Source: Bdellovibrionales bacterium (GTDB lineage Bacteria; Bdellovibrionota; Bdellovibrionia; Bdellovibrionales; JAMPXM01). From it: 64,000 nt of DNA. The stretch lies in assembly GCA_043784965.1 (NCBI GenBank), contig JAYVXS010000165.1:14834-78833 (forward strand), written 5' to 3'. The notes beneath the pieces are model-generated. The model worked only from the letters and a program-made list of their open reading frames with translations, did not search any database and was not told the origin of the DNA. Shown here piece by piece: positions 1 to 64,000 of the stretch. Both the position numbers and the translations under genes were made by a program. Numbering within the stretch: the stretch's first letter is position 1; the number at the start of each line of letters is the position of its first letter.

Positions 1-1
1 T

Positions 2-541
2 CATCATCTCGAAATTCTGGATCTTGAAAATGATCAGTCTGTCAGCCCGGGACAAGTGGGAAGAATGGTATTCACAAGCTATGGCAGACAGGGTCTGAAC
101 TTACTGCGCTACGACCTTGGTGATTTAGGCGCTTGGGTTGATGAGCCCTGTGAGTGCGGCAGACAGGCGCCGCGCTTTGAGCTCCTTGGGCGACATGGCG
201 ATATCTTTCGAGCCGCGGGTGCCTTTCTGAACTACAATAAATTTGCCCAGATTCTCTCAAATGAGTTTTCATACTCTCATGAATTTCAAATTATTTTACG
301 TAAACCAGATAAACTAGATCAAATCCATTTGGTTATTGATCAATTGGCAATCTCTCTCGATCCAGAGCTAAACGTCGATAAAATTAAACATTGCTTGCTC
401 TCTAAATACCCCGATCTGAAGGAACTGGTTACAGATGAGAGCTCTCTTGAACTCAAAATTGCGGCCCTTGAAAAAACTCAGTTTTTGAGGTCGCCCGGCA
501 GTGGAAAATTATTTAGAATCATAGATCAACGAGGAAAATGA
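2..541 (+). CDS. PaaK/F390-synthetase-family adenylate-forming enzyme, C-terminal part (5' end outside window)
   Basis: The frame is open from nt 2 (HHLEILDLENDQSVSPGQVGRMVFTS...). It has a CECGR motif. The C-terminal domain is paralogous to the next ORF (FQIILRKPDKLDQ / GKLFRIIDQR vs FQLIIRHFDKLDQ / GKLKRIIDER). Confidence 0.6.
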   Translation, partial: HHLEILDLENDQSVSPGQVGRMVFTSYGRQGLNLLRYDLGDLGAWVDEPCECGRQAPRFELLGRHGDIFRAAGAFLNYNKFAQILSNEFSYSHEFQIILRKPDKLDQIHLVIDQLAISLDPELNVDKIKHCLLSKYPDLKELVTDESSLELKIAALEKTQFLRSPGSGKLFRIIDQRGK

Positions 542-542
542 A

Positions 543-1793
543 ATGAAGCCCTATTCGTTTTTAGAAGTCTATCAATTTGCAAAGAAGCACTCTGCATTTT
601 ATAGAGATCTCTACAAAGATCTTTCTGATACACCAAATATAGAGGATCTACCGCTTGTCGACAGTAGCATATTTTGGCCTAAAAACAGCCCCGCAGATAA
701 TCAAGTGCTCACCGGCCATCAAGAGGACGGCATCGTTTTTAAGAGCGGCGGCACCTCCGGAAATGCTAAATTTTCTTACTTCACCAGAGAAGAATGGCAA
801 TCTTTGGTAGGCATTTTTGGTGAAGGCATGGGTCACGCCGCCATTCGCGATGGCGAACGGGTGGCGAATTTCTTCTACGCAGGCGACCTATACGCCTCGT
901 TTATCTTCATCATGAGGGCCATAGAGTCATCTCGGGTTAAGGTCATTCAACTCCCACTAGGGGGCGCCGCCGATATCGAAAATATAATTAAAACACTGAC
1001 TGAATTTAAGATAGACGTTTGGGCTGGACCACCCACGACTCTGATGAAAATTGCTGAATCGGTCGTAAAGCTAAAAGCACCATCACCTAAAAAAGTTCTC
1101 TTCGGCGGTGAAAGCTTCTATCCCGATCAACGACGCCATCTGACTTCACTTTTTAAAGGTGTCGACATTCGCTCGATTGGTTACGCAAGCGTTGATGCCG
1201 GTCATATAGGTTTTGCCGACTTGAGTTGTGGCCCAGAGGAGCATCGTGCATTTTCAAAATATTCAATTGTAGAAATTATTGATGCGGATACACTAAAGCC
1301 CATTTATGAAACTGCTCGTCGTGGCAAAATCGTACTGACCAATTTGACCCGAAAGCTCATGCCCATCATCCGCTATCCAGTTGGTGATCTTGGCGAATGG
1401 ACTGAACCCACTTCTGTTAAAAGTGAGCGAAAGTTTAGAATTCTCGGAAGATCAGAGGAAGGGGCTCGAGTCGGACCTACGACTCTCTATTACGATGACC
1501 TTGCGAGCTTTTTGCAAAATTATCAAATGCAACTTGAGTCTACAGGCTTTCAACTGATCATTCGTCATTTTGATAAATTAGATCAGTTGGTTTTTCGCAT
1601 TGCCAAGACCTCTCAAGGCAAAATTACACCAGCGGAGCTCTTAAAACATCTCGAAAAAGAGCGGCCGCTTTGTTATGATTTAGCTCGTGACAAAAAAATG
1701 CACGCTGTTCACATTGATTTTGTAAAGCCTGACGAGCTAGAAGCCAATCTTCGAACCGGCAAACTCAAACGCATTATAGACGAAAGGTTTTAA
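543..1793 (+). CDS. Phenylacetate-CoA ligase-like (PaaK/CapK/F390 synthetase family) adenylate-forming enzyme
   Basis: 416 aa. SGGTSGNAKF resembles the (S/T)SGTTG phosphate-binding loop of ANL/PaaK enzymes. The ATG lies 1 nt after the stop of the upstream paralog. Confidence 0.65.
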   Translation: MKPYSFLEVYQFAKKHSAFYRDLYKDLSDTPNIEDLPLVDSSIFWPKNSPADNQVLTGHQEDGIVFKSGGTSGNAKFSYFTREEWQSLVGIFGEGMGHAAIRDGERVANFFYAGDLYASFIFIMRAIESSRVKVIQLPLGGAADIENIIKTLTEFKIDVWAGPPTTLMKIAESVVKLKAPSPKKVLFGGESFYPDQRRHLTSLFKGVDIRSIGYASVDAGHIGFADLSCGPEEHRAFSKYSIVEIIDADTLKPIYETARRGKIVLTNLTRKLMPIIRYPVGDLGEWTEPTSVKSERKFRILGRSEEGARVGPTTLYYDDLASFLQNYQMQLESTGFQLIIRHFDKLDQLVFRIAKTSQGKITPAELLKHLEKERPLCYDLARDKKMHAVHIDFVKPDELEANLRTGKLKRIIDERF

Positions 1794-1801
1794 GGTCAAA
1801 A

Positions 1802-2644
1802 ATGAAAAATTTTCTTCCATTTTTAATAATTGTGGCAGTGTTTTCAAGTTGTGCAACGATGCGCAAACCGGGCTCTGGAAAGCTAAAGGTGAAAGAAGAA
1901 TTATTTCGCGATCTAAAGGCTTGCTTCATAGCCTACGACCTCAATACGGACAAGATTGTTGCCGAGAGAGGGGGCGCCAATTGCACTGAAAGAGCCCCGG
2001 CTTGTTCGACCTTTAAAGTTCCGCTTGCACTTATGGCGTTTGACTCGAAAGTGATTGCTGACGAAAGCCATTCATTCAAATGGGACGGCGTGAATCACCC
2101 CATCAGCGCCTGGAATCAAGACCAAACTGCCACAACCTGGATGAAAGAGTCCGTTGTCTGGGTTTCACAAACCATCACCCCAGAGATTGGCGTCGAAAAA
2201 ATAGCTGAGTATTTAAAACTCTTTAATTATGGAAATGGCGATTTATCTGGAGGCCTTACCACCGCTTGGCTACCTATGAAATCTAAAGGGCCTGGCTCGG
2301 CGACACTACTTATATCACCCAATGAGCAGCTCGAGTTTATGAAGGGCTTTTGGAAGCAAAGCTTCAAGATATCACAGGATGCCTATAAGAAAACAAAACA
2401 CTTGATTCAGCTCGAAAGTCTACCCCATGGTTTTTTTATGAGCGGCAAAACTGGATCGGGCTTGGTCGGAGAGCGTGGCCGAACACGGCTCGGTTGGTTT
2501 ATCGGTCATGTCGAAGGGCACGGCTTTCAGTTGCTTACAATTATGAAATTTTTAGATAGTGACGCTCAAAGTTTGAAGCGCCCCGCCGGCGAACAAGCTA
2601 AAGAAATGACCTTGAGAATACTACGCGCCAATGGTCTACAATAG
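1802..2644 (+). CDS. Class D (OXA-type) serine beta-lactamase, lipoprotein
   Basis: 280 aa with lipobox-like FSSC. The class D motifs occur in canonical order: STFK, SVV (SxV), YGN, TAWL Trp, KTG, GWFIG. Confidence 0.8.
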   Translation: MKNFLPFLIIVAVFSSCATMRKPGSGKLKVKEELFRDLKACFIAYDLNTDKIVAERGGANCTERAPACSTFKVPLALMAFDSKVIADESHSFKWDGVNHPISAWNQDQTATTWMKESVVWVSQTITPEIGVEKIAEYLKLFNYGNGDLSGGLTTAWLPMKSKGPGSATLLISPNEQLEFMKGFWKQSFKISQDAYKKTKHLIQLESLPHGFFMSGKTGSGLVGERGRTRLGWFIGHVEGHGFQLLTIMKFLDSDAQSLKRPAGEQAKEMTLRILRANGLQ

Positions 2645-2703
2645 GCAGTCTGCAATAGGCAATCTACAATAGGCAGTCTGCAATAGGCAGTCTACAATAG
2701 GCA
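2634..2703. repeat. 14-bp tandem repeat x5 (GTCTRCAATAGGCA)
   Basis: Five head-to-tail units read directly. Unit 1 contains the last codons (CTA CAA) and the TAG stop of the beta-lactamase gene. Confidence 0.95.
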
Positions 2704-2722
2704 AAGATGCCGTCGGGATAAT

Positions 2723-4138
2723 TTAGTGATGATGATGGTGATTGCTAACATTTTCTCCGTCGTCGGCCTTGAGTTCGGCAAAACCAAAGGCTGAAAAAAT
2801 CGTTAGTAGACCCATTACTAAAAATGCCTTGTGTAGACCAGAGATCATCACTTCTGAGTTTGCATGTAAACGATCCGAAATGAAAAAACTTGTGGCAAGA
2901 GAAGCCACCGCAACGCCAAAGCTTAAAGACATTTGCTGAATGGTGCTCATGATAGTGCTGGCCATTCCAGTATTTTTATCGCTGACATCTGCATAGCCAA
3001 GACAACTCATACTAGTGTATTGCAAAGAGGAAAGTGATCCAAAAACACAAGCTTGCAGGATAATAATCCAAACACTGGTTTCAGCTCCAACCGTTGCGAA
3101 TAGCATAATCAAAAGGCCGATCACGATGGTATTGACCAGCAGTAAGTTTTTAAAACCAAAATGAGTGATAATTCGAGGCACCCAATGTCTGGTTAAAATA
3201 GCCGAAATGGATTGTGGCACAATCAATAATCCTGATTGAATCGGGGTATAGCCAAGTCCGATTTGATAAAGAAGTGGCAGCAAAAATGGCATACCTCCTG
3301 CGCCGAGCCTGGTAAAAAAATTTCCGAGGACGGTGCATCTCAAAGTGCGAATCTTTAGAATTCCGACGCGCAAAACCGGAAATGGCGTCGATAATGAATG
3401 AATACCATAGGTCAAAAGAAACAAACTCGAAACACTGAACAAACCAAAAATCTCTAAGCCCGTCAGAGTATGTTCGCCAAAAACCTCTAAGACATAAGAA
3501 AGTAAAGTGATGCCACTACCAAATAAAATCAGCCCAACAAAATCAAGCGGCTCAGGTTTTTCTTCGCGATAGTCCGGTAGATATTTTTGCACCCAAATGA
3601 AACCTAAAATCCCGATCGGTAGATTTACAAAAAATATCATGCGCCAATTTAGAAAGCCCACAATAAGGCCGCCAATAAGAGGACCAAGCATCGGCCCAAT
3701 AAGGGCCGGAATAGCGACAAAGCTCATGGCGCGAATCAATTCGGACTTTGCAAAAGAACGGACCAATGTGAGGCGCCCCACCGGCACCATCATCGCCCCG
3801 CCACAGCCCTGAATGATGCGACAAAAAACTAAGAAGTGAATATTGCTGGCCAGACCACAAAGCAAAGAGCCTATGGTAAAAATTGCAATGGCACTTGCGA
3901 AAACTTTTCGTGTCCCAAATCGATCGGCCATCCAACTACTGATCGGAATGAATACCGCAAGACTCAAAGTATAACTACTCAATACGGACTTCATACTCAG
4001 CGGCACCACCCCCAAGGCATTTGCCATAACTGGTACGGCAGTATTTAAAATAGTGGCGTCGAGCGACTCCATAAAAAACGCAATGGCAATGAGCCAAGGG
4101 AGTAATTTTTTTATACGTAATGGTAAATTTTCTGGCAT
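2723..4138 (-). CDS. MFS transporter, DHA2 (EmrB/QacA-like, ~14 TMS) family
   Basis: 471 aa with many hydrophobic segments and an MFS motif-A-like DRFGTRK after TM2. The C-terminus ends NVSNHHHHH. Confidence 0.8.
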   Translation of the reverse strand: MPENLPLRIKKLLPWLIAIAFFMESLDATILNTAVPVMANALGVVPLSMKSVLSSYTLSLAVFIPISSWMADRFGTRKVFASAIAIFTIGSLLCGLASNIHFLVFCRIIQGCGGAMMVPVGRLTLVRSFAKSELIRAMSFVAIPALIGPMLGPLIGGLIVGFLNWRMIFFVNLPIGILGFIWVQKYLPDYREEKPEPLDFVGLILFGSGITLLSYVLEVFGEHTLTGLEIFGLFSVSSLFLLTYGIHSLSTPFPVLRVGILKIRTLRCTVLGNFFTRLGAGGMPFLLPLLYQIGLGYTPIQSGLLIVPQSISAILTRHWVPRIITHFGFKNLLLVNTIVIGLLIMLFATVGAETSVWIIILQACVFGSLSSLQYTSMSCLGYADVSDKNTGMASTIMSTIQQMSLSFGVAVASLATSFFISDRLHANSEVMISGLHKAFLVMGLLTIFSAFGFAELKADDGENVSNHHHHH

Positions 4139-4185
4139 AGCTTCGACAGAATACGCGTCAAAGCTTGTTTTGGCAATTGATGGGA

Positions 4186-4201
4186 TGGCATCAAAGCTGC
4201 A
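4186..4201 (+). promoter_or_regulatory. Candidate sigma-54 (-24/-12) promoter
   Basis: TGGCAT-N5-CTGCA with GG-N10-GC spacing, about 70 nt upstream of the ATG at 4272. The consensus is TGGCAC-N5-TTGCW. Confidence 0.35.
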
Positions 4202-4271
4202 TTGCCCTTGGCTGTTAAACTAAACTTAACTAACTTTAACCAACCAAACTAAACCAAAACGGGGAATTTAT

Positions 4272-4805
4272 ATGAAAAAACTAATTGGCTTCTTAGCCAT
4301 ATTTGTTGCACAAGGTGCACTTGCTGGAACCTGCCTAATTAAAACTACGGAAACTTATATTTACACCGGTGAGCGAGTCCTATTTTCGCAAATTTCTGTT
4401 CCATCACTTGGGGTCCAGGATTGTGCTCGCAAAGGCCAAGAGACCGCTAACTTTGTGTTTTCAAGCAATATACAAAATTCAGTAGAAGTTCTAACCACTG
4501 CGCAATTTCTCTATAACAACGGCGGCGCCTCACAGAGAATGCAATTTGTTGGTCAATACTTTCAGCTCACCCCACAGTGGGAAGTTATGTATCCCCATCT
4601 CTTGCTTGGTCCTGCGTACTTAGGTCTTTATGCTTCTTATCACTATAGATATTATGGCCACTACCCTGTTGGTCCTCGATATAATCACCCAGAAGTTCGC
4701 ATTCACTTCCAAACTCGCCAGACCAGAGAAGTTCGCATCGTCGAACATCGCACGGTCTACGAAAGAAGTCGTGGTCGTGGCAATGGACATGGCCCGCGAC
4801 GCTAG
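4272..4805 (+). CDS. Secreted hypothetical protein with Tyr/Arg/His-rich C-terminus
   Basis: 177 aa. N-terminal signal peptide (MKKLIGFLAIFVAQGALAG). No family recognised. An intrinsic terminator follows. Confidence 0.55.
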   Translation: MKKLIGFLAIFVAQGALAGTCLIKTTETYIYTGERVLFSQISVPSLGVQDCARKGQETANFVFSSNIQNSVEVLTTAQFLYNNGGASQRMQFVGQYFQLTPQWEVMYPHLLLGPAYLGLYASYHYRYYGHYPVGPRYNHPEVRIHFQTRQTREVRIVEHRTVYERSRGRGNGHGPRR

Positions 4806-4842
4806 TACTTAGATTTTATTAATGCACACAAATGTTAATTTT

Positions 4843-4872
4843 AGGAGTCCTTAGCTTGGACTCCTTTTTTTA
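4843..4872 (+). terminator. Rho-independent terminator
   Basis: AGGAGTCC, 7-nt loop, GGACTCCT, followed by a T7 run. Confidence 0.75.
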
Positions 4873-4885
4873 TCGAGTTAGGTTC

Positions 4886-5033
4886 TTCAGTTTCAGGGCC
4901 GCCGCAACCGATCTCGGTTTTTTAGTTTCAGTACCTGCGCCAGTACCTGTATCTGTCCTGCACCTGTACCTGCACCTGCACCTGTACCTGAAATCTGTTT
5001 AACTGTCTCACCGACCCTGCACTCGGCTTTTTC
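4886..5033 (-). repeat. Dispersed intergenic repeat, copy D (both modules, split by a YACCTG hexamer microsatellite)
   Basis: The reverse complement reads ...GCCGAGTGCAGGGTCGGTGAGACAGTTAAACAGATTTCAGGTACA..(CAGGTR)n..GGTACTGAAACTAAAAAACCGAGATCGGTTGCGGCGGCCCTGAAACTG. This aligns with the copies at 13705, 19935 and 51348. Confidence 0.7.
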
Positions 5034-5063
5034 AAATATTGCCAAATAAAACAATAAGCACCC

Positions 5064-7736
5064 TCAATCCCCTTGCCATGTTGAAACTGCCGAGACCGGA
5101 TAGACCAATGTCCCCGGCGGCTGATTTGCCAGATATGAGAAGTGTGGATCGAAGACATAATTTCGAACTGGAGCATTGTAAACCGTGCCTATTACTGGAG
5201 CTCCCAAATGATAGACCGGATAAAAGCCAATCATCACCGAGCCGGTTAGATTCATTGTCGTACCCGACCAGTCTTCTAAAAATGCGGTAATACCATTGTA
5301 TTGAAGAGCGTTGGCCTTGCGCATATATCCAGTCAAGATGGCGGCAATAAGTGAGGTGGTGGATGCATTTCGCGAGGTATAAGCCGGTGGATTAGTCCAA
5401 TCATCGTTTGCATCTGTCCAATTGTTTGAGAGTAAATAGAAACTGTCGCTACCTAGCATTGCTGGCAACCATGGTGTTGAAGTCGCAGTCGTCGTAACTG
5501 AATTGGTATTGTAGTTTCCCACTAAATACATCGGAAGATTCGTAACCAGACTTAGTCCACTAGGTATTGCCACCGCATCAAAGTTTGCGCCATTGTAAAC
5601 TCGTAGCGCATTCGGAAAAGCCACAATACCAGCCGATGAATAAGACGCACAGTCAGGAATTTCAAATCGACTTTTGGTCCCATGACCAGCAGGGTTGCCG
5701 TTGCCCCAACCATAATGATTGCCATTTGAGTAACTACCGCCCCCGCCATTTCCCGGCACCCGATCAAAATCTACTCCAGCTAATCCTGGGCGTACGTGGC
5801 TTGGTAAGTTTGAACAAAGCGCATAAGGTAAAGCCGTCTGCGTAGACGGTGAAATCGCCGGCATCTGTAAACTATCATAGGCTGCACCCTGATAAGGATA
5901 CTCTTGGGGCTGTCCAGAACCAAACCCAGTGAGTGATCCGGGCCAAGTAGCCGTTACATAAATAATACCATTGAAATTTCTACCCATTAGCTTTCCGACG
6001 CCGAAATAAGATCCGAGCTCGCCAACGGTCGCCGTCTTGAGTGCTGTCTGAAACTGACCGACGTCAAAATTGATTGGATAAATTTTACTTCTGGGAAGTT
6101 GGTTAGGCGACGGCGAATCCAATTGAAGATGTTGGTCGCGAAATCCGCCCCGAGCGGCGTTCAAAATAAATGTGGGTATGCCTGGGTCACTTCCACTTTG
6201 GCAGGTCACCGCCTGAGTTCCAGCATTACAAGGAAGTGGCGGATTAATTGCATTGATCAAACCAGAAGCTGGCGCACAGGTGATCTTTTTCCCGAAGCAC
6301 AGATCCGTCTGACCCGCACCATTCCATTGACCATTTCCCAAATTTATATTTCCGCCGGCAGTTCCAACTACCAAACTCATCCATCCCGATGGCACAAGCG
6401 GTGGGTTTGCAACTCCGCTCACACCTAGATTTCCATAAGAGAGAATGCCATTTGGATCAGCTGAAATACTTGCGTTTGCAGTCACATATTCATAAAATGA
6501 AAATCGACTCGGACCTGCCGCTGTCCATGTATAACTCACACCACGGGTTGCCCAATAGGCACGAATATCATCTTGGCCGACAGCAACTGTTTTGCTAACC
6601 GCCACAACGGGCGGACCAAATACTGCATCTGCACGCCCCGGGTGATCTGACCAAATGGGCAGGCCAGGCCAACTCGCTTGATTGGCAGGGTCCTTCAGAT
6701 ACCAGACTCCATCGATCACGCGAATATCTGCATTGTTTGCATATTTTTGCGGAGAAATTGTTGGGGTATCAGTTGCTAAAGGAGGATCGATACTAAATCT
6801 GGTATTGGTTTGGTTTGAAATTGGAGCAAACGAATTTCCATCGACACCAAATTGAGCTCGATTCTGCGTGCCCGCACCCGGAAGCCGCAAGGCCTGCCCA
6901 CCAAGGGCCTGATCCACCGCATTTACGCCCCAAGTATTGCGCGCATAAACCGGCCAAGCCTGACCCGTGCCTGCACAATTTGTGCATCCATTATCGCCAT
7001 TTGCTAGAAGCGAAGTAAAGGCTGTAAAGCTCGAATTGGTGGCGATTTTTGAAGTCCCGGTGTAGCCAGATGGATATCTACAACGGGTATCGGCCCCATC
7101 CATAATGCGGCCTGATGCCGTGATTAAACCAATCTTCAATGAGCTCCATGCGCCAAGACATGCGTCGCCATTTACATGAACTCGGCCAAGCAATGTCATA
7201 GCTGGCCTCGGCTCCCAATCGGCATAGGGCATATCTCCAAAAATCATAAATTGAAACGGATAGATTGCCCCCAGAGACATGGTGGACGTCACCGTTGAGG
7301 TCACATTTGTAAGCGTCGAACGAACGGTAATTGTAAGACTTATAGTAGTTGCCGGCGATTGCATTCCTGCAAATGGGCCTGATGGCAAAATCGAATTCGC
7401 AACATAACTTAAGACATTCACACTCACCGTTTGCAACAAATACCCTTGCGGCACTAAGGTCGGCAAATCGGCTTGAAGTTTTTGCGTCAATTCGGGGCCG
7501 GTATAACTACTTGAAACCTGAAGGTAAGCACCGAGCTGAGCTAAGGCAATTTTGCGAACTCCCTCTGCAATGTAAAAGGCTCTTTGTTGACTTAAAAAAC
7601 TTTGATTGTTGGTGACTGAGGCGCTGTATTGGTAGAGACCAACGACTCCTACTAATGAGACCGTAGCAATCAATAGACTCGCAAACAACATTACCTGTCC
7701 ATTTTCATTTTTAAGAGAATGCATTAGATTTTTCAT
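5064..7736 (-). CDS. Large pilus-associated protein with PilX-N-like N-terminus (putative tip/adhesin component)
   Basis: Last gene of the minor-pilin operon. The start is probably M4 (SD TAAGGA 8 nt upstream). The hydrophobic N-terminus NGQVMLFASLLIATVSLVGVVGL lacks a G/FxxxE prepilin site. About 850 aa are Gly/Asn/Thr-rich with scattered Cys pairs. Confidence 0.55.
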   Translation of the reverse strand: MKNLMHSLKNENGQVMLFASLLIATVSLVGVVGLYQYSASVTNNQSFLSQQRAFYIAEGVRKIALAQLGAYLQVSSSYTGPELTQKLQADLPTLVPQGYLLQTVSVNVLSYVANSILPSGPFAGMQSPATTISLTITVRSTLTNVTSTVTSTMSLGAIYPFQFMIFGDMPYADWEPRPAMTLLGRVHVNGDACLGAWSSLKIGLITASGRIMDGADTRCRYPSGYTGTSKIATNSSFTAFTSLLANGDNGCTNCAGTGQAWPVYARNTWGVNAVDQALGGQALRLPGAGTQNRAQFGVDGNSFAPISNQTNTRFSIDPPLATDTPTISPQKYANNADIRVIDGVWYLKDPANQASWPGLPIWSDHPGRADAVFGPPVVAVSKTVAVGQDDIRAYWATRGVSYTWTAAGPSRFSFYEYVTANASISADPNGILSYGNLGVSGVANPPLVPSGWMSLVVGTAGGNINLGNGQWNGAGQTDLCFGKKITCAPASGLINAINPPLPCNAGTQAVTCQSGSDPGIPTFILNAARGGFRDQHLQLDSPSPNQLPRSKIYPINFDVGQFQTALKTATVGELGSYFGVGKLMGRNFNGIIYVTATWPGSLTGFGSGQPQEYPYQGAAYDSLQMPAISPSTQTALPYALCSNLPSHVRPGLAGVDFDRVPGNGGGGSYSNGNHYGWGNGNPAGHGTKSRFEIPDCASYSSAGIVAFPNALRVYNGANFDAVAIPSGLSLVTNLPMYLVGNYNTNSVTTTATSTPWLPAMLGSDSFYLLSNNWTDANDDWTNPPAYTSRNASTTSLIAAILTGYMRKANALQYNGITAFLEDWSGTTMNLTGSVMIGFYPVYHLGAPVIGTVYNAPVRNYVFDPHFSYLANQPPGTLVYPVSAVSTWQGD

Positions 7737-7746
7737 ATCAAACATC

Positions 7747-7806
7747 CTTAGTGATAAACTTAGTGATAAACTTAGTGATAATCTTAGTAATAAACTTAGT
7801 GATAAA
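7747..7806. repeat. 12-bp tandem repeat x5 (CTTAGTGATAAA)
   Basis: Five units fill the whole pilW-like / large-ORF intergenic gap. On the coding (-) strand each unit reads TTTATCACTAAG, which carries TAT CAC TAA, the last codons and stop of the pilW-like gene. Confidence 0.95.
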
Positions 7807-8788
7807 GAAAATCATTTCGTGGGGCGAATTTAAGTATAGCTTTACGAGTATCCCATTGGCCCAAAGCACGAACGGGCCCATCAAGAATTTGCGTACTTTG
7901 GTTTGCCGGCGCGCTACTGTTGTTGGCAGGCACACCTGTGACAATGGCAACTTTAATTATTTTCAGCATCGTTGAATTTGCATTTAAAAATACCCCGACC
8001 CCAAATGCCTCGCCCGGAGAATTGTATAGGTAGTTGTCTGTGTTGGTGCCGTTATCCAACAAATTGCCGTCATTATTATAATCGATGCCGAGGGCAAACT
8101 GCAAATCGAGCACCTGATCTGCAAGAATATTCATTTCGCCTGCATCGATTGAACCGTTATTGTTAAAGTCAGTAAATTGTTTTACTTGATTGATCGTACT
8201 GTCCCAATAAATTGTCTTTACTACAACTGTCGTTAATGTTCCTCCAGCCCAGTTTACCACTGCTGGCACTGAGTTATTGAGAGCCGCTTGGCCTGGCAAA
8301 AATCCCATTTGGCATAAAGCAATATTAATACTGGTCGCATAGATCTGCGCATAAGAGGTGCCCAAAGTGATCATAAAACTCTTACCGATCATCGCTGGAT
8401 TAAGCGTACAAGCCGTGGTCAAAATTTGCAGTATCGTAGGTGTCACCATCCCGGTAACCAGATACTCCATTGCGGGGATAACCGAAGCAGTTAACGTGAG
8501 CCGATCCGAACCATTACAATCTGGAAATGGGCCGCGCGCACTGCAATTATTTTCAAGAAAGGCTGCCATCCACGGCCGAACTGTAGCGCCTCCAATTTGA
8601 CCAATTTCATGACCAAAGTAATTGGTCATGGTAAATGCATCTTGAGACAAATTGGATCGTGAAATATAACGAAACTGACTTTGCGTGACACTGACACTTT
8701 GTGAAATTGCGATAACCAGTAAAAACGATGAAATACCAACCGCCATCATGATTTCGATCAAACTATAGCCAAGCTGATTCAATCTCAC
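7796..8788 (-). CDS. PilW-like type IV pilus minor pilin
   Basis: 330 aa. Prepilin-type N-terminus MRLNQLGYSLIEIMMAVGISSFLL. The size and operon position are typical of PilW. Confidence 0.65.
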   Translation of the reverse strand: MRLNQLGYSLIEIMMAVGISSFLLVIAISQSVSVTQSQFRYISRSNLSQDAFTMTNYFGHEIGQIGGATVRPWMAAFLENNCSARGPFPDCNGSDRLTLTASVIPAMEYLVTGMVTPTILQILTTACTLNPAMIGKSFMITLGTSYAQIYATSINIALCQMGFLPGQAALNNSVPAVVNWAGGTLTTVVVKTIYWDSTINQVKQFTDFNNNGSIDAGEMNILADQVLDLQFALGIDYNNDGNLLDNGTNTDNYLYNSPGEAFGVGVFLNANSTMLKIIKVAIVTGVPANNSSAPANQSTQILDGPVRALGQWDTRKAILKFAPRNDFLYH

Positions 8789-9204
8789 TGCTCACCTCGA
8801 AACGAAGTTACGGTGATTGGACGCAATCCATTTTCTGCATGAATTGAAACTGATACATCAATTCTCATCACTGACACCATCGGCGTATCCAAAGTTACCA
8901 GCCAACTCACCGTGAATAGCCCACTTGTAACCTTCATTTGATCGCGATCATAATCTTGGGAGTGCTGGCCCGGGCTCAAAACTGGGTCACTACTATTTCG
9001 AATCATTAATTCTTCCATAAAATTGGCACTGAGCTCAGTGGCGATCGCCGTATTTGCATCACGACCTAAATTCTGTGATATCTGACCCGAGAGATTCATG
9101 TTTGCAAAGATCGCCACACCAACAACGACCATGGTGATCATGACCTCAATCAGGCTAAAACCTTTATTATTTATTTTAATTTTGCCAGTGCCTAGTTTTT
9201 TCAT
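8785..9204 (-). CDS. PilV-like type IV pilus minor pilin
   Basis: 139 aa. Cleavage/methylation motif KGFSLIEVMITMVVVGV. 4-nt overlap with the downstream gene. Confidence 0.65.
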   Translation of the reverse strand: MKKLGTGKIKINNKGFSLIEVMITMVVVGVAIFANMNLSGQISQNLGRDANTAIATELSANFMEELMIRNSSDPVLSPGQHSQDYDRDQMKVTSGLFTVSWLVTLDTPMVSVMRIDVSVSIHAENGLRPITVTSFRGEQ

Positions 9205-9208
9205 AAAT

Positions 9209-9718
9209 TTAATTTTCTCTAACTTGGCCAGTTAGTGAGTAGACTAAAAAATTTTGGTTCATCCCCAGCGCTGAAATTTTCATAGATGAAACCGCATTGT
9301 AATCGGTGCCGCCTCGGGTATTAAAGACAAAGGGCGCGGATGGAAAAAATGGCGTGAAGCTTACACTATTATCAAAAGTCTTGGTAAATGTTGAATCCAA
9401 ATTTACAAATGGCGCCACACAACGACCCGCCATCTGGTAGGCATTGACAACAACTGTCTTTCCCTGAATATCAACCGTCACACATTGCTGTTTAGTCCGC
9501 GCAATATTTCGTGCCCGTTGTAATACGTCCCGAAGTTGAATCTTATAGGTAAGAAATTGAGACTTAACCGGTGCGTTTGTTGAGCCTGGAAATGCAATAG
9601 CCAATGTCAAACTGACGATTGCCACCGCAATCATCAACTCAACAAGAGTAAATCCCTGTCGTTTATTTATGCCGCTGATCAAGCAAGCATTTATACAACC
9701 CAACAACGTCCTAAGCAT
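9209..9718 (-). CDS. FimT/FimU(GspH)-like minor pilin
   Basis: 169 aa with motif QGFTLVELMIAVAIVSLTL. The leader is unusually long (21 aa) unless translation starts at an internal TTG (ISGINKRQ|GF). Confidence 0.6.
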   Translation of the reverse strand: MLRTLLGCINACLISGINKRQGFTLVELMIAVAIVSLTLAIAFPGSTNAPVKSQFLTYKIQLRDVLQRARNIARTKQQCVTVDIQGKTVVVNAYQMAGRCVAPFVNLDSTFTKTFDNSVSFTPFFPSAPFVFNTRGGTDYNAVSSMKISALGMNQNFLVYSLTGQVREN

Positions 9719-9893
9719 ATTGAATGTATCGGCTATTTCTATGTTTTTCTATAAAAATTTTGCTAAAAATACCCAAATGAAACAGTCTTTTTAGCGCCCT
9801 CTCTTCTAGTTTGCTTTGGCATTTTTCAGCTTGAAATTCTAAAAATATCAAAATCTGATGGCCGAAATCAGTTCGTCCTATCTCAATACAATA

Positions 9894-10334
9894 TTATCGA
9901 TTTTTGAGCTGCTTTAGTTTTTCTAAGAATTTATTATAGTCGATCATGAGCTCTTGAAAATAGTCGTCTTTTCGCACTGAAAATGGTGCAATCTCGCCAG
10001 TCTCAACAAATTTTTCCATATGTCTTTGAATTCTAAATATGGGACCCGCAATTCTATTGGTAAAATAAAAACCAAAAAGCACGGTGACCATGATAATACC
10101 ACAACTGAGGGCCCAAAGCAGGATCATCGGGTCTATTCCCATAATGGGACCGGACTCCTCAGATAGCATAAAACGAAAAATCTGATTTACAATACTCACA
10201 ACAGCCGCAACAGTTGCCGAGTAAAGCATAACTCCAACTTGAAGTTTTGAATTGATAAGATATCGTCGCTGATAAAATCGCAAATTCGAACTCTTCACCT
10301 TTTGCTCATCTAATGATTTCGACTTAGTATCCAT
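9894..10334 (-). CDS. Small two-TM membrane protein with HAMP-like segment
   Basis: 146 aa. Two hydrophobic segments are followed by RIAGPIFRIQRHMEKFVETGE...RKDDYFQEL, which fits a HAMP-type pattern. Confidence 0.45.
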   Translation of the reverse strand: MDTKSKSLDEQKVKSSNLRFYQRRYLINSKLQVGVMLYSATVAAVVSIVNQIFRFMLSEESGPIMGIDPMILLWALSCGIIMVTVLFGFYFTNRIAGPIFRIQRHMEKFVETGEIAPFSVRKDDYFQELMIDYNKFLEKLKQLKNR

Positions 10335-10993
10335 AAATTAAATTCCTTTGTGATGTCTTTAATCCTGCATAGCGTGTCTAGCTTATCTTCTAATTTTCGG
10401 CGCACACTTAAGCGCAGTAAATTTGCCAGATCACACTTACTCGCAATTAGCTCCATTAATGCCTGTGAGGCCATATAATGATATCTCGTGTGATCTTCTG
10501 AGCCACTAAATGGATGGGTCAAGTCTCGGACATCGCTTGGCGCGGGGTGCTTGGCAAGCCACGCATAATCGACCTTTGACAAATGACTAAGGTGATTTGC
10601 CAGTCCCTCTTCCAACCATTTCGGTATGGCTTCTTTATATTTTTGATACGAAATGATATGTACAAGTTCGTGACCAAGAACGGCGTCCAAATTTTCTTTT
10701 TTTACCCTTGGTCCAAGATGAACACTATTATCTGATTTTCGAGACATTGCCAGAACCAGGAGGCCCATTCCATGAATCTTTTCAAAGGCCGTCTGGTCTT
10801 TGTGCCAGGTCACTTCGATGCGGCGAATATTCCACTCCAATAGGGATTGGATGTGATCAACCACAGTATTTATTCGACCAGGGGTGACCCAGTCCGGAGC
10901 CTCTGCCATATGAACTGAGTTGGTCTTAATTTCATTGGCTATAAGTGGCAGCGATAGACTTATAATAATCCAGAATGTGAAGGCTTTAATCAT
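10310..10993 (-). CDS. Secreted putative zinc metalloprotease (HExxH...E gluzincin-like)
   Basis: 227 aa with a signal peptide. GHELVHIISYQKYKEAIPKWLEEGLANHL gives HExxH plus a downstream Glu. Confidence 0.5.
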   Translation of the reverse strand: MIKAFTFWIIISLSLPLIANEIKTNSVHMAEAPDWVTPGRINTVVDHIQSLLEWNIRRIEVTWHKDQTAFEKIHGMGLLVLAMSRKSDNSVHLGPRVKKENLDAVLGHELVHIISYQKYKEAIPKWLEEGLANHLSHLSKVDYAWLAKHPAPSDVRDLTHPFSGSEDHTRYHYMASQALMELIASKCDLANLLRLSVRRKLEDKLDTLCRIKDITKEFNLWILSRNH

Positions 10994-11078
10994 AGATAAA
11001 ATTATAAGGTGAGGCCTTCAGCAAATGCAACAAAATGTCAGCGGGATGCTAAGGCGAAGATGTTTCCTTTGCTGAAGG

Positions 11079-11355
11079 CTAGGCACCATTTCCTTCACGA
11101 AAAATGAAAAAGGCAGCTGCGACTAGACAGAGTCCAGCCCAAAGATAATTAAGACTTAGTGGTTTTTTCATATAAAAATAAGAGAATAATGCAAAAACGA
11201 TCATCGTAATAATTTCTTGAATAATCTTGAGCTGACCCAAGCTAAATATTCTTGCGCCAATGCGATTAGCCGGAACTTGCAAAATATATTCGAATAGAGC
11301 AATGCCCCCAGCTGATTAATATGGCAAATATAAGAGGCTTTTCTCTCAGCTCCAA
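11079..11355 (-). pseudogene. DMT-superfamily DUF486-like membrane protein, frameshifted and N-terminally truncated
   Basis: The downstream frame reads GIALFEYILQVPANRIGARIFSLGQLKIIQE.... The upstream piece (EKPLIFAILISW) lies in another frame. The junction is a G5 run (C5 on + at 11305-11309). No N-terminal WYGHLKF-type segment is present, and selU ends at 11400. Confidence 0.5.
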
Positions 11356-11399
11356 TCAAATAAACCTTTCTATCTGGCAAGGGAGGTGAGTTATTCCTC

Positions 11400-12521
11400 C
11401 TAAGGCTTTCGCTCAATTAAATATGAATAACATTCACTTCTCGTCCCGCGAAAAATAACCCCTACTTTTCTTCTATCTAAACTCGATAGGTAAAGTGGAT
11501 CATAATAATAGACCAATAGCGTCTCGATCCATGCCCGGTTGCTTTCAAGTTCGCCATTTAAGCGAAACTGAGCTTCGCTCAAATTTAGCAAGCCAAGAAC
11601 CTCTTGCGTGCGTAATCCACCCAGCTTCTTGCTAATCGCCAATAAAGATTTTCGATACTTCTCAAAAACCACGAGCGCATTTTCTTCATGACCACTATTA
11701 ATCGGCGAGTCCAAAATATAGTCTTGAAAAATATTTTGCACTCTGACTTCAATATCTTCATCGATTAAAATCACCGGCGAAGAATTGATCTTCTCAAAAA
11801 ATATGTTTGGCAGCACACATCGCCCAATCATGCGGCTCTCATCTTCCACCAGAGGCAAGATATTCGGTCGCAAAACATCCAAATTCAGACTTTTTTCTAT
11901 TTTCATCATTTCAACCGCCAAATGATTTTCGAAATCGATTTGCGTGGGCTGCGGCATCGTCTTCGCACCAAATGCAGATCCTCGGTGTCGAGCCAAATCT
12001 TCTAGATCAATAGTGGGATACAAATCTTTAAGTTCACCGATCAAAATAGTCTTACCGCTGCCAGTGGGACCCGCAAGTGGTAAAATATTTTGCGTTTCTG
12101 AAAAATGATTGAGTCGCTCTAATAAAAACTGGCGAACATTTTTATAGCCACCATCGAGCCGAGCTAGATGTACACCTCGCTCTTGCAACCAAGCCTGAGT
12201 AATCTGCGAACGCTTACCCCCTCTGAAACAATATAAAATGCATGTTGGATTGCTTCGAATGAAGTTCTCCCAATCTTGAATTCGCTGATCCCTTTCTTTA
12301 CCCGAGACCAAAAGATGCCCCAATACATTGGCAGCCTCTGGTCCATTAAGCTTATACTCGGTACCGACTTTGGCGCGCTCTTCATCATTTAGAATTGGTA
12401 AATTTGTAGAATTTGGTAGTGCGCCCTGATAAAACTCAATCGGCGCTCGCACATCAATGAATGCCGTTTTCGCAAGAAGAAGTTTTTCAAAGTGAGTTGC
12501 CTCCAGAATCTCAAGATTCAA
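11400..12521 (-). CDS. selU: tRNA 2-selenouridine synthase
   Basis: 373 aa. Rhodanese domain (FIDVRAPIEF...ILYCFRGGKRSQ) plus P-loop GPTGSGKT. It overlaps selD by 11 nt. Confidence 0.85.
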   Translation of the reverse strand: MNLEILEATHFEKLLLAKTAFIDVRAPIEFYQGALPNSTNLPILNDEERAKVGTEYKLNGPEAANVLGHLLVSGKERDQRIQDWENFIRSNPTCILYCFRGGKRSQITQAWLQERGVHLARLDGGYKNVRQFLLERLNHFSETQNILPLAGPTGSGKTILIGELKDLYPTIDLEDLARHRGSAFGAKTMPQPTQIDFENHLAVEMMKIEKSLNLDVLRPNILPLVEDESRMIGRCVLPNIFFEKINSSPVILIDEDIEVRVQNIFQDYILDSPINSGHEENALVVFEKYRKSLLAISKKLGGLRTQEVLGLLNLSEAQFRLNGELESNRAWIETLLVYYYDPLYLSSLDRRKVGVIFRGTRSECYSYLIERKP

Positions 12522-13572
12522 TTTTCACCTTGTATTCTTGAGGAGCTTGAACCTCACCGATGATCTGCGCCGACTTAAATTGAAACCTCAAGGCGCTTAG
12601 GACCTGTGCGCTCAGCCGAGGATCAACTGCGAGCAACATGCCACCGCTGGTCTGCGGATCATGAATCACCAGTTCTGAAATTTTATCAAGTGAAGACACC
12701 TCAATTTGCTTTTCAGTATACTCTCGGTTGGTGCGATGAGCCTTGGTAATAAATCCTTGCTCCAGACAGTATCTGGTCTTTGAAAAAAGTGGAATTGCCG
12801 TCATCTTAATCTTTAGACTTACAAGGCTGGCAATCGCAAGCTGCATAGAATGTCCTGATATTCCAAATCCGGTAATATCAGTCGCCGCATGAATTCCCGC
12901 TTCAAGCTCTGGCATTAGAAAATCCAAACAATTGTTTAGCATCGACATACTTTCAATTGCTTCTGAAATATCAGACTCTGAAAGCATTTGACGTTTTAGC
13001 CCAGCAGTCATAGCTCCGGTTCCGATGGCTTTCGTTAAAATGAGGTGGTCACCCGGTTTTGCGCCAGCATTGCTCCAAATTTTTTGCGGATGAACAAATC
13101 CCGTAACTGACAGGCCAAACTTTAAAGTATCATCATCGATCGAGTGCCCACCTACAAAGTTGGCCCCAGCTTCTTTGATCTTATCACTTGCCGCCTGCAT
13201 AATATCGACTATTACCTGCTCACTCATGGTCGCCACCGGAAATGCCAAGATCCCCATCGCGGTCTTGGGCCGTCCACCCATTGCATAGACATCACTTAGG
13301 GCATTGGCAGCAGCCACTGCTCCAAAAAGTTTTGGCGTATCCAATATAGGGGTAAAAAAATCAAGTGTCTGAACTAAGGCAATTTCATCGGTCACCTTAT
13401 AAATTGCAGCATCATCAAAAAGTCCACCATCTATTAATAGGGCCGGGTGCGCTGGTGGGAACTTTACTTGCTGCAAAATTTTTTGCAGCTCGCTCGCTGC
13501 AACTTTTGCCGCACAACCACCCTTTTGCACAGTCTGAGTGAGGGCAATTGTCGGATTATTTGAGGAACTCAT
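12511..13572 (-). CDS. selD: Selenide, water dikinase (selenophosphate synthetase), Cys-type
   Basis: The start is taken at MSSSNNP, with SD AGGAGA 7 nt upstream. The N-terminal active-site loop is GGCAAKV (Cys-x-x-Lys). The layout is AIR-synthase-like. Confidence 0.85.
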   Translation of the reverse strand: MSSSNNPTIALTQTVQKGGCAAKVAASELQKILQQVKFPPAHPALLIDGGLFDDAAIYKVTDEIALVQTLDFFTPILDTPKLFGAVAAANALSDVYAMGGRPKTAMGILAFPVATMSEQVIVDIMQAASDKIKEAGANFVGGHSIDDDTLKFGLSVTGFVHPQKIWSNAGAKPGDHLILTKAIGTGAMTAGLKRQMLSESDISEAIESMSMLNNCLDFLMPELEAGIHAATDITGFGISGHSMQLAIASLVSLKIKMTAIPLFSKTRYCLEQGFITKAHRTNREYTEKQIEVSSLDKISELVIHDPQTSGGMLLAVDPRLSAQVLSALRFQFKSAQIIGEVQAPQEYKVKIES

Positions 13573-13704
13573 CTGTTTTTCTCCTAATAAGGCGTAATTA
13601 GAGTAATAGGAGCTAACACAAATTAAAATGGCTTGCAAAGGCTAGAGCCATTTGAGCATTTTTTGTAGCAGAGTAACTTAGGTGGCGGATTGAGTGGGTT
13701 CTTT

Positions 13705-13838
13705 CTTTTTCTAGTTGTTTAAATGTGGAAACCCCGAGTTCAGGGACGGGGATACAGGCAAACTGTACACACCGACTCACCCAAAACTGGGACCGAAACT
13801 GAAAAACTGCAAGCAGTCGCCGCTGCCGCGAAACTGCC
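13705..13838 (+). repeat. Dispersed intergenic repeat, copy A (5' and 3' modules)
   Basis: CTTTTTCTAGTTGTTTAAATGTGGAAACCCCGAGTTCAGGGACGGGGATACAGGCAAACTG...GGGACCGAAACTGAAAAACTGCAAGCAGTCGCCGCTGCCGCGAAACTG. It aligns with the copies at 4886, 19935 and 51348. Confidence 0.7.
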
Positions 13839-14079
13839 TCTTGATTTCTCTATATAATTAGACCATTAACCAAAAGATGATAGAGCCATAGTGTCGTAGA
13901 ACTTAACCCAGCCCTGAATTCGAGCTGTATTTTCGCTCGATAAAGTAGGCTTGCCCTAGGTACCCATTCCGACCAATATTGCAGCGACCGTCAAAAATTT
14001 TCTGTGCTTTAAAATTTTGCCAGCTTTGCCATCGAGGGATTCTGAGTCGTTCAAATTCACTCCCTTTAAAGCGTGGGTT

Positions 14080-14340
14080 TTAGGCAGCTTTTTGTCTTGC
14101 TAACCAGAGATCATACTCCGCTTGTATTCTCACCCACATTTCAGCGCTTGTTCCGAGTACCCTCTCAAGGACAAGCGCAAACTCTGGAGAAATCGATCTT
14201 TTAGCATTTATGATCTCATTTATTTTGCGAGGAGCGCAATCACAGCTTTCTGCAAACTGTGACTGATTGAGCCCAAGCTCTTTCAAATAGACCTCATTTA
14301 AAACTAAACCTGGATGCATGGGTTTTGGACTTTTAATCAT
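14080..14340 (-). CDS. higA: HigA-family antitoxin (XRE HTH)
   Basis: The start is taken at MIKSPKPMHPG, 4 nt after the higB stop. HPGLVLNEVYLKELGLNQSQFAESCDCAPRKINEIINAKRSISPEFALVLERVLGTSAEMW is typical of HigA/VapI. Confidence 0.8.
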   Translation of the reverse strand: MIKSPKPMHPGLVLNEVYLKELGLNQSQFAESCDCAPRKINEIINAKRSISPEFALVLERVLGTSAEMWVRIQAEYDLWLARQKAA

Positions 14341-14344
14341 TAAG

Positions 14345-14641
14345 TTAACCTCTGTGATAATTTTCAATTTTTACATCCAAGAATTCACCGCTCTTGAATT
14401 TAAATGTAATACACCAAGGAAGCTTTATCGTGACACTCCACTGGTCTTTCCGGTCCCCTTTAAGTTTATGGAGACGAATATTTGGTGGCTGCCCTTTAAT
14501 CTTTAGATCCTTTAGTTCGTTTGTCCCGTGCATAATAGTCAAAAGTGCCTTAGTTCGAATCCATATATCTTGTGGGAGCGTCTTCGACTTGTCCTCCTCC
14601 CAAATTTCTTGAGCTATTTTGTTTGCAAAATTGCGAATCAT
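14345..14641 (-). CDS. higB: HigB-family toxin (plasmid maintenance system killer, RelE/ParE superfamily)
   Basis: 98 aa. LHKLKGDRKDQWSVTIKLPWCITFKFKSGEFLDVKIENYH matches the hkLkGdr..wSi.v...wRitF.f......v.yeDYH signature. The toxin is upstream of the antitoxin, as in hig loci. Confidence 0.8.
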   Translation of the reverse strand: MIRNFANKIAQEIWEEDKSKTLPQDIWIRTKALLTIMHGTNELKDLKIKGQPPNIRLHKLKGDRKDQWSVTIKLPWCITFKFKSGEFLDVKIENYHRG

Positions 14642-14869
14642 CAGCCGCCCTCGATTATTACACTATACCACCTAGTGTGATAAAATCAAGGCCTACGACC
14701 AAATTGCTCACATAAATTAACTGAAATATTAGCCGAAATCCACTCAAACAATAACAATCAAACAATAGCCCTCTGGTTACCGAAAATGAGCTTTCTCTTT
14801 GACACCAGTCATAGATTTTTTACTAAAGTTAGTTCCATTTTGCTACCGATCCAGTTCGACCTGTGAGGA

Positions 14870-14905
14870 GCCAGTATATTGCCAGTATATTGCCAGTATA
14901 TTGCG
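14870..14905. repeat. 11-bp tandem repeat x3.3 (GCCAGTATATT)
   Basis: Read directly. It lies about 230 bp upstream of the 15136 start codon, in the higB / large-gene divergent region. Confidence 0.9.
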
Positions 14906-15135
14906 TTCCAAGCAAAATGAAGGCCCAGTGAGGCTCAAAAACGGCCCATTAAGTCTTAAATTCTTTGCCAAGATTAATTTAGACTGCTTATAAGTTCAAA
15001 AAAAATTAGGCACAAATCCTGCTTTAGGATCCTCTCGAAATCGAGTGTGGAGCCATTTTGGAAACTGACGTATGTCAGAATTCGGGTGTTTTTCACATTC
15101 TAAAATCTAAACCCAAACGAATAAGGAATCAAAAA

Positions 15136-18100
15136 ATGAAGAAATTTTCAAAATCTCCATTACTGATTGCTCTGATCTCACTTTCGATGATGGCATCGAC
15201 TGTGACCTCAAGCTCAGCATATGGTGCAAACACCCCGGCGCAAGACCAAGCCGCCAAGGATAAATTAGCCGCTGAAAAGCTGGCTGCTGAAAAATTAGCT
15301 CAGCAAGAAGCTCAACAAAAAGCTCAGCAAGAAGCTCAACAAAAAGCTCAACAAAAAGCTCAGCAAGAAGCTCAACAAAAAGCTCAACAAAAGGCTCAGC
15401 AAGAAGCTCAACAAAAAGCTCAGCAAGAAGCTCAACAAAAAGCTCAACAAAAAGCTCAGCAAGAAGCTCAACAAAAAGCTCAGCAAAAGGCTCAGCAAGA
15501 AGCTCAACAAAAAGCTCAAGCTGCGAAGCCAGCTCCTCCGGCTCCAGCTCCTCCGGCAAAAGTTGAACCAGTAGTTATCAAGCCAGCTCCAGCTCCAGCG
15601 CCAGTTCCTCCAGTTGCTACCAAGCCAGCTCCTCCGGCTCCAGCTCCACCGGCAAAAGTTGAACAGGTAGTTATCAAGCCAGCTCCGGCGCCAGCGCCAG
15701 TTCCTCCAGTTGCTACCAAGCCAGCTCCTCCGGTAGACAAAGCGGCACAAGAAGCCAAGGCTAAAGCCGATCAAGCTGCTGCTGATAAAGCTAAAGCTGA
15801 TAAACTTGCACGCGAAGCTAAAGAAAAATTGGAGCGCAAGCCCGCTCCGCAAAATCCAGTAGGTCCTCCACCTGTAGTCGTAGCTAAAGCTGAAACTCCA
15901 GCTGAAGTTGCTGCGAAATTAGAGCAATCTAAAAAGCAAACTGCGGCGCAAGCTGCGGCAGAACGAGCTCATAAAGATAAATTAGATCAAGAGATTGCGA
16001 ATCAGGCGGCACAAAAAGCTGCTGATCCAAAAGTAAAAGACGCGCAAAAAGCAAAAGAAGATGCGGCGCAAAAAGCCGCTGATGAAAAAGCTAAAGAAAT
16101 TGCAGCGCAAAAGGCTCAAGAGAGAAAAGCCATTAAAATTGCAGAGCAAGCAAAGCTTCCGGTTGTAGTTAAAACACCACAACAAATTGAAGCAGATGCA
16201 GCAAAGGCAAAAGCGGATGCAATAAAAGCTGCTCAAAAAAAAGAGAAAGCAAAAGAGCGCATTGCTGTACCAGCTAAGACTGCTGAAATAAAAAAAGAAA
16301 ATGAAGTAAAAGCAGCTGAAGTTGAAGTGGCAAAGGTTCAGAAAAAAGAAGTGGTTGCGGTTGCAAAACAGCAAGCCATCCTTGTAAAGCAAAATGCTGA
16401 CATTAAACAAATCAGCCAGAACCCAACTGCCAAAATTACTCCAGCCCAAGAAGCTGTCATTGCGCAAAACAAGAAAACTATTGAGACTCGACAAGCAGCT
16501 CAAGCCAATAAGCCAGTAGTAGCAGCACCAACTCACTCAACTTCAGTTGTTGAATTGAAGACGGTCAATGGCGCTAAAATTGGTCTTGATCCCTCTATTA
16601 AAGTAAAAGTCGTTGTCCCAGTAACTGTTATCGTAAAGCCGGTAGTAGTTGTTGGCGGCGTAGCTGTAGCCAGCCATATGCGATCAGATGAAACCCAGAA
16701 GAATATTCATGAGGCGAGAATTCGCTCTCAGAATACGCAAAATATAATCATCAACAAAACTGACATACAAAGTGTAACCATCACAAAAAACATCACCCAT
16801 GTAACTAATGTTTATGTAAATAATTATCAAAACGTAGTGATTGAACGCTCACGTATTTACAATAATTACTACCATGAACCACAAAAGGTTTATAGAAACT
16901 ACTATAGCAGCTATTACGATCACGGCTTTCGTGGTGGATATGCCTACCCAGTTCGGGTTGACATCGCAATTCACCAGCATTTCTGGAATCCATTAGTATT
17001 GTGGATGTTTGATGATTCAAACAATAACGATTTCTATTGCCGTTATTATGGTAATTCATATTGCTATAGCTACCCAGTTCGTCCATTTCGTTATGCAAGA
17101 GTTTTCTATCCTACCGATACCATGCGAGATCTCGCAATTGAAGTCAGTGGCATGAGCTACTACCGCCATACTTACTATAGAACTGCTCTTGAGACTTTGA
17201 CTGACAAATTAAATAGTCAGATTTCAAATTACGTTTCAGGCAGATTCTATTTCGGACCAAACGATATCGTGATCAATCACTATCGCAATCTTGGCTTCGG
17301 ACAAGTAATGGTCGAAGGTTTCGTAGATCGCGGAAGTTTACATGTGGCCTTCAAAGGGCACCTTGACCTTGAGAATCCATACAACTCAAGCGTTTTCGTA
17401 CCAACCATCAGTGACTACTCGCCAGTTGCTGCTGGCATCGCTGTCCTAAATGCAATTGTTGCTCTTGAGCAAGCTGCCAACGTACGTGAGAATGTTCCTC
17501 AGAACGTGGTTTACGAGGAACCAGCTCCCCCACCAATGCCAGTAGTAAATGTGACTTGCCGTACATTTAGTGGAGATGCTAAGTTTGTTGGAGCCTCGCC
17601 AGATTCAGGTACAGCCTCACAAAGAGCCATCGAGCATTGTACTAAGAGTGCACGTGCAAATGCGACTGAGTGTACAGCGAATATATCTTGCGATGACGGC
17701 GTTTCTTACGCTCCAGTTGTAAGCTGTTCAACGAGCAGCACCGACGCTAACGGAGACGCGGTAAGCTTCTTCCGAAAAGGCCGCGATGCGGATTACGCTT
17801 CACAAATGGCTCAACAGCTTTGTATTGCTGATGATGCGACTAGTGATGTCGATGCTTGTTCAAGCCCGGACAACTTAACTTGTATTGCTTTGGACAAATC
17901 AGTCTTGAATCCAATGGCATGTAACGTGACTGTGCCGAATATTCCGGCGCCATTTAGCTTTCAGAGTTATGATAGCGATAAAGCTCGTAACCGTGCAGTA
18001 TCAGACTGCGTAACTGCAGAAGGCACGGATGTAGACGATTGTAATAACAGCGACTTCTTGAGTTGTGATTATGTCAATGCGGCACCGGTAGAACCACCCC

Positions 18101-18303
18101 CTCCAGCAGCATCTTGTATTGCTACAGGTCCTAAGACTAAGCAGTTTCCAGCTGGTCAGTCTTATCCAAGTGGTCCGGCTTCAGATTTGCGAGCAGCCTA
18201 CAATGTCGCGGTAAAAGCTTGTGTTCGCGCAAATCCATCTAGCATCGCTATCTGTAAAAGTAGCGCAATAGAGAATTGCCCGGGCGCAGGTTCAGGCAAC
18301 TAA
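15136..18303 (+). CDS. Large secreted mosaic repeat protein (Gln-rich, Pro-rich, Lys/Ala-rich, Tyr/Asn-rich, 4x Cys4 modules)
   Basis: The start is taken at MKKFSKSPLLIALISLSMMASTVTSSSAYG (SD AAGGAA, signal peptide). The mature protein is 1055 aa. The internal repeats are listed as separate features. A strong terminator follows. Confidence 0.75.
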   Translation: MKKFSKSPLLIALISLSMMASTVTSSSAYGANTPAQDQAAKDKLAAEKLAAEKLAQQEAQQKAQQEAQQKAQQKAQQEAQQKAQQKAQQEAQQKAQQEAQQKAQQKAQQEAQQKAQQKAQQEAQQKAQAAKPAPPAPAPPAKVEPVVIKPAPAPAPVPPVATKPAPPAPAPPAKVEQVVIKPAPAPAPVPPVATKPAPPVDKAAQEAKAKADQAAADKAKADKLAREAKEKLERKPAPQNPVGPPPVVVAKAETPAEVAAKLEQSKKQTAAQAAAERAHKDKLDQEIANQAAQKAADPKVKDAQKAKEDAAQKAADEKAKEIAAQKAQERKAIKIAEQAKLPVVVKTPQQIEADAAKAKADAIKAAQKKEKAKERIAVPAKTAEIKKENEVKAAEVEVAKVQKKEVVAVAKQQAILVKQNADIKQISQNPTAKITPAQEAVIAQNKKTIETRQAAQANKPVVAAPTHSTSVVELKTVNGAKIGLDPSIKVKVVVPVTVIVKPVVVVGGVAVASHMRSDETQKNIHEARIRSQNTQNIIINKTDIQSVTITKNITHVTNVYVNNYQNVVIERSRIYNNYYHEPQKVYRNYYSSYYDHGFRGGYAYPVRVDIAIHQHFWNPLVLWMFDDSNNNDFYCRYYGNSYCYSYPVRPFRYARVFYPTDTMRDLAIEVSGMSYYRHTYYRTALETLTDKLNSQISNYVSGRFYFGPNDIVINHYRNLGFGQVMVEGFVDRGSLHVAFKGHLDLENPYNSSVFVPTISDYSPVAAGIAVLNAIVALEQAANVRENVPQNVVYEEPAPPPMPVVNVTCRTFSGDAKFVGASPDSGTASQRAIEHCTKSARANATECTANISCDDGVSYAPVVSCSTSSTDANGDAVSFFRKGRDADYASQMAQQLCIADDATSDVDACSSPDNLTCIALDKSVLNPMACNVTVPNIPAPFSFQSYDSDKARNRAVSDCVTAEGTDVDDCNNSDFLSCDYVNAAPVEPPPPAASCIATGPKTKQFPAGQSYPSGPASDLRAAYNVAVKACVRANPSSIAICKSSAIENCPGAGSGN
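15298..15520 (+). repeat. Intragenic 12-nt periodic repeat (GCTCARCAARAA, encodes AQQ[EK]) x~18
   Basis: Direct reading gives AQQEAQQKAQQKAQQE... with higher-order 24/36-nt units. Confidence 0.9.
15526..15734 (+). repeat. Intragenic 96-bp tandem repeat x2.2 (encodes KPAPPAPAPPAKVE[PQ]VVIKPAPAPAPVPPVAT)
   Basis: The units start at 15526, 15622 and 15718 and are nearly identical. Confidence 0.9.
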
Positions 18304-18340
18304 AGACAGTTTCATTTAGTTTTTCGCAAAGGCAGACCAA

Positions 18341-18369
18341 AGGCAGACTCACAAGTCTGCCTTTTTTTT
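18341..18369 (+). terminator. Rho-independent terminator
   Basis: AGGCAGACT, 4-nt loop, AGTCTGCCT, followed by a T8 run. Confidence 0.8.
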
Positions 18370-18588
18370 GACCTTTTTAGTTTTTTTGATTTTTTATAAA
18401 ATCGTTCTTTCTTCATTGCAAGCATTTGCAGATAGTATTTTATTTGCTACGGGCTTAAAAGTGCATTGATTTTGATAAGTCGAATTGCATCTTTATCAAT
18501 TCGTGGTTATGCTTGCTTTCGCCAGTTTGAAAAGCTGCAATTTCAGCTTTTCAAACTGACTCTTACTAATCATTATAAAGGAGCCAAG

Positions 18589-19086
18589 ATGGCAAATATA
18601 ACACTTAAAGGCAGCCCAGTTCATACTAGCGGTCAACTTCCAGCCAAAGGTACGACAGCTAAGGATTTTAAACTGACCAAAACCGATCTCTCAGAAGTTG
18701 GCTTAAAAAACTTCGAAGGCATGATGAAGATCCTCAATATCTTTCCAAGTATTGATACCCCAACCTGTGCAACCTCAGTTCGAAAATTCAATGAAGAGGC
18801 AACAAAATTGAAAAACGTTGTCGTCCTCAATATAGCAGCAGATTTACCATTTGCCATGAAGCGCTTTTGCGGGGCTGAAGGAATAAAAAATTGCGAATCG
18901 CTTTCAAGTTTTCGCAGCAGCTTTGGCAAAGACTGGGGTCTTGAATTCACCGACTCTGCCCTTGCCGGACTACTTTCAAGAGCTATTGTTGTTCTATCAG
19001 CTGACAATAAGGTTTTGCACACCGAGCAGGTTGCCGAAATCGCTGACGAGCCAAATTACTCTGCCGCCCTTGCCGCTGTTCGCTAG
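18589..19086 (+). CDS. tpx: Thiol peroxidase (atypical 2-Cys peroxiredoxin)
   Basis: The start is taken at MANITLKGSPV (SD AAAGGAG). The peroxidatic motif is SIDTPTCA and the resolving Cys lies in RFCGAEG. Confidence 0.85.
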   Translation: MANITLKGSPVHTSGQLPAKGTTAKDFKLTKTDLSEVGLKNFEGMMKILNIFPSIDTPTCATSVRKFNEEATKLKNVVVLNIAADLPFAMKRFCGAEGIKNCESLSSFRSSFGKDWGLEFTDSALAGLLSRAIVVLSADNKVLHTEQVAEIADEPNYSAALAAVR

Positions 19087-19101
19087 TTACAGAAAAGGCT
19101 A

Positions 19102-19135
19102 ATGGAGAGAGTTCCCAATATTCTCTCCATTTTCT
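19102..19135 (+). terminator. Probable intrinsic terminator
   Basis: ATGGAGAGA, 11-nt loop, TCTCTCCAT, then TTTCT. Confidence 0.45.
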
Positions 19136-19295
19136 CGAATCTCAATCTGCTTTTATTTAGGCCCCATGCAAAGATGAGCAGATATTTATTCTGCAAAAGA
19201 AAGCAAAATACCACTGCCCGAGACTGCGCCACCAAACTGCATTTATGACTGCATGAAAAAAATGAACGTACCGAGCTTTTACCCAATACCCAGAA

Positions 19296-19850
19296 TTATT
19301 GTCTATTAAATCGATAGGCAATTTGACTTGCGATTAAATCCTTAATGAAGTCCCCAACTAAAAATGGAGTTAGGCCAGCGCTTAAAAGCAAAGCTTTTGG
19401 CAAAAAGAAGCTAAGACCTAGGAGGCCAAAACCAAATACCACGATGCTGCCTAAAATTGCCGCGATCCACGCAGTATGAAATTTCAGTGTCCAACCTCGA
19501 TCTGAAAGTGATCCCATTAAGAAGGAAGCAAAGAACATTCCCACAAGGTAACCAAGGCTTGGTCCTATCATGAGGCCAGAACTTCCACCTGCGAAAACCG
19601 GAAGGCCCAAGACTCCTACAAATAAATAACAACAAATGATGGCTAAGCCGCGTTTTTTCCCCCACAACAAAGCTGTCAAAGCAACTCCAAAAGTTTGTCC
19701 GGTGAGTGGTACCGGCGTAAAAGGCAAATGAATTGAAATTTGTGCCAAAGCGCTAATTAAGCAAACTCCGATAAAAACAGCGACCAGATTAGCCGAAATA
19801 CTATCTCCATTTTTTTCAAGTAATCTAGAAACATAAGTTGGATTTTGCAT
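19296..19850 (-). CDS. bioY: Biotin transporter BioY
   Basis: 184 aa with 5-6 TM segments. LPFTPVPLTGQTFGVALTALLWGKKRG is BioY-like. Confidence 0.75.
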   Translation of the reverse strand: MQNPTYVSRLLEKNGDSISANLVAVFIGVCLISALAQISIHLPFTPVPLTGQTFGVALTALLWGKKRGLAIICCYLFVGVLGLPVFAGGSSGLMIGPSLGYLVGMFFASFLMGSLSDRGWTLKFHTAWIAAILGSIVVFGFGLLGLSFFLPKALLLSAGLTPFLVGDFIKDLIASQIAYRFNRQ

Positions 19851-19934
19851 TTAATTCTCCTGGTTGAGATTTAAGCTAATATCATAATCTCTAAAAATAA
19901 AGTTGAATCTTTGAATTTGCTTCACAGGTTCATT

Positions 19935-20139
19935 CTTTTTTTAGTTGATAAAGTGTGGATAAAGTGTGGATAAACTGATCTCAGCGACAGTGAGACGGTT
20001 AAACTGATTTCAGGGGCACTCGTGAGCCCTCAGCCGATCAATTAGCCGCATATTTATATATAATGAGCCACCTATAACTGGGACCGAAACTGAAAAACCG
20101 AGATCAGTAGTTGCTGCCCCTAAACTGCCCCTAAACTGC
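19935..20139 (+). repeat. Dispersed intergenic repeat, copy B (5' module, AT-rich insert, 3' module)
   Basis: TTTTTTAGTTGATAAAGTGTGGATAAAGTGTGGATAAACTGATCTCAGCGACAGTGAGACGGTTAAACTGATTTCAGGGGCA...GGGACCGAAACTGAAAAACCGAGATCAGTAGTTGCTGCCCCTAAACTG. It also contains internal 11-bp duplications at 19947-19975 and 20114-20139. Confidence 0.7.
19954..19973. promoter_or_regulatory. Two tandem perfect DnaA boxes (TGTGGATAA), 11-bp spacing
   Basis: TGTGGATAA is at 19954-19962 and again at 19965-19973. This is the exact complement of the TTATCCACA consensus. Confidence 0.6.
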
Positions 20140-20336
20140 TATACGTAACTGGCAACAAAAAAGGTAGGGCCAACTTCACAAAACCAATCTGCTCTATAGA
20201 ACGAAGCGTAAAAATTTGGTTTAGGTGCCCTCAAAAAATAGTTCATTTTCCAGGCACCCACTTTGACTAAGATTTGAACTCATAGTTGCCAGAATCCCAT
20301 TTGTCAGAACACGCTAAATAGGCTTAGCATCTAGAT

Positions 20337-21254
20337 ATGAATTTCAAATTCTATCCGACTCTCCGCCGCGCTCTCCATCTTGCTGCCGTTCTAGCGTTTA
20401 CTAGTTGTGCCACTTCCAAAGTCACCACTTCGAATTTTAGTAATATCAAGTTAGGCACCTGGTCACTTACTCAAGAGTTAAAGGGAGAAGGAGTCATACT
20501 TATTCCGCAATGGCATCTTGCCTCGTCAATCTCAGCAAAGACCGACGCCAAAATAGCCCAAGAAGTAAATCAGCGCGCCATTTTCACCCAACTTTCCACC
20601 TGGATCGAGGCCCATACTATTGATGCAATCTTAGCCGAGGGTTGCGAGGGGGCAATCGATGCGCAGACCGATCAAAAATTTAATGGCTGGTCAATCAACG
20701 ATTTGAAGGGTGAATTGAGTAAACAAAATTCTATAGATGCAATATTGGCCCCAATTGCATTTAAGGTGAGAGTGAAATACCCAAATGACATTCAGGTGGT
20801 TTGTGCCGACAACAAAAGTCTAATTCAGAAAAATCAACTGGCATTGTCAAACTTACGTGGATTTTCAGGGTTTAAGTTTCGCATCGAACAAAGCACACTT
20901 TCTCAGAGCGATCATCAAACTTTTCTTAATGCCAGTCGTGAAGCCTTAAGCTTAGCAAAAAATTCGCCCGAAAAAATAGTCATTGAAAGCTTGAATTCTG
21001 AAGTTAAAAAATCCCTTGCGGACTTTGATTTAGCCATTCATCAACGCAATGAAAGCTTCATTTCAAAATCCAGGTCAATTCACGGAATAAAAGTGATCGT
21101 GATCGGAGCTGTTCATCTCAAAGACTTGCAGCTTCAACTTAGCCAAAGCAATATCGCTTTTTCAGTTTGGACCCCAGTTGGTATCGACGCGAAAGACACT
21201 CAATTACTCGAGCAGCTCAAGTCGAAATTGAAGTTACCAGAAGGTGGCTCGTGA
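20337..21254 (+). CDS. Lipoprotein, possibly TraB/GumN family
   Basis: 305 aa with lipobox AFTSC. The C-terminal KVIVIGAVHLKDL and the RNESF segment resemble TraB/GumN signatures. The call is weak. Confidence 0.4.
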   Translation: MNFKFYPTLRRALHLAAVLAFTSCATSKVTTSNFSNIKLGTWSLTQELKGEGVILIPQWHLASSISAKTDAKIAQEVNQRAIFTQLSTWIEAHTIDAILAEGCEGAIDAQTDQKFNGWSINDLKGELSKQNSIDAILAPIAFKVRVKYPNDIQVVCADNKSLIQKNQLALSNLRGFSGFKFRIEQSTLSQSDHQTFLNASREALSLAKNSPEKIVIESLNSEVKKSLADFDLAIHQRNESFISKSRSIHGIKVIVIGAVHLKDLQLQLSQSNIAFSVWTPVGIDAKDTQLLEQLKSKLKLPEGGS

Positions 21255-21634
21255 ATATTATTTTCAATTTACTATGGCTCTTATTAGGTGGTTTCGCGAC
21301 AGCAACAAGTTGGTTTATCGCAAGCCTCATCATGCTCATATCAATTATCGGCATTCCTTGGGCAAAGGCTTGTTTTAATATTGCGCTGCTCAATCTTTGG
21401 CCTTTTGGATCCAAAATAGTAAAAACCAAATCAGCGCCCGCCATGGGGGTTCTCACCACCCTCGGAAATATCTTATGGTTCATTATCGCAGGATGGTGGC
21501 TAGCCCTGGGGCATTTAATACTTGCCCTACTTTTTTGTTTAACAATTATCGGCATCCCCTTTGGCGTTCAACATTTTAAACTTGCCGCCCTTTCAATTCG
21601 ACCGGTTGGAAGAAATATTGAATTGGACTTTTGA
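21251..21634 (+). CDS. yccF: YccF-family inner membrane protein
   Basis: The GTG start overlaps the upstream stop. Duplicated IIGIPWAKACF / IIGIPFGVQHFKLAALSIRPVGR motifs and LLGGFATA are as in YccF (DUF307). Confidence 0.75.
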   Translation: MNIIFNLLWLLLGGFATATSWFIASLIMLISIIGIPWAKACFNIALLNLWPFGSKIVKTKSAPAMGVLTTLGNILWFIIAGWWLALGHLILALLFCLTIIGIPFGVQHFKLAALSIRPVGRNIELDF

Positions 21635-21657
21635 GGATACCAAGAAAGCAAATAAGC

Positions 21658-23412
21658 ATGAACTCAAAAAATCTAGATGAGCCGAAGGATCTTTGGTTTC
21701 GCATTTTGAAACTGGCGCGGCCTGAAACCAAGGCTCTTATGATTGCGACCATTTTCTTAGCAATTGGTAGCTCAAGTAATTTAGTGTATCCGCAAATTAT
21801 AAAAACTATGATTGACGGAGCCCTTAACGCCAAACAAATGGACAAGATCAATCAGGTCGCGGGCCTGATGTTTTTAATTTTTTTCATTCAATCGATTGCG
21901 GCGGCGCTGCGCTACTATTTATTCACCATGGCTGGCGAGCGAATTGTGCTTCGCCTAAGGCAAAATCTTTACTCTCATATTCTCGAGCAAGAGATTGCAT
22001 TCTTTGATTTTAATCGCACCGGCGAACTGATGAGTCGCATATCGAGCGATGCGACCATTTTGCAAAATGCAGTCAGTGTGAATATTTCAATGGGTCTTCG
22101 TAATATCGCCGGAGCCATTGGCGGTCTCGCCATGATGATCTATACTTCGCCCAAACTAGCATTGACTATGCTGTTAGTGGTTCCTCCTGTAGCCTTCGGC
22201 GCCGGAATTTTCGGAAGGCGCATTCGTGGTTTTTCAAAGAAGTCTCAAGATGCGCTCGCTCAAGCTTCTACCGTGGCTGAAGAAACTATTTCTGGAATGC
22301 GCACCGTGCGTTCTTTTGCTCAAGAGGATTTCGAAAAATTCAGGTACAACTCGAGCCTGACACTTTCACTTGAGTCGGCCCGAGGCCGAGTAATGCAAAT
22401 CGCCTGGTTCACCGGAATTGCTACAATGATTGGTTCATTTGCCGTTGTCGGCGTCTTATGGTTTGGCGGAAAGCTGGTGATTTTAAATGAATTGAGTATC
22501 GGCGATCTCACACAATTTCTACTTTATTTGCTCATTATGTCTTTCGCAGTCGGGGCACTTGGGAGCTTGTGGGGCGATTTCATGTCTGCGGTGGGTGCGG
22601 CCAGACGGATTTTTGAGATTCTCGACAAAAAACCCATGGTGCAAAATAATATTGGCCATAAGATTCAAGGCCTCCGAGGTGAGCTGAAGTTCGAGGCAGT
22701 TGAGTTTGCCTATCCAAGTCGGCTCGACACCAGTGTCTTGAAGAATTTTAATTTGCATCTAAAACCAGATCAAACAGTTGCCCTGGTCGGCCCCTCGGGT
22801 AGCGGCAAGACCACGGTGGCAAGTTTGGTCTCAAGATTTTATGATCCGATAAATGGTAGCATTTCTCTTGATGGAGAAGACATTAAAACTCTTGAGCCCC
22901 ATTGGATGAGAAGACAAATCGGCTTGGTTTCACAAGAGCCCATCCTCATTTCATCTAGCATAGAAGAAAATATTCGCTACGGAAATGAACAGGCCACCAG
23001 CGAAGAAGTTGTCAGTGCAGCAAAGCAAGCCAATGCTGAAGAGTTTATATTGAAATTTCAAGATCGTTACGCGACACTCGTTGGTGAAAGAGGCATTCAA
23101 CTATCGGGCGGACAGAAACAAAGAGTGGCAATTGCAAGAGCCCTGCTCAAAAATCCAAAGATTTTAATTCTAGATGAAGCCACCAGCGCGCTTGACACCG
23201 AAAGCGAAGCTCTCGTGCAAGAAGCCCTGGCAAGATTAATGAAGGGTCGAACCACCTTGGTCATCGCGCATCGACTTGCAACTATTCAAAACGCCGATAT
23301 TATTTGTGTTATGGAAAACGGCAGAATCATGCAGCTTGGATCTCATCAAGAATTAATTAAAGAAGAAAAGGGAATTTACAGAAAACTAATTGAGCGACAG
23401 CTCAGTCAATAA
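21658..23412 (+). CDS. ABC exporter, fused permease/ATPase (ABCB/MsbA-like)
   Basis: A six-TM domain is followed by Walker A GPSGSGKTT, signature LSGGQKQR and Walker B ILILDEATS. An alternative TTG start at 21631 overlaps the yccF stop. Confidence 0.85.
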   Translation: MNSKNLDEPKDLWFRILKLARPETKALMIATIFLAIGSSSNLVYPQIIKTMIDGALNAKQMDKINQVAGLMFLIFFIQSIAAALRYYLFTMAGERIVLRLRQNLYSHILEQEIAFFDFNRTGELMSRISSDATILQNAVSVNISMGLRNIAGAIGGLAMMIYTSPKLALTMLLVVPPVAFGAGIFGRRIRGFSKKSQDALAQASTVAEETISGMRTVRSFAQEDFEKFRYNSSLTLSLESARGRVMQIAWFTGIATMIGSFAVVGVLWFGGKLVILNELSIGDLTQFLLYLLIMSFAVGALGSLWGDFMSAVGAARRIFEILDKKPMVQNNIGHKIQGLRGELKFEAVEFAYPSRLDTSVLKNFNLHLKPDQTVALVGPSGSGKTTVASLVSRFYDPINGSISLDGEDIKTLEPHWMRRQIGLVSQEPILISSSIEENIRYGNEQATSEEVVSAAKQANAEEFILKFQDRYATLVGERGIQLSGGQKQRVAIARALLKNPKILILDEATSALDTESEALVQEALARLMKGRTTLVIAHRLATIQNADIICVMENGRIMQLGSHQELIKEEKGIYRKLIERQLSQ

Positions 23413-23414
23413 CA

Positions 23415-23577
23415 GGGGCCCGTCCAAAAATAAACTGTGCGTTTTCACGAAGTGAATTTTGAAATAAATTGAGGCGGGAGACCGCTTCCTTAGCAGGAAG
23501 CTAAGGGGAGGTCGACCAACGAAAAGTTAATTCAAAATACCAAGTGAAAATGTGCAAGTTATTTTTGGACGGGCCCT
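23415..23577 (+). other. Long imperfect hairpin element (~160 nt), possible structured RNA or MITE
   Basis: An 18-bp perfect outer stem is followed by a 13-bp stem with 3 G-U pairs and two 7-bp stems. An apical 7-bp hairpin is GCTTCCT/AGGAAGC. The element fills the gap between the ABC stop and the SD of the next gene. Confidence 0.6.
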
Positions 23578-23588
23578 AAGGAGGACTC

Positions 23589-23942
23589 GTGAGAAATATT
23601 TTGAGTGCGGAAAATTTGGATACGAAAGCAAAAGAGAAAATTGAAAAATTTCATGCCGATGTAGTAAAGGAAGTGGAAGCGGCAGTAAAGACAAACAAGA
23701 TTGTGATCGTAGGCATGGCTCAAAATCCCGTGGTTTCTAAAGCACGAAAAAATTTGGATACTGCTGGTTTAAAATTTAAATACTTAGAGTATGGCAGTTA
23801 CTTTTCAATGTGGAAGCCTCGCCTAGCAGTTAAGCTGTGGAGCGGCTGGCCAACATTTCCACAGGTTTTCGTTGATGCAAAACTGATTGGCGGCAATGCC
23901 GAATTAGAAGAAATGCTAAAGTCTGGTAAAATTAAAAACTAA
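23589..23942 (+). CDS. Glutaredoxin-fold protein lacking the active-site cysteine (monothiol-Grx-like)
   Basis: GTG start with SD AAGGAGGA. GWPTFPQVFVDAKLIGGNAELEEMLKSGKI aligns with Grx4 WPTFPQLWVDGELVGG. The CGFS position reads GMAQNPVV, and the protein contains no Cys at all. Confidence 0.65.
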   Translation: MRNILSAENLDTKAKEKIEKFHADVVKEVEAAVKTNKIVIVGMAQNPVVSKARKNLDTAGLKFKYLEYGSYFSMWKPRLAVKLWSGWPTFPQVFVDAKLIGGNAELEEMLKSGKIKN

Positions 23943-23959
23943 TGTGCTCCGAAAAACTA

Positions 23960-23991
23960 GCTTTCTTTCATGACCAGTCATGAAAGAAAGC
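23960..23991. terminator. Bidirectional hairpin between convergent genes
   Basis: A perfect 14-bp stem GCTTTCTTTCATGA / TCATGAAAGAAAGC with a 4-nt loop. A T5 run follows on the minus strand. Confidence 0.6.
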
Positions 23992-24008
23992 CAATAGCCT
24001 CGAAATTT

Positions 24009-25172
24009 TTAAATGTAGGATCCGCTTCGGATTTTATCGACAATGATCTTCTCAGGGGTCAAAGGATCGTTTGGATTCACCGCGAACAATGCCTGTTGCT
24101 CACATCGCAGTTTGTTTTTAACCAGCCAGTTGAGAATATCCGCAAGTTTACGATTTTTCTTGTCTTGAAAAAATGGATCATTCGCCAAAGCATCTTTAGC
24201 TTTTTTAAGCGATCTCGACTCAACTGGGTCCTTTTCGCGAACTTCGTAGCAATCCAAATCATATTTCTTCACATCCTCTGGCAAAACTCCCAGAAAATGA
24301 ACAGAAGGTGCCGAGAAATCAGAGTTACGAATCAGTGATGCCGCAGAACCGGCCTTCAAAGTTCGAAAAATATTTTGCAAAGTATAGGCGTCGAGATCTC
24401 CAAAAAAGAATATTGGAACTTTAAGTTCGGTTTGAATTAGTTTACACCAGCCGCGCACTCCATTCGACGGAACCCCTTGAGCACCCATGACAATACAGTT
24501 ATGTCTTTTCGTCATGCCATTTGACACAAGGGTTCCCGCTGTACCTTCGGACTCAACAACCAGGCAAAACTCGATTTTTTTCTTGGCCTTTAGCCTTAAA
24601 GCTTGAGGTTTATTTTTCGGCTGAAAGGGTGTTGTTCCGAGAGAACTTAAATCAACGACGGCACGGTCTCCATCCGAAAGAGTTTCAGTCACTACCAGAT
24701 GTTGCGAATAAGTTTGGCCGCCGCGATCATTGGCAAAACAATTGAGCTCTTCGCGGTAGACCTCGAGCATATCACCAATAAAATCAATAATCGAATCGCT
24801 CTCTTCTTGCGCCGTAAAATCAAGCGGCTTTAAGTTCTGAGACGACTTCACCATACCTTTTCCGATGTAATAGAGTTCGCGCTTGGTATTGACCGCACCG
24901 GTGCGAATATTTCGCAGTAGCACCTCAAGCATAAAAACCACTCTCGCCATTTTCTGAACGCTTGATACATTGAGCTCGGTGCGAACTCTCTTACTACCTG
25001 GAGTCAAATAACCGACTTTTGGATTATACAATGAGTTGTCGAGCGAACATTTAACCGCCTCAAGAACGGGGCGATTTGAATTTTCGAGCTCCTTGAGCAT
25101 GATATCACACAATGCTTTTGCTTCTGCCGGGATATCTTTAGTGAGCTTTCGAATCCTAATAATTTTATCCAT
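24009..25172 (-). CDS. top6A: DNA topoisomerase VI subunit A (Spo11-like)
   Basis: 387 aa. The 5Y-CAP catalytic motif is KRELYYIG. The Toprim Glu lies in VVESEG and the DxD in FFFGDLDAY. Confidence 0.85.
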   Translation of the reverse strand: MDKIIRIRKLTKDIPAEAKALCDIMLKELENSNRPVLEAVKCSLDNSLYNPKVGYLTPGSKRVRTELNVSSVQKMARVVFMLEVLLRNIRTGAVNTKRELYYIGKGMVKSSQNLKPLDFTAQEESDSIIDFIGDMLEVYREELNCFANDRGGQTYSQHLVVTETLSDGDRAVVDLSSLGTTPFQPKNKPQALRLKAKKKIEFCLVVESEGTAGTLVSNGMTKRHNCIVMGAQGVPSNGVRGWCKLIQTELKVPIFFFGDLDAYTLQNIFRTLKAGSAASLIRNSDFSAPSVHFLGVLPEDVKKYDLDCYEVREKDPVESRSLKKAKDALANDPFFQDKKNRKLADILNWLVKNKLRCEQQALFAVNPNDPLTPEKIIVDKIRSGSYI

Positions 25173-25184
25173 TATATCATCCCT

Positions 25185-27086
25185 TTATTTCGATTTTTTC
25201 TGAGTCGCGGCTTTTTCGGTGGCCTTCGCTTTAGACTTTGAGGCTGTTTTCTCAGTCCCCTGGGCTTGTTTTTCCGTCGCCTGTTTTTCAGTCGATTTGA
25301 CAGTCGATTTGACAGTCGAATCTTGGGCCTCTTTAGCCGTGGTTCCCTTTTGCGTGCCCTTATCTTTAGAGCCCTCAAGCTCTTCGTCTACTGGAGCTTC
25401 AAATTCAGTTAGCTCTTCGGTGAGCAATTCACTCTCAACATGGCGCTGATCAAATTTCACCCCAGCTTTGAGGGCTTTTTCTTTCAAAGCTTGCAATCGA
25501 ACCTCAGCAACTGACAGGTCTTTTTCAGCCGCACGTGTGTCTCGACCCAACAGCTTTTTCAAGCCTTCTTCGGCATTTTTTTTGCGTGTCTGATTAGCGC
25601 CGGTAATACGAACCAAGCCCTCAACCAAGATTGGACCGAATTGTTCAATATGGGCCAATTTTCTCTCAAGATCTGCTTCTTTATTTTCTTTGCGAATATG
25701 GCGAGAGAGCTGCTGGCCCGCTTGCATCAATGTACGCCTGATTTCCTCAATGAGCTCATCGGATGCATCTATTGTTTCTTTCGAGGCATTTTTAAACTTA
25801 ATAAATGGCGAGACCACACTAATGGCGAATACATAGGGGCCGGAAGGAATACTATCTTTACCTTGCGCAAGCCCATACGAACGCCAATTGACACTTTCAA
25901 CAGCTTGAGTGATCGCACATGAACTCTTATCAAACTGCAAGGGCACACGATTGGCGAAGCGAAGAAGTTGAATAGATTCATCCATGCTACCTCTGGTTAA
26001 AAACCGGGCCAAGGCCACTTCAACAACGACGGGTTTAAAATCACAAATTCGCGGTTTGCGGGTTACCACTGAGAAGAAATCGATGTCACCAAGTCGCATA
26101 ATACTTTTCGAAAGTGCTTCTTCACCAACAGTAAGTACTGATTTAGTAGAGGGGCTTTGCAATTCAACTTTTTGAATGACCTGAAAAGCAGCTTTAAATT
26201 CGCCTTCCTTCATTTTCATTACCGGCATATTCAACAAAGATTTTGGCATTCCGCCTTTAACGAGATCCTTAATTGTTTGATCACTCACTCGAGAAAAGCC
26301 AGTTTTCAAGAATTTGCCGAAATCAACTTTCCCGAAAAGGTGCGCGTGAGTCATAAATTCGCCAAGCTTCATCGTATGTGGATGCGGCAAAGTACTCTCT
26401 GGAATTTCAGGACAAATATCAGTAACCCGCTTTACCTTCACCCATTCTTGATCGACAACTTTGTAGTCTAAACTCATATGGGGATTTACTAAAGTAGTGC
26501 CCTCTAAATAGGTCAAAAGTCCACCATCACCATTTAATTGAATTCGTCCATCAATACGAAACTCAACACGGGTCCCATGCGGACGATCCCAATCGATGCT
26601 TTCCTTTTTCTTAAGGACACCCTTGTTAGCTTTAATATCGACGTCGACAAGACAACTAATTGCCTTGCGCATATTTTTCTGGATTGTCGTCACCTGCACA
26701 CCCGAAGCATTCGTCAGCTGAGCCCAGGTTGTCGCTGCCGAAATGCCTATACCCTGTTGTCCGCGTGAACATTGGCCTTTACCAAATTTACTAGAGGCCA
26801 GATACTCGCCAAAAACCTTTGCAATATCATCCGGATCAATCCCGGGACCATTATCTTCAACGACGATTTTAATTAGATCAGTTGATTTCGAACTTCCTTC
26901 GCCGATTTTTGTAATTGAAACCTTCAAGTCCGGCAAAATTGAGCTTTCTTCACAGGCATCAAGTGAGTTATCAACGGCCTCTTTAAGAGTCGTCAATACG
27001 GCTTTAAGTGGCGAAGAAAATCCCACCTGTTGCAAATTCTTTGCGAAATACTCCGCGGTACTACTGCTGGTAATTTTTTTTGACAC
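25185..27086 (-). CDS. top6B: DNA topoisomerase VI subunit B (GHKL ATPase)
   Basis: 633 aa. Bergerat-fold motifs are EAVDNSLDA (N box), EDNGPGI (G1) and GQQGIG (G2). A ~90-aa Lys/Glu/Thr-rich C-terminal tail is present. The stop lies 12 nt before the top6A start. Confidence 0.85.
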   Translation of the reverse strand: MSKKITSSSTAEYFAKNLQQVGFSSPLKAVLTTLKEAVDNSLDACEESSILPDLKVSITKIGEGSSKSTDLIKIVVEDNGPGIDPDDIAKVFGEYLASSKFGKGQCSRGQQGIGISAATTWAQLTNASGVQVTTIQKNMRKAISCLVDVDIKANKGVLKKKESIDWDRPHGTRVEFRIDGRIQLNGDGGLLTYLEGTTLVNPHMSLDYKVVDQEWVKVKRVTDICPEIPESTLPHPHTMKLGEFMTHAHLFGKVDFGKFLKTGFSRVSDQTIKDLVKGGMPKSLLNMPVMKMKEGEFKAAFQVIQKVELQSPSTKSVLTVGEEALSKSIMRLGDIDFFSVVTRKPRICDFKPVVVEVALARFLTRGSMDESIQLLRFANRVPLQFDKSSCAITQAVESVNWRSYGLAQGKDSIPSGPYVFAISVVSPFIKFKNASKETIDASDELIEEIRRTLMQAGQQLSRHIRKENKEADLERKLAHIEQFGPILVEGLVRITGANQTRKKNAEEGLKKLLGRDTRAAEKDLSVAEVRLQALKEKALKAGVKFDQRHVESELLTEELTEFEAPVDEELEGSKDKGTQKGTTAKEAQDSTVKSTVKSTEKQATEKQAQGTEKTASKSKAKATEKAATQKKSK

Positions 27087-27453
27087 TTTACAATTATCCT
27101 TTTTGGCCTCTTTGAGTCCGCTTGCAAGAAGAGCCTTTGTGCTTTCAAAAGTATTATCAAATTACATTCAAGCGTCATTCTTCATCTCAATTCAACAAAA
27201 AAATTTAAATCGCGCGAAAATCACACAGTTTATTGCAAATGCCTTTTAGCTGAATCTGCGATAATTCTAATGGACGTCATTGTGTTTTGGCAGGTGATGA
27301 AGTATTTTTGAACACAAATCTGAGTTCCATGAGCATTGCTCATTGAATTGGCGTTTTTAAAGTGATGCGGCGTTTCTGTTATTGTTGAGCCTGTCCAATT
27401 TGTTATCATCTAGAAATGTTTTTGATCAAATTTAAACGAAAGAAGCTATTGAA

Positions 27454-28053
27454 ATGACATTAGAAAGAAAATGGATTCTACGCTTTACTTGTTTAGCGTT
27501 TCTACCCTTTGCCATAGCTGTAGAACCACCGCCGCAGGCTGCTCCCGCCGCACCTCCTACGACAACTCTCGAGAAAATCAAAATCAACGAGATCGCGACG
27601 AAGAGCCCCCAGGGTCTCGAAAAAAAGACCAAAAAATCAGGGGATGCCAAAAAAGAAAAAAGTGTTTTAAAAATTCCAGCAGAAATTAAAAATTTAATCA
27701 TTGAAGACCTGCTGCCAGGTTCTGGCCGAGCAGCGGTCAAAGGAAAAAGCGTCAAAGTAAACTATACCGGTTGGTTTTTTGATGCAAAACAACCGCAATT
27801 GAAGGGTTTTCAGCTCGATTCCTCAGAAGGCAAAGAGCCCTTTGAATTTACCCTAGGTGAAAAGCAGGTGATCGCCGGATGGGATGAAGGTTTAGTCAAT
27901 ATGAAAGTTGGTGGAAAGCGAAAACTTTATATTCCAGCGGAGCTGGCCTATGGCAGCCGTGGCACTCGTGATGGCGTTGTTCCGATCAATCAGGCTTTGC
28001 TTTTCGAAATCGAACTACTCGACGTAATGGATGAAAAAACCGTGCTAAAATAA
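27454..28053 (+). CDS. FKBP-type peptidyl-prolyl cis-trans isomerase, secreted
   Basis: Signal peptide. VKVNYTGWF...FEFTLGEKQVIAGWDEGLVNMKVGGKRKLYIPAELAYG...LLFEIELLDV. Confidence 0.85.
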   Translation: MTLERKWILRFTCLAFLPFAIAVEPPPQAAPAAPPTTTLEKIKINEIATKSPQGLEKKTKKSGDAKKEKSVLKIPAEIKNLIIEDLLPGSGRAAVKGKSVKVNYTGWFFDAKQPQLKGFQLDSSEGKEPFEFTLGEKQVIAGWDEGLVNMKVGGKRKLYIPAELAYGSRGTRDGVVPINQALLFEIELLDVMDEKTVLK

Positions 28054-28887
28054 GTATTTATCAGGAAGCCCCATTCTCGAAGCGATAATCCGGGTAATCT
28101 CTGTCGCCGTCTCTTCAAGTGCCCGTTCGGTAACGTTTAATACTGGCCATCTTTTATTTTGTTTAAATATGCCTTGGGCATATTCGATTTCTTGAGCAAT
28201 ATAACTGCTCCGGGCGTACTCTCCACCTGGGTCTTGACCAAATTTCTCAAGTCGATTTCGCCGTATTCGCGACAAACTATCGGGGTCGATAATTAGACCA
28301 ATGATTTTTCTTTGATCGACAGTCGCAAGCTCTTGCGGGAGCAGCGTATTTAAAACAAGAGGAATATTTACCACCTTCCAACCCTTGTGACTTAAAAAAA
28401 TTGAAAGTGGCGTCTTACTAGTACGACTGACGCCCACCAATATAATATCGGCTTGGTCGAGATCTGTCAGACACTTTCCATCGTCATGTTTAACGGTGTA
28501 TTCGATGGCTTCAATTCGTTTAAAATAACGTAAATCAACGCTATGAAGAAGGCCGACCTGGTGAGTGGATTTCACTCCAAAATAAATATCAAGTTGATCC
28601 AATAGGGGACCAAGTAGATCGACGGTCTGAAGACCTTTTCCCGAGGCATATTCGCGAATTTTATCTCTCAAATGAGGCGATGCCATAGTATGAACGATAA
28701 TTGCCTTTGCCTCAAAAGCCATGTCAATTAATGACTCAACTTGGTTTTCATTTCGAACATTCTTATGACGAACTATTTGCGAGTCGACCTCAGAATATTG
28801 AACCAGTGCGGCTCGAATCATAGTCGACGCGGTTTCACCGGTACCATCTGATATTATATAGACTGTGGCCTTTCGCTCTTCAGTCAT
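28045..28887 (-). CDS. ppsR: Pyruvate,water/phosphate dikinase regulatory protein (kinase/pyrophosphorylase, DUF299)
   Basis: The start is taken at MTEERKATVYIISDGTGETA. The P-loop is GVSRTSKTPLS. 8-nt overlap with the upstream ORF. Confidence 0.75.
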   Translation of the reverse strand: MTEERKATVYIISDGTGETASTMIRAALVQYSEVDSQIVRHKNVRNENQVESLIDMAFEAKAIIVHTMASPHLRDKIREYASGKGLQTVDLLGPLLDQLDIYFGVKSTHQVGLLHSVDLRYFKRIEAIEYTVKHDDGKCLTDLDQADIILVGVSRTSKTPLSIFLSHKGWKVVNIPLVLNTLLPQELATVDQRKIIGLIIDPDSLSRIRRNRLEKFGQDPGGEYARSSYIAQEIEYAQGIFKQNKRWPVLNVTERALEETATEITRIIASRMGLPDKYLF

Positions 28888-29386
28888 TGGCGCCTTCTTC
28901 AACAATTTCAAAAATAAAATTACCGTCATTCAATTTTGCATTCGCGACTTTGGTAAATTCACCAGATGAAATTTCGCTAGGTAAAAATATACGCGCCTGC
29001 AAAATCTTTAACTCACGCAAAACCTTGATGCATCTTTGAACCCAATCGCTTATCGAGTTGTCTTTAAATGGAATTTGAACCGTCAATTGATTTGGTAAAA
29101 GCTTATGACTGGCAATTAGGAGTGCACTTTTCTCACGATCCAAATTTTTCACACTTTTAGTTAAATCTTGCAAATTGACACCCCAATTTGCAATTTTCTC
29201 TTGAGTGGCCTGCGAAATTTTTTTGGGCTTATGAAGGCTGGATCGACGCAATTGAAAATTCAAATACCAATCAAGTTTTTGCGCCAATTTTGAACTCTCA
29301 AGATCGGCAACAATCCATAATTTGGAACCGCTAGAAAATGCCATGTTTTGAACTTTTATATGATTCATCAGTCCGGATTGAAGCAC
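28880..29386 (-). CDS. Hypothetical protein, translationally coupled to ppsR
   Basis: 168-aa ORF with an ambiguous start (GTG 29386, ATG 29368 or ATG 29344). No motif recognised. Confidence 0.4.
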   Translation of the reverse strand: MLQSGLMNHIKVQNMAFSSGSKLWIVADLESSKLAQKLDWYLNFQLRRSSLHKPKKISQATQEKIANWGVNLQDLTKSVKNLDREKSALLIASHKLLPNQLTVQIPFKDNSISDWVQRCIKVLRELKILQARIFLPSEISSGEFTKVANAKLNDGNFIFEIVEEGAND

Positions 29387-29507
29387 CTTTTACTTGGACC
29401 AAGCAAGCTAGATTTTAGGCCAATCGCCTCGCTAAGAAAAAACTAAGTTAAAAAACTAAAATAAAAATCTAAGATAAAATATCTATTGCGTTAATAGGTA
29501 AATTTTA

Positions 29508-29927
29508 TTAGTTGGTGACCCCTAAAGATTTTGCAATCTGATCAATGATTCCGTTCACGAAGGATCCGGACTCAATAGTTCCGTAAAGTTTTGCAATATC
29601 AATTGCTTCGTTAATCACAATTTTTGGCGCAAGTGGTTTTTCACTAAAATGCATCTCAAACACCGCCACTCTCAATATATTAATATCAACTAAGGACATG
29701 CGACTGATCTTCCAATGTGCACTATGGCTTTGAATTACAGGATCAATTTCGGATTTATGTTTTAAAACCCCATCACAGAGGTTTTGAGAAAAGTGGGCAA
29801 CTTCGGAGTCGATCTGAAAGTCTTCAGCGTACTGACGAAGCCATTCCGCCGGAGTCATCTTGCCCTGAAACTCATGGCCAAATAAATACTGCAAAGCCAA
29901 CTCACGTGCGGCACGCCTCGAACCCAT
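29508..29927 (-). CDS. nusB: Transcription antitermination factor NusB
   Basis: MGSRRAARELALQYLF.... An SD GAGGA precedes this ATG. The length and the conserved N-terminal RR.AR motif fit NusB. Confidence 0.85.
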   Translation of the reverse strand: MGSRRAARELALQYLFGHEFQGKMTPAEWLRQYAEDFQIDSEVAHFSQNLCDGVLKHKSEIDPVIQSHSAHWKISRMSLVDINILRVAVFEMHFSEKPLAPKIVINEAIDIAKLYGTIESGSFVNGIIDQIAKSLGVTN

Positions 29928-30082
29928 GGCAATCCTCAATTTCCAAAGAACAAATTTTTCACACTCAGAACCGCCAATAATATTGCATTAAGCGGGCTGC
30001 GTCAATAATTTCATTCGATTTCTTTGTTATTGCATCGAATTTATACTAATTCAGTGCAATCGTTCACTAGCAGGAGTTCAAA

Positions 30083-30820
30083 ATGTTATTAGGCTCAAGC
30101 CAAAGGTTTTCAGCGCTTGTCGTAGTTATTTTGTTTGTGACTTTTTTAATTCAGGATCCGGCACGAGCCGAGGAAGATGGCATGGGCGCGGTCGATTATA
30201 GCGATAAATCTGAAAGAGTTGAGGCCCATCCAGATAAGTTGCCGGCAAAATCAGCTCCCCATAAACTAGGCCGAAGGGCGGCCGAAAAATATATGGGTCA
30301 GACGTCAGAAGAGAAAGAGCTACGCCGACCGGCTTCACTATCAAAAGAAACCCACTATATGGCTGTCCACATAGGGACATTTGTCGGCGATGACTCCTAC
30401 AAATGGGGCTCTGAGCATGAGAGCAATATTGGCAAACTCAATATGGGAGTCACTTATCGTATTGGCGAATGGGCGAATGCCGCTGATCTCGATTTTCGCG
30501 CGGATTTTTCAACTTTTAATTTAGCGGTGGGTGGGGCGTCCAAACTGAGCCTCTTACCGGTGGTTATTTTCCCGGATGCTTCTAGCCACTTTCCGCTTTA
30601 TTTTGGCGCTGGCGCGGGACCTGGTTTTTATTTGAAGCAAGTTTCAGGTCAGTCGCAGATTTCTTTCGATTATCAACTTTTTTTAGGAGCCCGATTTTTC
30701 AATATTCTCGACAGCACGGGACTTTTTATTGAAGCCGGCATTAAAAATCATTTTCATTTATTATCCAACGGCCAATATGACGGAAGCTTTGTGGCAATTG
30801 GCGCCCTGTTTACATTTTGA
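30083..30820 (+). CDS. Outer-membrane beta-barrel protein (porin-family-like)
   Basis: SD AGGAG and a signal peptide. Alternating amphipathic strands are present, and the C-terminus ends IGALFTF with a terminal Phe. Confidence 0.6.
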   Translation: MLLGSSQRFSALVVVILFVTFLIQDPARAEEDGMGAVDYSDKSERVEAHPDKLPAKSAPHKLGRRAAEKYMGQTSEEKELRRPASLSKETHYMAVHIGTFVGDDSYKWGSEHESNIGKLNMGVTYRIGEWANAADLDFRADFSTFNLAVGGASKLSLLPVVIFPDASSHFPLYFGAGAGPGFYLKQVSGQSQISFDYQLFLGARFFNILDSTGLFIEAGIKNHFHLLSNGQYDGSFVAIGALFTF

Positions 30821-32028
30821 AAATTCATCCCCCCCTCCTTACTGCCGTAGCCCACTGCCTCGAACAAATTTTTGCTCAGGGCTATTATGCGGATAAGGTC
30901 ATCGAACGCGCTTTTAAAGCGAATAAAAAGTGGGGCGTCCGTGACCGAAAATTTATCGCCGAAAATGTTTATGAAATCGTTCGCTGGTGGAGGTTCATTT
31001 GGGTCGTCCTCGATGAGCCGGTTGATCTTTCTGAGTATTCCCTTAAGAAATTGGCCCTCGCCTATTTCTATATTTCCAAGAAAGATCTTGAAGTAAATGC
31101 TTTCGTCGACGCCTTCAGACTAGATGAACGTAAAATTAAGAATATCATCGAAAATAAAAACTTTACCGACGCTGAAACTCACTCGGTTCCGGAGTGGCTT
31201 TACGATCTCGGAAAAAAAGAGTTGGGTCCCAAATGGAATTCGATACTTGAGGCGCTAAATCTGCAAGCGCCAGTTATCTTAAGAACAAATACTTTGCGTA
31301 CGACTCCCGAAGCTTTGCGTGCAAAACTTGTTACCGAAGAGTTTGAAGTGCAAATCTTGAAGAATCCTCCTGGTGCTCTGAAGCTTCTACAGCGAAAGAA
31401 CATCTTTCTCTCTGAGGCATTTAAACTGGGACATTTTGAAATTCAAGATGGCTCAAGCCAAATGATCGCGCCGCTTTTAGATCTTAAGCCGGGAATGCGA
31501 GTCATTGATGCCTGTGCTGGCGCTGGAGGTAAAGCTCTTCATGCCGCAGCACTTATGAAAAATAAGGGCCGTATTATTGCCCTCGACATTCATGAGAAAA
31601 AACTTGCCGAACTTAAAAAGCGATCCGCTCGTGCCGGCTGCGATGTTATTGAAATGAAACTTATTGAAGGCAGTAAGACAATCAAACGTCTAGAATCCTC
31701 AGCCGATCGAGTGCTACTTGATGTCCCCTGTTCGGGTCTCGGCGCGCTTCGCAGGAACCCTGATAGCAAATGGAAACTCAGTCTAGAGCGCATTGAAGAG
31801 CTCCGACAAATCCAAGCTGATATTCTTCAAACCTATACGGTGATGGTAAAGCCTGGTGGCTTGGTCCTCTATGCCACTTGCAGTATTTTGCCGAGTGAGA
31901 ATGAGCTACAAGTTAAAAACTTTTTGGCGAATAACAAAAACTTTAAGTTAGAGACTGAGAAGCATTTTTGGCCTGGAGAAAATGATTTCGATGGTTTTTA
32001 CGCTGCACAACTTCGTCGACTCACTTGA
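30817..32028 (+). CDS. rsmB: 16S rRNA m5C methyltransferase (RsmB/NOL1-NOP2-Sun family)
   Basis: NusB-like N-terminal domain. The SAM motif is DACAGAGGK. The catalytic motifs are DVPCSGLGALRRNPD and YATCS. The TTG start overlaps the upstream stop. Confidence 0.75.
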   Translation: MKIHPPLLTAVAHCLEQIFAQGYYADKVIERAFKANKKWGVRDRKFIAENVYEIVRWWRFIWVVLDEPVDLSEYSLKKLALAYFYISKKDLEVNAFVDAFRLDERKIKNIIENKNFTDAETHSVPEWLYDLGKKELGPKWNSILEALNLQAPVILRTNTLRTTPEALRAKLVTEEFEVQILKNPPGALKLLQRKNIFLSEAFKLGHFEIQDGSSQMIAPLLDLKPGMRVIDACAGAGGKALHAAALMKNKGRIIALDIHEKKLAELKKRSARAGCDVIEMKLIEGSKTIKRLESSADRVLLDVPCSGLGALRRNPDSKWKLSLERIEELRQIQADILQTYTVMVKPGGLVLYATCSILPSENELQVKNFLANNKNFKLETEKHFWPGENDFDGFYAAQLRRLT

Positions 32029-32037
32029 ATTCAGAGA

Positions 32038-32135
32038 TTCAGGGTCTCAGGGACTGGCAACCTGAGGCCTGAAACCTGAGGTCTGAAACCTGAGACGGAG
32101 ACTGGCAAACCGCTGCGGCTGCGGCTGCCTTGGAT
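32038..32135 (+). repeat. Left direct repeat (98 bp) flanking the four-helix-bundle gene pair
   Basis: TTCAGGGTCTCAGGGACTGGCAACCTGAGGCCTGAAACCTGAGGTCTGAAACCTGAGACGGAGACTGGCAAACCGCTGCGGCTGCGGCTGCCTTGGAT. It is identical to 32851-32934 except for one extra 14-nt unit and one substitution. Confidence 0.95.
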
Positions 32136-32141
32136 CACTTT

Positions 32142-32438
32142 TCATTTCATCTTGGTTAATTTATAGATCATCCCACCCAATTGATCAGCCAGTTTGAAAG
32201 ATTCTTTTTGCTCTAGTATCGTCAGCAAGGTCTGCACTTCTTTTAAGCTAGCATACGAAATCGCATAAAATCTTGCGCGCTCTTTTGCACTTGGTCGTGC
32301 CGATCCCTCAGTTAAATTTAAGACCACGCTTAAGCTTGCTCGCTCAAGCTGATCTTTTAAAAAGGCCTTGGCTTTGATGTGCTCACATCTTTTGTAAAGC
32401 TGCAATGCCATTTGGTAACTTCTGAAATCTTTTAACAT
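32142..32438 (-). CDS. Four-helix-bundle protein (23S rRNA intervening-sequence protein / Avd family)
   Basis: 98 aa. ...LKDQLERASLSVVLNLTEGSARPSAKERARFYAISYASLKEVQTLL matches the family signature (NIAEG.g r.s.ke...fl.iA.GS..E). Confidence 0.75.
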   Translation of the reverse strand: MLKDFRSYQMALQLYKRCEHIKAKAFLKDQLERASLSVVLNLTEGSARPSAKERARFYAISYASLKEVQTLLTILEQKESFKLADQLGGMIYKLTKMK

Positions 32439-32446
32439 ATAAATTC

Positions 32447-32541
32447 CTTTCGGTGGTGGCGATTTTAATTTGAAAAATCGCGGTTCTTAGTCGCAAGCGA
32501 AACCGCGATTTTTCAAATTAAAATCGCCACAACCGAAAGGA
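32447..32541. repeat. Near-perfect palindrome (40-bp arms, 1 mismatch, 15-nt loop) at the symmetry axis of the inverted gene pair
   Basis: CCTTTCGGTGGTGGCGATTTTAATTTGAAAAATCGCGGTT, loop CTTAGTCGCAAGCGA, AACCGCGATTTTTCAAATTAAAATCGCCACAACCGAAAGG. Confidence 0.95.
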
Positions 32542-32548
32542 TCACATT

Positions 32549-32844
32549 ATGTTAGAGAATTTCAGATCATACCAAATGGCATTGCAGCTTTACAAAAAAT
32601 GTCGGGAACAAAAATTACCAAGATTTTAAAAGATCAGCTTGAAAGAGCTTCAAGCTGTGTGGTCTTAAATTTGAGCGAAGGCTCGGCACGAGTTTCAAAG
32701 AAAGAGCGCGCGAGATTTTATGTGATTGCATTTGCGAGCTTAAGAGAAGTTCAAGCTCTGATTGAGATGGAGGAAGGCCTAAAAGATTTGAATCCACTTG
32801 CGGATATATTGGGTGCTCATTTGTATAAATTGACGCGAAACTAA
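32549..32844 (+). pseudogene. Four-helix-bundle protein paralog, frameshifted
   Basis: ATG 32549 gives MLENFRSYQMALQLYKKCREQKLPRF*. The remainder (KILKDQLERASSCVVLNLSEGSARVSKKERARFYVIAFASLREVQ...) continues in another frame. This amounts to a 1-nt deletion relative to the paralog near 32620. Confidence 0.65.
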
Positions 32845-32850
32845 TAAAAT

Positions 32851-32934
32851 TTCAGGGTCTCAGGGACTGGCAACCTGAGGCCTGAAACCTGAGACGGAGA
32901 CTGGCAAACCGCTGCGGCTGCGGCTGCCTCGGAT
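32851..32934 (+). repeat. Right direct repeat (84 bp) flanking the four-helix-bundle gene pair
   Basis: Same sequence and orientation as 32038-32135, minus one CTGAGGTCTGAAAC unit. Confidence 0.95.
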
Positions 32935-32947
32935 TTCTTCGGTTTTC

Positions 32948-33850
32948 CTAGCTCAAAGTTGGTTGCTTTAGAGCTCGGTAGAAAATTTCACTAACATGTG
33001 AATTTTGTTCCGTCTTTCGTAGGTAATAGTTAACGTTGATCGAGTATTTTAAATCCGTTACCTCGACATTTATTAGGCGTCCGGCGCGCACTTGTTTTTT
33101 TATGCTATGTGAAGGTAAAAAACCCCAACCCAGACCACTTTCAATCACTTTTTTAATCGTACCAACGTTGTTACTTTCAAAAACTGGCTTTAGCTTAATA
33201 TTTTGCCTTACAAGTTCTAAGCGCAATTTTTCACTGAAACTTGAATTTCGCTCTGAAAACCGAACGAATGGCTTGAGATTCAGTTCCTTAACCGAAATCG
33301 ATTGCGGCAAACCCATTTCTTTATTTGAGGCGACTAGCCAAACCTCATCTTTCATTAATTCTCGAATTTCAAGACCTACTGGCTTCAATCCATATTCTGC
33401 CTCAACCTCAGGCAAAATAGCAGCGTCAAGCTCACCCTTTTCAAGTGCTTTAAAAATAGAAACTCCATCTTCATACATAAGGGCCATATTAATCTTAGCA
33501 TTATGTCTCAAAAAAGTTCCAACTAATGGACCAAGTATATACAAACCAAGAGAATTAAGTGTGCCGATACGAAGAGATCCTTGAACTCCCTCTCCGATCG
33601 TTTGAATGGCGACTTGAGCCTGCTGGGTAAGTGCGATAATTTTTTTGGCATATTCGTATAGCAACTGCCCTTGAATTGTGGCTCGTGCCTGTCTCGTTCC
33701 ACGAACAAGTAACTCAACCCCAGTCTCTTCTTCAAGATTTCGAATCTGCTGACTTACTGCTGGCTGAGTGAGATAAAGCTTCTCTGCTGCAGCTGTCATG
33801 CTCCCCTCAGAAATCACGGTCGTAAAAGTTACGAGTTGCTGTAAATTCAC
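32948..33850 (-). CDS. LysR-family transcriptional regulator
   Basis: The N-terminal wHTH is LQQLVTFTTVISEGSMTAAAEKLYLTQPAVSQQIRNLEEETGVELL. A ~300-aa LysR substrate-binding layout follows. Confidence 0.85.
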   Translation of the reverse strand: MNLQQLVTFTTVISEGSMTAAAEKLYLTQPAVSQQIRNLEEETGVELLVRGTRQARATIQGQLLYEYAKKIIALTQQAQVAIQTIGEGVQGSLRIGTLNSLGLYILGPLVGTFLRHNAKINMALMYEDGVSIFKALEKGELDAAILPEVEAEYGLKPVGLEIRELMKDEVWLVASNKEMGLPQSISVKELNLKPFVRFSERNSSFSEKLRLELVRQNIKLKPVFESNNVGTIKKVIESGLGWGFLPSHSIKKQVRAGRLINVEVTDLKYSINVNYYLRKTEQNSHVSEIFYRALKQPTLS

Positions 33851-34085
33851 CTGAAGCCCCCTTCAAATTGTTGTCGCGGCAGACCATCTAATCGAGGCGA
33901 TTATGATCAAGTCTCTCGCCGAAATCAAGCGGCTCAATTAGACGACTCCTCGCGCGACGATAGTCTTAGCTCAGTAAAGTAGAGTGAATCGACGAAAACT
34001 CATCATTCAAGGCTTTAGCCACGACTAGTTATAAATGAAGTCTACTATATTTTTAAAAAAATCCTGTCACAATATAGAAACAGCT

Positions 34086-34832
34086 ATGAAATCATCATCT
34101 ACGCTCAGCTTGATTCTTTTTTTCGTCAGCATCTCTGCTCAGGGAGTTAGCTTTCGCAATTCATACGTCAGCTTTGAGCTACCAAACAGATGGGCCTGCA
34201 TACTCGAACAAACCGAGTATGTTTGCCGCGCGCAAACTGCAGGACAAGAGAGCAAGGAAGCCGTTATCATCCTCACCGCGAAAGAGGCTGGCCCAGCAGA
34301 CAATTTAGCTGCCTACGAAGCGCATCTAAAATCTCCGAAACAAGTGCCCTCACTGTCCGGTGTGCCGACGATGAGCCAAGTGGTTAGTCCGCCAAAGATT
34401 ACTAATATTGCGAATCAACCCTGGGTCGATGGCTTACAGCTTGGCAGCGAGATACCAAATTATTATACGAGGTATATGGCCACGCTGAAGGATCGTATTG
34501 GGATTTTGGTGACCTTTTCGGCTCACAAAAAGTATTACAGTAAGTATGCAGATGATTTTTTCAAAGCCGTTTTGAGTTTGAAAGTTTTGGTAACCGCACA
34601 AAGCCTCAATAATGCTAATGCAACGGCGACAGGCGGCGGCAATTTTGGCTCGCCAATTAACTTGTCTAGTGACGCCAATGGGAGCTTAAACGAAGAGGCC
34701 CCACCAGAAGAAGGCTCTGGGTCAGGCTCACATCTCAAGCAATCGCTTCTCGCTTTAGGATTGGTTCTTGCGGCGATCGGCCTATATATATATGCAAAAA
34801 AACCAGCCAAAGGTCCGCCCAAGAAAAAATAG
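34086..34832 (+). CDS. Hypothetical secreted protein with C-terminal TM anchor
   Basis: The start is taken at MKSSSTLSLILFFVSISAQG. The C-terminal hydrophobic segment LLALGLVLAAIGLYIY is followed by a basic tail, KKPAKGPPKKK. Confidence 0.5.
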   Translation: MKSSSTLSLILFFVSISAQGVSFRNSYVSFELPNRWACILEQTEYVCRAQTAGQESKEAVIILTAKEAGPADNLAAYEAHLKSPKQVPSLSGVPTMSQVVSPPKITNIANQPWVDGLQLGSEIPNYYTRYMATLKDRIGILVTFSAHKKYYSKYADDFFKAVLSLKVLVTAQSLNNANATATGGGNFGSPINLSSDANGSLNEEAPPEEGSGSGSHLKQSLLALGLVLAAIGLYIYAKKPAKGPPKKK

Positions 34833-35019
34833 TCATAAATGCTCAGAGATCTCCTTTCTTTAACTTAAAAACATCAATAATTAAAGATCCTTATAGATGA
34901 ATTCAATTTGAGTTTTAACTACGCGCCCGGAGTCTAATTGAGGTAATGAACTTTAGGCACGCCAGGTTATGAAAGAGCTCTATTGATATCATCCACAAAG
35001 TTCGTTAAATCTGAGCGCT

Positions 35020-35304
35020 GTGATACTAAATGATATTTATCTATTCATAGATCAACTCGGACTCAATACTACCAAAATATATGCGGCCATTGGTGCCTTC
35101 TCGTTCCTATTGGTCTTTGCCATTAGAGAAATATTTGCTTGGTTTATGAAGACTAGTGCCATATCCAAGCAGTTTGTTAAAATATCAAACCGACTCGAGA
35201 GCATCGAGGCCAAGCTGGATCAAATTTCTCAGCCATCAGAATATGTAGCTGAGACAACCCCATCAGCTTCACAAAATAAAAAGCTCTTTGAAATTAATCA
35301 TTAG
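35020..35304 (+). CDS. Small hypothetical membrane protein
   Basis: 94-aa ORF with a GTG start and one hydrophobic segment (IYAAIGAFSFLLVFAI). No homology recognised. Confidence 0.3.
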   Translation: MILNDIYLFIDQLGLNTTKIYAAIGAFSFLLVFAIREIFAWFMKTSAISKQFVKISNRLESIEAKLDQISQPSEYVAETTPSASQNKKLFEINH

Positions 35305-35354
35305 ACCTCTTATGCAATTAGAGGTCGCTCATCATTGCTCCTGATCGAAGTCTA

Positions 35355-36851
35355 CTAATTAAAATCGGCCGCAGCTCGTATTTCAGGATTAAAATCCTTT
35401 AGTTGATCTTTAATTTCGTCAGCAGGTCCGTAAACTAAAATCTTTATATTCTTTTCGTCAAAATATTTTCGGATTACGGCATTTATTTCTTCTGTTGAGG
35501 TGCGATCAACATTCACGATATATTGTGATAAATAACTGTCGTCTATTCCATAAAGCTTCAACAGAGTGAGGTTGTGCGCAAACTTTTCAGCTGTTTCGAT
35601 TGCGGTCGGAAAGATTCCTTTCAAATATCCCTTGGCCATTTCTGCTTCTTCAGGCGTTACCCCTTGAGTATGAAACTTTTTAAGTACATTTAGCGTCTCC
35701 TCAATAGTCTTGCCAACGCTTGAGAGCTTTGTAAAAGTCGAAATCTCAAAAGGCCCGCGATCAGCTTTTGCATCAAAACCCGAACTAATTGAATAAGTCA
35801 GTCCCAGCTCTTTACGCACACGATCTACAAGCCGGCTTGAAAAAGCTCCGCCCAAAATAGTGTTAGCAATTCGGACGCTTAAAAAATCTTCGCTTGAACG
35901 CTTAATACCAAAACTTCCGATCCGAATTTGTGCCTGCACCAACCCCTTTTTATCTACTATAATGGCTTTTTGACCTTCAATTTTTTCAATAGGTGGATAG
36001 TCCACCAGACCTAAGTCGCGAGCCTGCCATGTGCCAAACAAGGACTCAGCCCTCCGTATTAGCTCAGGAGTATATTTTCCAACGATGATCAGACTGGCAT
36101 TATTTGGCCTGTAGTACTTTAGGTAATGCTGAATAATTTGCTTTTTTGAAATTTTCTGAAGACTTGATATTTTACCGATTGAAGTGTGGTTATAAGGATG
36201 ATCCCCATAGAGATACTTCACCCATGCCTTCTCGGCAAAAACGTCTGCATTGTCTTCGGACTTAATGGCATTCGCAATTAATTCTTTTCTTTTTCGTTCA
36301 ATCTCAGACTTTGAAAAAGAAGCCTGAGTCACTAGATCATGAAAAATATCCAATAGAGGTTCAGCATCCTCGGACAAGCAACTGGACGATAAAAAGGTGT
36401 AATCGCTCGCAACACTTGCTCCAAAATCGGAAGCTAATTTAGAAAGATCGGTGGCAATCTGGGGAGCCGTCTTTTTCGCGGTTCCAGTGTCCAGTAGATC
36501 TGCCACAAAATTGCCTAGTCCTGGCAAGTCTTTAGGATCAACATTCGAACCAGTCCTCAAGGTTAGAGAATAACTAACATAAGGTAAACTTACATCATTT
36601 ACCAAAAGGAGTTTAAGACCATTAGAAAGCTCACGTTCCTCATATGGTCTAAGCTTTGAACTTGAAGTTAATTTCTTGTTGAGCAAACTAGCTCGCTCAA
36701 CGCTTGTCTTAGCAGGACTAGCGTCATTCATAAACTCGCTTTTTTTCGAATTTACAGAGCAAGAACTCAAATTAAAAATTAACAAACCAATAATAACTTG
36801 GCGAAAACTTTCAGCAAAATTTTTGCAAAAATGAAGATGTGAGCACTTCAT
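35355..36851 (-). CDS. M16-family peptidase, non-catalytic-type subunit
   Basis: 498 aa with pitrilysin-like architecture. The HxxEH position reads GLGNFVADLL. It is adjacent to the active paralog with a 1-nt gap. Confidence 0.7.
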   Translation of the reverse strand: MKCSHLHFCKNFAESFRQVIIGLLIFNLSSCSVNSKKSEFMNDASPAKTSVERASLLNKKLTSSSKLRPYEERELSNGLKLLLVNDVSLPYVSYSLTLRTGSNVDPKDLPGLGNFVADLLDTGTAKKTAPQIATDLSKLASDFGASVASDYTFLSSSCLSEDAEPLLDIFHDLVTQASFSKSEIERKRKELIANAIKSEDNADVFAEKAWVKYLYGDHPYNHTSIGKISSLQKISKKQIIQHYLKYYRPNNASLIIVGKYTPELIRRAESLFGTWQARDLGLVDYPPIEKIEGQKAIIVDKKGLVQAQIRIGSFGIKRSSEDFLSVRIANTILGGAFSSRLVDRVRKELGLTYSISSGFDAKADRGPFEISTFTKLSSVGKTIEETLNVLKKFHTQGVTPEEAEMAKGYLKGIFPTAIETAEKFAHNLTLLKLYGIDDSYLSQYIVNVDRTSTEEINAVIRKYFDEKNIKILVYGPADEIKDQLKDFNPEIRAAADFN

Positions 36852-36852
36852 C

Positions 36853-38241
36853 CTATATCCCCTTCTTCTTCGGCGCCTGGTTGGGTTTTAACTGCTTTAA
36901 CGGTTTTAAAACAGCAACAATACTCTTTTCTGGCGTCAAATATTTACTCGCTACAGCTTTTATGTTCTCAGCCGTAACCGCCTGATATTTCTGAAGGTCA
37001 GTGAAGAGCTGCGAGTAATCTCCAAATAAAACTTCATTCATGGCAAGTGCCTCTGCCTTTCCAAAAACAGTCTTCAATCCATCGACGTAGGATTTCATAA
37101 CTTGTTTCTTCGCGATCTCAAGTTCAAGTGGAGTCACGTTTACATTTCGTGGGCGCCACATTTCAGATATGACAATACGACTTGCTTGCCGTGAGTCCAA
37201 CTGGGGCTTAAGACTCACGAAGGTTTCAAATACTCCGCCTTGCTGAAGCGTGTAGTTTGATACATTTACTGATGTTGCGATTTGATCCTTGTAAACAAGT
37301 CGCTTAAAGAGCCGCGATGAAGGACCATGCCCCATAATATTCGCAAGTAAATCCAAAGCATAGGAGTCTGGATTGCCAGCCTTCGGAACTAGATAACCGA
37401 TAGCTACCGTTACATTTTGAACGGCTTTTTCTATCACCTCAGTGTGCGCAATTTTCTGTGCAGACTCAGGCGTCGGTACAAAGGCAGGAATTTCTTGTGC
37501 CTTTATTTTTCCATAATACTTTTCAATAAGCCGTTTCGCATTGAGCGAATTGAAATCTCCAGCTATGACGATAATTGCATTATTTGGAGCATAATACGTA
37601 CGATAGAAACTTTTGGCAGTTTGCAAGTCAATATTGTCTAAATCTGCCATGTAGCCGATCACCGGCCAATGATATGAACTCAGTTTAAATGTTGCTCCAA
37701 ATAATACCTCCTGTAGCGCCCCCACTGGCGAATTGTCTACGCGCATTCGACGCTCTTCTTTTACAACTTCGCGTTCAGATTTTAAAAAATCCTCGCTAAT
37801 TTGCAAATTCTCCATACGATCACTTTCAACATCCATGACCAATTCTAATTTAGAGCTTGGTAGATTTTCGTAGTATCCTGTATAATCGTGGGTGGTGAAC
37901 GCATTGTTACTTGCGCCGTTCATTTGCAGAATGCTTTCAAACTGATCGCCTGTATATTTCTTCGCCCCTTTAAACATCATATGTTCAAAAAGGTGGGCGA
38001 TTCCGGTTGTCCCTGGCCTCTCGCTCTTAGAACCTACACGAAACCAAGTTTGGTAACTAACAATAGGTGTGGCATGCTCTTCGTATAGCAAAACGGTCAA
38101 GCCATTTTGCAATTTATACTTCTCAACCTTGAAGCTAATCTGTTCACTAAAATCAGGATTGGCGAAGCCACTCACTGCTAAAAAAAAACTAATAAAGCTA
38201 AACCAAAAAACTGACTTATAAAGTTGCGATTGGTGCACCAC
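36853..38241 (-). CDS. M16-family zinc peptidase (pitrilysin/insulinase-like), catalytic type
   Basis: 462 aa with a signal peptide. The inverted zinc motif HxxEH lies in GIAHLFEHMMFKG. Confidence 0.8.
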   Translation of the reverse strand: MVHQSQLYKSVFWFSFISFFLAVSGFANPDFSEQISFKVEKYKLQNGLTVLLYEEHATPIVSYQTWFRVGSKSERPGTTGIAHLFEHMMFKGAKKYTGDQFESILQMNGASNNAFTTHDYTGYYENLPSSKLELVMDVESDRMENLQISEDFLKSEREVVKEERRMRVDNSPVGALQEVLFGATFKLSSYHWPVIGYMADLDNIDLQTAKSFYRTYYAPNNAIIVIAGDFNSLNAKRLIEKYYGKIKAQEIPAFVPTPESAQKIAHTEVIEKAVQNVTVAIGYLVPKAGNPDSYALDLLANIMGHGPSSRLFKRLVYKDQIATSVNVSNYTLQQGGVFETFVSLKPQLDSRQASRIVISEMWRPRNVNVTPLELEIAKKQVMKSYVDGLKTVFGKAEALAMNEVLFGDYSQLFTDLQKYQAVTAENIKAVASKYLTPEKSIVAVLKPLKQLKPNQAPKKKGI

Positions 38242-38326
38242 AGATGCTCTCCTCTGATGAGTTGAATGCGCCGAACATTCGATTTCGTCAGCTGCAATTG
38301 TCTCTGTGATGGCAATGGGATGTCAA

Positions 38327-38851
38327 TTACTGAACTAAGAATTTATCGAAGTAAATATCTTTAACGAGACCGGTCTTTAAAGACTTATTGATCTCGCTCG
38401 CTATTTCATTTTTCAAAAAAAGCTTACCTTGAAGACTTTCGATCTCTGAAAATTCTTTCTTATTGAGAAGCGCCACTATCATATCTCTCTCGTGAGAAAC
38501 ATTTTTGACTACGTCTTCGAAGCCGTCTTGATCAAGCATCTCTAAGGAAAGCTCGATACGGACGACCTTCGGCGGAGTTCCCGCAAGATTCACAGTAAAG
38601 GCTTCCATACGAAATAGAATCGGCCCAGCCACTTGCTTCTCTAGCTCCAACTTTTCTTTTTTAAGTAACTCAAGCGCGGCGGGCTCTCTCAGCGAAGGCC
38701 GATGATATCCAATTGTATTTTTATAGACGAGAAAGACTCCTGCGCCCAAAACACATATGTTAATCAAAGCAAAACCAAGGTCTGCAAACTTTGCAAGATC
38801 GAGTTTCTTTTTTGGCGCCTGACCCTCTTCAGCCTTTTTCTCTTCAGCCAT
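38327..38851 (-). CDS. fliL: Flagellar basal-body-associated protein FliL
   Basis: 174 aa with a single N-terminal TM segment. FTVNLAG...VRIELSLEM is FliL-like. A sigma-28-type promoter lies upstream. Confidence 0.65.
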   Translation of the reverse strand: MAEEKKAEEGQAPKKKLDLAKFADLGFALINICVLGAGVFLVYKNTIGYHRPSLREPAALELLKKEKLELEKQVAGPILFRMEAFTVNLAGTPPKVVRIELSLEMLDQDGFEDVVKNVSHERDMIVALLNKKEFSEIESLQGKLFLKNEIASEINKSLKTGLVKDIYFDKFLVQ

Positions 38852-38891
38852 AATTCCTCATCTTAACATTAAGTCCTGCTCTACTAAGGTC

Positions 38892-38918
38892 TTATCGGAC
38901 TAACCGAGTGGGGCTTTA
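38892..38918 (-). promoter_or_regulatory. Candidate sigma-28 (FliA) promoter for fliL
   Basis: The minus strand reads TAAAGCCCCACTCGGTTAGTCCGATAA. This gives TAAA and CCGATAA with the consensus spacing of TAAAGTTT-N11-GCCGATAA. The -10 element ends about 40 nt upstream of the fliL ATG. Confidence 0.5.
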
Positions 38919-39061
38919 ATATTTAACCTGAGTCCATCACATTGCAGTTTTAAGTTAAATTTGGCTTCTGAGCTTCGAATTCAAAGATCTTAACACTGTC
39001 GAACTTAAAGGCAGTCCAGCTAACTTGACAAAGTGTCAATTAGAGAAAATCATAAATAGAT

Positions 39062-40081
39062 ATGATGAAACTATTATGTCTCATATTTTGTTCATTTGGT
39101 CTTTTGCTTGGCGCGAAGGCTTCAGCCGAAGGCACGGCTCAGACTGAGAAGGTCGAGCCTTCATCAAAAATACCAGCGGCACTTGTGCATTATTTCACCA
39201 GCCAATATTACTCGCCCTACGTACTTCTTGTGGACAAGAAGGCTCGGGAATTAAGTGTTTGGGAGATGCAAAACAACAGTCTAAAAAAAGTCGCAAGTTA
39301 TCCGGCTGACCTTGGCAAAAATGACGGTGAAAAACGAGAGCCCGGCGACAAAAAAACTCCCAGCGGAATATATTTCTTAGAAAAGAAACTCGAGGGCCAA
39401 AACCTTGATCACAAGCTTTATGGCGAGCGAGCCTTCACTACAAATTATCCAAATTTTTTTGATCGAATAGATGGTAAGGGCGGATCGGGCATTTGGTTTC
39501 ATGCTGTACCCGATAGCGTTCCTCTTACGCGTGGATCTAGAGGCTGTGTTGTGGTTCGCAACGATGTGATTAAAGAAGTAAGCCAATACGTAAAACTTTT
39601 ACGAACGCCGATCATAATTCAAGACGATATGGAGCTCATTAGTGTTGATGATATGAAAAAGCTCTCATCTGGCACAACGAAGATGCTCGATGAATGGCGC
39701 GCCGCTTGGCAAAGTAAAAAAATCGATGATTATATTTCCTTTTACGACAAAGACTTTACGTCGCAAGGAATGAACGTCAAAAAATGGAAGAACTTTAAAG
39801 CTGGTCTGAACCAAACCTATAAAGAAATCAAGGTCAGTCTTTCAAAGCCTATGATCTTTGCTTACAAGAATTATGCAATCGCAAGATTTTTACAATCCTA
39901 TCGATCTGATCAACATGAAGATTTTGGTGAAAAAATAATTTATCTAGTTAAGCGCGGCGACTCTTTTAAAATTCTTGGTGAGGACTGGCTAACTGAGACC
40001 GACGAGATCGCCAAGACCGAAGTGGTCCCAAGCGTCGAACTCATCCCTGCTGCCGAACCAACTTCGACTAGTAGCCGCTAG
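39062..40081 (+). CDS. L,D-transpeptidase (YkuD) with C-terminal NTF2/SnoaL-like domain
   Basis: Signal peptide. The catalytic region is GIWFHAVPDSVPLTRGSRGCVVV (His...Ser-x-Gly-Cys). The C-terminal part, LDEWRAAWQSKKIDDYISFYDKDF, is of the Cds6-like type. Confidence 0.75.
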   Translation: MMKLLCLIFCSFGLLLGAKASAEGTAQTEKVEPSSKIPAALVHYFTSQYYSPYVLLVDKKARELSVWEMQNNSLKKVASYPADLGKNDGEKREPGDKKTPSGIYFLEKKLEGQNLDHKLYGERAFTTNYPNFFDRIDGKGGSGIWFHAVPDSVPLTRGSRGCVVVRNDVIKEVSQYVKLLRTPIIIQDDMELISVDDMKKLSSGTTKMLDEWRAAWQSKKIDDYISFYDKDFTSQGMNVKKWKNFKAGLNQTYKEIKVSLSKPMIFAYKNYAIARFLQSYRSDQHEDFGEKIIYLVKRGDSFKILGEDWLTETDEIAKTEVVPSVELIPAAEPTSTSSR

Positions 40082-40128
40082 GACTCATGCGAAAGTAAAA
40101 TGTGCGTTTTAGCGCCAGGGACTTTAAA

Positions 40129-40326
40129 TTAAGACTCGCTAGAAGAAAACATATCTTGCTCTGAAACCTCTTCGTTGAGTTCAAGACTTGCTAGGTTGTG
40201 GCTTGAATCTGGGAGATCGACCAAAAACTTTTTAAGTTCATCTGGGGTCAGTACATTTCGTGAAATATTCCAATCGATCATACGCTTATCAAACTTTAAA
40301 TTTTCAATGTCTTTTTTGAGACTCAT
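40129..40326 (-). CDS. Small acidic hypothetical protein
   Basis: 65-aa ORF. No motif recognised. Confidence 0.3.
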   Translation of the reverse strand: MSLKKDIENLKFDKRMIDWNISRNVLTPDELKKFLVDLPDSSHNLASLELNEEVSEQDMFSSSES

Positions 40327-40413
40327 TTGGACTCCCTAATATTTTTTGATGTCCGAACATAGAACTGATTGCTACAAAAGTCTTCATAAATCGACAGCAG
40401 CTCAGAAAGCAGC

Positions 40414-41178
40414 CTAATTCCAGTATCTCGGACCGTCTTTCTTCTTTTCATTATTTACCACGAGCTTGAGTTTACTGCTCTTAGTACTGGTTTTCTCTCG
40501 CCATTTTTTCTGTTGGAGTTTCTTATTGAGCAAAAGAAATAAATAGCCTGATGCCAGACCGCCCAAATGAGCCAGGCTTGCAACTTCACTACCAGCAATG
40601 CCCGTATTGATGAGATTGACGACTTCAATACCACCCAAAATCATCACAAAATACTTAGCCTTCATTGGGAACATCATCATAAAATAAACGGTCCGCTCTC
40701 CAAAAAGCATTCCATAGGCTAGCATTAGTCCAAAAATAGCACCAGAGGCGCCCATAACTGGAGTCAACAGCACAGTAACAGAGCCCCCAGCAAGCGCAAA
40801 TATCAGCACAATCGTCACATATAGAAATGCCGCCCCTACCGCACAGACCATATAATAGGTTAGAAAAAATTTCGCACCCCAACGCTGCTCAAGCTCAGCC
40901 CCAAGCCACCAAAGTGCCAAAAGATTTAATATAATATGAAATGGACTCGCACTATGTAAAAAAGCATAGGTAAAAAGCTGCCAAATAAAAAATTTATTTA
41001 AAACAAAATCTGGAATCAAAGCAAAGTAAGTCGCAAAAAATTGGCCGCCAAAAAAAAACCGATCAATAATGAGTTGGCCTACGAGCCAAATGGCGGCGCA
41101 TGATATAACTAAAAACTTCACCACCGGAGTGAAGGGAATCATGGTTTGCATTGGTCCGCCGGCACCTCGATTACCCAA
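40414..41178 (-). CDS. Rhomboid-family intramembrane serine protease
   Basis: TTG start with SD AAGGAG 7 nt upstream. The catalytic motifs are GASGAIFG and AHLGG, within a multi-TM layout. Confidence 0.8.
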   Translation of the reverse strand: MGNRGAGGPMQTMIPFTPVVKFLVISCAAIWLVGQLIIDRFFFGGQFFATYFALIPDFVLNKFFIWQLFTYAFLHSASPFHIILNLLALWWLGAELEQRWGAKFFLTYYMVCAVGAAFLYVTIVLIFALAGGSVTVLLTPVMGASGAIFGLMLAYGMLFGERTVYFMMMFPMKAKYFVMILGGIEVVNLINTGIAGSEVASLAHLGGLASGYLFLLLNKKLQQKKWREKTSTKSSKLKLVVNNEKKKDGPRYWN

Positions 41179-41189
41179 AAACTAACTCC

Positions 41190-41603
41190 TTAGTCCTTAA
41201 TTTTTTCACTGAGCTCTAACAAAATACCACCCGTGGAAGCCGGATGTACAAAGATGATCCGGCAATTGTGAGCACCCATTGTGGGAGCTTCATTAATGAG
41301 TCTAATGCCTTGTGATTTCAAATTCTTCACCAATTGATCAAGGCCTTTGACTCGCAAACATATATGATGAACGCCCGGGCCTCTCTTCTCAAGAAATTTT
41401 TTAATGACGCTATCATCTGAAGTCGGCTCAAGGAGCTCAAGATTTGCCTGGTTTTCGCACTTCAAAAGTAAAGTACGTACCTTTTCATTTGGCACCTCCT
41501 CAATTCCCATATTTTCAAAGCCAAGCGCCTTGTAAAACCCCACTCCCTTATCAAGACTTTCAACTGCGATACCAATATGATCGAGTTCAAAACTGAATTT
41601 CAT
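41190..41603 (-). CDS. mce: Methylmalonyl-CoA epimerase (VOC family)
   Basis: 137 aa. LDHIGIAVESLDKGVGFYKALGF...GPGVHHICLRV...IFVHPASTGGILLELSE. Confidence 0.75.
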   Translation of the reverse strand: MKFSFELDHIGIAVESLDKGVGFYKALGFENMGIEEVPNEKVRTLLLKCENQANLELLEPTSDDSVIKKFLEKRGPGVHHICLRVKGLDQLVKNLKSQGIRLINEAPTMGAHNCRIIFVHPASTGGILLELSEKIKD

Positions 41604-41652
41604 CTCCCCACCTTCTCATCATAAAAACTGGCTTGGCATTTACTGTTTCAGC

Positions 41653-42264
41653 CTATTGAATCTCTTTAAAAAATTTCTGAAGCCGAGAATAGGTCATTTG
41701 CAGATCCTCAACGATGACTTTAGTCCCGGCAATAAGAGGAAAAAAATTGGTGTCGCCGTTCCAACGAGGAACAATATGAAAATGCAAATGATCTGGAATT
41801 CCAGCCCCAGAAGCCGCACCTAAATTTGATCCAATATTGAAGGCCTGAGGATTGTACTCCATTTTTAAGGCCTCCACACATTTCTGAGTCAGGCGATAAA
41901 TTTCACGCAGCTCCTCTTCACAAAGCGCCAGAAAGTCACCCTCGTGCCGCGTCGGCAAGACCAACAAATGACCAGCATTATATGGAAACTTATTCATCAC
42001 CACTTGGGCAAATGAATTCCTAAACAAACAAAGACTTGAAAAATCGACTGGAGCCTTGGCCGAGACACAAAAGACACAATCTTTCGGCTCCTTACTTTTG
42101 CTAGATTTGACATATTGATAGCGATCTGGCCTAAAAAGAACCTCAGCGCGTTTAGGCCAACTGGTTTTCACTTTCGACTCTTTTTTTAGCTTCGGATTGT
42201 CTTTTTTTACAGTACTAGCTTTGCTTTTCTTTAAAGTTTTGCCCATCTCAGACGCCCTATTCAT
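41653..42264 (-). CDS. HIT-family nucleotide hydrolase/transferase
   Basis: The histidine triad is HLHFHIVPRW. CVFC is near the N-terminus, and a basic N-terminal extension is present. Confidence 0.75.
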   Translation of the reverse strand: MNRASEMGKTLKKSKASTVKKDNPKLKKESKVKTSWPKRAEVLFRPDRYQYVKSSKSKEPKDCVFCVSAKAPVDFSSLCLFRNSFAQVVMNKFPYNAGHLLVLPTRHEGDFLALCEEELREIYRLTQKCVEALKMEYNPQAFNIGSNLGAASGAGIPDHLHFHIVPRWNGDTNFFPLIAGTKVIVEDLQMTYSRLQKFFKEIQ

Positions 42265-42269
42265 CTTGT

Positions 42270-42302
42270 AAAAAGAGCAGGCTGCCTCATTAAAGACAGC
42301 CT
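42270..42302 (-). terminator. Probable intrinsic terminator after rpsA
   Basis: The minus strand reads AGGCTG, 12-nt loop, CAGCCT, then GCTCTTTTT. Confidence 0.5.
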
Positions 42303-42311
42303 AAGAATTAA

Positions 42312-44144
42312 CTATTCGTCGTCCTTGCTAATGCCTTTAAGTGCATCGCCAAACAGATCACCAAAACTTGTCTTAGAAGTCGAAGTCGCCTTTTTAACAT
42401 AATCCTCAACATCAGCCTTAGTTTCTCTGAGTTTCACAAGTTTAGCGCTAAGGCCAATTTTGCGAGCCTCTTTATCAATTGTGATCACTTCAGCCTTCAA
42501 CTCATCGCCAACTTTTACGGCGTCTTCTGGCTTAGTAATACGCTCAGTGGTGATTTCGCTAATGTGAATAAGACCTTCGATATCACTTTCAAGTTCAACA
42601 AATACACCAAAGTCAGCTGTTTTCACAACCTTCACCATATGTTGTGTTCCAACTTTATATTTCGAGTCAATATTCGCCCAAGGATCAGATTCAAGCTGCT
42701 TAATACCAAGTGAGAATCTCTCATTTTCGATATCCACACCCAGAACAACCGCACGAATATTTTGACCCTTTGTGAACATTTCAGAAGGATGATTGATACG
42801 TTTTGTCCAAGAAAAGTCAGAAACGTGAATCAGGCCATCAATGCCCTCTTCGATACCAATAAAGATACCGAAATCAGTGATAGATTTTACTTCACCTTCG
42901 ATGATCGTCCCTGGTGAATAACTGGCCTTCAACTCAACCCATGGATTGGCTTGAAGCTGCTTCATACCAAGTGAAATTCTGCGATTAGTTGTGTCAACTT
43001 CGAGAACAACCACTTCGACTTCATCACCAACGTTGATGATTTGAGAAGGATGTTTCACTCGTTTAGTCCAGCTCATCTCACTCACGTGGATAAGACCTTC
43101 AATACCCTCATTGATTTCAACAAATGCGCCATATTCAGCCAAAGAAACAACTTTGCCCTTAAGCTTTGTTCCCGGAAGATAAGCTTCTTTCGCTGCTTCC
43201 CAAGGATCTTTCTGAAGTTGCTTAAGACCAAGACTCACGCGCTCACGCTCGTTGTCATATTTAAGCACCATAACTTCGATTTCATCGCCCATATTCAAAA
43301 TTTCACTTGGGTGTTTTACACGCCCCCAGCTCATATCTGTAATATGCAGAAGACCATCCATTCCACCCAGATCAATGAAAGCGCCGTAATCCGTGATATT
43401 TTTTACAATACCAGTAACCCGAGAGCCCTCTTTCATTGCATCCAGAGTTTGAGTTCTGAGATTTTCACGCTCTTCAGCGAGAAGTGCACGGCGAGAAAGT
43501 ACAATATTGCCACGTTTTTTGTTAAATTTAATAACTTTGAATTTATATTTTTTACCGATGTAGATATCCATATTGCGAACTGGTCGCAAATCGATTTGGC
43601 TACCAGGCAAGAAAGCTTTTACACCGATATCAACACTGAGTCCGCCTTTTACTTTGGCGATTACAGTACCTTCGATGAGCTCTTCATTTTCAGCAGCGCG
43701 AGAAATATCATTCCATGCCCTGAGCATATCTGCTTTATCTTTAGATAGAACAACCATGCCATTTTCATTTTCAATTCGATCAATATAAACTTCGATTTGT
43801 TCGCCTGGCTTGATTTGTCTCACGCCGTCGACCACTCGAAACTCATTTACCGGAATCAAACCCTCAGACTTATAATTAATGTCGACCAAAACGTAGTCGG
43901 TTTGAACTTCAACGACTATCCCAGGGACAACATCGCCTACTGTAAAATCTTTTTCTAAAATAGAGGCCTTAAAAAGATCATCGAATTTCTCTTTCGCAGC
44001 AGCTGCCGTCATCACACCTACATCTTTTTTAAGAACTTCTTTATCGGCTTGCTCGAGCATCGCAAGAATTTTCTCTTGCTCGAGTTGCGCCCTCGTCAGA
44101 TTCACCTTACCGGACTTGGTTTTTGTTTTTGTTTCAGACATCAT
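42312..44144 (-). CDS. rpsA: 30S ribosomal protein S1
   Basis: 610 aa with six S1 (OB-fold) repeats. The motif G.V...tdfGaFV.l..gieGLiHiSe recurs. Confidence 0.9.
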   Translation of the reverse strand: MMSETKTKTKSGKVNLTRAQLEQEKILAMLEQADKEVLKKDVGVMTAAAAKEKFDDLFKASILEKDFTVGDVVPGIVVEVQTDYVLVDINYKSEGLIPVNEFRVVDGVRQIKPGEQIEVYIDRIENENGMVVLSKDKADMLRAWNDISRAAENEELIEGTVIAKVKGGLSVDIGVKAFLPGSQIDLRPVRNMDIYIGKKYKFKVIKFNKKRGNIVLSRRALLAEERENLRTQTLDAMKEGSRVTGIVKNITDYGAFIDLGGMDGLLHITDMSWGRVKHPSEILNMGDEIEVMVLKYDNERERVSLGLKQLQKDPWEAAKEAYLPGTKLKGKVVSLAEYGAFVEINEGIEGLIHVSEMSWTKRVKHPSQIINVGDEVEVVVLEVDTTNRRISLGMKQLQANPWVELKASYSPGTIIEGEVKSITDFGIFIGIEEGIDGLIHVSDFSWTKRINHPSEMFTKGQNIRAVVLGVDIENERFSLGIKQLESDPWANIDSKYKVGTQHMVKVVKTADFGVFVELESDIEGLIHISEITTERITKPEDAVKVGDELKAEVITIDKEARKIGLSAKLVKLRETKADVEDYVKKATSTSKTSFGDLFGDALKGISKDDE

Positions 44145-44363
44145 AGGGTTTGTTTCTTCCTCCTTTGAGAAAACCTACTTCAGTAAGTTTTCTAACCCAA
44201 AATTGACCCACGCTATTTTTTAAAAAGGCAGGTTTAAATCAAGAGCTTATTTGTTCTATTCGCTATACTTATAGTGAACAGAGTAATCATTTATAGGGCG
44301 GGCCCTTTGAAAGTCAAAGGGAAAAGGCTTGAATTAAACAGAGTTTTTAATAAATAAGGGGGA

Positions 44364-44463
44364 ATTCAGGGTCGGGCAAACCGCAAACTGAAGACAGAGA
44401 CAGATTCAGGCTACTGAAATCAGCGGCGACTGCCTAGGAATTCGTCATAGGAATTCGTCATAG
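44364..44463 (+). repeat. Dispersed-repeat variant (copy G) plus 13-bp tandem duplication (TAGGAATTCGTCA x2.2)
   Basis: ATTCAGGGTCGGGCAAACCGCAAACTGAAGACAGAGACAGATTCAGGCTACTGAAATCAGCGGCGACTGCC shares the words CAGGGNC, GAGAC, GGCAAAC and CTGAAA and the GC-rich tail with the other copies. It lies in the cmk-rpsA spacer. Confidence 0.55.
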
Positions 44464-44474
44464 AAGCTGTCTAT

Positions 44475-45155
44475 TTATAGTTTTAGAATCTTTCGCACAT
44501 GATCTTCAACTTTTTTTACCACTGCTTCAAAACTCATCTGAGAACTATCTATAACCAATGAATCAGCAGGTATTTGCAACGGCGCCGCCTTGCGGCTAGA
44601 GTCTTGCTGATCGCGAATTTTTTGCTGACTGATGGTTTCGTCAACGCTCTTACCCTCATCTTTTGCCCGTCTGGCGGCACGATCTTGTGCACTCGCTGTA
44701 AGATATATTTTAACCTCGGCATATGGAAATACGACGCTTCCACAGTCTCTTCCTTCTGCGACAAGACCCTTAACATTCAAGGCACATCGCCTTTGCGCAT
44801 CTAGCAGCGTCTGGCGAACCAAAGGGTACTGACTTATAGTAGATGCCATATTGCCTATATGTTCGCGAAAAATCTCTTCAGTAACGTCTTGTCCTTTTAA
44901 AAAGACATGGGTCATTTTTTCGCTCATTTGAACCGACCAAATGGCTGACAAGCTAAGCGTAGCCATGAGTTCCTCGTCATGGATATCAACCCCTTCTGAG
45001 TGGGCAACAAAGGCCAGCCCACGATAAAAAGCCCCAGTTGAAATCCACGCAAAGCCAAGCCGGCGCGCCAACTCTCGGCTCAACGAAGACTTGCCACTTG
45101 CCGCGGGGCCATCAATGCTAATTACAGGTACAATTGGTCTCATTAAATCGCTCAT
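44475..45155 (-). CDS. cmk: Cytidylate kinase
   Basis: ISIDGPAASGKSSLSRELARRLGF. Positioned upstream of rpsA, as in many bacteria. Confidence 0.85.
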   Translation of the reverse strand: MSDLMRPIVPVISIDGPAASGKSSLSRELARRLGFAWISTGAFYRGLAFVAHSEGVDIHDEELMATLSLSAIWSVQMSEKMTHVFLKGQDVTEEIFREHIGNMASTISQYPLVRQTLLDAQRRCALNVKGLVAEGRDCGSVVFPYAEVKIYLTASAQDRAARRAKDEGKSVDETISQQKIRDQQDSSRKAAPLQIPADSLVIDSSQMSFEAVVKKVEDHVRKILKL

Positions 45156-46345
45156 AGTTGCACACCAAAATCCTCTCGATTTCTTAAAGCCAAGGGCGCA
45201 CTCGGCGAGTTCCTGGTAAAGGACAATTCCAAAACTTTCTCAAGCGCGACAATTGCCGCTACATTTTCATGCTGAAGACCGACACTCATACGCAAGTGCT
45301 GCGGAAGCTGATAGGCAGTAAGAGGCCGCAGAATAACGCCCTCCTTTAATAGATCACGATAGACCTTTTCAGCATCCGAGCCAGCATCAAACAAAACGAA
45401 ATTGGCCTGAGAAATTAAAAATGTCAGCCCCAGTCGCTTAAGCTCTTCATAAAAATAGTCCAATCCCTGCCAAATCAAATTCTGTGATTTCTGAAGATAT
45501 TCGCTATCCTCTAAAGCCGCGATCGCGGCAACTTGCGCCAGACTATTTACATTAAACGGCAAACGCATTCGATTGATCAAGTCACAAATCGCAGGTTGAG
45601 CCATCAAAATACCCATTCGAAGACCGGCTAATCCATACACTTTGCTCAAGGTTTTTATTACCACCAAGTTTTGATTTTCTCTTAAAAGCTCAAGTGATTT
45701 TGGAAAATCCGGCGCCCTAATAAAGGCATCGTAGGCCTCATCCAAAACCACGATCACATTCGGAAACGCCTTCATCTCCTTAAGAAAGCTCTCGACTTGT
45801 CGATGATTTAAGTAGGTTCCGGTCGGATTATTAGGATTCGCTAAAAAAACCAGCCGTGCCCGCGCCCGAGAAGGGTGATAATGCAGCCATTCAGCAATGG
45901 CAGAGACATCAACTGAAAGCTTTTGAGTCATTGGAATCTCTATAATTTCAGCCCGACTCGCCCGAGTTCGCATTTTATAGGTCGCGAAAGAACAATGGCT
46001 GGTTATAACGATTTCTCCGGGAGCGCAAAAAATTCGCGAAAGTAAATCAATGAGTTCATCCGAACCGTTCCCAAAGCAAAAAAAACTCTCAGGCAGAGCG
46101 AACTTATTTACGCAAGCTTTACGCAGTTCGAAGCAACTTGAATCCGGGTATAGATTGAGCTCTGTTAAATTTTTCTGAATTGCCGCAAGGGCAAGTGGCG
46201 ATGGGCCCAAGGGGTTCTCACTACTCGCAAGCTTATAGACCTCTTTGATGCCAAATTCACGTTGGGTCTCTTGAATAGGCTTACCCGGAACATAGGGGGC
46301 AAGGGCTTGTATGTCTGGCGAAACTTTCAAGTGTTTCCTCTTCAA
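45152..46345 (-). CDS. hisC: Histidinol-phosphate aminotransferase
   Basis: 397 aa with a TTG start. SSENPLGPSP, NPNNPTG and the PLP Lys in KTLSKVYGLAGLRMG. 4-nt overlap with cmk. Confidence 0.8.
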   Translation of the reverse strand: MKRKHLKVSPDIQALAPYVPGKPIQETQREFGIKEVYKLASSENPLGPSPLALAAIQKNLTELNLYPDSSCFELRKACVNKFALPESFFCFGNGSDELIDLLSRIFCAPGEIVITSHCSFATYKMRTRASRAEIIEIPMTQKLSVDVSAIAEWLHYHPSRARARLVFLANPNNPTGTYLNHRQVESFLKEMKAFPNVIVVLDEAYDAFIRAPDFPKSLELLRENQNLVVIKTLSKVYGLAGLRMGILMAQPAICDLINRMRLPFNVNSLAQVAAIAALEDSEYLQKSQNLIWQGLDYFYEELKRLGLTFLISQANFVLFDAGSDAEKVYRDLLKEGVILRPLTAYQLPQHLRMSVGLQHENVAAIVALEKVLELSFTRNSPSAPLALRNREDFGVQL

Positions 46346-46449
46346 AAAGATTGAAAAAAATCGGAATTGACCCTAAAGTGCTCAGTTCTGGTGTTGCTCA
46401 ACAGAAAACATGAGCTAAAAACATCAGCAGCCTAGCAAGCCTCGGGGAT

Positions 46450-47721
46450 ATGTTCAAGATGCTGAATGCTCTAAGTTTGAATGTCGGAGAGTTTTTTGCT
46501 GAAACCAGCTCCAATAAAGCTTGGTTAATCACTAAAAAAAGTTTGACGGATGGTGTGCGAGAGTGTCTGCAAGAAACACTGCCGCTAAATGAATCTTCTG
46601 ATGCGCCGGTATTACTGCAATATTTTGTTTCTCAAAATGCTGACCAGTCAATTCATTTCAATTTTGAGCAGATCGCTTTTTTCGTTACTTCAGGCTTTGA
46701 AAATCTATTGGAGCTCACCGCTCAAAAACACCCACGCTCTAGCTCTCGCCTGCCCAAGAACTCAAGCTCTTCGGTTTTCAATGACACGCTCTTTGGCATT
46801 AGTGAAAGAACAGATGCTTCAGGAAATGTAATCAAGGCGGTTGAACTTGCGGATCTTGAATTTATTTTGGCGAAGCTTCAACTACTATCCATTCAAGATA
46901 TTGCAATTGGATTTTTACATTCTAATACAAATTCAGAAAATGAATTGAAGGTCGCTGAGTTTTTTAGAGCAAAAGGTTTACAAGTTTTCTGCTCCTGTGA
47001 AGAAAACAAGGCCTTAGCAGAAAGCCTGCGCTGGCAAAATGCTCTATTGAAAACTAAACTGAATTTTCGCCAGAAACAAGTTGAATCACAGCTCCTACCC
47101 CTTAAGAGTCAGTTTTCCAATCTCCAGACTAAATGCCTAAATCCCGTCGAAGTGCTCATCGCCAATGACAAGTTGAAAAGCCACTCTAGCCTTTTCTTTG
47201 CCGACAAAGTCCCCGACAAAATGGCGGCACATCTTCATCTTGGCCTAGAAGGATTTATATTGCACGATGCAAGCGATTCTTATGAGCTTGAAATTTCGGC
47301 AACAAATATTATTGCCAGCGGTTTCTTTAATACTCCCGAATTTGCAAACGAAAAAATTTCATATGATCCTGGTCCGATGATAATGGGAAAGTCTTTCGTT
47401 CCAAGTCTAATTGATTTTCTTTTCGCCGCAGGACTCCTCAGCGACGTCGAAATTTTTGGACTTGCCAATGCCTCCGCAGAACGCGCAAAACCGCGCATTC
47501 TGGAATCGATTTTGACGCTTGTGCGAAACAATCAGGAGCGCAAACACATTGATATTCAAAAAGAGCTGCTCAGTATCGAAAAAATATTAAGTTACCGTAT
47601 CTGGAGTGAGATTTTAAAGTTTTCAAATTTCAAAAGGCTCAAATTATCTGGCCCTCTTGCCGCGAGTCTGCTGAAAATTATTAAAAATTATCGACCTCAA
47701 GGAATTGAAATCTCTTTATGA
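46450..47721 (+). CDS. Hydantoinase/oxoprolinase A (HyuA)-like protein, short and with degenerate motifs
   Basis: 423 aa. LSLNVGEFFAE occupies the position of GIDVGGTFTD. IAIGFLHSNTNSENELKVAEFF resembles vAVcllhsy.nP.HE. The stop overlaps the HyuB-like gene by 4 nt. Confidence 0.5.
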   Translation: MFKMLNALSLNVGEFFAETSSNKAWLITKKSLTDGVRECLQETLPLNESSDAPVLLQYFVSQNADQSIHFNFEQIAFFVTSGFENLLELTAQKHPRSSSRLPKNSSSSVFNDTLFGISERTDASGNVIKAVELADLEFILAKLQLLSIQDIAIGFLHSNTNSENELKVAEFFRAKGLQVFCSCEENKALAESLRWQNALLKTKLNFRQKQVESQLLPLKSQFSNLQTKCLNPVEVLIANDKLKSHSSLFFADKVPDKMAAHLHLGLEGFILHDASDSYELEISATNIIASGFFNTPEFANEKISYDPGPMIMGKSFVPSLIDFLFAAGLLSDVEIFGLANASAERAKPRILESILTLVRNNQERKHIDIQKELLSIEKILSYRIWSEILKFSNFKRLKLSGPLAASLLKIIKNYRPQGIEISL

Positions 47722-49235
47722 ACTCATCATTTACAAATGCAGACCTCGGTTTTTCAGTTCAGTGGAGTAAAGCACTGAAACTATTGTTGACAGAATTTTC
47801 GCCAGCGGCATTGACCACAACAAATGGATCGGCCGTGCACATCGAAGCGCTTAGTGTTGCAGATTTAAGCCTCTCTGCCTGTGCGCGCTTTTGTCATCAA
47901 TATTTAAAAATGAAAAATGGTGACCTGGCGATCGTCAATGATCCATCGTCAGGCGGCAGCTCATTGAGTGAAGTTTGTTTAGTGAAAGCAATTTTGCTTT
48001 CTACTAAATCTAGTCCAGATCTTAATGCCGACTTTCTGCTGTCGATTCGCTTTAATTTGGGTGGCAGTAGCGATCCGTCGGCAGCCTTTCATAGCTTGAG
48101 AATTCCGCCTACTCCGATTGCTGCGAAAAATGAATTGAACCATGAAATTCTTGCGGCGATTGGCTCCCACCCGGGCGCTTCCTTTGAATTCTTAGAGAAG
48201 CTGAAAGAAAATATTATAAAATTGAACGCTTTAGAACAGCAATTATTGAGGCTCAGAACCCTACCTGGCTTAAGCTTTAGTATGGATCAACTTGATTTCT
48301 ATTTTGATTCAACAAAAAAATCTTTACTCTCCTGGATATCAAAAAATCTTTCGAACGGCGATTTTCATTTTCAACATAAGCTCTCTACAGGGGAACTCAT
48401 CAAGCTGAGAATTGAATGCAAAGAGAATGAAAATATCTTATTTGATTTTATTGGAACGGCTCAATCTGATAGCTTTCAATTAACTGAATTTATGAGTTTT
48501 GCGGCTTGCTTCGCGGCCCTTGAGTCGCTTTTAAACATTGAACTCCCGGCCAATCAGGGCAGTTTTTCAGCCCTGCAACTACGCACCCCACAAAACTCAA
48601 TGCTCAATGCCAAACAGATCAAAAATTCATATATGGCGAGTCGCTTTCATCTTAAAGAGCTTTGCGGATTTTTGCGATCAAGTTTACTAAAGCTAAGTCG
48701 TTCAGGAAAGAATTTCGCTTCAGACTCTGAAGGAATTGGACCCTGCTCGATTGCCTTCAATGCTAAATGCATTTGGGATTTTGATTTGCCTGGCGGCCAG
48801 GGCGGGAGTAGCGAGAAACAGGGCGAACAGGTATTCTCAATTTGGGCAAATCAGCTTTTTACAACTCAGTCTAAATGTGATATTTTTTCAGTTGAAAAAA
48901 CGGAAAGAAAGTTTGCTTTGCAGTTTCAAAATATCAGCAAGCACTCACACTTTCTTGGTAAGGGAATTCATAACGGCGGGGGCGGAATGCAAATGAGTTT
49001 TCTGGTCTTGAAAGAAGCCGAATTTAATATGGTAGCGCCCCAGTTAAAAAATCGAGCGGCTGGTCAATCGGGCGGGAAATCCGGCGAGAAATCAGAAGTT
49101 TCTATTGAGTTCAATGATTCAAAAACTGAAGTCATTGTGAATCATAAGCAAAGGCTTGAGGCGAAAACCTTATTACGCTTTTCCTCAGGTGGAGGCGGCG
49201 GCTGGGGCGATGAAAAAATTGAAGAAGATGAGTAG
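47718..49235 (+). CDS. Hydantoinase B/oxoprolinase (HyuB)-like protein, divergent
   Basis: 505 aa. IVNDPSSGGSSLSEV compares with the canonical NDPY.GGTHLPD. The C-terminal SSGGGGGWGDE compares with GGGGGyGdP. Confidence 0.55.
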   Translation: MNSSFTNADLGFSVQWSKALKLLLTEFSPAALTTTNGSAVHIEALSVADLSLSACARFCHQYLKMKNGDLAIVNDPSSGGSSLSEVCLVKAILLSTKSSPDLNADFLLSIRFNLGGSSDPSAAFHSLRIPPTPIAAKNELNHEILAAIGSHPGASFEFLEKLKENIIKLNALEQQLLRLRTLPGLSFSMDQLDFYFDSTKKSLLSWISKNLSNGDFHFQHKLSTGELIKLRIECKENENILFDFIGTAQSDSFQLTEFMSFAACFAALESLLNIELPANQGSFSALQLRTPQNSMLNAKQIKNSYMASRFHLKELCGFLRSSLLKLSRSGKNFASDSEGIGPCSIAFNAKCIWDFDLPGGQGGSSEKQGEQVFSIWANQLFTTQSKCDIFSVEKTERKFALQFQNISKHSHFLGKGIHNGGGGMQMSFLVLKEAEFNMVAPQLKNRAAGQSGGKSGEKSEVSIEFNDSKTEVIVNHKQRLEAKTLLRFSSGGGGGWGDEKIEEDE

Positions 49236-49239
49236 GTCC

Positions 49240-50481
49240 TCACGCTCTTGTTGATGATACGGACCTGCAACCCAAAGTGCCTTTGAGCTGCTCTACAATT
49301 TCAGAAATGTGCTCATTACTTGTGGTCTCAACAAGCAGATCAATACGCGTTTCTCTTAATCCCAACTCTGGAGACACGCGATCATGGTAGACCTCCAAAA
49401 TATTGGCTCTTCGCTCAGCCAATACGCTCGTGAGACGATTTAAATTGCCTGGCAAATCATCTACAATGACTGAAATTCGCGCTAAACGATGGGCGACCCT
49501 CTGCCCTCGATCAATTACTTTCGAAATGATATTTAAATCAATATTGCCGCCACAAAGAAGAATACACGCCGTTTTACCGAGCGGAATTTTTCGTGACAAT
49601 ACTGCCGCTAGGCCAGCCGCTCCCGAGCCTTCGCTCACACTTTTTGACTTTTCTAAAAGAAAAACAATGGCGCGGGCAATTTCATCGTCACTCACTTCAA
49701 AGATATCATCCACAAGTCTTGATATGTAAGTATCGCACATTTGCGGTGATGCATTTTTAATGGCAATGCCCTCTGCAATGGTCGAAATTTTTTTACTGCT
49801 TTTTTCGCTTAGCTTTTCTTTTTTAAACAACTGACGCATATTGGGCGCCTGATCAGAAACCACACCGTATACTTTAATACTTGGCTTTAGACTCTTGAGT
49901 GCAGTGGCAATACCGCTGATTAAGCCCCCTCCACCTATTGGAATGACAATTGAATCTAACTCCGGAAGGCGCTCGAAAATTTCAAGGCCTATTGTCCCTT
50001 GCCCGGCAATAATTTTTTCATCTTCAAAGGGATGAACAAATGTATAAGATTTTTCCTTTTCAAGCTGAAGCGCATATTGGTAGGCTTCATCGTAAACCTC
50101 ACCATGCAGAATGACCTCCGCACCGTAACTTCTAGTCGCATCAATTTTCACAATTGGGGCAGTGGTTGGCATAACGATATGTGCCTTGGTATTCGCCTTT
50201 TGCGCAGCCAAAGCGACTCCTTGAGCATGGTTACCGGCTGAACTAGCTACGACTCCATGTCTTTTTTCTTCGTTAGTCAGCGAATTCATCTTATTAAGCG
50301 CACCGCGAATTTTAAAACTGCCCGTTACTTGTTGATTCTCAAATTTGAAAAAGAGTTTTGTTTCTTTCAAATCGGGAATCATTGGCGCCGGTCGCAATGG
50401 CGTTTCCTCGATCAAGTCCTTTATAACTTCACGTGCAGCTTGAATGTCCGAAAGTTCAATTTTTCTTAATTCTTTTGCCAA
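49240..50481 (-). CDS. ilvA: Threonine ammonia-lyase (threonine dehydratase) with C-terminal ACT-like domain
   Basis: 413 aa. The PLP lysine motif is FENQQVTGSFKIRGA and the glycine loop is IGGGGLISG. Confidence 0.8.
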   Translation of the reverse strand: MAKELRKIELSDIQAAREVIKDLIEETPLRPAPMIPDLKETKLFFKFENQQVTGSFKIRGALNKMNSLTNEEKRHGVVASSAGNHAQGVALAAQKANTKAHIVMPTTAPIVKIDATRSYGAEVILHGEVYDEAYQYALQLEKEKSYTFVHPFEDEKIIAGQGTIGLEIFERLPELDSIVIPIGGGGLISGIATALKSLKPSIKVYGVVSDQAPNMRQLFKKEKLSEKSSKKISTIAEGIAIKNASPQMCDTYISRLVDDIFEVSDDEIARAIVFLLEKSKSVSEGSGAAGLAAVLSRKIPLGKTACILLCGGNIDLNIISKVIDRGQRVAHRLARISVIVDDLPGNLNRLTSVLAERRANILEVYHDRVSPELGLRETRIDLLVETTSNEHISEIVEQLKGTLGCRSVSSTRA

Positions 50482-50601
50482 TTTTTTAATGAAATTCTCC
50501 TTGAGGATAAAAAATCTAAACTGAATTCACAATAACAAATTCTATTTGATCGGGGGCGGACTCCGTCATTTCATCTCATGCTTATTGATGAAAGACTTTC
50601 A

Positions 50602-50898
50602 TTACCAATAACTCGTAAAGCCACGAATTGGCAAATAGGATTCTTTCAGCTCGGGTCGCGGCTCGTTATCACATAGCACTGGAGTCTCCTCATCATTGAA
50701 AAAGAGAAAAGGAATGAAAATCTTATGACAATGTATGCAATGCACGAGATCAGACTCATCCTTGCCTGCATTTTGCGAAAGTCGATTGCAAATATGACAA
50801 CGACGAAAGTATAGCTTGAGAGAGGGGTTCATTCTTCGCTCCAATGTCTCAAACTTAGAATTTAGCGTTGAGTCCAGCTTACGCGCACTCATCTGCAA
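50602..50898 (-). CDS. Small Cys4 zinc-ribbon-like hypothetical protein
   Basis: 98 aa. The pairs CHIC...CIHCHK suggest a zinc ribbon. No family recognised. Confidence 0.35.
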   Translation of the reverse strand: MQMSARKLDSTLNSKFETLERRMNPSLKLYFRRCHICNRLSQNAGKDESDLVHCIHCHKIFIPFLFFNDEETPVLCDNEPRPELKESYLPIRGFTSYW

Positions 50899-51347
50899 AT
50901 TTTGGTTTGCGACGGATAAAATGTCTTCCCCACAGATTTTTCAAGTGAACAAATCAAATGCAGATTTGTTCACACTTAGCCCTTGGCTGCTGGGCATATG
51001 CCCTTTGCCATCAAGAAAGCTTACAGAAAGCTTTTTAGCCCCACGTCTTGCCCAAAGCCGCTTGCTACCAATTTAGTTTAATTGATTTTGCCTGTTAAAT
51101 CCAATTTCTCAGCCAACAAATTTTTCGCTCATTTGTGTCGCAAATTGGCTCATGTAGAGGCACTCGAATCTCCTACGGAAATTTTGGAATCGTCTAATGA
51201 CTTTACGCGAAAAATTGTAGCCCTGTTGCACAGATTTCTGGACCTGAATGCGGCCCTATCTTTTTTTGTTGGTATTCTTGCCAATATTCTTGGTGGAATG
51301 ATCTATCGAATTAAAACAAAATGACATCTGCCCGCATGCCGATTTTT

Positions 51348-51428
51348 GGCCCTGCCCCTGAAATCAGTTTGCCGGTCTCACTGTCCCTGTTCTCAGGTTT
51401 TCCACATTTTACTAAGTAAAAAAAACCA
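51348..51428 (-). repeat. Dispersed intergenic repeat, copy C (5' module only)
   Basis: The reverse complement reads GGTTTTTTTTACTTAGTAAAATGTGGAAAACCTGAGAACAGGGACAGTGAGACCGGCAAACTGATTTCAGGGGCAGGGCC. It lies immediately downstream of tpiA. Confidence 0.7.
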
Positions 51429-51432
51429 GGCG

Positions 51433-52200
51433 CTAAACGCCAAGTTTTACTTGGGCGATTTGCGCAAGGCTTTCTAATTTAAGTGAAGCTCCGCCAATGA
51501 GAAAACCGTCGATTTGATCTTGGTTTGCGAGCTCCTGGGCATTTTCAGGCTTGACACTTCCGCCATAAAGAATGGGTGTTGCTTCGGCAAGTTTTTCACC
51601 AATCAAATCTTTTAGCGCTTTTCTCAAAATGAAATGGGCTTCGCCGGCCTCGCTACTTGTTGCAACCTGACCTGTGCCGATTGCCCAAACTGGCTCATAG
51701 GCAATGTAGATTTTTTTTTGCGGCGCCAAAAATTTGAGTGAGTTTTTCATTTGCTCAGTGATCACTTGAAAAGTTTTGTTAGCTTTACGCTCATCAAGAC
51801 TTTCGCCCACACAAAGCATCGGGACCAGAGCAAGGCCTTGGGCTGATTTAATTTTCTTTGCGCACAGCTCATCGGTCTCATGAAAAAGCGCACGTCTTTC
51901 ACTATGGCCAACTAAACAGACTTGTGCACCAAGTTCACGCAAGACCTTCGGCGAGTTTTCGCCGGTAAATGCACCCTCGCTTTCAAAGTGAATATTTTGT
52001 GCTCCCCAAAAAATATTGGTCGACTTGAGAATTTTCTCTGCTGCCACTAAATTCATTGCCGGAAGAAAAAAAATACTTTGCACTAAGGGTGAAAAACTTT
52101 TTTGTAGCGGTAAAAAGTCTTGCAAAAAATTTTCAGTTTCGCGCGGGTTTTTATACATCTTCCAATTGGCGGCTACAACAAAGCAGGCTTTATCTCTCAT
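51433..52200 (-). CDS. tpiA: Triosephosphate isomerase
   Basis: AANWKMYK, VGHSERR, IAYEPVWAIGTG and ILYGGSV. Confidence 0.9.
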   Translation of the reverse strand: MRDKACFVVAANWKMYKNPRETENFLQDFLPLQKSFSPLVQSIFFLPAMNLVAAEKILKSTNIFWGAQNIHFESEGAFTGENSPKVLRELGAQVCLVGHSERRALFHETDELCAKKIKSAQGLALVPMLCVGESLDERKANKTFQVITEQMKNSLKFLAPQKKIYIAYEPVWAIGTGQVATSSEAGEAHFILRKALKDLIGEKLAEATPILYGGSVKPENAQELANQDQIDGFLIGGASLKLESLAQIAQVKLGV

Positions 52201-52510
52201 GTGATTTTCCTTTGGTCATTCATTGGTTTTCGCATCTCTCCTCAGCACTCGCAACAGTTTTGCTAGACTCAAGTCGTGAAAAGAATTTACTAGCTACCAA
52301 TTTACGCTTTCCGTTTCGAATATGTGGAGGTTTACTTATCAACAAATTTAATTCAATCATAAGAACCAAACTTATTCAAACCTCTGCAAGAAAGTTAATG
52401 AGTGTCGTACATTGGTCTGCTACACTATTTCTGGATCTTGATCTGAGCTGGGTCGAAAGAAGTTTTTTTTCGACTTAAGCTTTGGGCATTAACAAAAAAA
52501 ACGGGCAGCA

Positions 52511-53392
52511 ATGAAGTCAAAAGCACCATTTGCAGGAACCTACATTTATATTTTGCTGGCCTTAATAGGCTACGTAAGTGCTGACCTGGCCATTCTATCT
52601 TTTCGGGATCAAATGATTCCCGCAAAGGGCCCACCGCCGGCACAGATTAAAAATCGTGTAAGCGGAGCCAGTTCCAATTTGGCTTCATATCAGATGATTA
52701 CGCAAAAAAATATTTTCAATTCAGATGGCAAGATCCCGGATGCACTTGGCGCGGATGCAAACGCAAAAGCTCCAGCAGATGCACCACCAGTTCTCTCAAG
52801 CCTACCACTTGGCCTGATCGGAACGCTTGTTCATGCCGACCCATCGCGATCTATCGCTACCATTAGCCTTAAAAATAAGAATGAGAATCAAAGCTTTGCC
52901 GTGGAAGATGAAATTGAGGGCATGGCCAAGATCATTCATGTGGATCGCAACAAAGTTATTTTTCGAAACCTTGCTATTGGGCGCCTCGAATTCATTGAAA
53001 TCAAACAGGATTCAAAACTTAATTTTGGTGTGAGCAAAGCGGTCGTCACCGGCGAAGTGGTTCATGATTCAGATACTGATATGTCGATTAGTCGCTCGGA
53101 CGTTGATCGACTCACCAATAATCTTTCAGATATTTTGCAGCAAGCGCGTGCAGTACCGCACTTCAAAGGCGGAGCCATTGATGGATTCACCATAATGGAT
53201 CTACAAAAAGGCAGCATCTTTGACAAGTTAGGGATTAAAGCGGGCGATGTCGTGAAGGCCGCCAACGGCGAGCCCATTGATAGTGCGAGCAAGGCCCTTC
53301 AACTCTATAACGATCTTAAGACTGCCGGATCAATTCGCCTCGATGTTGAACGCGACGGACGCGGTGAAACTTTGAACTATACGATTCGATAA
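52511..53392 (+). CDS. gspC: Type II secretion system protein C
   Basis: An N-terminal TM segment and a C-terminal PDZ domain (GFTIMDLQKGSIFDKLGIKAGDVVKAANGEPIDS). First gene of the gsp cluster. Confidence 0.7.
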   Translation: MKSKAPFAGTYIYILLALIGYVSADLAILSFRDQMIPAKGPPPAQIKNRVSGASSNLASYQMITQKNIFNSDGKIPDALGADANAKAPADAPPVLSSLPLGLIGTLVHADPSRSIATISLKNKNENQSFAVEDEIEGMAKIIHVDRNKVIFRNLAIGRLEFIEIKQDSKLNFGVSKAVVTGEVVHDSDTDMSISRSDVDRLTNNLSDILQQARAVPHFKGGAIDGFTIMDLQKGSIFDKLGIKAGDVVKAANGEPIDSASKALQLYNDLKTAGSIRLDVERDGRGETLNYTIR

Positions 53393-53426
53393 TTTTTTAT
53401 TTTGCGAACCAAGGAAGGTAAACATC

Positions 53427-55862
53427 ATGAAATTGCAATACACGCGAGGCCTTAAACCGGCTTTAAAACTTGTGCGAGCCCTCATTTTGGCTTCGGCTAT
53501 TTTACAAACTACGCCAGTGAGAAGTGTTTTCGCACAATCGCCAACTGATATTGATCGTCTCTTTGACGATGAGGACGATGAGGCTCCTGGACAGCAACCA
53601 CAAGGAAGATTCCCCGCGCCGCCGCCCCCGCCAACTCCAGCGCCGACCCAACAAAATAATCAAGCCGATACTGAACAAGCAAGAGCGGGCTTTCCGCCAG
53701 ATAATACCCGTTCCACTCCGCCAAGCACCACCAGTACATTTAATCCAAAGTCTGGGTCAGGAAAGAAACCTGGACCCACTGTCCCTGCGGTACCGATTAA
53801 AGCGATGAATAAAAAGCCAATAAAGGATGCTTCGATCGAAGAAATCACCAATGAAAATTATCCTGACGAAATTGAAAGCTTTGATTATCCAAATGCTGAA
53901 ATCACCGATGTCATTAAAGCGATTAGTGACTTAACCGGCAAAAACTTTATCATCGACTCTTCGGTACACGGCAAAATCAGTATTGTGGCACCAAGTAAAG
54001 TAACCGTCGCTGAAGCCTACAAGGCTTTCTTAGCCGCGCTAGCAGCCAACAGCTTCACAGTTGTTCCTTACGGAAAATTTTTGAAAGTGAAGAGCTCAAA
54101 GACCGCAAAAAATGATAATATTCCGACTTATTCAGGCTCTTATTATCCAACTTCAGATATTTTTGTAACCAAGATTATTCATTTAAAACATATTATGGCC
54201 GACGATATTAAGAAAAACTTAGGCATTATTTCAACCCGTGACGGTGACGTCAGTGCCTATGGACCCACCAATTCTCTCATTATCAACGACTACGGTTCAA
54301 ACGTTGATAAAATTACAAAAATTATCGAAGAACTTGATAAGCCGGGTTTTGATGAACAGCTAGTTGTGCTCCCGATTAAATATGCCAAAGCTAAAGAGCT
54401 CGCTGATTTGATCAACGCCATTATTAATAAAGACCCCACAAAGGGCGCGCAAACCGGCGGCTTTGGCGTCCCAAGATATCGCGGCAGTGGTATGCCAGGA
54501 CAGCCAGGCGGCAGCACTGAAAATTTGTCTCTCGTTATGGCCGATGAGAGAACTGGGGCCTTAATTGTTGTCGGGAATCGAGCCGGCGTTGAAAAAGTGC
54601 GCGGCCTGGTGCGAAAATTGGATTATAAATTGGATCCCAGCGAAGCTGGTGTTTATGTTTATTTCGTAAGATATGGTGAATCAGAAAAAATCGCACAAAC
54701 CTTGAGTGGCGTTGCGAGCGTTAGTGGTGCGGCGTCGACACCAGCGGCTCCCCCTGGCGGATTTGGTGGATTCAATCCACCTTCAAAACCAACTGGCAAT
54801 AGCATTTTTGGCGGAGACGTTAAAATCTCAGCCGACAAAGCGAACAACTCTCTAGTAATAACTGCTAGCAAAATAGATTATGAGATAATCAAAAGAATTT
54901 TAGCCAAAGTAGATGTGCCGCGCGATCAAGTATTTGTCGAGGCCATTATTATGGAAATGAACGCCACTAAAGCCAATATTTGGGATTCAAATATTGTGAA
55001 GTTTCAGTCCACAACTGATGCAAATAATACTCAAGTGGCAAGCCCAGCTCGGGTTGGCTTTACCGGCGGAAACCTTGGCGACCTAATTAATCCCACTAAA
55101 GCTGGTGCTATTTTAGGCTTTGGCGCAGGTGAAACGCTCAACCTTACACTTAATAATCAAACCTTTAAAATCCCGTCTTTGTTGGCTTTGGTGAGTTTTT
55201 TACAAACGCAAACTGAAGGCAATATTCTCTCGACTCCACAAATCTTAGCCCTCGACAATGAAGACGCCACGATTGAAGTTGGTTCAAGAATTCCGATCAG
55301 CCAAACCTTATCGACAACTGCGACTGGCACAACCGCGGCGCCCAATTTAGAGGATGTGAATATTTCGCTTAAGATTACGCCGCATATTTCGCCTGACTCA
55401 GATCAAGTGCGAATGAAACTGGTACAAGAAGTGAAGCAGCCCACCACTACTCAGGCTCTCGCACAAAGCTTCGTCGGCAATACCACGGTGATTGCAAAAA
55501 GAAAGATTGATACCAATATCGTAGTCAATAGTGGAGACACTGCCGTTCTCGGCGGCCTCATTCATGACGAAGAAACTATGCTTGAGCAGAAAGTCCCGGT
55601 ATTAGGTGATTTGCCAATCATCGGCTGGCTATTTAAGAATAAAGTTGTTCGCAAAGACAAATTGAATTTGGTGGTCTTTATTACACCCAAAATTTTGCGC
55701 AGCTCAAAAGACAATCACGAATTGCTAAACAACAAAGCGCAAAGTCGCATTGAGTGGCTTAAGAAAAACTTCGATGGCCGCGATCCATATGGCAAGGTCA
55801 TTGAAGGACTGCCGCACGCCGAAGTTGAAGAATCTCTTGAGCGAACAAAAAGGAATGATTAA
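53427..55862 (+). CDS. gspD: Type II secretion system secretin GspD
   Basis: 811 aa with N0-N3 repeats. The secretin core has NSLVITA and VPVLGDLPIIGWLFK. A Pro/Thr-rich ~90-aa segment follows the signal peptide. Confidence 0.85.
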   Translation: MKLQYTRGLKPALKLVRALILASAILQTTPVRSVFAQSPTDIDRLFDDEDDEAPGQQPQGRFPAPPPPPTPAPTQQNNQADTEQARAGFPPDNTRSTPPSTTSTFNPKSGSGKKPGPTVPAVPIKAMNKKPIKDASIEEITNENYPDEIESFDYPNAEITDVIKAISDLTGKNFIIDSSVHGKISIVAPSKVTVAEAYKAFLAALAANSFTVVPYGKFLKVKSSKTAKNDNIPTYSGSYYPTSDIFVTKIIHLKHIMADDIKKNLGIISTRDGDVSAYGPTNSLIINDYGSNVDKITKIIEELDKPGFDEQLVVLPIKYAKAKELADLINAIINKDPTKGAQTGGFGVPRYRGSGMPGQPGGSTENLSLVMADERTGALIVVGNRAGVEKVRGLVRKLDYKLDPSEAGVYVYFVRYGESEKIAQTLSGVASVSGAASTPAAPPGGFGGFNPPSKPTGNSIFGGDVKISADKANNSLVITASKIDYEIIKRILAKVDVPRDQVFVEAIIMEMNATKANIWDSNIVKFQSTTDANNTQVASPARVGFTGGNLGDLINPTKAGAILGFGAGETLNLTLNNQTFKIPSLLALVSFLQTQTEGNILSTPQILALDNEDATIEVGSRIPISQTLSTTATGTTAAPNLEDVNISLKITPHISPDSDQVRMKLVQEVKQPTTTQALAQSFVGNTTVIAKRKIDTNIVVNSGDTAVLGGLIHDEETMLEQKVPVLGDLPIIGWLFKNKVVRKDKLNLVVFITPKILRSSKDNHELLNNKAQSRIEWLKKNFDGRDPYGKVIEGLPHAEVEESLERTKRND

Positions 55863-55871
55863 GGTAAATTT

Positions 55872-57563
55872 ATGGCAACGCCGCAACTTGAGAGTATCAT
55901 TTTAAAGAGCACCTCGATTAGTAGCGAGCAGCTGACCGCATTGCTTGCTATGACCATTGACCAAGGCCATTCTCTGGGCGAATATTTAAGTAAAAAAGAA
56001 GCAACAAATGCAGATGAAATCATATCAGAAATTTGTACAAAGCTTGGAATTCAATACATCAAAGATATTCCGATAAATGATATCGCCGTCGATTTGATTC
56101 GCCATATTCCAATTAATTTGGCGAAAAAGTTCGAGGTTTTGCCATACAAAGAAGAGCAAGATCAAATCTTTGTGCTAACTACCAATCCATTGAATAGTAA
56201 AATCATGGACGATTTGCGAGTCATGTTTAAGAAGCGCGTTCGCATTATCATGACTTCGAAAATTAAAATACTCGATGCCATTAATAAGGTTTATGAAAAG
56301 AGCACGGCTGCCCTTCAAGGTTTAGAGGAAATAGACGAAGAGGACTACGATCTAGATGAGCCAATTGTCGATCTTTTAGAGAGCGGCGAAGACGATGCGC
56401 CGGTCATTCGACTAGTCAATACACTTTTGTTTCGTGCCGTTAAAGAGAAGGCCTCAGATATTCACATTGAACCTTTTGAAAAAGACATGGTAGTGCGCTT
56501 TAGAGTCGATGGTCTTTTATTTGATATTTTTAAACCACCCAAAAAACTACAAAACGCCATTACTTCAAGAATAAAGGTAATGGGCAATCTCAATATTGCT
56601 GAAAAGCGTTTGCCACAAGATGGTCGTATTCCGCTAAAAGTAGGCGGCAAAGATATCGATGTGCGCTTGAGCTCTGTACCCACTTCGTTTGGCGAAAGAC
56701 TCGTGATGCGCTTGCAAGATCGCTCGAATGTGGTCCTTCAACTCGAGCAATTGGGCTTTAGTGAAGACACTCTTAATAAAATGAACAATGATTTACTCTT
56801 AAGAACTTATGGGATTATTCTAGTCACTGGCCCCACCGGCTCTGGTAAGTCGACGACACTCTACGCCAGCATAAATAGAATTAATAATGTCGGAACCAAT
56901 ATAATCACGGTTGAAGATCCCGTCGAGCAACGCATTCATGGGATCGGGCAAATTCAAGTGAATTCTAAAATCGGCCTGACCTTTGCGGCTGGTTTAAGGG
57001 CGATACTTCGTCAGGATCCCAATGTAATTATGATTGGAGAGATTCGCGACCTTGAGACGGCAGAAATTGCCATCAATGCCTCACTCACTGGTCACTTAGT
57101 GCTCTCTACGATTCATACAAATGATTCTGCCGGGGTATTTCCGCGATTAACCGATATGGGGTGCGAACCCTTCTTAGTGGCTACTTCTCTGCTGGGGGTA
57201 ATCGCACAGCGCCTGGTGAGAGTCTTGTGTCCACATTGCAAAGCGCCCCATGTTGCAAGTGACACTGAAATTAGCTCGATTGGACTCTCTCGTGCACAGG
57301 CTCAGGCCGGCCGCATTTTTAAAAATGTCGGCTGTGAACACTGCAATCACAAAGGTTATATTGGACGAACAATCATTCAAGAATTGATGATGATCAATGA
57401 AGAGATCAGGCATTTGATTATGATTAAAAAAGATGGCGGCACTATTAAAAAACAGGCCATTGCCGATGGAATGCGAACCTTCAGAGATCACGGGATTCAA
57501 AAAATTCTATTGGGAATTACTACTATCGAAGAAGTTCTCGCCAATACACAAGTGGATTTGTAG
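55872..57563 (+). CDS. gspE: Type II secretion ATPase GspE
   Basis: Walker A GPTGSGKST, Asp/His boxes, and the tetracysteine CPHC...CEHC. Confidence 0.9.
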   Translation: MATPQLESIILKSTSISSEQLTALLAMTIDQGHSLGEYLSKKEATNADEIISEICTKLGIQYIKDIPINDIAVDLIRHIPINLAKKFEVLPYKEEQDQIFVLTTNPLNSKIMDDLRVMFKKRVRIIMTSKIKILDAINKVYEKSTAALQGLEEIDEEDYDLDEPIVDLLESGEDDAPVIRLVNTLLFRAVKEKASDIHIEPFEKDMVVRFRVDGLLFDIFKPPKKLQNAITSRIKVMGNLNIAEKRLPQDGRIPLKVGGKDIDVRLSSVPTSFGERLVMRLQDRSNVVLQLEQLGFSEDTLNKMNNDLLLRTYGIILVTGPTGSGKSTTLYASINRINNVGTNIITVEDPVEQRIHGIGQIQVNSKIGLTFAAGLRAILRQDPNVIMIGEIRDLETAEIAINASLTGHLVLSTIHTNDSAGVFPRLTDMGCEPFLVATSLLGVIAQRLVRVLCPHCKAPHVASDTEISSIGLSRAQAQAGRIFKNVGCEHCNHKGYIGRTIIQELMMINEEIRHLIMIKKDGGTIKKQAIADGMRTFRDHGIQKILLGITTIEEVLANTQVDL

Positions 57564-57591
57564 AAACGCGCGTTAGAAGGAAAAGATACGA

Positions 57592-58812
57592 ATGCCCATA
57601 TTTGAATATCGTGGCTTAAATCAGGCGGGCAAGAATCTGCGCGGCACCATAGACGCCGAAAATTTACGTACGGCACGTTCAAAGCTTAAAAAAGATGGCA
57701 TTTTTGTTGTTGACCTCAAGGATAAAGGTAAAGAACAACTCAAGAACAAGAAAAAATCTGGAAGCGGAAAAAAGATCAGCATCGACGAACTCTCGATGAT
57801 GACCAGACAGCTTGCCACTCTAATCAAAGCTAAAATCCCTCTGGTTGAGTCACTAGCTGCGGTCAGCGACCAAGTTGAAAATGAAACCTTAAAAGAGGCA
57901 ACGGCTGATATCAAAAATATGGTAAATGAAGGTGCCCCCTTTTACAAAAGCCTTGCGAAATACCCAAAACTTTTTGATCACATTTACGTAACGATGTGTG
58001 AAGCCGGTGAAGCAACCGGAAATCTAGATGTCATTCTGGTAAGACTTGCTGAATTTAAAGAGGCACAAAATGAGCTCAATTCAAAAGTGAAGTCGGCGAT
58101 TCTCTATCCATTGATCATGTTTATTTTTACTTTAGCCATGCTGGCGGTGATTTTTATTTTCGTCATTCCAAAATTGACTTCAATTTTCGAGAGTGCCGAA
58201 ATGGAACTGCCCTGGTATACACTGGTCGTAATAAATTTCAGCAGTATCTTGGTTAACTATTGGCACGTGATATTAGTTATTATGTTTGGCGCCTACTTTT
58301 CATTTCAAACCTGGAAGGTCTCGACAGAGGGCTCTAAAACATACGATGCAATTCTTTTGAAAATTCCGGTCATTGGCAAACTGGTCAGACTGGTTGCCGT
58401 TTCAAGATTCACGCGAACACTCGCGACACTTTTGCAGGGCGGAGTGCCCATGTTGTCTGCGATGGACATCGTATCAAATGTGGTCGGCAATCACGTATTA
58501 GCCGTGGCCATCATTCAAGCTAGAGATAATATCTCTGAAGGAGAATCCATTGCAGGTCCCTTAAAAAAATCGCAACAATTTCCGCCCATTGTTACTCATA
58601 TGATTAACATTGGAGAAAAAACCGGCGAGCTAGAGAATATGCTGACGCAGGTCAGCGACTCATATGATTTTCAAGTTAAAACCCAAATTCAAGGTTTAAC
58701 AGCCTTGCTTGAACCCGTTATGATCATTATGATGGGTCTGGTAATTGGTGTGATTGTGTTTTCAATTATGCTGCCGATGTTTGATATGGCGAATTTGGGC
58801 GGCAATGGTTAG
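57592..58812 (+). CDS. gspF: Type II secretion inner-membrane platform protein GspF
   Basis: 406 aa with the duplicated GspF/PilC domain and three TM segments. Confidence 0.9.
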   Translation: MPIFEYRGLNQAGKNLRGTIDAENLRTARSKLKKDGIFVVDLKDKGKEQLKNKKKSGSGKKISIDELSMMTRQLATLIKAKIPLVESLAAVSDQVENETLKEATADIKNMVNEGAPFYKSLAKYPKLFDHIYVTMCEAGEATGNLDVILVRLAEFKEAQNELNSKVKSAILYPLIMFIFTLAMLAVIFIFVIPKLTSIFESAEMELPWYTLVVINFSSILVNYWHVILVIMFGAYFSFQTWKVSTEGSKTYDAILLKIPVIGKLVRLVAVSRFTRTLATLLQGGVPMLSAMDIVSNVVGNHVLAVAIIQARDNISEGESIAGPLKKSQQFPPIVTHMINIGEKTGELENMLTQVSDSYDFQVKTQIQGLTALLEPVMIIMMGLVIGVIVFSIMLPMFDMANLGGNG

Positions 58813-58840
58813 GCAATGGTTAGGCAATGGTTAGGCAATG
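58801..58840. repeat. 11-bp tandem repeat x3.6 (GGCAATGGTTA)
   Basis: Unit 1 is the last three codons of gspF plus TA of its TAG stop (GGC AAT GGT TAG). The units repeat head to tail. Confidence 0.95.
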
Positions 58841-58947
58841 TTTCACCAGAAAAAAAGTAAATTCAATATACTATTAGGATTATTAATAGGATTAGTATTG
58901 AACTTAATTTAATTATTATGAGATCAATTTTTATACGAAGGAACCCT

Positions 58948-59400
58948 ATGCGAAACCCGAAGCAAAACATTTTATTTCAAGCCGGCTTTACCTTAATAGA
59001 AATTATGATTGTTCTGGTTATTCTCGGTGGCTTAATGGCCATTCTTGGCAAAAATATCATCGGCAATCTTCAAAAAGCGAGAGTAAAAGAAGCTTATATT
59101 CAAATTAAAGAACTCTCGAAAAATCTAGAAATGTACAATGTCGATTGCACACAATTTCCAACCACCGATCAAGGCATGCAGGCTCTTTCGCAAAACCCAG
59201 GTTCAGAGATCTGCCCAAACTGGGGTCCTGACCCCTACCTCAAAACAGTTCCGAAGGACCCATGGGGAATGCCATATTTATATGAATCGGATGGTTCAAA
59301 ATTTCTTTTAAAAAGTTATGGCAAAGATAAAAAGACCGGTGGCTCAGGCTATGATCGTGACATTACTTCTGATGACGACGAAGGAACTGTAACTAAATAA
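58948..59400 (+). CDS. gspG: Type II secretion major pseudopilin GspG
   Basis: The start is taken at MRNPKQNILFQAGFTLIEIMIVLVILGG (SD AAGGAA). DPWGMPYLYESDG...YGKDKKTGGSGYDRDI is typical of GspG. Confidence 0.85.
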   Translation: MRNPKQNILFQAGFTLIEIMIVLVILGGLMAILGKNIIGNLQKARVKEAYIQIKELSKNLEMYNVDCTQFPTTDQGMQALSQNPGSEICPNWGPDPYLKTVPKDPWGMPYLYESDGSKFLLKSYGKDKKTGGSGYDRDITSDDDEGTVTK

Positions 59401-59434
59401 CTCGCGCTATACTATCCCATTTGGGAGATGTCTC

Positions 59435-60043
59435 ATGTCGTGCAAGGATGCAAATCGAGGCTTCACACTCATAGAGATTATGATCGTGCTGGTTATCATT
59501 GGCCTTGTACTCACTCTTGGCGTCCCGAAATTAGTTAACTCAAAGGGTAAGCTTAAAGACGAAGTCAAACGCTTCGCCATCGTCGCCAAGCAAGTGCACA
59601 ATGCCGCACGACTTGAAAACCGAACTTATCGCATTGCTTTTAGTTTGGATGAAAAAAAAAATCACAGCTACTGGATTGAGACTGGGAGTGGAAATGTGAC
59701 CCTGCTCAACGACGATCAATTGAAAAAACTAAAAGAAGAGAGCGACCCTAAGAAAAGTTTGATTGCAAAAAATAATGGCTTTGAAATATCTAGGTCGATT
59801 CTAAGAGATAGAGTGAAACTGCCAAAAGATCTATTCATTGATAAAATTGAATATAGTGACGGCAAGGCGATCACCAAAGGCGATGCTTCGGTTCATTTCT
59901 TTGCCCAAGGGCTAGTGCAAGAAGCCGCCATTCACCTTTCGGACCATAAGACCCTTATTTGGACAATCTATATAAGCCCCTTAACCGCACATACCACCAT
60001 CTTTGATAAAAACATAAGCCTAAAGGAGATCACTCAGCGGTGA
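59435..60043 (+). CDS. gspH: Type II secretion minor pseudopilin GspH-like
   Basis: Prepilin motif RGFTLIEIMIVLVIIGLVL. Position after gspG. Confidence 0.6.
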   Translation: MSCKDANRGFTLIEIMIVLVIIGLVLTLGVPKLVNSKGKLKDEVKRFAIVAKQVHNAARLENRTYRIAFSLDEKKNHSYWIETGSGNVTLLNDDQLKKLKEESDPKKSLIAKNNGFEISRSILRDRVKLPKDLFIDKIEYSDGKAITKGDASVHFFAQGLVQEAAIHLSDHKTLIWTIYISPLTAHTTIFDKNISLKEITQR

Positions 60044-60576
60044 AAAATAAATCTCTTTCTGGGTTCACTTTACTTGAAACTTTGATCGCCATGGTCATTA
60101 TGAGCGGTGGCATCTTGCTGGTGGCCAATGCGTGGAGTGGTAATACGCAAAGATTACAGAAATCTAAAATCAATAATACCGTAGCCTTTCTATTGCAAAA
60201 AAAAATGACCGAAATTGAAATTTTATATAAAGACAAAGCGCCCGACGATATTCCAGAGGCCGATGCGGGAGACTTCAGTAAAGATGGCAAAGAATTTTCT
60301 CAGTACAAATGGACGCTCAAATCAAAAGAATTTGAGATGCCCAGTCTCACAGATTTATTAACCTCTAAAGATGGTGGCGCCAATCAAACTATGCTCTTTA
60401 TCATTGGGCAAATGACCGAGTTCTTAGGAAAAGTCGTTAAAGAGGTTACGGTCACAATCGTTTATACTGGCAAAATAACCAAGCGCCAAATTAAGAACTC
60501 AGTCACTAGTTACTTCATCGATTATAAAAAAGAACTAACCCTGCCGAATATTCCCGGCCTCACGGGTGGTAAATAG
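60040..60576 (+). CDS. gspI: Type II secretion minor pseudopilin GspI-like
   Basis: LSGFTLLETLIAMVIMSGGIL. 4-nt overlap with gspH. Confidence 0.6.
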   Translation: MKNKSLSGFTLLETLIAMVIMSGGILLVANAWSGNTQRLQKSKINNTVAFLLQKKMTEIEILYKDKAPDDIPEADAGDFSKDGKEFSQYKWTLKSKEFEMPSLTDLLTSKDGGANQTMLFIIGQMTEFLGKVVKEVTVTIVYTGKITKRQIKNSVTSYFIDYKKELTLPNIPGLTGGK

Positions 60577-61481
60577 TGAAATCACGCTTCAATTCGGGCT
60601 TTACTCTTCTTGAAATGATGATCGCAATGACGATTTTAGCAACACTCACGGTGCTCACCAGCACATCGATTCGCAGTGCCATTCAAAGCCAGCGTAAATT
60701 CGAATTGCAAATTGAGCAAGATTCGCAGGTTCGAGAAGCGCTAAAGGTAATGGAGAAAGACCTTAGCTTGGCATTTCATCATCGGGATACTTACACCACC
60801 ATGTATAATCAAGTAAATCTCGAAGTTAATAAGGCTCCCGGCGCACCGACAGGCACTCCTGGAAATGCGATCACGCAGACTCCTCCGCCCTTTGGCGGGG
60901 CCACAGCGAATCCAGTGGCCACACCTAAACCGAAAGAAGTACCTAAAGAGTTGACGGCCTTTATTGGAGCCGAAAAATCAGTATACTTTACTTCACTCTC
61001 AAATATTCGCGTACAACGTGATGAGCAGGCCTCTGACCAAGCTAAAATTGGCTATTTTTTGAAGACGTGTAAAAGCATTAGCAGCAGCGGCAAATCGACC
61101 TCAAGTGATTGCTTGTGGCGAAGAACCTCACCAATCCTTGATGACAAAGTTGAGGTGGCAGATGCCAGTGCCACTGAAGCTGTGCTTATCGAAAATGTCA
61201 CTGACTTTAAGCTAAAGTATTTAGGCCCGGGGCACGAAGAATGGCAAGAACTTTGGAAGACTTCGGACAGCGATGCGGGAATGAAAGATAATTTTCCGTA
61301 TGCGGTCGATGTAACTATTAAAGTTCACAATAAACATAATCCAAAAGCGAAACCAGTTGAAATGCGCCTCATCGCGAGCATTCACTTTCCAAATAATGAA
61401 ATTAAAAAAGATCCGAATGCGTCGTCTAATCAGTCTCCCAGTCCGACCCCAAGTGTAACCCCAACACCAAAGTCACCATGA
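60576..61481 (+). CDS. gspJ: Type II secretion minor pseudopilin GspJ-like
   Basis: NSGFTLLEMMIAMTILATL. Ser/Pro/Thr-rich C-terminal tail. Position before gspK. Confidence 0.6.
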   Translation: MKSRFNSGFTLLEMMIAMTILATLTVLTSTSIRSAIQSQRKFELQIEQDSQVREALKVMEKDLSLAFHHRDTYTTMYNQVNLEVNKAPGAPTGTPGNAITQTPPPFGGATANPVATPKPKEVPKELTAFIGAEKSVYFTSLSNIRVQRDEQASDQAKIGYFLKTCKSISSSGKSTSSDCLWRRTSPILDDKVEVADASATEAVLIENVTDFKLKYLGPGHEEWQELWKTSDSDAGMKDNFPYAVDVTIKVHNKHNPKAKPVEMRLIASIHFPNNEIKKDPNASSNQSPSPTPSVTPTPKSP

Positions 61482-62833
61482 TGATCAGACTTATTAACAA
61501 ACACATTCGCAAGCTCCTAAAAATTTTGAACACAGAAGTAAAAATACCACCCTTCGCGCTTGGATTTATTAATTTTAAGCAAACGCAAAGTATTTTGAAA
61601 AAAGAGGCTGGCTCAGCATTGATGATCGCAATTTTTTCAGTAAGCTTCATGATCATCATTGCCACCCAAGTGATGTATGAAACCTCGGTAGAGTTTGTCA
61701 TGAGCGCAAAGAGTGTCGATCAAGTGAAGGCTTACTATGCGGCAAAGGCGGGTCTCGAAATGAGTCTTTTACGCATTCAAATTTTTAAAAAAGCCAAGGC
61801 TATGATCGGCGACTCTTTACCTGACAAGACGATACTCGATCAAATTTGGCAGTTCCCATTTGCATGGCCACCCATCATTCCAATGGGCGCAGACAAAATG
61901 GCCAAAACTGGAATTGATAAAGTCGTCAAAATGAGCGGCATGCAAGGCAAGTATATTTCTATGATTTCAAGTGAGGGTTCAAAAATAGATATCAATGATT
62001 TGGCCTCACCGTCTAAATCAACCGCTCAAGCCGTTCATATTCAGTTGCTGCAGATGTTTCAAGCGAAGGTGAAGCGCGATGAGGCTTTCGCTGCCGAATA
62101 CAGCTCATTTGATTTTGACAAACTGATAAACAATATTGCCGACTGGGTCAGTGAGGGGCCGACTAGTGCATTTGACGGCGGTGACAAGCGATCAAGATAT
62201 TCACAGTTCAGCAATGAATTTATTCCTCCGAATCAGCCATTTAAAACTCTTGGTGAGCTTCACTTGGTAAAAGACATGAAGGATGACTTCTTTAATGTAT
62301 TGGCTCCCAATATTACCATTTTTGGGACGAAAGCAATTAATGTAAATCTCGCCACGAGAGATGTTTTAATGTCGCTTTCACCGCAAATTACACTTGAACG
62401 AGCCACTGAACTCCTCAAGCTTAGATCCTTGCCGACAAGGGGTCCGTTTAAAGACTTCAAAGATTTTTTGGGAGCACTCAATTCTTTGGGTGTCTCAGGC
62501 GATCCTTTCACTGATCCGAAAACTAAAGAAGTGATGCCGCTATCTTTTGATTCTGAATTTAATTTTCGCATCAAGAGCACTGGCATATCAGGAAAGACTC
62601 AGCGAAACCTTGAAGCTGTGGTCTATGACTTTGATCGGGTTAAGGCAAATCTGACACAACAAATGCAGGCGCAAAAACAGGCCAATGCGAGTCCCACGCC
62701 AACGCCAGTTCCAGGCGCCCCGCCTTCTGGTGGTGCCGCTACCCCCACGCCTAGTCCTTCGCCCAGCCCAGCTCCGGCAAAAATCGATGTGCCAAATGAA
62801 AGGCCAAGTGTGATATATTGGGAAGAGAATTAG
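61478..62833 (+). CDS. gspK: Type II secretion minor pseudopilin GspK
   Basis: The start is coupled to gspJ through ATGATGA. EAGSALMIAIFSVSFMIII, GSKIDINDL and INVNLATRDVLMSL are GspK-like. A Pro/Thr/Ser-rich tail is present. An alternative in-frame TTG start lies at 61595. Confidence 0.7.
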   Translation: MMIRLINKHIRKLLKILNTEVKIPPFALGFINFKQTQSILKKEAGSALMIAIFSVSFMIIIATQVMYETSVEFVMSAKSVDQVKAYYAAKAGLEMSLLRIQIFKKAKAMIGDSLPDKTILDQIWQFPFAWPPIIPMGADKMAKTGIDKVVKMSGMQGKYISMISSEGSKIDINDLASPSKSTAQAVHIQLLQMFQAKVKRDEAFAAEYSSFDFDKLINNIADWVSEGPTSAFDGGDKRSRYSQFSNEFIPPNQPFKTLGELHLVKDMKDDFFNVLAPNITIFGTKAINVNLATRDVLMSLSPQITLERATELLKLRSLPTRGPFKDFKDFLGALNSLGVSGDPFTDPKTKEVMPLSFDSEFNFRIKSTGISGKTQRNLEAVVYDFDRVKANLTQQMQAQKQANASPTPTPVPGAPPSGGAATPTPSPSPSPAPAKIDVPNERPSVIYWEEN

Positions 62834-62886
62834 ACAGCAAGTTAAGCTTAGGTTTTTAATCTCGGTAGTGCATCAAGGATTATGAA

Positions 62887-64000
62887 ATGAAAAGTGTCGG
62901 CATAGACATCGGATCACATAGCATAAAGGTCGCAGAGGTAAGCCTCACCCGAAAAAGCACCGTGGTAACGGATTTTAAAGAGTATCTTCTTTCATCCCAG
63001 CCCAATGCGGATCACAGCTTAGAGATCATTGAAACGCTACGAACTATTTCTTCTAGTTATGATTCAACTCAGACTAAATTTGTCTTGGCTGTTTCGCAAA
63101 ATAACGTCAGCGTTCGGCGCAAGTCCTTTCCGTTTCGTGAACGTCAAAAAATTATTAAAAGTTTAGCCTTCGAACTGGAAGATGAAATTCCATTTGATCT
63201 TGAAGATACCACCTTTGATGCCAAGGTATTAGAGTTTCAAAATAATACTTCTGTCGTCATGGCGTGTGCCTGCCCCAACGAAACTATAGTAGAACTTCTC
63301 GATAGGGCCAAAGAAGGCTTTGTTGACCCGGCAATTTTAAGCGTCGATGCATTCGCCTTAGCTAATCTTTTTGAAGATTGGAGTCTACCACCAAGGCAAA
63401 TTTCAACATCGGAAGATCCAGAGAAAACCCAGATCGATGCGCGAAAACGCGGGCGACTGATCCTTATGATGGGCCATCAACGCTCTTTGTTGCTCGCCTA
63501 TAATCAGGATAGTTTAGTTGCCATGCGTTCTATTCTTTGGGGCGCTAGTGATATCGCGCGAAACATTGCGCGGGCCTTTAATATTCCATTGGCAGAATCG
63601 CTTAAAGTTGTTCAGCTTCGTTGCTACCTTCTTATGAGTGATGCCGGCGCCAACAAAGATCAAATTTTGCTTTCAAATACCGTAAAAGATTCTTTAGCCG
63701 AACTCTCCCGCGAACTCAAATTTTCGATTATTGAATGGCAGACTGAAAACAACCTCTATTTTCCGCAACTCGAAATCATGGGCGGAGCCAGTCAATTACA
63801 AAATATTGCGCCTTATCTTACACAGACCTTAGAGGTGCCGGTTAATCAAACTAAGGCCTTTGAGCGAATTGCATTTTCTTTTGAACTGACGTCGGCAATA
63901 GAGGCGGCGGCGCCCGTTGCAGTTGGCCTTGCGATAGAGGGCCTTAAGACGGTAAGAAGCCCGAGTCTAAATTTAAGAAGAGGCTTATACGTAAAGCAAA
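62887..64000 (+). CDS. gspL: PilM-like actin-fold assembly protein (GspL equivalent), 3' end outside window
   Basis: Not in the ORF track because no stop is reached. I translated it by hand and it is open to nt 63999. MKSVGIDIGSHSIKVAEV..., LAFELEDEIPF and LEIMGGASQLQNIAPYL are PilM/GspL-like. Confidence 0.7.
   Translation, partial: MKSVGIDIGSHSIKVAEVSLTRKSTVVTDFKEYLLSSQPNADHSLEIIETLRTISSSYDSTQTKFVLAVSQNNVSVRRKSFPFRERQKIIKSLAFELEDEIPFDLEDTTFDAKVLEFQNNTSVVMACACPNETIVELLDRAKEGFVDPAILSVDAFALANLFEDWSLPPRQISTSEDPEKTQIDARKRGRLILMMGHQRSLLLAYNQDSLVAMRSILWGASDIARNIARAFNIPLAESLKVVQLRCYLLMSDAGANKDQILLSNTVKDSLAELSRELKFSIIEWQTENNLYFPQLEIMGGASQLQNIAPYLTQTLEVPVNQTKAFERIAFSFELTSAIEAAAPVAVGLAIEGLKTVRSPSLNLRRGLYVKQ

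Follow-up and report, generated by a model that had tools for sequence, protein, structure and literature searches.

A dispersed intergenic repeat family of a Bdellovibrionales genome as the probable ends and relics of a small mobile cassette

The intergenic regions of a 64,000-nt stretch of a Bdellovibrionales genome (hereafter the window) harbour a short sequence that recurs in dispersed copies, which raises the question of what this repeat is and how it came to be there. The original prediction had described at least seven copies (here A to G) built from a 5′ module and a 3′ module, all of them intergenic and free of open reading frames, and had named a REP/BIME-like protein-binding element, an sRNA family and non-autonomous mobile DNA as possible identities. 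Our analysis points to a mobile cassette of about 0.9 kb, restricted to this lineage and apparently undescribed, of which the repeats are probably the cis-acting ends or decayed remnants. The literature searched contains no account of this cassette, of any Bdellovibrionales repeat family, or of mobility of PF05635 genes, the type of gene that the cassette carries.

Reality, specificity and folding of the repeats

All seven copies were located in the window where they had been placed. In a repeat scan of the window, pairwise links among the copies amount to 76–83% identity over 48–80 nt. Full profile HMMs detected four strong copies of the 5′ module (13700-13766, +; 19930-20019, +; 5054-4983, −; 51429-51353, −) and three of the 3′ module (13777-13851, +; 20068-20144, +; 4943-4877, −), with E values from 1e-17 to 1e-23. 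When each strong copy was left out of the profile in turn, nhmmer found every one again (E 1.9e-7 to 8.5e-16), and the left-out copies reached 27–54 bits compared with a maximum of 9.5 bits among 20 shuffled windows. The repeat family is real, and an effect of base composition is ruled out. Copies E (32038-32135) and F (32851-32934) are 94–100% identical to each other over 43–68 nt and only distantly like copies A–D, and copy G (44364-44434) is a weak member. Of the seven loci, six are found by a broader motif-cluster scan, which reports four clusters in 1.34 Mb of unrelated control sequence; a narrower version also picks up copy C.

The repeat family is specific to this Bdellovibrionales clade. 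Its 5′-module core GTGAGACNGNNAAACNGATTTCAGG has no match in the collection of genome contigs, and the four metagenome matches to this core are unrelated, i.e. one is a chance match in coding sequence and the others represent a single different element seen three times. That element, a repeated sequence of the WLWD/WLWI metagenome assemblies (L002 86-116, L003 2798-2828, L004 2284-2314), has the 25-nt core GTGAGACTGTGAAACAGATTTCAGG in common with the family by chance. As to the position of the host, two MAGs of Bdellovibrionales (isolates GFS_7426 and GFS_4694) have tpiA genes with 80% and 75% identity to that of the window, and the sole record of an identical TpiA protein is in the Logan assembly of SRR23617254. 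Within the window all copies are intergenic; two additional weak matches (21150-21179 and 47740-47762) lie inside coding sequence and were judged to be due to chance.

An alignment of about 20 ends revealed a common anatomy. They begin with a 5′ anchor, (GAA)TTCAGGG-N-C-R-GGCAAAC(T/C)G, which also occurs in a GAATTCAGGGTCAGGCAAACTG-like form, and continue with a variable middle that contains CTGA(A/G)AC-like motifs and is prone to tandem duplication of 11–14 nt. The 3′ terminus is a GC-rich motif, CGGCTG-CGGCTGCC (20 GC-rich ends aligned). Tandem repeats with units of 11–14 nt and three to five copies, resembling the duplications inside the elements, also occur elsewhere in the window (2634-2703, 7747-7806, 14870-14904, 29432-29479 and 58801-58840), in regions that look intergenic by the list of open reading frames.

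Many individual ends can form a GC hairpin, yet its register is not conserved. The consensus of the GC-rich ends folds with only −3.1 kcal/mol in RNAalifold and shows no pair with compensatory change; a conserved hairpin at this end was rejected, as the sequence is kept and the pairing is not. Folds of whole copies have z-scores from −0.2 to −3.8 and no structure in common. The window has no Rfam match at the gathering threshold, and the surroundings of copies D, E and F have none at E≤1; the sole Rfam matches at E≤1 are long-hairpin miRNA models, far below their gathering scores, on a palindrome described below. A role as intrinsic terminator was likewise rejected, because weak 5-bp hairpins on the reverse strand occur in only two 3′ modules and copy C has a separate canonical terminator.

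These results bear directly on the proposed sRNA family, or on structured 3′-UTR elements transcribed together with the upstream gene. Six of the nine elements first examined start within 10 nt past a stop codon on the same strand, and some individual folds are fairly stable, as the lower z-scores indicate. However, copies A, B and G do not follow a gene that is read in their direction, the copies are distinguished by large indels and microsatellites, and neither an Rfam match, a fold common to the copies nor covariation has emerged, so that we regard an RNA function of the family as highly improbable.

A repeat-bounded pair of PF05635 genes

Absent from the original prediction was a pair of divergent genes at 32142-32846, which is bracketed by copies E and F. 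Together, copy E, the first gene, a palindrome, the second gene and copy F occupy 919 nt (32029-32947) and appear to represent a nearly intact unit (Table 1). The two flanks are direct repeats of each other, with 85% identity over 98 aligned positions including a 14-nt indel (score 132 vs a shuffle maximum of 22). Over 43 nt they are 100% identical; apart from this, they differ by the 14-nt indel, one internal substitution and changes at the 3′ end. Copy E itself consists of a 5′ anchor (GAATTCAGRG..TTCAGGGTC..GGCAAC), a 14-nt tandem duplication and the GC-rich 3′ element GGCAAACCGCTGCGGCTGCGGCTGCC.

Table 1. Coordinates of the cassette, its putative relics and associated features in the window.
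Feature	Position	Strand	Remarks
Copy C, right-end module	4877..4943	−	strong bidirectional terminator follows at 4843-4865
Copy C, (CAGGTR)n microsatellite	4931..4990	−	at the place expected for the cargo
Copy C, left-end module	4983..5060	−	directly past the stop (5066-5064) of an 893-aa gene
Copy A, left-end (5′) module	13697..13766	+	nhmmer E 6.7e-19; 2.8e-11 when left out
Copy A, spacer	13767..13789	+	last ~12 nt homologous to the end of the copy B type-2 remnant; weak alone
Copy A, right-end (3′) module	13790..13851	+	nhmmer E 6.4e-21; 5.4e-11 when left out
Possible extra 5′-anchor fragment beside copy A	13895..13925	−	GAATTCAGGGCTGGG; orientation opposite to copy A; weak
Copy B, left-end module	19927..20019	+	11-nt tandem duplication GATAAAGTGTG
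Copy B, "insert"	20033..20077	+	putative last 14 codons and stop of a type-2 gene, ADQLAAYLYIMSHL
Copy B, right-end module	20078..20144	+	11-nt tandem duplication CTGCCCCTAAA
Copy E, left end	32029..32140	+	direct repeat of F; missing from the empty site L100
IVP1, type-1 gene	32142..32438	−	PF05635/TIGR02436 four-helix bundle; 98 aa; intact
Near-perfect palindrome	32439..32548	.	fills the space between the divergent starts; arms 32445-32485 and 32501-32541
IVP2, type-2 PF05635 gene	32549..32846	+	disrupted; 1-nt deletion in a T run
Copy F, right end	32847..32947	+	direct repeat of E
Copy G, single short element	44355..44445	+	GGAATTCAGGGTCGGGCAAACC ... GCGGCGACTGCC; E 0.0022
Degenerate second 5′ anchor	51215..51248	−	TTCAGGTCCAGAAATCTG...; presumed rest of the right end of a cassette at the tpiA site; weak
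Type-1 remnant	51277..51324	+	putative last 15 codons and stop, LANILGGMIYRIKTK; tail to tail with copy D
Copy D, left end	51330..51432	−	directly past the tpiA stop; nhmmer E 5.3e-23; 8.5e-16 when left out

The product of the intact gene, IVP1, matches Pfam PF05635 with E 9.5e-16 (58.4 bits vs a curated cut-off of 33.8) and NCBIfam TIGR02436 with E 1.1e-16 (61 bits vs 24), and it also matches the structure PDB 2gsc (E 4.6e-5). PF05635, which bears the name "23S rRNA intervening sequence protein", is the family of Avd, the accessory protein of diversity-generating retroelements (DGRs) (PMC10053308). Comparison of the cargo with PADLOC gave nothing significant apart from one marginal Cas11f match (E 0.013), and comparison with PHROGs gave no match; viral contigs held no close relative of the two genes, and plasmids only distant single cyanobacterial ones. 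On these grounds an origin of the cargo from a defence system or a phage was rejected. We know of no role of the PF05635/Avd family outside DGRs.

With IVP1 as query, close relatives were found only in similar metagenomes. Related Bdellovibrionales genomes and metagenome contigs contribute eight more loci with the divergent PF05635 pair, five of which are complete on both sides (L086, L089, L091, L092 and L095); in L093 and L094 a contig end truncates the locus, and L099 holds a 38-aa stump and one gene. Wherever both genes can be seen, one is a type-1 and the other a type-2 paralogue. Orthologues of either type are 68–94% identical between cassettes (71–94% for IVP1), and the paralogues within one cassette about 55–64%. 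In each of the nine cassettes the space between the divergent starts (76–110 nt) forms a near-perfect palindrome, despite widely differing sequences; in the window the arms measure 41 nt and are 98% complementary. The loop is asymmetric, and in L086 it is inverted relative to the window and L091, as in a flip/flop arrangement. As far as the sequences tell, this pattern points to recombination of the two arms with each other, or to their concerted evolution.

Of the six cassettes complete on both sides, five (that of the window and those of all but one of the five relatives) have flanks that form significant direct repeats rather than inverted ones (scores 37–132 vs shuffle maxima of 22–29). 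In all five they belong to the repeat family of the window, with a constant polarity relative to the type-1 and type-2 genes. The two flanks of L095 are no longer detectably alike, which we count against the cassette as an explanation of the family. The neighbouring genes differ from locus to locus (rsmB/lysR, DUF4399, RNase G, flagellin/fliD, ccsA and aconitase), and one MAG (GCA_043739525.1) contains at least three pairs, on different contigs. This shows that the unit is present in several copies per genome and in unrelated contexts.

Independently of these comparisons, it may be mentioned that two independent cassettes, that of the window and that of L089 (at about 2750-2770), have a frameshift in the type-2 gene at nearly the same codon, in front of LKDQLER. 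In the window a T4 run (32624-32627) stands where intact relatives have T5. The near-identical site could reflect decay at a hot spot, phase variation or programmed frameshifting.

Filled sites, empty sites and decayed copies

The state before insertion can apparently be seen at two orthologous sites, the only two that were compared with an empty state. In L100, whose rsmB gene is 93% identical to that of the window, the rsmB stop codon is separated from the convergent stop of the lysR-type gene by the five bases agcaa, where the window has the 919 nt of the cassette. As L100 has no element at all at this position, both flanking repeats arrived together with the genes and did not pre-exist as a target. 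At a third rsmB site (L101) the contig stops 42 nt past the stop codon. Downstream of tpiA, L007 has no element, the window has copy D with a gene stump and about 140 nt beyond copy D, and a different single element containing an (ATATCTG)4 microsatellite occupies the site in L006. Another element of L006 follows a PALP gene, at a position where the window has a 4-nt spacer. The empty sites of the relatives could in principle represent precise deletions rather than the state before insertion. Taken as they stand, the comparisons show the whole unit, including both repeats, as an insertion into intergenic space, mostly just past a stop codon. A target-site duplication was seen neither in the 12-nt flanks, which share nothing, nor between the filled and the empty site.

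The association with the PF05635 pair explains the modular anatomy of the family, the insert of copy B and the copy D that had been described as a 5′ module only. The modules themselves are real and would correspond to the left (5′) and right (3′) ends of decayed cassettes. The proposed intact unit comprises a left end of about 100 nt, a type-1 gene in reverse orientation, the palindrome, a type-2 gene in forward orientation and a right end of about 100 nt, the two ends being direct repeats of each other. Internal deletion would have removed the cargo between the ends in copies A and C, left a type-2 stump between both ends in copy B, and left a type-1 stump beside the left end in copy D. Single elements, such as copy G and the two in L006, could have arisen by recombination between the direct repeats, as in solo LTRs.

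In accordance with this scheme, the stump in copy B, immediately 5′ of the 3′ module, resembles the type-2 C-terminus ADQLGACLYKLTH, and that beside copy D resembles the type-1 C-terminus LADQLGGMIYKLTKMK and is arranged as IVP1 is with copy E. The stumps have the polarity of the intact unit, with the reversed type-1 gene next to the left end and the forward type-2 gene next to the right end. In six-frame translations of the 1.6 Mb of fetched DNA, neither the motif L[GA][AG][HCY]LY of the former nor LG[GA]MIY of the latter has any other site outside PF05635 genes. DNA profiles of the two genes match the corresponding regions (type 2 at 20025-20068, profile positions 245-288, E 0.49; type 1 at 51278-51322, positions 248-292, E 0.23), although each match is insignificant individually, and the shortness of the stumps, at 14–15 codons, counts against the cassette. 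The family is intergenic as originally claimed, while the statement that it contains no open reading frame does not hold for copies B and D, which contain or abut short remnants of one. A coding function of the repeats themselves was rejected: copy C can be read through without a stop in the frame of the gene upstream of it, and this is not conserved in B and D. An intact master copy of the A–D subfamily with its T-run/AAATGTGGAAA extension was not found in the fetched DNA. In copy G a 13-nt tandem duplication overlaps the 3′ end and extends to 44463.

From these comparisons of related genomes, the unit is shown to have been gained and lost between relatives and to decay into the observed repeat family. 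Among the identities offered originally, non-autonomous mobile DNA comes closest, in the sense that the copies would be the ends and relics of a mobile unit whose presence varies between relatives. The repeats themselves would then have no separate cellular function.

One may ask instead whether the repeats are host elements of the REP/BIME kind that spread independently, serving as protein-binding sites, stabilisers of mRNA 3′ ends or terminator modules, with the PF05635 pairs tending to land in or near them. REP/BIME sequences are extragenic, lie near the 3′ ends of genes, form mosaics of short modules with a GC-rich segment and belong to one lineage, and the copies resemble them in all of this: they often start directly past a stop codon and are found more often than expected between convergent genes (7 of 13 sites), and two 3′ modules have the weak terminator-like hairpins on the reverse strand. 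A 200-aa gene in L092 (8833-9435, +), 1.8 kb from the cassette, is moreover a distant relative of Y1/RAYT and IS200 transposases. Against such an origin, the empty site in L100 indicates that both flanks came with the genes, and of the four two-module copies, two have a gene stump inside or beside them, with the polarity that the cassette predicts. The family lacks the conserved imperfect palindrome of 20–40 nt as well as covariation, its GC-rich end conserves the sequence and not the pairing, and copy C lies upstream of a separate terminator. No RAYT was found among the scanned ORFs of the window, and the RAYT-like protein of L092 scores 29.8 bits vs a family cut-off of 80 and is not flanked by elements. 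The copies are, in the reading we favour, ends of a gene-carrying unit, and we consider a REP/BIME-type origin unlikely.

Relation to known mobile elements and possible routes of movement

Movement of the cassette is deduced from genome comparison only, and its mode may be approached through the enzymes and termini of the unit. Neither a transposase nor an integrase or reverse transcriptase (RT) was found in the cassette, among the about 40 window ORFs scanned or around the other cassettes. As the cassette has no recognisable recombinase, it would be moved in trans, by an enzyme of the host or of another mobile element that acts on the direct-repeat ends. In eight units, the first 45 nt compared with the reverse-complemented last 45 nt scored no better than shuffled sequences, so terminal inverted repeats were not detected; together with the missing target duplication, this means that no known transposition chemistry is indicated. 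By its proximity, and by this alone, the RAYT-like gene of L092 is a candidate for a trans-acting enzyme.

The copies share several traits with MITEs, as they are short, non-coding, intergenic, present in multiple copies and either present or absent at orthologous sites, and the two-module copies would be both ends of a longer unit after loss of its cargo. Unlike MITEs, the cassette has neither terminal inverted repeats nor a target-site duplication, and the parent unit has no transposase. LTR elements provide another parallel, since direct repeats of about 100 nt bound the cassette, single-element copies exist, and the repeats are near-identical in the cassette for which a close relative has an empty site and diverged in others. 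The differences are that the host is a bacterium, that no RT, integrase, primer-binding site or target duplication was found, and that the cargo consists of two 98-aa genes. With IS200/IS605 elements and PATEs the unit shares the lack of inverted repeats and of target duplication, asymmetric ends in the same orientation and short non-autonomous derivatives; it differs in having no tnpA or tnpB and in ending in direct repeats of about 100 nt. No tnpA lies in the window, and the GC hairpin that many individual ends can form is not conserved in register. The sole Y1-like gene seen, that of L092, is below threshold and unlinked to the elements. The anchors GGCAAAC and GGCTGCC do not fit the attC pattern of integrons (RYYYAAC ... 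GTTRRRY), the copies are dispersed rather than arrayed, and the scanned ORFs include no integrase. Altogether, the copies behave as relics of the MITE or solo-LTR type and lack the defining features of MITEs, REP/BIMEs, integrons and DGRs.

The comparison with DGRs deserves closer consideration. In canonical DGRs, such as that of BPP-1, the variable and template repeats are direct repeats that flank avd and have GC-rich ends. The cassette likewise places Avd-family genes, one of which matches PDB 2gsc, between direct repeats with GC-rich 3′ ends, in a manner reminiscent of the order VR - avd - TR - RT. It is therefore conceivable that the repeats are a template and a target around the Avd-like genes and that an RT encoded elsewhere copies and re-inserts the unit; the 100% identity of E and F over 43 nt would be expected if one template had been copied twice. 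However, no RT was found in the scanned ORFs of the window or in the neighbourhoods of the cassettes, the repeats lie outside coding sequence, and the left repeats differ from the right ones by indels and substitutions of mixed kinds rather than specifically at adenines. Moreover, the cassette has two divergent paralogues instead of a single avd, and many copies at unrelated sites. On balance, a DGR-related retroelement is very unlikely.

The insert in 23S rRNA genes of Leptospira, Coxiella and others is a further relative by content. These intervening sequences contain an ORF of the same family, PF05635, as the cargo of an apparently selfish insert. The cassette differs from them in its location between protein-coding genes, in having two genes around a palindrome, and in its direct, not inverted, repeats.

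The cassette might move by a route of a retro type, for which the Avd-like cofactors, the LTR- or TR/VR-like repeats and the E/F identity over 43 nt might speak, or by a single-strand route of the HUH type, with which the lack of inverted repeats and of a duplication would be compatible. A bolder proposal, which we rate as possible and rather doubtful, is that the recombinase-less direct-repeat unit represents a new class of mobile element, in which the heterologous pair of Avd-like proteins would act as mobility cofactors that recruit an RT or HUH enzyme encoded elsewhere and the flip/flop palindrome would take part in replication or transposition. If it were true, it would explain the occurrence of PF05635 genes in 23S rRNA intervening sequences and beside DGRs, and the PF05635 family would become a signature cargo of selfish insertions.

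Should PF05635 genes indeed travel in pairs, within a cassette that is bounded by repeats and settles behind stop codons, the cassette would represent a testable selfish module, with a defined pair of cis-acting ends and natural empty and filled sites that could help to find the enzyme that moves it. Since the elements are gained and lost between close relatives, they may be useful as strain-level markers. They may also explain why metagenome contigs of this clade tend to break beside such sites, a tendency noticed only in passing.

Several other features of the window merit mention. Between tpiA and a small zinc-ribbon-like ORF, a non-coding stretch of some 300 nt (window 50880-51215, −; L006 10777-11095; L007 8843-9135) is conserved in three genomes, for example in the segments CGCGTAAAGTCATTAG, GGGCTAAGTGTGA and AAAAATCTGTGGGGAAGACATTTTA. 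It has no Rfam match at E≤1, folds with −30.9 kcal/mol in RNAalifold and retains nine pairs through two-sided changes; judged by its sequence, it may be an undescribed RNA or leader. A HigB-like toxin gene with an HTH antitoxin gene (14080-14641, −) adjoins copy A. The region 15058-18303 (+) holds an ORF of 1081 aa that has no Pfam match, a 12-nt repeat in 18.6 copies and 96-nt repeats rich in Pro/Ala codons. Finally, this Bdellovibrionales genome encodes Topo VI A and B, the two subunits of a type IIB topoisomerase, at 24009-27086 (−).

Follow-up and report, generated by a model that had tools for sequence, protein, structure and literature searches.

A Topo VI operon of an uncultured Bdellovibrionales bacterium with a disordered, acid-then-basic tail on subunit B

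Topoisomerase VI (Topo VI), a type IIB enzyme, is marked by ATP-dependent strand passage and a double-strand break with a 2-nt stagger. For bacterial Topo VI overall, archaeal donors have been proposed (PMC11302465), and the enzyme of Bdellovibrio bacteriovorus (Bd2864/Bd2865) has already been published (PMC11302465, PMC11318664). According to Allen and Maxwell (2024), the B. bacteriovorus lineage has gyrase and Topo VI and is without Topo IV, which is kept only by representatives of Pseudomonadota and Terrabacteria (PMC11302465), and M. mazei Topo VI rescues a temperature-sensitive parE mutant of E. coli (unpublished data of the same authors, PMC11302465). This account is at odds with a review in which B. 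bacteriovorus is credited with a 'Top IV (Bd0005)'. Biochemical or genetic data on any bacterial Topo VI were not found in the literature searched. For M. mazei Topo VI (PDB 2Q2E; cryo-EM 9O0G, 9O8P), cryo-EM has revealed that the gate-DNA arms follow the outer edge of Top6B and that the C-terminal hairpin rests on the winged-helix domain of Top6A (PMC13040014); the basic KGRR loop of its Top6B is a T-segment sensor and is essential there. The enzymes of Saccharolobus shibatae (Topo VI, PDB 2ZBK) and M. jannaschii (Top6A, PDB 1D3Y) are minimal and, like the protein described here, are without the folded, acidic Ig-like C-terminal domain that M. mazei Top6B carries.

The locus compared with these systems lies in a 64,000-nt stretch of DNA from an uncultured Bdellovibrionales bacterium (the window), in which the original prediction, made from the sequence, had placed a Topo VI B-A pair at 24009-27086. 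Both open reading frames were found there on the minus strand, as are all subunit features given below. Subunit B is encoded by top6B (25185-27086; 633 aa, GTG start, stop codon at 25185-25187) and subunit A by top6A (24009-25172; 387 aa, ATG start). The spacer of 12 nt from the B stop to the A start (25173-25184, AGGGATGATATA) contains a purine-rich ribosome-binding site, with AAAGGGA overlapping the top6B stop codon; it is kept in the nearest relative, L001, and across related loci the B-A gap varies from about -8 to +30 nt. B and A would be co-expressed as a translationally coupled operon. As also predicted, a Grx-like gene (23589-23942) and an FKBP gene (27454-28053) flank the pair, and the chromosomal context is an ordinary one, with non-mobile, housekeeping neighbours and with GC and GC3 of the operon matching the background. 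A functional link to these two neighbours was rejected, as the Grx gene was present in 5 and the FKBP gene in 22 of the best 80 of 353 related loci, among which no conserved neighbour gene was detected. An Rfam scan of the window at gathering thresholds gave zero structured-RNA matches, and promoter and terminator scans of the window gave no gain over shuffled sequence and were not used.

Subunit A matched Pfam TP6A_N in the winged-helix/5Y-CAP domain (24741-24956; 51.2 bits vs a cut-off of 26, E 1e-13) and TOP6A-Spo11_Toprim in the Toprim domain (24075-24569; 124.5 bits, E 6e-36, Pfam cut-off passed). Its best solved relative in a phmmer search was M. jannaschii Top6A (1d3y_A, E 2e-31), in agreement with the placement of one bacterial Top6A cluster near Methanococcales (PMC11302465). 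The RELYY motif (R98-E-L-Y-Y102, 24867-24881), the Toprim glutamate E207 (VVESEG, 24552-24554) and DLD (D259-L-D261, 24390-24398), all three of them anticipated, line up with REAYY, IETSG and DGD of this structure. From M. jannaschii Y103 and yeast Spo11 Y135 we take the second tyrosine of RELYY, Tyr102, to be the catalytic one. On its best NCBIfam equivalog, NF003335, subunit A remained below the cut-off (396.3 bits vs 424), a near miss that is consistent with a divergent bacterial lineage.

Subunit B reached 508.9 bits on the NCBIfam Topo VI-B equivalog NF003218 (cut-off 274) and matched Pfam HATPase_c and Topo-VIb_trans (E 6e-46). M. mazei Top6B was its best match both by sequence (phmmer, 2q2e_B, E 5e-80) and by fold (Foldseek with the predicted model, 9o0g_B, E 3e-49), and Top6B structures ranked far above GyrB and ParE in the fold search. 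The M. mazei protein shares with it the catalytic residues and the order of GHKL, H2TH, transducer/stalk and hairpin. The GHKL (Bergerat) ATPase domain (residues 1-234, 26385-27086) contains the N box KEAVDNSLDA (35-44, 26955-26984), the G1 box EDNGPGI (77-83, 26838-26858) and the G2 box SRGQQGIGIS (107-116, 26739-26768), which had been predicted and which align with the solved structures. It is followed by the H2TH domain (residues 235-311, 26154-26384; placed by alignment to M. mazei Top6B with the limits of PMC13040014), modelled by AlphaFold as confident helices, and by the transducer domain (residues 312-540, 25467-26153), which includes the stalk helices and the C-terminal hairpin and in which the model has helices at 443-495 and 499-540. 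The stalk and hairpin helices, which bind Top6A in Topo VI, are thus present. In an alignment of 32 Top6B sequences (28-94% identity), E36, N40, D78-N-G-P-G82 and G109-x-x-G112-x-G114 were invariant, and so were W401 and Y404 of WRSY (W401-R-S-Y404, 25875-25886, corresponding to the WKxY motif) and the switch lysine K436 (25779-25781).

With subunit B above its equivalog cut-off and both subunits above the Pfam cut-offs, the claimed Topo VI identity stands: judged by sequence, the pair represents genuine, intact Topo VI genes, and Top6B-Top6A would form a complete and catalytically competent A2B2 type IIB topoisomerase. Topoisomerase VIII, a fused B-A polypeptide, and Mini-A are type IIB relatives borne by plasmids or viruses, with B and A modules fused or an A-like protein by itself. 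They are unlike the window pair, which has two separate full-length genes, a housekeeping context and background composition. The literature describes Topo VIII as plasmid-borne.

B. bacteriovorus, represented by complete chromosomes, has the same orthologous B-A pair, with 76-77% identity in A and 72-73% in the core of B. Its Top6B also shares the loop QLNGDGG and a two-part tail plan with the window protein. The repeat units and the flanking genes are different, and the B. bacteriovorus tail, ending in GTKKTTTKK.TTKKTTGKKK, measures about 50-57 aa vs about 91 aa in the window (97 aa beyond the family model). Compared with M. mazei Top6B, the window protein has retained the basic H2TH residues and some of the basic patch on the stalk, whereas K399 is replaced by N, R457 by Q and KGRR (186-189) by LNGD. 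The latter lies within QLNGDGG (residues 183-189, 26520-26540), a loop with zero Lys or Arg, the sequence of which was identical in the 45 close homologues listed and in 4 others checked. The same loop window was without K/R in 9 of 76 other full-length Top6B representatives, so a basic KGRR loop is not universal to the family. As the equivalent of the T-segment sensor is non-basic here, ATP turnover may be coupled to strand passage in another way. Compensation for the lost loop by the C-terminal tail was considered and rejected, because Binatia-like Top6B combines a basic loop with the same two-part tail; Binatia-like and Pirellulales loops stay basic, reading RYQ-KGRASVD or KYQ-RGRGSVD.

Beyond the hairpin, M. 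mazei Top6B continues with its Ig-like domain and the window protein with a disordered, acid-then-basic tail (residues 541-633, 25188-25466). A folded C-terminal domain of at least about 100 aa after the hairpin was not found: in the AlphaFold model residues 543-633 have pLDDT < 50 and no secondary structure, so that the predicted length of about 90 aa was accurate, and the tail sequence that had been pointed out, TVKSTVKSTEKQATEKQA, is present in subunit B. The alignment of the 530-residue S. shibatae chain takes in the hairpin and reaches residue 510, and that chain lacks room for such an extension. The tail begins within a clade-conserved motif (residues 537-549), which reads KQAKAGLLF[ST]AS in most relatives and has diverged to KALKAGVKFDQRH here. 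An acidic segment (residues 546-573, 25368-25451) with a net charge of -10 is followed by a basic, K/T/A-rich segment (residues 574-633, 25188-25367) with 16 Lys and a net charge of +9, the latter tying as the most K/T/A-rich 40-aa stretch in the 55 long ORFs of the window. The original prediction of a Lys/Glu/Thr-rich tail with internal repeats was correct in that the tail is real, low in complexity and rich in K/T/A/E, and does contain repeats. It is not uniformly Lys-rich, however, but acidic and then basic, with a near-neutral net charge of +2 over residues 537-633. The 12-bp DNA repeats expected near 25290-25315 correspond to a perfect tandem repeat at 25289-25319 (no strand assigned; 2.6 copies, encoding STVK-STVK-ST), which was reported by Tandem Repeats Finder (score 62, 100% matches); an imperfect 15-bp pair encoding EKQAT-EKQAQ comes next. 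The DNA binding also proposed originally for the tail is plausible for its basic end. In the literature searched the tail is apparently undescribed.

Our explanation as a whole, namely a competent Topo VI encoded by a coupled B-A operon that is an old core feature of the lineage, serving as decatenase and bearing a disordered two-part tail on subunit B, is in our judgement highly probable. By homology, ATP binding would lead Top6B to dimerize and to capture the transfer duplex, Top6A would use Tyr102 and the Mg-binding residues E207, D259 and D261 to cleave the gate duplex, and through this break the transfer duplex would then cross. The tail would leave the C-terminal hairpin, docked on the winged-helix domain of Top6A, beside the DNA channel. 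We tentatively suggest, as a possibility that falls somewhat short of being probable, that the basic end increases affinity or processivity through non-specific contacts with the gate-DNA arms, with the acidic segment serving as a spacer or competing within the same molecule to tune this binding.

A functional parallel may be seen in Streptomyces TopA, an actinobacterial topoisomerase I and thus another bacterial topoisomerase with a Lys-rich, repetitive, low-complexity C-terminal extension, whose lysine repeats stabilise the enzyme-DNA complex and give high processivity (PMC5714199). TopA belongs to type IA and is unrelated; the likeness is functional only and implies no common family. The hosts are alike in that Streptomyces and Bdellovibrio both form a multigenomic filament whose many chromosomes have to be segregated. 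Plant Topo VI also has an elaborated C-terminal region on its B subunit and relies on extra factors, BIN4 and RHL1, but there the additional functions are supplied by proteins encoded separately, together with a C-terminal domain that is folded (PMC9665070).

The tail might be a neutrally drifting, low-complexity product of replication slippage, either functionless or a mere spacer that holds the stop codon of B and the ribosome-binding site of A in position, and several observations fit this: the 12-bp repeat is perfect, column identity is 0.38 in the tail vs about 0.9 in the core, and tail length among species runs from 6 to 143 aa, with some lineages retaining only about 26 aa, from which it also follows that a long tail is not essential. 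Moreover, the repeat units differ even between the window and L001, the catalytic cores of which are 96-97% identical, L001 having GTEKQ in 4-5 copies at the site of the STVK repeat. Against drift, the acid-then-basic order was kept in 106 of 106 long tails of the clade; the opening 40 aa had a median net charge of -8 over the 106 homologues, and the closing 40 aa had a net charge of at least +4 in every long tail. Both tail ends are conserved, as seen in a comparison including L001 and in the motif consensus among relatives, and in a distant bacterial Top6B clade with a core identity of ~30% the same order recurred in 92% of the 104 tails. Gain and loss of repeats thus remodel the tail and the charge order stays. 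As drift is not expected to keep charges segregated over such distances, we regard it as unlikely, though it deserves to be taken seriously.

Less likely still, and in our view improbable, is that the tail acts as a hub for protein interactions, with short linear motifs through which the enzyme would be brought to the replisome, SMC or nucleoid proteins. This would be comparable to plant RHL1 and BIN4, which are predicted to touch the C-terminal and GHKL domains of TOPOVIB (PMC9665070). The KQAKAGLLF[ST]AS motif that opens the tail in most Bdellovibrionales would suit such a role, but it is the motif that has diverged in the window. A second candidate, Q-M-[ST]-L-G-F, was present in 32 of 120 Binatia-like tails and in zero cores, and it resembles a beta-clamp-binding motif. 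For Bdellovibrionales such a motif had to be rejected, since it was detected in 0 of 121 tails, and the idea of a hub is further weakened by the lack of a known partner protein and of a conserved neighbour gene.

In place of drift, one could go beyond the DNA-contact reading and regard the tail as a module with a function, typical of Topo VI-B in bacteria, that replaces the archaeal Ig-like domain and plant BIN4/RHL1 and is maintained by selection. This bolder view is rather doubtful, but it would have consequences. The recurrence in two clades at ~30% core identity, one of them with the clamp-like Q-M-[ST]-L-G-F, would then reflect selection; the basic end would grip the gate-DNA arms along Top6B or tether the enzyme to nucleoid or replisome, with binding gated by the acidic segment, and a slow, crossing-dependent enzyme of archaeal type would have become the sole efficient decatenase of bacteria lacking Topo IV, including in the polyploid growth filament of Bdellovibrio. 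Disordered acidic-then-basic tails occur repeatedly in bacterial Top6B at the place that a folded domain takes in some archaea, and the Bdellovibrionales enzyme is without the basic sensor loop that M. mazei Topo VI cannot do without; from tail and loop one might learn how type IIB topoisomerases are tuned for work as a bacterial decatenase.

The enzyme itself is most likely the dedicated decatenase and positive-supercoil relaxase of the cell, given that gyrase, but no Topo IV, is reported for B. bacteriovorus. The presumed job, decatenation and relaxation of positive supercoils beside gyrase, is that of bacterial Topo IV (ParC/ParE), although the latter is a type IIA enzyme of other architecture; type IIA topoisomerase genes, including those of Topo IV, were absent from the 64-kb window. 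Such a role would suit a predator in which several chromosomes are replicated in one filament before synchronous division, and a predator that unlinks several chromosomes per filament without Topo IV would be a good system for the study of bacterial Topo VI function.

That the pair could instead be a Spo11-like or Toprim-nuclease module making regulated double-strand breaks in defence or recombination, rather than a housekeeping topoisomerase, is extremely improbable. Top6A homologues do serve as nucleases in Spo11 complexes, Wadjet and Gabija (PMC13040014), and the T-segment sensor loop is non-basic here. However, the ATPase motifs are complete, the switch lysine is invariant, the DxD motif is intact, subunit B lies above the Topo VI-B equivalog cut-off, and the pair sits in a housekeeping context and is conserved across the lineage. 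The B-like subunit of Spo11-TopoVIBL is recognized by degenerate or absent GHKL motifs and a linker instead of the H2TH domain (PMC9665070), whereas subunit B has both intact ATPase motifs and an H2TH domain. Membership in a defence system was rejected, as neither subunit had a PADLOC match, and, unlike in Wadjet JetD/MksG and Gabija, SMC-like or helicase partner genes are absent beside the pair.

Equally remote is a recent transfer of the operon from an archaeon or a virus that would make it peripheral to host biology: the proposed archaeal origin of bacterial Topo VI (PMC11302465) and a nearest Top6B relative outside the phylum on a virus-like contig speak for it, while background GC and GC3, the adjacency of the pair in the best 80 of 353 related species-level loci, the identity gap given below and the absence of mobile-element genes nearby speak against it. 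Upstream of the virus-like Top6B homologue (P0128), a 391-aa gene had no Top6A similarity in BLASTP and tblastn and no PHROGs match. The sporadic presence in bacteria that had been claimed does not hold within the lineage, since B and A were found side by side in every one of the best 80 of 353 species-level related loci, all from Bdellovibrionota-type genomes, including complete B. bacteriovorus chromosomes. From this adjacency, the background composition and the housekeeping neighbours, recent horizontal transfer was rejected, and the operon is an old, lineage-wide and already known feature of Bdellovibrionales. As Bdellovibrio Topo VI is already catalogued, it adds only another uncultured member. 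A commonplace bacterial clade with a characterised function would, by the original prediction, have counted against it; a lineage-wide, known clade was found, but in the literature searched a characterised function was not. For the phylogenetic question we relied on Allen and Maxwell (2024) and on the Top6B identities, which are at least 56% inside the clade vs at most 39% outside, a sharp gap that indicates long independent evolution of the clade.

The original prediction of a Topo VI (type IIB topoisomerase) B-A gene pair carrying the catalytic signatures was borne out in every detail by family scores, motif alignment and a structure model, and the operon is real and correctly identified. 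It consists of top6B (25185-27086, minus strand; 633 aa, GTG start) and top6A (24009-25172, minus strand; 387 aa, ATG start), separated by a spacer of 12 nt, AGGGATGATATA, with a purine-rich ribosome-binding site inside. Top6B matched Pfam HATPase_c and Topo-VIb_trans (E 6e-46) and, over residues 2-536, scored 508.9 bits with NF003218 (cut-off 274), the NCBIfam equivalog for Topo VI-B. Top6A matched TP6A_N and TOP6A-Spo11_Toprim, and its score with the best NCBIfam model, NF003335, was 396 bits, slightly below the 424-bit cut-off. Foldseek comparison of the AlphaFold model of Top6B (mean pLDDT 79, core ~90) gave as best match M. mazei Top6B in the cryo-EM structures of 2026 (E 3e-49), with GyrB/ParE ATPase domains far lower than Top6B structures. 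When Top6A was aligned with that of M. jannaschii (phmmer, E 2e-31), R98-E-L-Y-Y102, E207 and D259-L-D261 corresponded to REAYY, IETSG and DGD respectively. Similarly, the Top6B motifs aligned with Top6B of M. mazei (E 5e-80) and S. shibatae (E 9e-60), namely the N box KEAVDNSLDA, G1 EDNGPGI, G2 SRGQQGIGIS, the WKxY motif, which reads WRSY, and the switch lysine K436; all five are invariant columns in a 32-sequence Top6B alignment (28-94% identity), and the motif coordinates were checked by translation.

By homology, the gene pair would encode an A2B2 type IIB topoisomerase, in which ATP-driven dimerisation of Top6B would capture a transfer duplex and Top6A would cleave the gate duplex by means of Y102 together with the Toprim residues that bind Mg (E207, D259, D261), the transfer duplex then passing through. 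In the survey of Allen and Maxwell (2024; PMC11302465), which counts 17 Topo VI-containing bacterial families, B. bacteriovorus is included, its Top6B lies outside both main bacterial clusters, and Topo IV besides Topo VI was found only in Pseudomonadota and Terrabacteria representatives, seven species in total (in agreement with the five plus two in their table), leaving Bdellovibrio with gyrase and Topo VI. As the absence of Topo IV is thus published for the lineage, the cellular job of the enzyme is likely decatenation and relaxation of positive supercoils. Topo VI as decatenase in place of Topo IV has been suggested by the same authors, who cite unpublished data on complementation of a temperature-sensitive E. 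coli parE mutant by M. mazei Topo VI (PMC11302465). In a review of the Bdellovibrio chromosome, Bd2864 is labelled Topo VI, Bd2865 'Top II' and Bd0005 'Top IV' (PMC11318664), the last being at odds with the Topo IV-less scoring in PMC11302465. Bd2865 is evidently Top6B, and old automatic annotation is the probable source of the review's gene labels. Bd0005 is presumably gyrA. Experimental work on Bd2864 or Bd2865 was not found in a literature search. The operon itself is a known, lineage-wide feature of Bdellovibrionales. What is new is modest, namely a disordered Top6B tail of two parts that is conserved and found again in other Topo VI enzymes of bacteria, without mention in PMC11302465 or PMC11318664, and a non-basic T-segment sensor loop.

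A scan with subunit A, taking one genome per species, led to 353 relatives, the best 80 of which all belong to Bdellovibrionales- or Pseudobdellovibrionaceae-type genomes, a few of them loosely labelled, e.g. as Pseudomonadota and one as Bacillota. The closest Top6A matches (97% identity) come from metagenome-assembled genomes of glacier-fed streams, and complete B. bacteriovorus chromosomes reach up to 76-77%. Each of these best 80 loci has top6B immediately upstream of a co-directional top6A, the gap in related loci being about -8 to +30 nt, and the flanks vary (FKBP in 22 of 80, Grx-like gene in 5 of 80). GC/GC3 values of the two genes (0.435/0.428 and 0.440/0.404) are indistinguishable from those of the other 30 long ORFs (GC 0.434±0.019, GC3 0.408±0.035). 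The surrounding genes have housekeeping functions (NusB, RsmB, YccF, a PPDK-regulator-type kinase, peroxiredoxin, a SelD-like gene, ribosomal protein S1 and type II secretion genes), among which no mobile-element genes were found; a search for defence systems gave no match. Across a representative library clustered at 50% identity, the identity to Top6B drops sharply from at least 56% within the clade to at most 39% outside. Adjacency in 80/80 loci, background GC/GC3, housekeeping neighbours and this identity gap argue for a core operon that the lineage has long passed on vertically; composition, context and the gap, together with the lineage-wide presence, also led us to reject a recent acquisition.

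Regarding the C-terminus of Top6B, the family model NF003218 stops at residue 536 and the last stalk-hairpin helix spans residues 499-540 of the AlphaFold model, followed by residues 543-633 with pLDDT <50 and no secondary structure. This tail comprises an acidic segment (residues 546-573, DQRHVESELLTEELTEFEAPVDEELEGS, net charge -10) and a basic segment (residues 574-633, 16 Lys, net charge +9), which ties as the most K/T/A-rich 40-aa stretch among 55 long ORFs of the window. A perfect 12-bp repeat of 2.6 copies (25289-25319) encodes STVK-STVK-ST, and the nearest relative (L001), 96-97% identical in the catalytic parts, shows GTEKQ four to five times at this position, with the two ends of the tail and the ribosome-binding site behind it kept, indicating that gain and loss of repeats remodels the tail middle. 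Column identity in 120 close homologues is 0.38 in the tail versus ~0.9 in the core, and tail length ranges from 6 to 143 aa (median 64; 78 species-level loci); neutral low-complexity drift would be a somewhat doubtful explanation of the tail. Among the 106 of these 120 homologues with tails of at least 60 aa, the last 40 aa are basic without exception (net at least +4, median +6) and the first 40 aa are acidic in 98% (median -8). Most close homologues share the tail start motif KQAKAGLLF[ST]AS, diverged to KALKAGVKFDQRH in the window, and the B. bacteriovorus tail of about 50-57 aa ends in GTKKTTTKK.TTKKTTGKKK.

Cryo-EM of M. mazei Topo VI revealed a bent 74-bp gate DNA, the arms of which follow the outer edge of Top6B and contact its H2TH domain, WKxY motif and stalk, and the C-terminal hairpin of Top6B docked on the Top6A winged-helix domain (PMC13040014); a tail leaving this hairpin would therefore begin beside the DNA channel. 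By analogy to Streptomyces TopA, whose C-terminal lysine repeats confer processivity (PMC5714199), the lysine-rich disordered end could provide non-specific contacts to the DNA arms, and the acidic segment could serve as spacer or internal competitor, a reading of the tail that we prefer tentatively.

The acid-then-basic tail is not peculiar to Bdellovibrionales. Several distant representatives that lack the M. mazei-type folded C-terminal domain carry basic C-terminal runs behind an acidic or proline-rich linker, and a profile search seeded by these representatives gave 120 bacterial Top6B proteins, with named examples from Candidatus Binatia and Pirellulales. Their 104 tails of at least 40 aa have a median net charge of -7 in the first and +13 in the second half, with the acid-then-basic order in 92%; Pirellulales-type tails are shorter and largely acidic. 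A conserved motif Q-M-[ST]-L-G-F, typically KQMTLGFE, occurs in 32 of the 120 distant disordered tails and in no core (homologues P0277-P0393, e.g. P0323 from Candidatus Binatia). We take it to resemble a beta-sliding-clamp-binding motif, which would suggest recruitment of these distant Top6B to the replisome. Nothing like it was detected in 121 Bdellovibrionales tails, and a protein-interaction role of the tail appears unlikely.

The KGRR loop of M. mazei Top6B (186-189) senses the transfer segment and is essential for strand passage (PMC5922973), whereas its counterpart in the window is L-N-G-D within QLNGDGG (residues 183-189, 26520-26540), without a basic residue. QLNGDGG is identical in all close homologues checked, and a loop without K/R was observed in only 9 of 76 other full-length Top6B representatives. 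Likewise, N and Q occupy the positions of K399 and R457 of the M. mazei stalk/WKxY patch, but basic residues close by (SRHIRK) are retained. A basic KGR loop is kept in the distant set from the Binatia/Pirellulales profile search, tailed members included, which rules out the tail as compensation for a missing KGRR loop.

The nearest Top6B relative outside Bdellovibrionota, P0128 (L082:8001-9659; 38% identity, E 6e-107), ends in KQKKKSKKK and is located on a viral- or mobile-looking contig (L082:1-17407, 36% GC) encoding RuvC, RecA/Rad51, a DEAD-box helicase, a DnaB-like helicase (phrog_19) and many ORFs without family match. No recognisable Top6A was found on this contig, and the 391-aa gene directly upstream of P0128 has neither Top6A similarity nor a PHROG match. 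In a 70%-GC bacterium (L081:3001-7094, 1.4-Mb contig) a gene for an ABC substrate-binding protein lies between top6B and top6A, so that B-A is not always contiguous outside Bdellovibrionales.

The nearest relative (L001, Top6A 97% identical) has an additional 418-aa gene with a hydrophobic segment at the N-terminus (L001:7560-8816) between top6A and the Grx-like gene, where the window holds a mere 66-bp spacer (23943-24008), indicating recent gene gain or loss. The Grx-like neighbour (23589-23942, plus strand, 117 aa) matches the glutaredoxin fold weakly (Pfam E 4e-5) and scores under the NCBIfam Grx4 cut-off. As it contains no cysteine, with AQNP near the expected place of the CxxC/CGFS active site, it cannot be a redox-active glutaredoxin. 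Two large ORFs (15058-18303, plus strand, 1081 aa; 5064-7745, minus strand, 893 aa) gave no Pfam match at E <=1e-5, and the former contains a Lys/Ala-rich stretch, AAKAKADAIKAAQKKEKAKE..., with a composition as extreme as that of the Top6B tail.

What the first reader, a model, noticed from the sequence alone, without database searches (positions are those of the whole stretch)
32038..32934. Inverted pair of four-helix-bundle (Avd / 23S-IVS-protein family) genes bracketed by near-identical direct repeats
Two paralogs face away from each other, symmetrically about 55 nt from a central palindrome: 32142-32438 (-) and 32549-32844 (+, frameshifted). By eye the proteins have diverged to roughly 55-60% identity. 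In contrast, the flanking 84/98-bp sequences are in direct orientation and differ only by one 14-nt unit and one substitution, and they belong to the dispersed repeat family. The layout is DR, gene, hairpin, gene, DR. It looks like a discrete cassette inserted between rsmB and a LysR gene, excisable by DR recombination. This protein family includes the DGR accessory protein Avd and the ORFs found in 23S rRNA intervening sequences. Its cellular role outside DGRs is unknown, so a self-contained cassette is a good handle on function or mobility.
Basis: partly seen in the sequence, partly recalled or inferred. Interest (0 to 1): 0.6.

Follow-up and report, generated by a model that had tools for sequence, protein, structure and literature searches.

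The report
Hairpin-linked four-helix-bundle gene cassette
This is one copy of a small cassette found in many copies in predatory Bdellovibrio-like bacteria: one or two genes for a four-helix-bundle protein of unknown function, with their ribosome-binding sites locked in a perfect DNA palindrome, which gives a concrete handle on what this widespread protein family does outside retroelements.

Summary
Two PF05635 genes lie head-to-head: A at 32142-32438(-) is intact, and B at 32549-32844(+) is broken by loss of one T. They share a 97-nt perfect palindrome and are bracketed by 98-nt and 84-nt direct repeats (DRs).

The 919-nt segment is absent from the rsmB-LysR junction in relatives, where the two stop codons are 5 or 10 nt apart. 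The same A/B + palindrome + DR unit sits at unrelated sites in other Bdellovibrionota genomes. There is no evidence for excision through the DRs.

Across about 170 related loci:
- The head-to-head pair is the dominant layout (76 pairs, 34 singles).
- The palindrome always runs from one Shine-Dalgarno sequence (SD) to the other, changes sequence by compensatory changes, and its loop flips between copies.
- A and B are ancient, co-inherited paralogs under strong purifying selection (dN/dS 0.03-0.07).
- The flanks are arrays with a 7-nt period.
- No reverse transcriptase, transposase or integrase is linked.
- In other lineages, near-identical copies show terminal inverted repeats, and in one case target-site duplications.

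Best reading: a non-autonomous, selfish-type cassette related to the ORF-bearing intervening sequences (IVSs) of 23S rRNA. The mobility mechanism, expression and protein function remain inferred. I rate it a new variant of a known kind.

The parts
32029..32947 (.). Whole cassette: the indel relative to empty rsmB-LysR junctions in relatives
   Evidence: L173 (10-nt spacer) and L087 (5-nt spacer) lack all of it. Homology to the L002 cassette, which lies at another locus, spans 32076-32936.
32038..32135 (+). DR1: left flanking direct repeat (98 nt). It consists of 7-nt-period word units followed by a GC-rich hairpin block, ...CTGGCAAACCGCTGCGGCTGCGGCTGCCTTGGAT, and carries one extra 14-nt unit.
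   Evidence: The junction to rsmB is confirmed by Logan contig L092.
32142..32438 (-). Gene A: intact 98-aa PF05635 four-helix-bundle protein (A-type paralog)
   Evidence: Pfam 58.4 bits. AF2 model pLDDT 95.5 with four helices; best PDB matches 2GSC (TM 0.85) and 2RLD. dN/dS about 0.03-0.05 against orthologs.
32445..32541 (.). Shared palindrome: arms 32445-32485 and 32501-32541, asymmetric 15-nt loop 32486-32500. It contains the SD of A (TCCTTT, 32445-32450, read on the - strand) and the SD of B (AAAGGA, 32536-32541).
   Evidence: -65 kcal/mol, z -13. Family-wide data.
32549..32844 (+). Gene B: B-type PF05635 paralog. It is interrupted by loss of one T in the run 32624-32627, giving an in-frame TAA at 32627-32629.
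   Evidence: The gene is intact (T5) in the 99.4%-identical MAG contig L090.
32851..32934 (+). DR2: right flanking direct repeat (84 nt)
   Evidence: Identical in L090. Logan contig L001 breaks inside it.
30817..32028 (+). Flanking host gene rsmB (not part of the cassette)
   Evidence: Pfam Methyltr_RsmB-F
32948..33850 (-). Flanking host gene, a LysR-type regulator (not part of the cassette)
   Evidence: Pfam HTH_1 + LysR_substrate

Best explanation
Positions 32029-32947 are one copy of a family of small (0.4-1 kb) genetic cassettes. The family carries no recombinase, is multi-copy, and is essentially confined to Bdellovibrionota.

**Core unit (shown).** A PF05635 four-helix-bundle gene whose Shine-Dalgarno sequence forms the foot of a long, perfectly Watson-Crick hairpin.

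**Commonest form, as here (shown).** Two anciently diverged paralogs (A and B) sit head-to-head and share one palindrome that runs from SD to SD. The unit is bracketed by arrays with a 7-nt period. In this sub-lineage the arrays begin with a conserved GC-rich hairpin block and lie in direct orientation.

**Also shown.**
- The unit is absent from this site in relatives and present at unrelated sites elsewhere.
- Both proteins are under strong purifying selection.
- The palindrome arms co-vary and the loop flips between copies.
- No reverse transcriptase, transposase or integrase travels with the unit.

**Inferred.**
1. The cassette is a non-autonomous, selfish-type element mobilised in trans. 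In other lineages this looks like transposition with terminal inverted repeats and target duplications. How this sub-lineage, with its direct terminal repeats, moves is unresolved.
2. The arms are kept perfect by intramolecular recombination or gene conversion between them. That process also flips the loop.
3. In transcripts that cross the palindrome, the hairpin hides both SDs and offers an RNase III-type substrate. This would keep the proteins tightly limited, as in the rRNA intervening sequences that carry the same ORF.
4. The conserved flanking arrays are cis sites, either insulator/terminator modules or binding sites for the toroidal protein, rather than neutral duplications.
For: **Presence/absence and dispersal**
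- Empty sites: L173 and L087. L174 has an unrelated 255-nt spacer at the same junction.
- The same architecture occurs between unrelated genes in L002, L005, L010/L091 and others.
- Copy number: at least 10 loci in MAG GFS_7426 and at least 7 in chromosome OZ253553.1. Many contigs end inside the palindrome.
- Layout counts: 35 pairs and 20 singles in genomes; 41 pairs and 14 singles in metagenomes.

**Palindrome**
- It runs SD to SD at every pair, and singles keep the hairpin.
- The SD is paired in 57 of 63 units, median z -6.4.
- Pairs have a median 28.5-bp ungapped perfect stem, a loop of about 13 nt, and 6 nt to the ATG. Only 28 of 1142 stem positions are mismatched, and only 2 are G.U.
- In five close loci, 22 of 40 pairs show compensatory double changes.
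- The loop is inverted between the window and L002, and between L020 and L021.

**Proteins**
- A and B are old, co-inherited paralogs.
- dN/dS is 0.03-0.07 with synonymous sites saturated. The DR block and the 29-nt hairpin centre are nonetheless conserved.

**Flanks and neighbours**
- Flanks of 212 genes show a lag-7 periodicity of 0.335 against 0.255 in controls.
- No neighbouring gene family recurs across about 160 loci, and there are no relatives in viral contigs.

**Young copies at different sites**
- L022/L023: 97.7% identical over 957 nt, with 6-7-bp flanking duplications (AACCTTG; TCCGTG) and a TCTCCCTC terminal inverted repeat.
- L152/L153: 97.3% over 865 nt, with GCYCAAAATCA inverted ends.
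- OZ253553.1 singles: about 17-nt inverted ends, TAACTSATCTTAYGCA.

**Literature parallel**
- The Coxiella 23S IVS is described as a selfish element carrying the same ORF family. Its SD lies in the RNase III-cut stem, and tandem heptameric repeats of variable number lie next to the ORF (PMC4990558).
Against: - No terminal inverted repeat or target duplication is detectable for the window's own copy.
- Copies of its sub-lineage (window, L002, L005, L010) have saturated synonymous sites relative to one another. For this sub-lineage, relocation is inferred only from different genomic contexts plus the empty sites.
- The genomes with empty sites are themselves distant (pS about 0.8), so repeated loss cannot be excluded formally.
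- Strong purifying selection on both proteins means they serve a function. It need not be a selfish one.
- No trans-acting mobilising enzyme has been identified.
- No sigma-70-like promoter is enriched upstream of the units or inside the partner gene. Whether the hairpin is ever present in mRNA is unknown.
- The near absence of G.U pairs fits a DNA-level constraint at least as well as an RNA-level one.
Confidence: 0.55

Rival explanations
1. The cassette moves as a circle of about 800 nt (A, DR, B, hairpin). The circle is excised by recombination between the two DRs and re-integrated by homologous or site-specific recombination at other members of a dispersed repeat family. The DRs are attL/attR-like.
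For: - DR1 and DR2 are 99% identical and direct.
- DR orientation relative to A and B is the same in the window, L002, L005, L010 and L091.
- Homology between cassettes at different loci includes both DRs.
- Solo arrays of the same word family exist: L013 2413-2479 and several in the window.
- L067 has two pairs in tandem.
Against: - The empty sites (L173, L087) contain no DR copy.
- Other arrays in the window are only about 60-77% similar, too diverged for efficient homologous recombination.
- No integrase is linked.
- An exact DR search in metagenome contigs found nothing.
- Many pairs have no detectable flanking DR.
- Young copies in other lineages show inverted ends and short target duplications instead.
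Confidence: 0.15
2. The cassette is not mobile. It is an ordinary, ancient, vertically inherited family of small paralogous nucleic-acid-binding or regulatory proteins. The palindrome is a shared divergent regulatory region, and the scattered positions reflect old duplications, rearrangements and differential loss.
For: - dN/dS is 0.03-0.07 and synonymous sites are saturated between copies.
- The A/B split is deep and co-inherited.
- There is no linked mobility gene.
- Homology among old copies ends exactly at the functional parts, hairpin plus ORF. This is what selection alone would leave.
Against: - Copies that are 97-98% identical sit in unrelated flanks with sharp boundaries, inverted ends and target duplications.
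- There are 7 to 10 or more copies per genome, and assemblies break at them.
- Three species-level relatives have empty sites with nearly abutting stop codons.
- The partner gene decays frequently.
Confidence: 0.17
3. It is a remnant or satellite of a diversity-generating retroelement. A and B act as Avd-like cofactors of a reverse transcriptase encoded elsewhere, and the DRs are template/variable-type repeats or LTR-like products of reverse transcription.
For: - PF05635 is the Avd family.
- Direct terminal repeats that are near-identical in a young copy and diverged in older ones resemble LTR behaviour.
Against: - No reverse transcriptase lies within 2.5-4 kb of any of about 160 loci.
- The DRs are non-coding, and their differences (one T/C change and a 14-nt unit) are not adenine-specific.
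- There are no relatives in viral contigs.
- The best structural matches are the free-standing S23p-type proteins 2GSC and 2RLD, not Avd.
Confidence: 0.04
4. It is an assembly artefact. The DRs or the inverted pair were created by mis-assembly of a repeat.
For: The source is probably a short-read MAG. Related contigs often break at the palindrome and at the DRs.
Against: - Independent assemblies confirm the rsmB-DR1 junction, the B-DR2-LysR junction and the palindrome-B junction.
- The same architecture recurs in dozens of unrelated assemblies, including a closed 2.9-Mb chromosome.
Confidence: 0.02

Closest known systems
ORF-bearing intervening sequences (IVS) of 23S rRNA (Coxiella burnetii, Leptospira, Xanthomonas; S23p ORF)
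   Same: - The same protein family (PF05635; best structural match 2GSC/2RLD).
- A small selfish-type unit with sporadic distribution.
- A long perfect stem that includes the SD.
- Tandem heptameric repeats of variable number next to the ORF (PMC4990558).
- An ORF that is prone to decay.
   Different: - Here the unit lies between protein-coding genes, not in helix 25/45 of 23S rRNA.
- The stem-loop lies wholly 5' of the ORF instead of enclosing it.
- Two diverged paralogs share one palindrome head-to-head.
- The flanks are direct, not inverted.
- The proteins are under strong purifying selection, whereas the Coxiella ORF is reported as decaying and probably untranslated.
Avd, the accessory protein of diversity-generating retroelements
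   Same: Homologous four-helix-bundle fold and family. It is presumably a basic oligomer that binds nucleic acid.
   Different: There is no reverse transcriptase, no template/variable repeat pair and no adenine mutagenesis signature. The family is not phage-borne.
MITEs and mobile insertion cassettes (MICs): non-autonomous IS derivatives carrying passenger genes
   Same: - Small, multi-copy and intergenic, with no transposase.
- In related lineages, terminal inverted repeats (8-17 nt), and in one case 6-7-bp target duplications.
   Different: - The window's sub-lineage shows direct terminal repeats and no detectable inverted ends.
- The passenger is always the same gene family, with its own conserved hairpin.
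- Inverted ends differ between lineages, and no matching transposase is known.
REP/BIME/REPIN-type intergenic repeats
   Same: The flanking word arrays are short-period, GC-hairpin-containing, dispersed intergenic repeats. They are mostly found at gene 3' ends.
   Different: They are degenerate 7-nt-period arrays rather than a defined 20-40-nt palindrome. No RAYT transposase was examined. Here they are tied to a protein-coding cassette.
Integron gene cassettes (ORF + attC hairpin)
   Same: A promoter-poor small ORF coupled to a hairpin of about 60-140 nt whose structure, not sequence, is conserved.
   Different: The hairpin is 5' of the ORF, perfectly paired and includes the SD. There is no integrase or array platform, and the cargo is invariant.

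Membership tests
PF05635 / S23p / 23S rRNA IVS protein (four-helix-bundle) family | Match to the Pfam model above the gathering score | tested here: met
   A scores 58.4 bits and repaired B 48.1 bits, against a cut-off of 33.8.
PF05635 / S23p / 23S rRNA IVS protein (four-helix-bundle) family | Up-down four-helix-bundle fold like the solved members | tested here: met
   AF2 model pLDDT 95.5 with four helices. Foldseek: 2GSC TM 0.85, 2RLD TM 0.80-0.82. Sequence profile hit to 2GSC, E 1e-8.
PF05635 / S23p / 23S rRNA IVS protein (four-helix-bundle) family | Homopentameric toroid | not testable with these tools
   Only monomer prediction is available. The oligomeric state of A, of B, or of an A/B hetero-oligomer is unknown.
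rRNA intervening sequence (IVS) element | Inserted in a 23S (or 16S) rRNA helix and excised from the precursor by RNase III | tested here: not met
   The unit lies between rsmB and a LysR gene. Rfam finds no rRNA here, only sub-threshold generic hairpin models.
rRNA intervening sequence (IVS) element | Terminal inverted repeats forming a stem that encloses the ORF | tested here: not met
   The flanks are direct repeats, and no inverted pair between the flanks was found. The long stem is internal, 5' of both ORFs. Some relatives (L080, L048, OZ253553.1 singles) do have inverted flanks.
Diversity-generating retroelement | Adjacent reverse transcriptase | tested here: not met
   No gene family other than PF05635 itself recurs in the flanks of about 160 loci. 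The called neighbours of L002, L005, L091 and L173 are housekeeping genes.
Diversity-generating retroelement | Template/variable repeat pair differing at adenines, with the variable copy at the 3' end of a target gene | tested here: not met
   The only repeats are the non-coding DRs. They differ by one T/C change and one 14-nt unit.
MITE / mobile insertion cassette | Terminal inverted repeats | tested here: not met
   Window copy: none with a seed of 9 nt or more. The best manual match is 7/11, which is not significant. Relatives do meet this feature: L022/L023, L152/L153 and the OZ253553.1 singles.
MITE / mobile insertion cassette | Short target-site duplication | tested here: inconclusive
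   Window: the empty-site relatives are too diverged to define the junction to the base. L022/L023 have 6-7-bp duplications that differ between the two copies.
MITE / mobile insertion cassette | Multi-copy, no transposase of its own, insertion polymorphism | tested here: met
   copy number; no transposase; empty sites.
Integron gene cassette | attC imperfect palindrome 3' of the ORF, with an intI integrase / attI platform | tested here: not met
   The hairpin is 5' of the ORF, perfect and contains the SD. No integrase was found in the flanks.

The most novel reading that the evidence does not exclude
The PF05635 proteins may themselves be the element-encoded mobility or maintenance factor. In this reading, a toroidal four-helix-bundle oligomer (possibly an A/B hetero-oligomer) recognises the heptad arrays and the perfect hairpin. 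Together they would form a self-contained mobile unit without a transposase. It would propagate through hairpin or fold-back DNA intermediates, which would explain loop flip-flop, fresh inverted duplications such as L048, and terminal redundancy like that of an 800-nt circle. This would explain how the same ORF comes to sit inside rRNA intervening sequences, and why an Avd homolog was recruited by retroelements.
Probability: 0.1. Interest if true: 0.9.

Novelty: new variant of a known kind. Interest (0 to 1): 0.62.

Why it matters
PF05635 proteins are very common in bacterial genomes. They are known only as Avd in diversity-generating retroelements and as the unexplained ORF of rRNA intervening sequences. 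Papers I could find still call the free-standing members functionally uncharacterised (PMC11270868, PMC4990558, PMC10053308).

This locus, and the roughly 170 relatives recovered here, show a conserved cis-architecture around the gene:
- an SD-to-SD perfect palindrome with a flipping loop;
- 7-nt-period flanking arrays;
- co-inherited A/B paralogs under strong selection;
- insertion polymorphism.

That converts a vague 'hypothetical protein' into specific, testable hypotheses about what the protein binds, how it is controlled and how the unit spreads. It also links the free-standing genes to the rRNA IVS elements, through the shared SD-in-stem and heptamer repeats.

Tried and rejected
1. **Antisense promoter inside the partner gene.** The window has TTGTAA-18-TATGAT at 32595->32566, but only 3 of 108 family genes have such a site. 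Rejected as a general feature.
2. **Conserved sigma-70 promoter upstream of the units.** Only about 11 of 95 have any match, with no positional peak.
3. **Central palindrome or DRs as canonical intrinsic terminators.** The palindrome has a U-rich 5' arm and an A-rich 3' arm on both strands. The DRs were not called by the terminator scan.
4. **Known RNA family.** Only sub-threshold miRNA-precursor-type hairpin models matched.
5. **Whole-cassette RNA fold-back as a selected feature.** Partner nucleotide identity outside the centre (about 72%) is no higher than expected from 64% amino-acid identity.
6. **Exact DR search in metagenome contigs.** No match. An exact look-up of protein A in the contig index also returned nothing.
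7. **Linked RT, transposase or integrase.** None found. Viral contigs: none.
8. **Recent inverted duplication as the origin of the pair.** Rejected for A/B, which are old paralogs. It does occur in L048, a B/B pair at 94% identity with inverted flanks.
9. **Spacer similarity.** The window's residual spacer (ATTCAG...GGTTTTC) resembles the L173 empty spacer (ATCAGGTTTT). This was noted but not relied on, because the two lineages are saturated at synonymous sites.
Full report
**1. The observation**

- rsmB ends at 32028, and a LysR-type gene on the minus strand ends at 32948.
- Between them lie, in order:
  - DR1 at 32038-32135;
  - gene A at 32142-32438(-);
  - a palindrome at 32445-32541 (41-nt arms, 98% complementary, 15-nt loop);
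  - gene B at 32549-32844(+);
  - DR2 at 32851-32934.
- DR1 and DR2 are direct repeats. They are identical apart from one extra 14-nt unit in DR1 and one T/C difference. Thirty-mers from them occur nowhere else in the window, with a chance expectation of 0.
- Both genes match PF05635 above the gathering score. They are 64% identical as proteins.
- B is interrupted at codon 27 because a T5 run is T4 at 32624-32627.
- The palindrome folds at -65 kcal/mol, z = -13. The DRs fold modestly, z about -2.5.

The arrangement is not an assembly artefact.
- Logan contigs from SRR23617254 independently join rsmB to the first 39 nt of the cassette and LysR to DR2, and break inside the repeat as a real repeat should.
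- An independent MAG contig (L090, GCA_031392825.1, 99.4% identical) carries the same palindrome-B-DR2-LysR sequence.
- In L090 gene B is intact (T5). The frameshift in the window is therefore a recent polymorphism or an assembly error.

**2. It is a cassette**

Three species-level relatives have a different rsmB-LysR junction.
- L173 (MAG GFS_7426): the two stop codons are 10 nt apart.
- L087: they are 5 nt apart.
- L174: an unrelated 255-nt spacer.
- None of the three contains a four-helix gene or a DR copy.
- These relatives are distant. Synonymous sites are saturated, with pS about 0.8. The comparison shows gain or loss of the whole 919-nt block but cannot date it.

The same architecture lies at unrelated sites elsewhere.
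- The architecture is array, B(-), palindrome, A(+), array.
- In L002 it lies between a hypothetical gene and a DUF4399 gene.
- In L005 it lies between an outer-membrane protein gene and RNase E/G.
- In L010 and L091 it lies downstream of a flagellin gene.
- Homology between the window and L002 spans 32076-32936, so it includes both flanking repeats.

**3. The family**

- Scans of species-representative genomes and of metagenomes returned 160 loci. Nearly all named ones are Bdellovibrionota: Bdellovibrionales, Bacteriovoracaceae and Oligoflexia.
- Copy number is high, with at least 10 loci in GFS_7426 and at least 7 in the closed chromosome OZ253553.1. Many contigs end in the palindrome.
- Among loci with enough flank, 35 + 41 are head-to-head pairs and 20 + 14 are singles.
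- Partners are 42-65% identical, whereas each has closer relatives at other loci. One partner repeatedly carries the B-type signature (…KLP.F…ASSS…IDME…) and the other the A-type (…KAKA…ASLS…LxIL.Q…). The pair is therefore old and inherited as a pair.
- Both are under strong purifying selection, with dN/dS 0.03-0.07 and synonymous sites saturated between the window and L002.
- The AF2 model of A is a confident four-helix bundle (pLDDT 95.5). Its best PDB matches are the pentameric S23p-type proteins 2GSC (TM 0.85) and 2RLD (sequence hit).

**4. The palindrome is the most regular feature**

- In every pair, the interval between the two start codons is an almost perfect palindrome running from one SD to the other. 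It has AT-rich outer arms, a GC-rich inner stem and a loop of about 13 nt. Its sequence is unrelated between distant loci.
- Singles keep a complete hairpin of the same design with no partner gene.
- The SD is paired in 57 of 63 units, median z -6.4.
- Pairs have a median 28.5-bp ungapped perfect stem ending 6 nt from the ATG. Only 28 of 1142 stem positions are mismatched, and only 2 are G.U.
- Among five close loci, 22 of 40 pairs show compensatory double changes and almost no single-sided ones.
- The asymmetric loop is inverted relative to the genes between the window and L002, and between L020 and L021, which are two copies in one genome.
- Perfect Watson-Crick symmetry plus loop flip-flop is what recombination or gene conversion between the arms produces.
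- Persistence of the hairpin in singles argues that it is also functionally required. SD masking is the obvious consequence if it is transcribed.
- I could not find a conserved sigma-70-type promoter upstream or inside the partner gene. How the genes are transcribed remains open.

**5. The flanks**

- The DRs consist of degenerate 7-nt words (GTTTGCC, GTCTCAG, GTTTCAG… on the A-sense strand). The words are preceded by a GC-rich hairpin block, ATCCRAGGCAGCCGC…GCGG.
- The orientation of this block relative to A and B is the same in the window, L002, L005, L010 and L091.
- Across 212 family genes, the 90 nt beyond the stop codon show a lag-7 autocorrelation of 0.335 against 0.255 in controls. The controls were mostly coding sequence.
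- Clear flanking direct repeats are present in only a subset of pairs. One pair (L048, a recent B/B duplication) has inverted flanks.
- A DR block of about 30 nt and the 29-nt hairpin centre are conserved between the window and L002, although their synonymous sites are saturated. These non-coding parts are therefore under selection and are not neutral target duplications.
- DR1 and DR2 are 99% identical to each other. That points to recent duplication or to conversion between them.
- Loosely similar solo arrays occur elsewhere in the window and in L013.

**6. Mobility**

- No gene family other than PF05635 recurs in the flanks. There is no reverse transcriptase, transposase or integrase, and there are no relatives in viral contigs.
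- Only young copies are informative about element ends:
  - L022/L023, from the same MAG, are 97.7% identical over 957 nt. They have sharp boundaries, 6-7-bp flanking duplications that differ between the copies (AACCTTG; TCCGTG) and a short inverted terminus TCTCCCTC.
  - L152/L153 are 97.3% identical over 865 nt, with GCYCAAAATCA inverted ends.
  - The singles of OZ253553.1 have about 17-nt inverted ends.
- These features point to trans-mobilised, MITE- or MIC-like behaviour in those lineages.
- The window's sub-lineage shows direct terminal repeats and no detectable inverted ends. Its mechanism is unresolved. Candidates are a circle or Campbell-type route, duplication of a target array, or conversion.
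- Old copies share only hairpin plus ORF. That is what selection alone would leave, so it says nothing about element ends.

**7. Comparison with what is known**

- The closest described thing is the ORF-bearing 23S rRNA intervening sequence. The Coxiella IVS is called a selfish element and encodes an S23p (PF05635) ORF. Its SD lies inside the stem cut by RNase III, and tandem heptameric repeats of variable number lie next to the ORF (PMC4990558).
- The present cassette shares the protein, the SD-in-stem and the heptad repeats. It differs in four ways:
  - it is not in rRNA;
  - its stem does not enclose the ORF;
  - it is typically a two-gene head-to-head unit;
  - its proteins are clearly maintained by selection.
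- It is not a DGR, because there is no RT and no template/variable repeats. It is not an integron cassette.
- Papers found here still describe free-standing family members as uncharacterised. I found no description of this architecture, within the limits of the searchable library.

**8. Verdict**

'Excisable by DR recombination' is untested and is not what the empty sites show.
- I rate it a new variant of a known kind: IVS-type or MITE-like selfish cassettes carrying a PF05635 gene.
- Interest is moderately high, because the conserved cis-architecture makes the function of this large orphan protein family experimentally approachable.

Noticed in passing
window 2634-2703, 7747-7806, 14870-14904, 18327-18348, 19947-19974, 20114-20139, 25289-25319, 29437-29479, 44435-44463, 49066-49093, 58801-58840: There are many short intergenic tandem arrays with unit lengths of 11-14 nt and unrelated unit sequences. 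This looks like a genome-wide habit of this organism.
   Followed up: partly
window 13778-13857, 20069-20148, 4888-4935(-), 19960-20018, 51353-51411(-), 47734-47759: A loose dispersed family of intergenic 'word' repeats (CTGAAAC, TGAGAC, GGCAAAC, CAGGGAC…), 70-83% alike. The cassette's DRs resemble it in style but are not copies of it.
   Followed up: partly
window 15238-15733: Long in-frame coding repeats: a 12-nt unit x about 19 copies, then a 96-nt unit x 2.2 copies, in a proline/alanine-rich protein.
   Followed up: no
window 23416-23448 / 23544-23576: A 33-nt inverted repeat (85% complementary) with arms 95 nt apart. It was not examined.
   Followed up: no
L048 3613-4294: A B-type/B-type head-to-head pair, 94% identical, whose flanks are inverted (score 78). 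This is apparently a recent fold-back duplication of a single unit around its hairpin.
   Followed up: partly
L067 936-2497: Two complete head-to-head pairs in tandem on one contig.
   Followed up: no
L137, L144, L160, L168: Tail-to-tail (+ then -) arrangements of two family genes, a third layout besides singles and head-to-head pairs.
   Followed up: no
L068 3734-3864, 4317-4409, 4434-4559; L046 5332-5641; L079 3841-3987, 4378-4524: In chromosome OZ253553.1 the units sit among copies of another hairpin-containing repeat family of about 130 nt, forming repeat nests.
   Followed up: no
L057 about 4400-4480; L072 about 4400-4470: Two single units lie immediately next to tRNA genes (read by eye from the sequence; not run through ARAGORN).
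   Followed up: no
L088 1805-1846: In a relative whose RsmB is 85% identical, rsmB is followed by a DR-like GC block in the opposite orientation to the window's DR1, and then the contig ends. This may be an independent or inverted cassette at the same site.
   Followed up: partly
window 30817-30820 / 30083-30820: The 245-aa ORF upstream of rsmB overlaps the rsmB start by 4 nt. The same gene pair is conserved in L087, L092 and L173.
   Followed up: no
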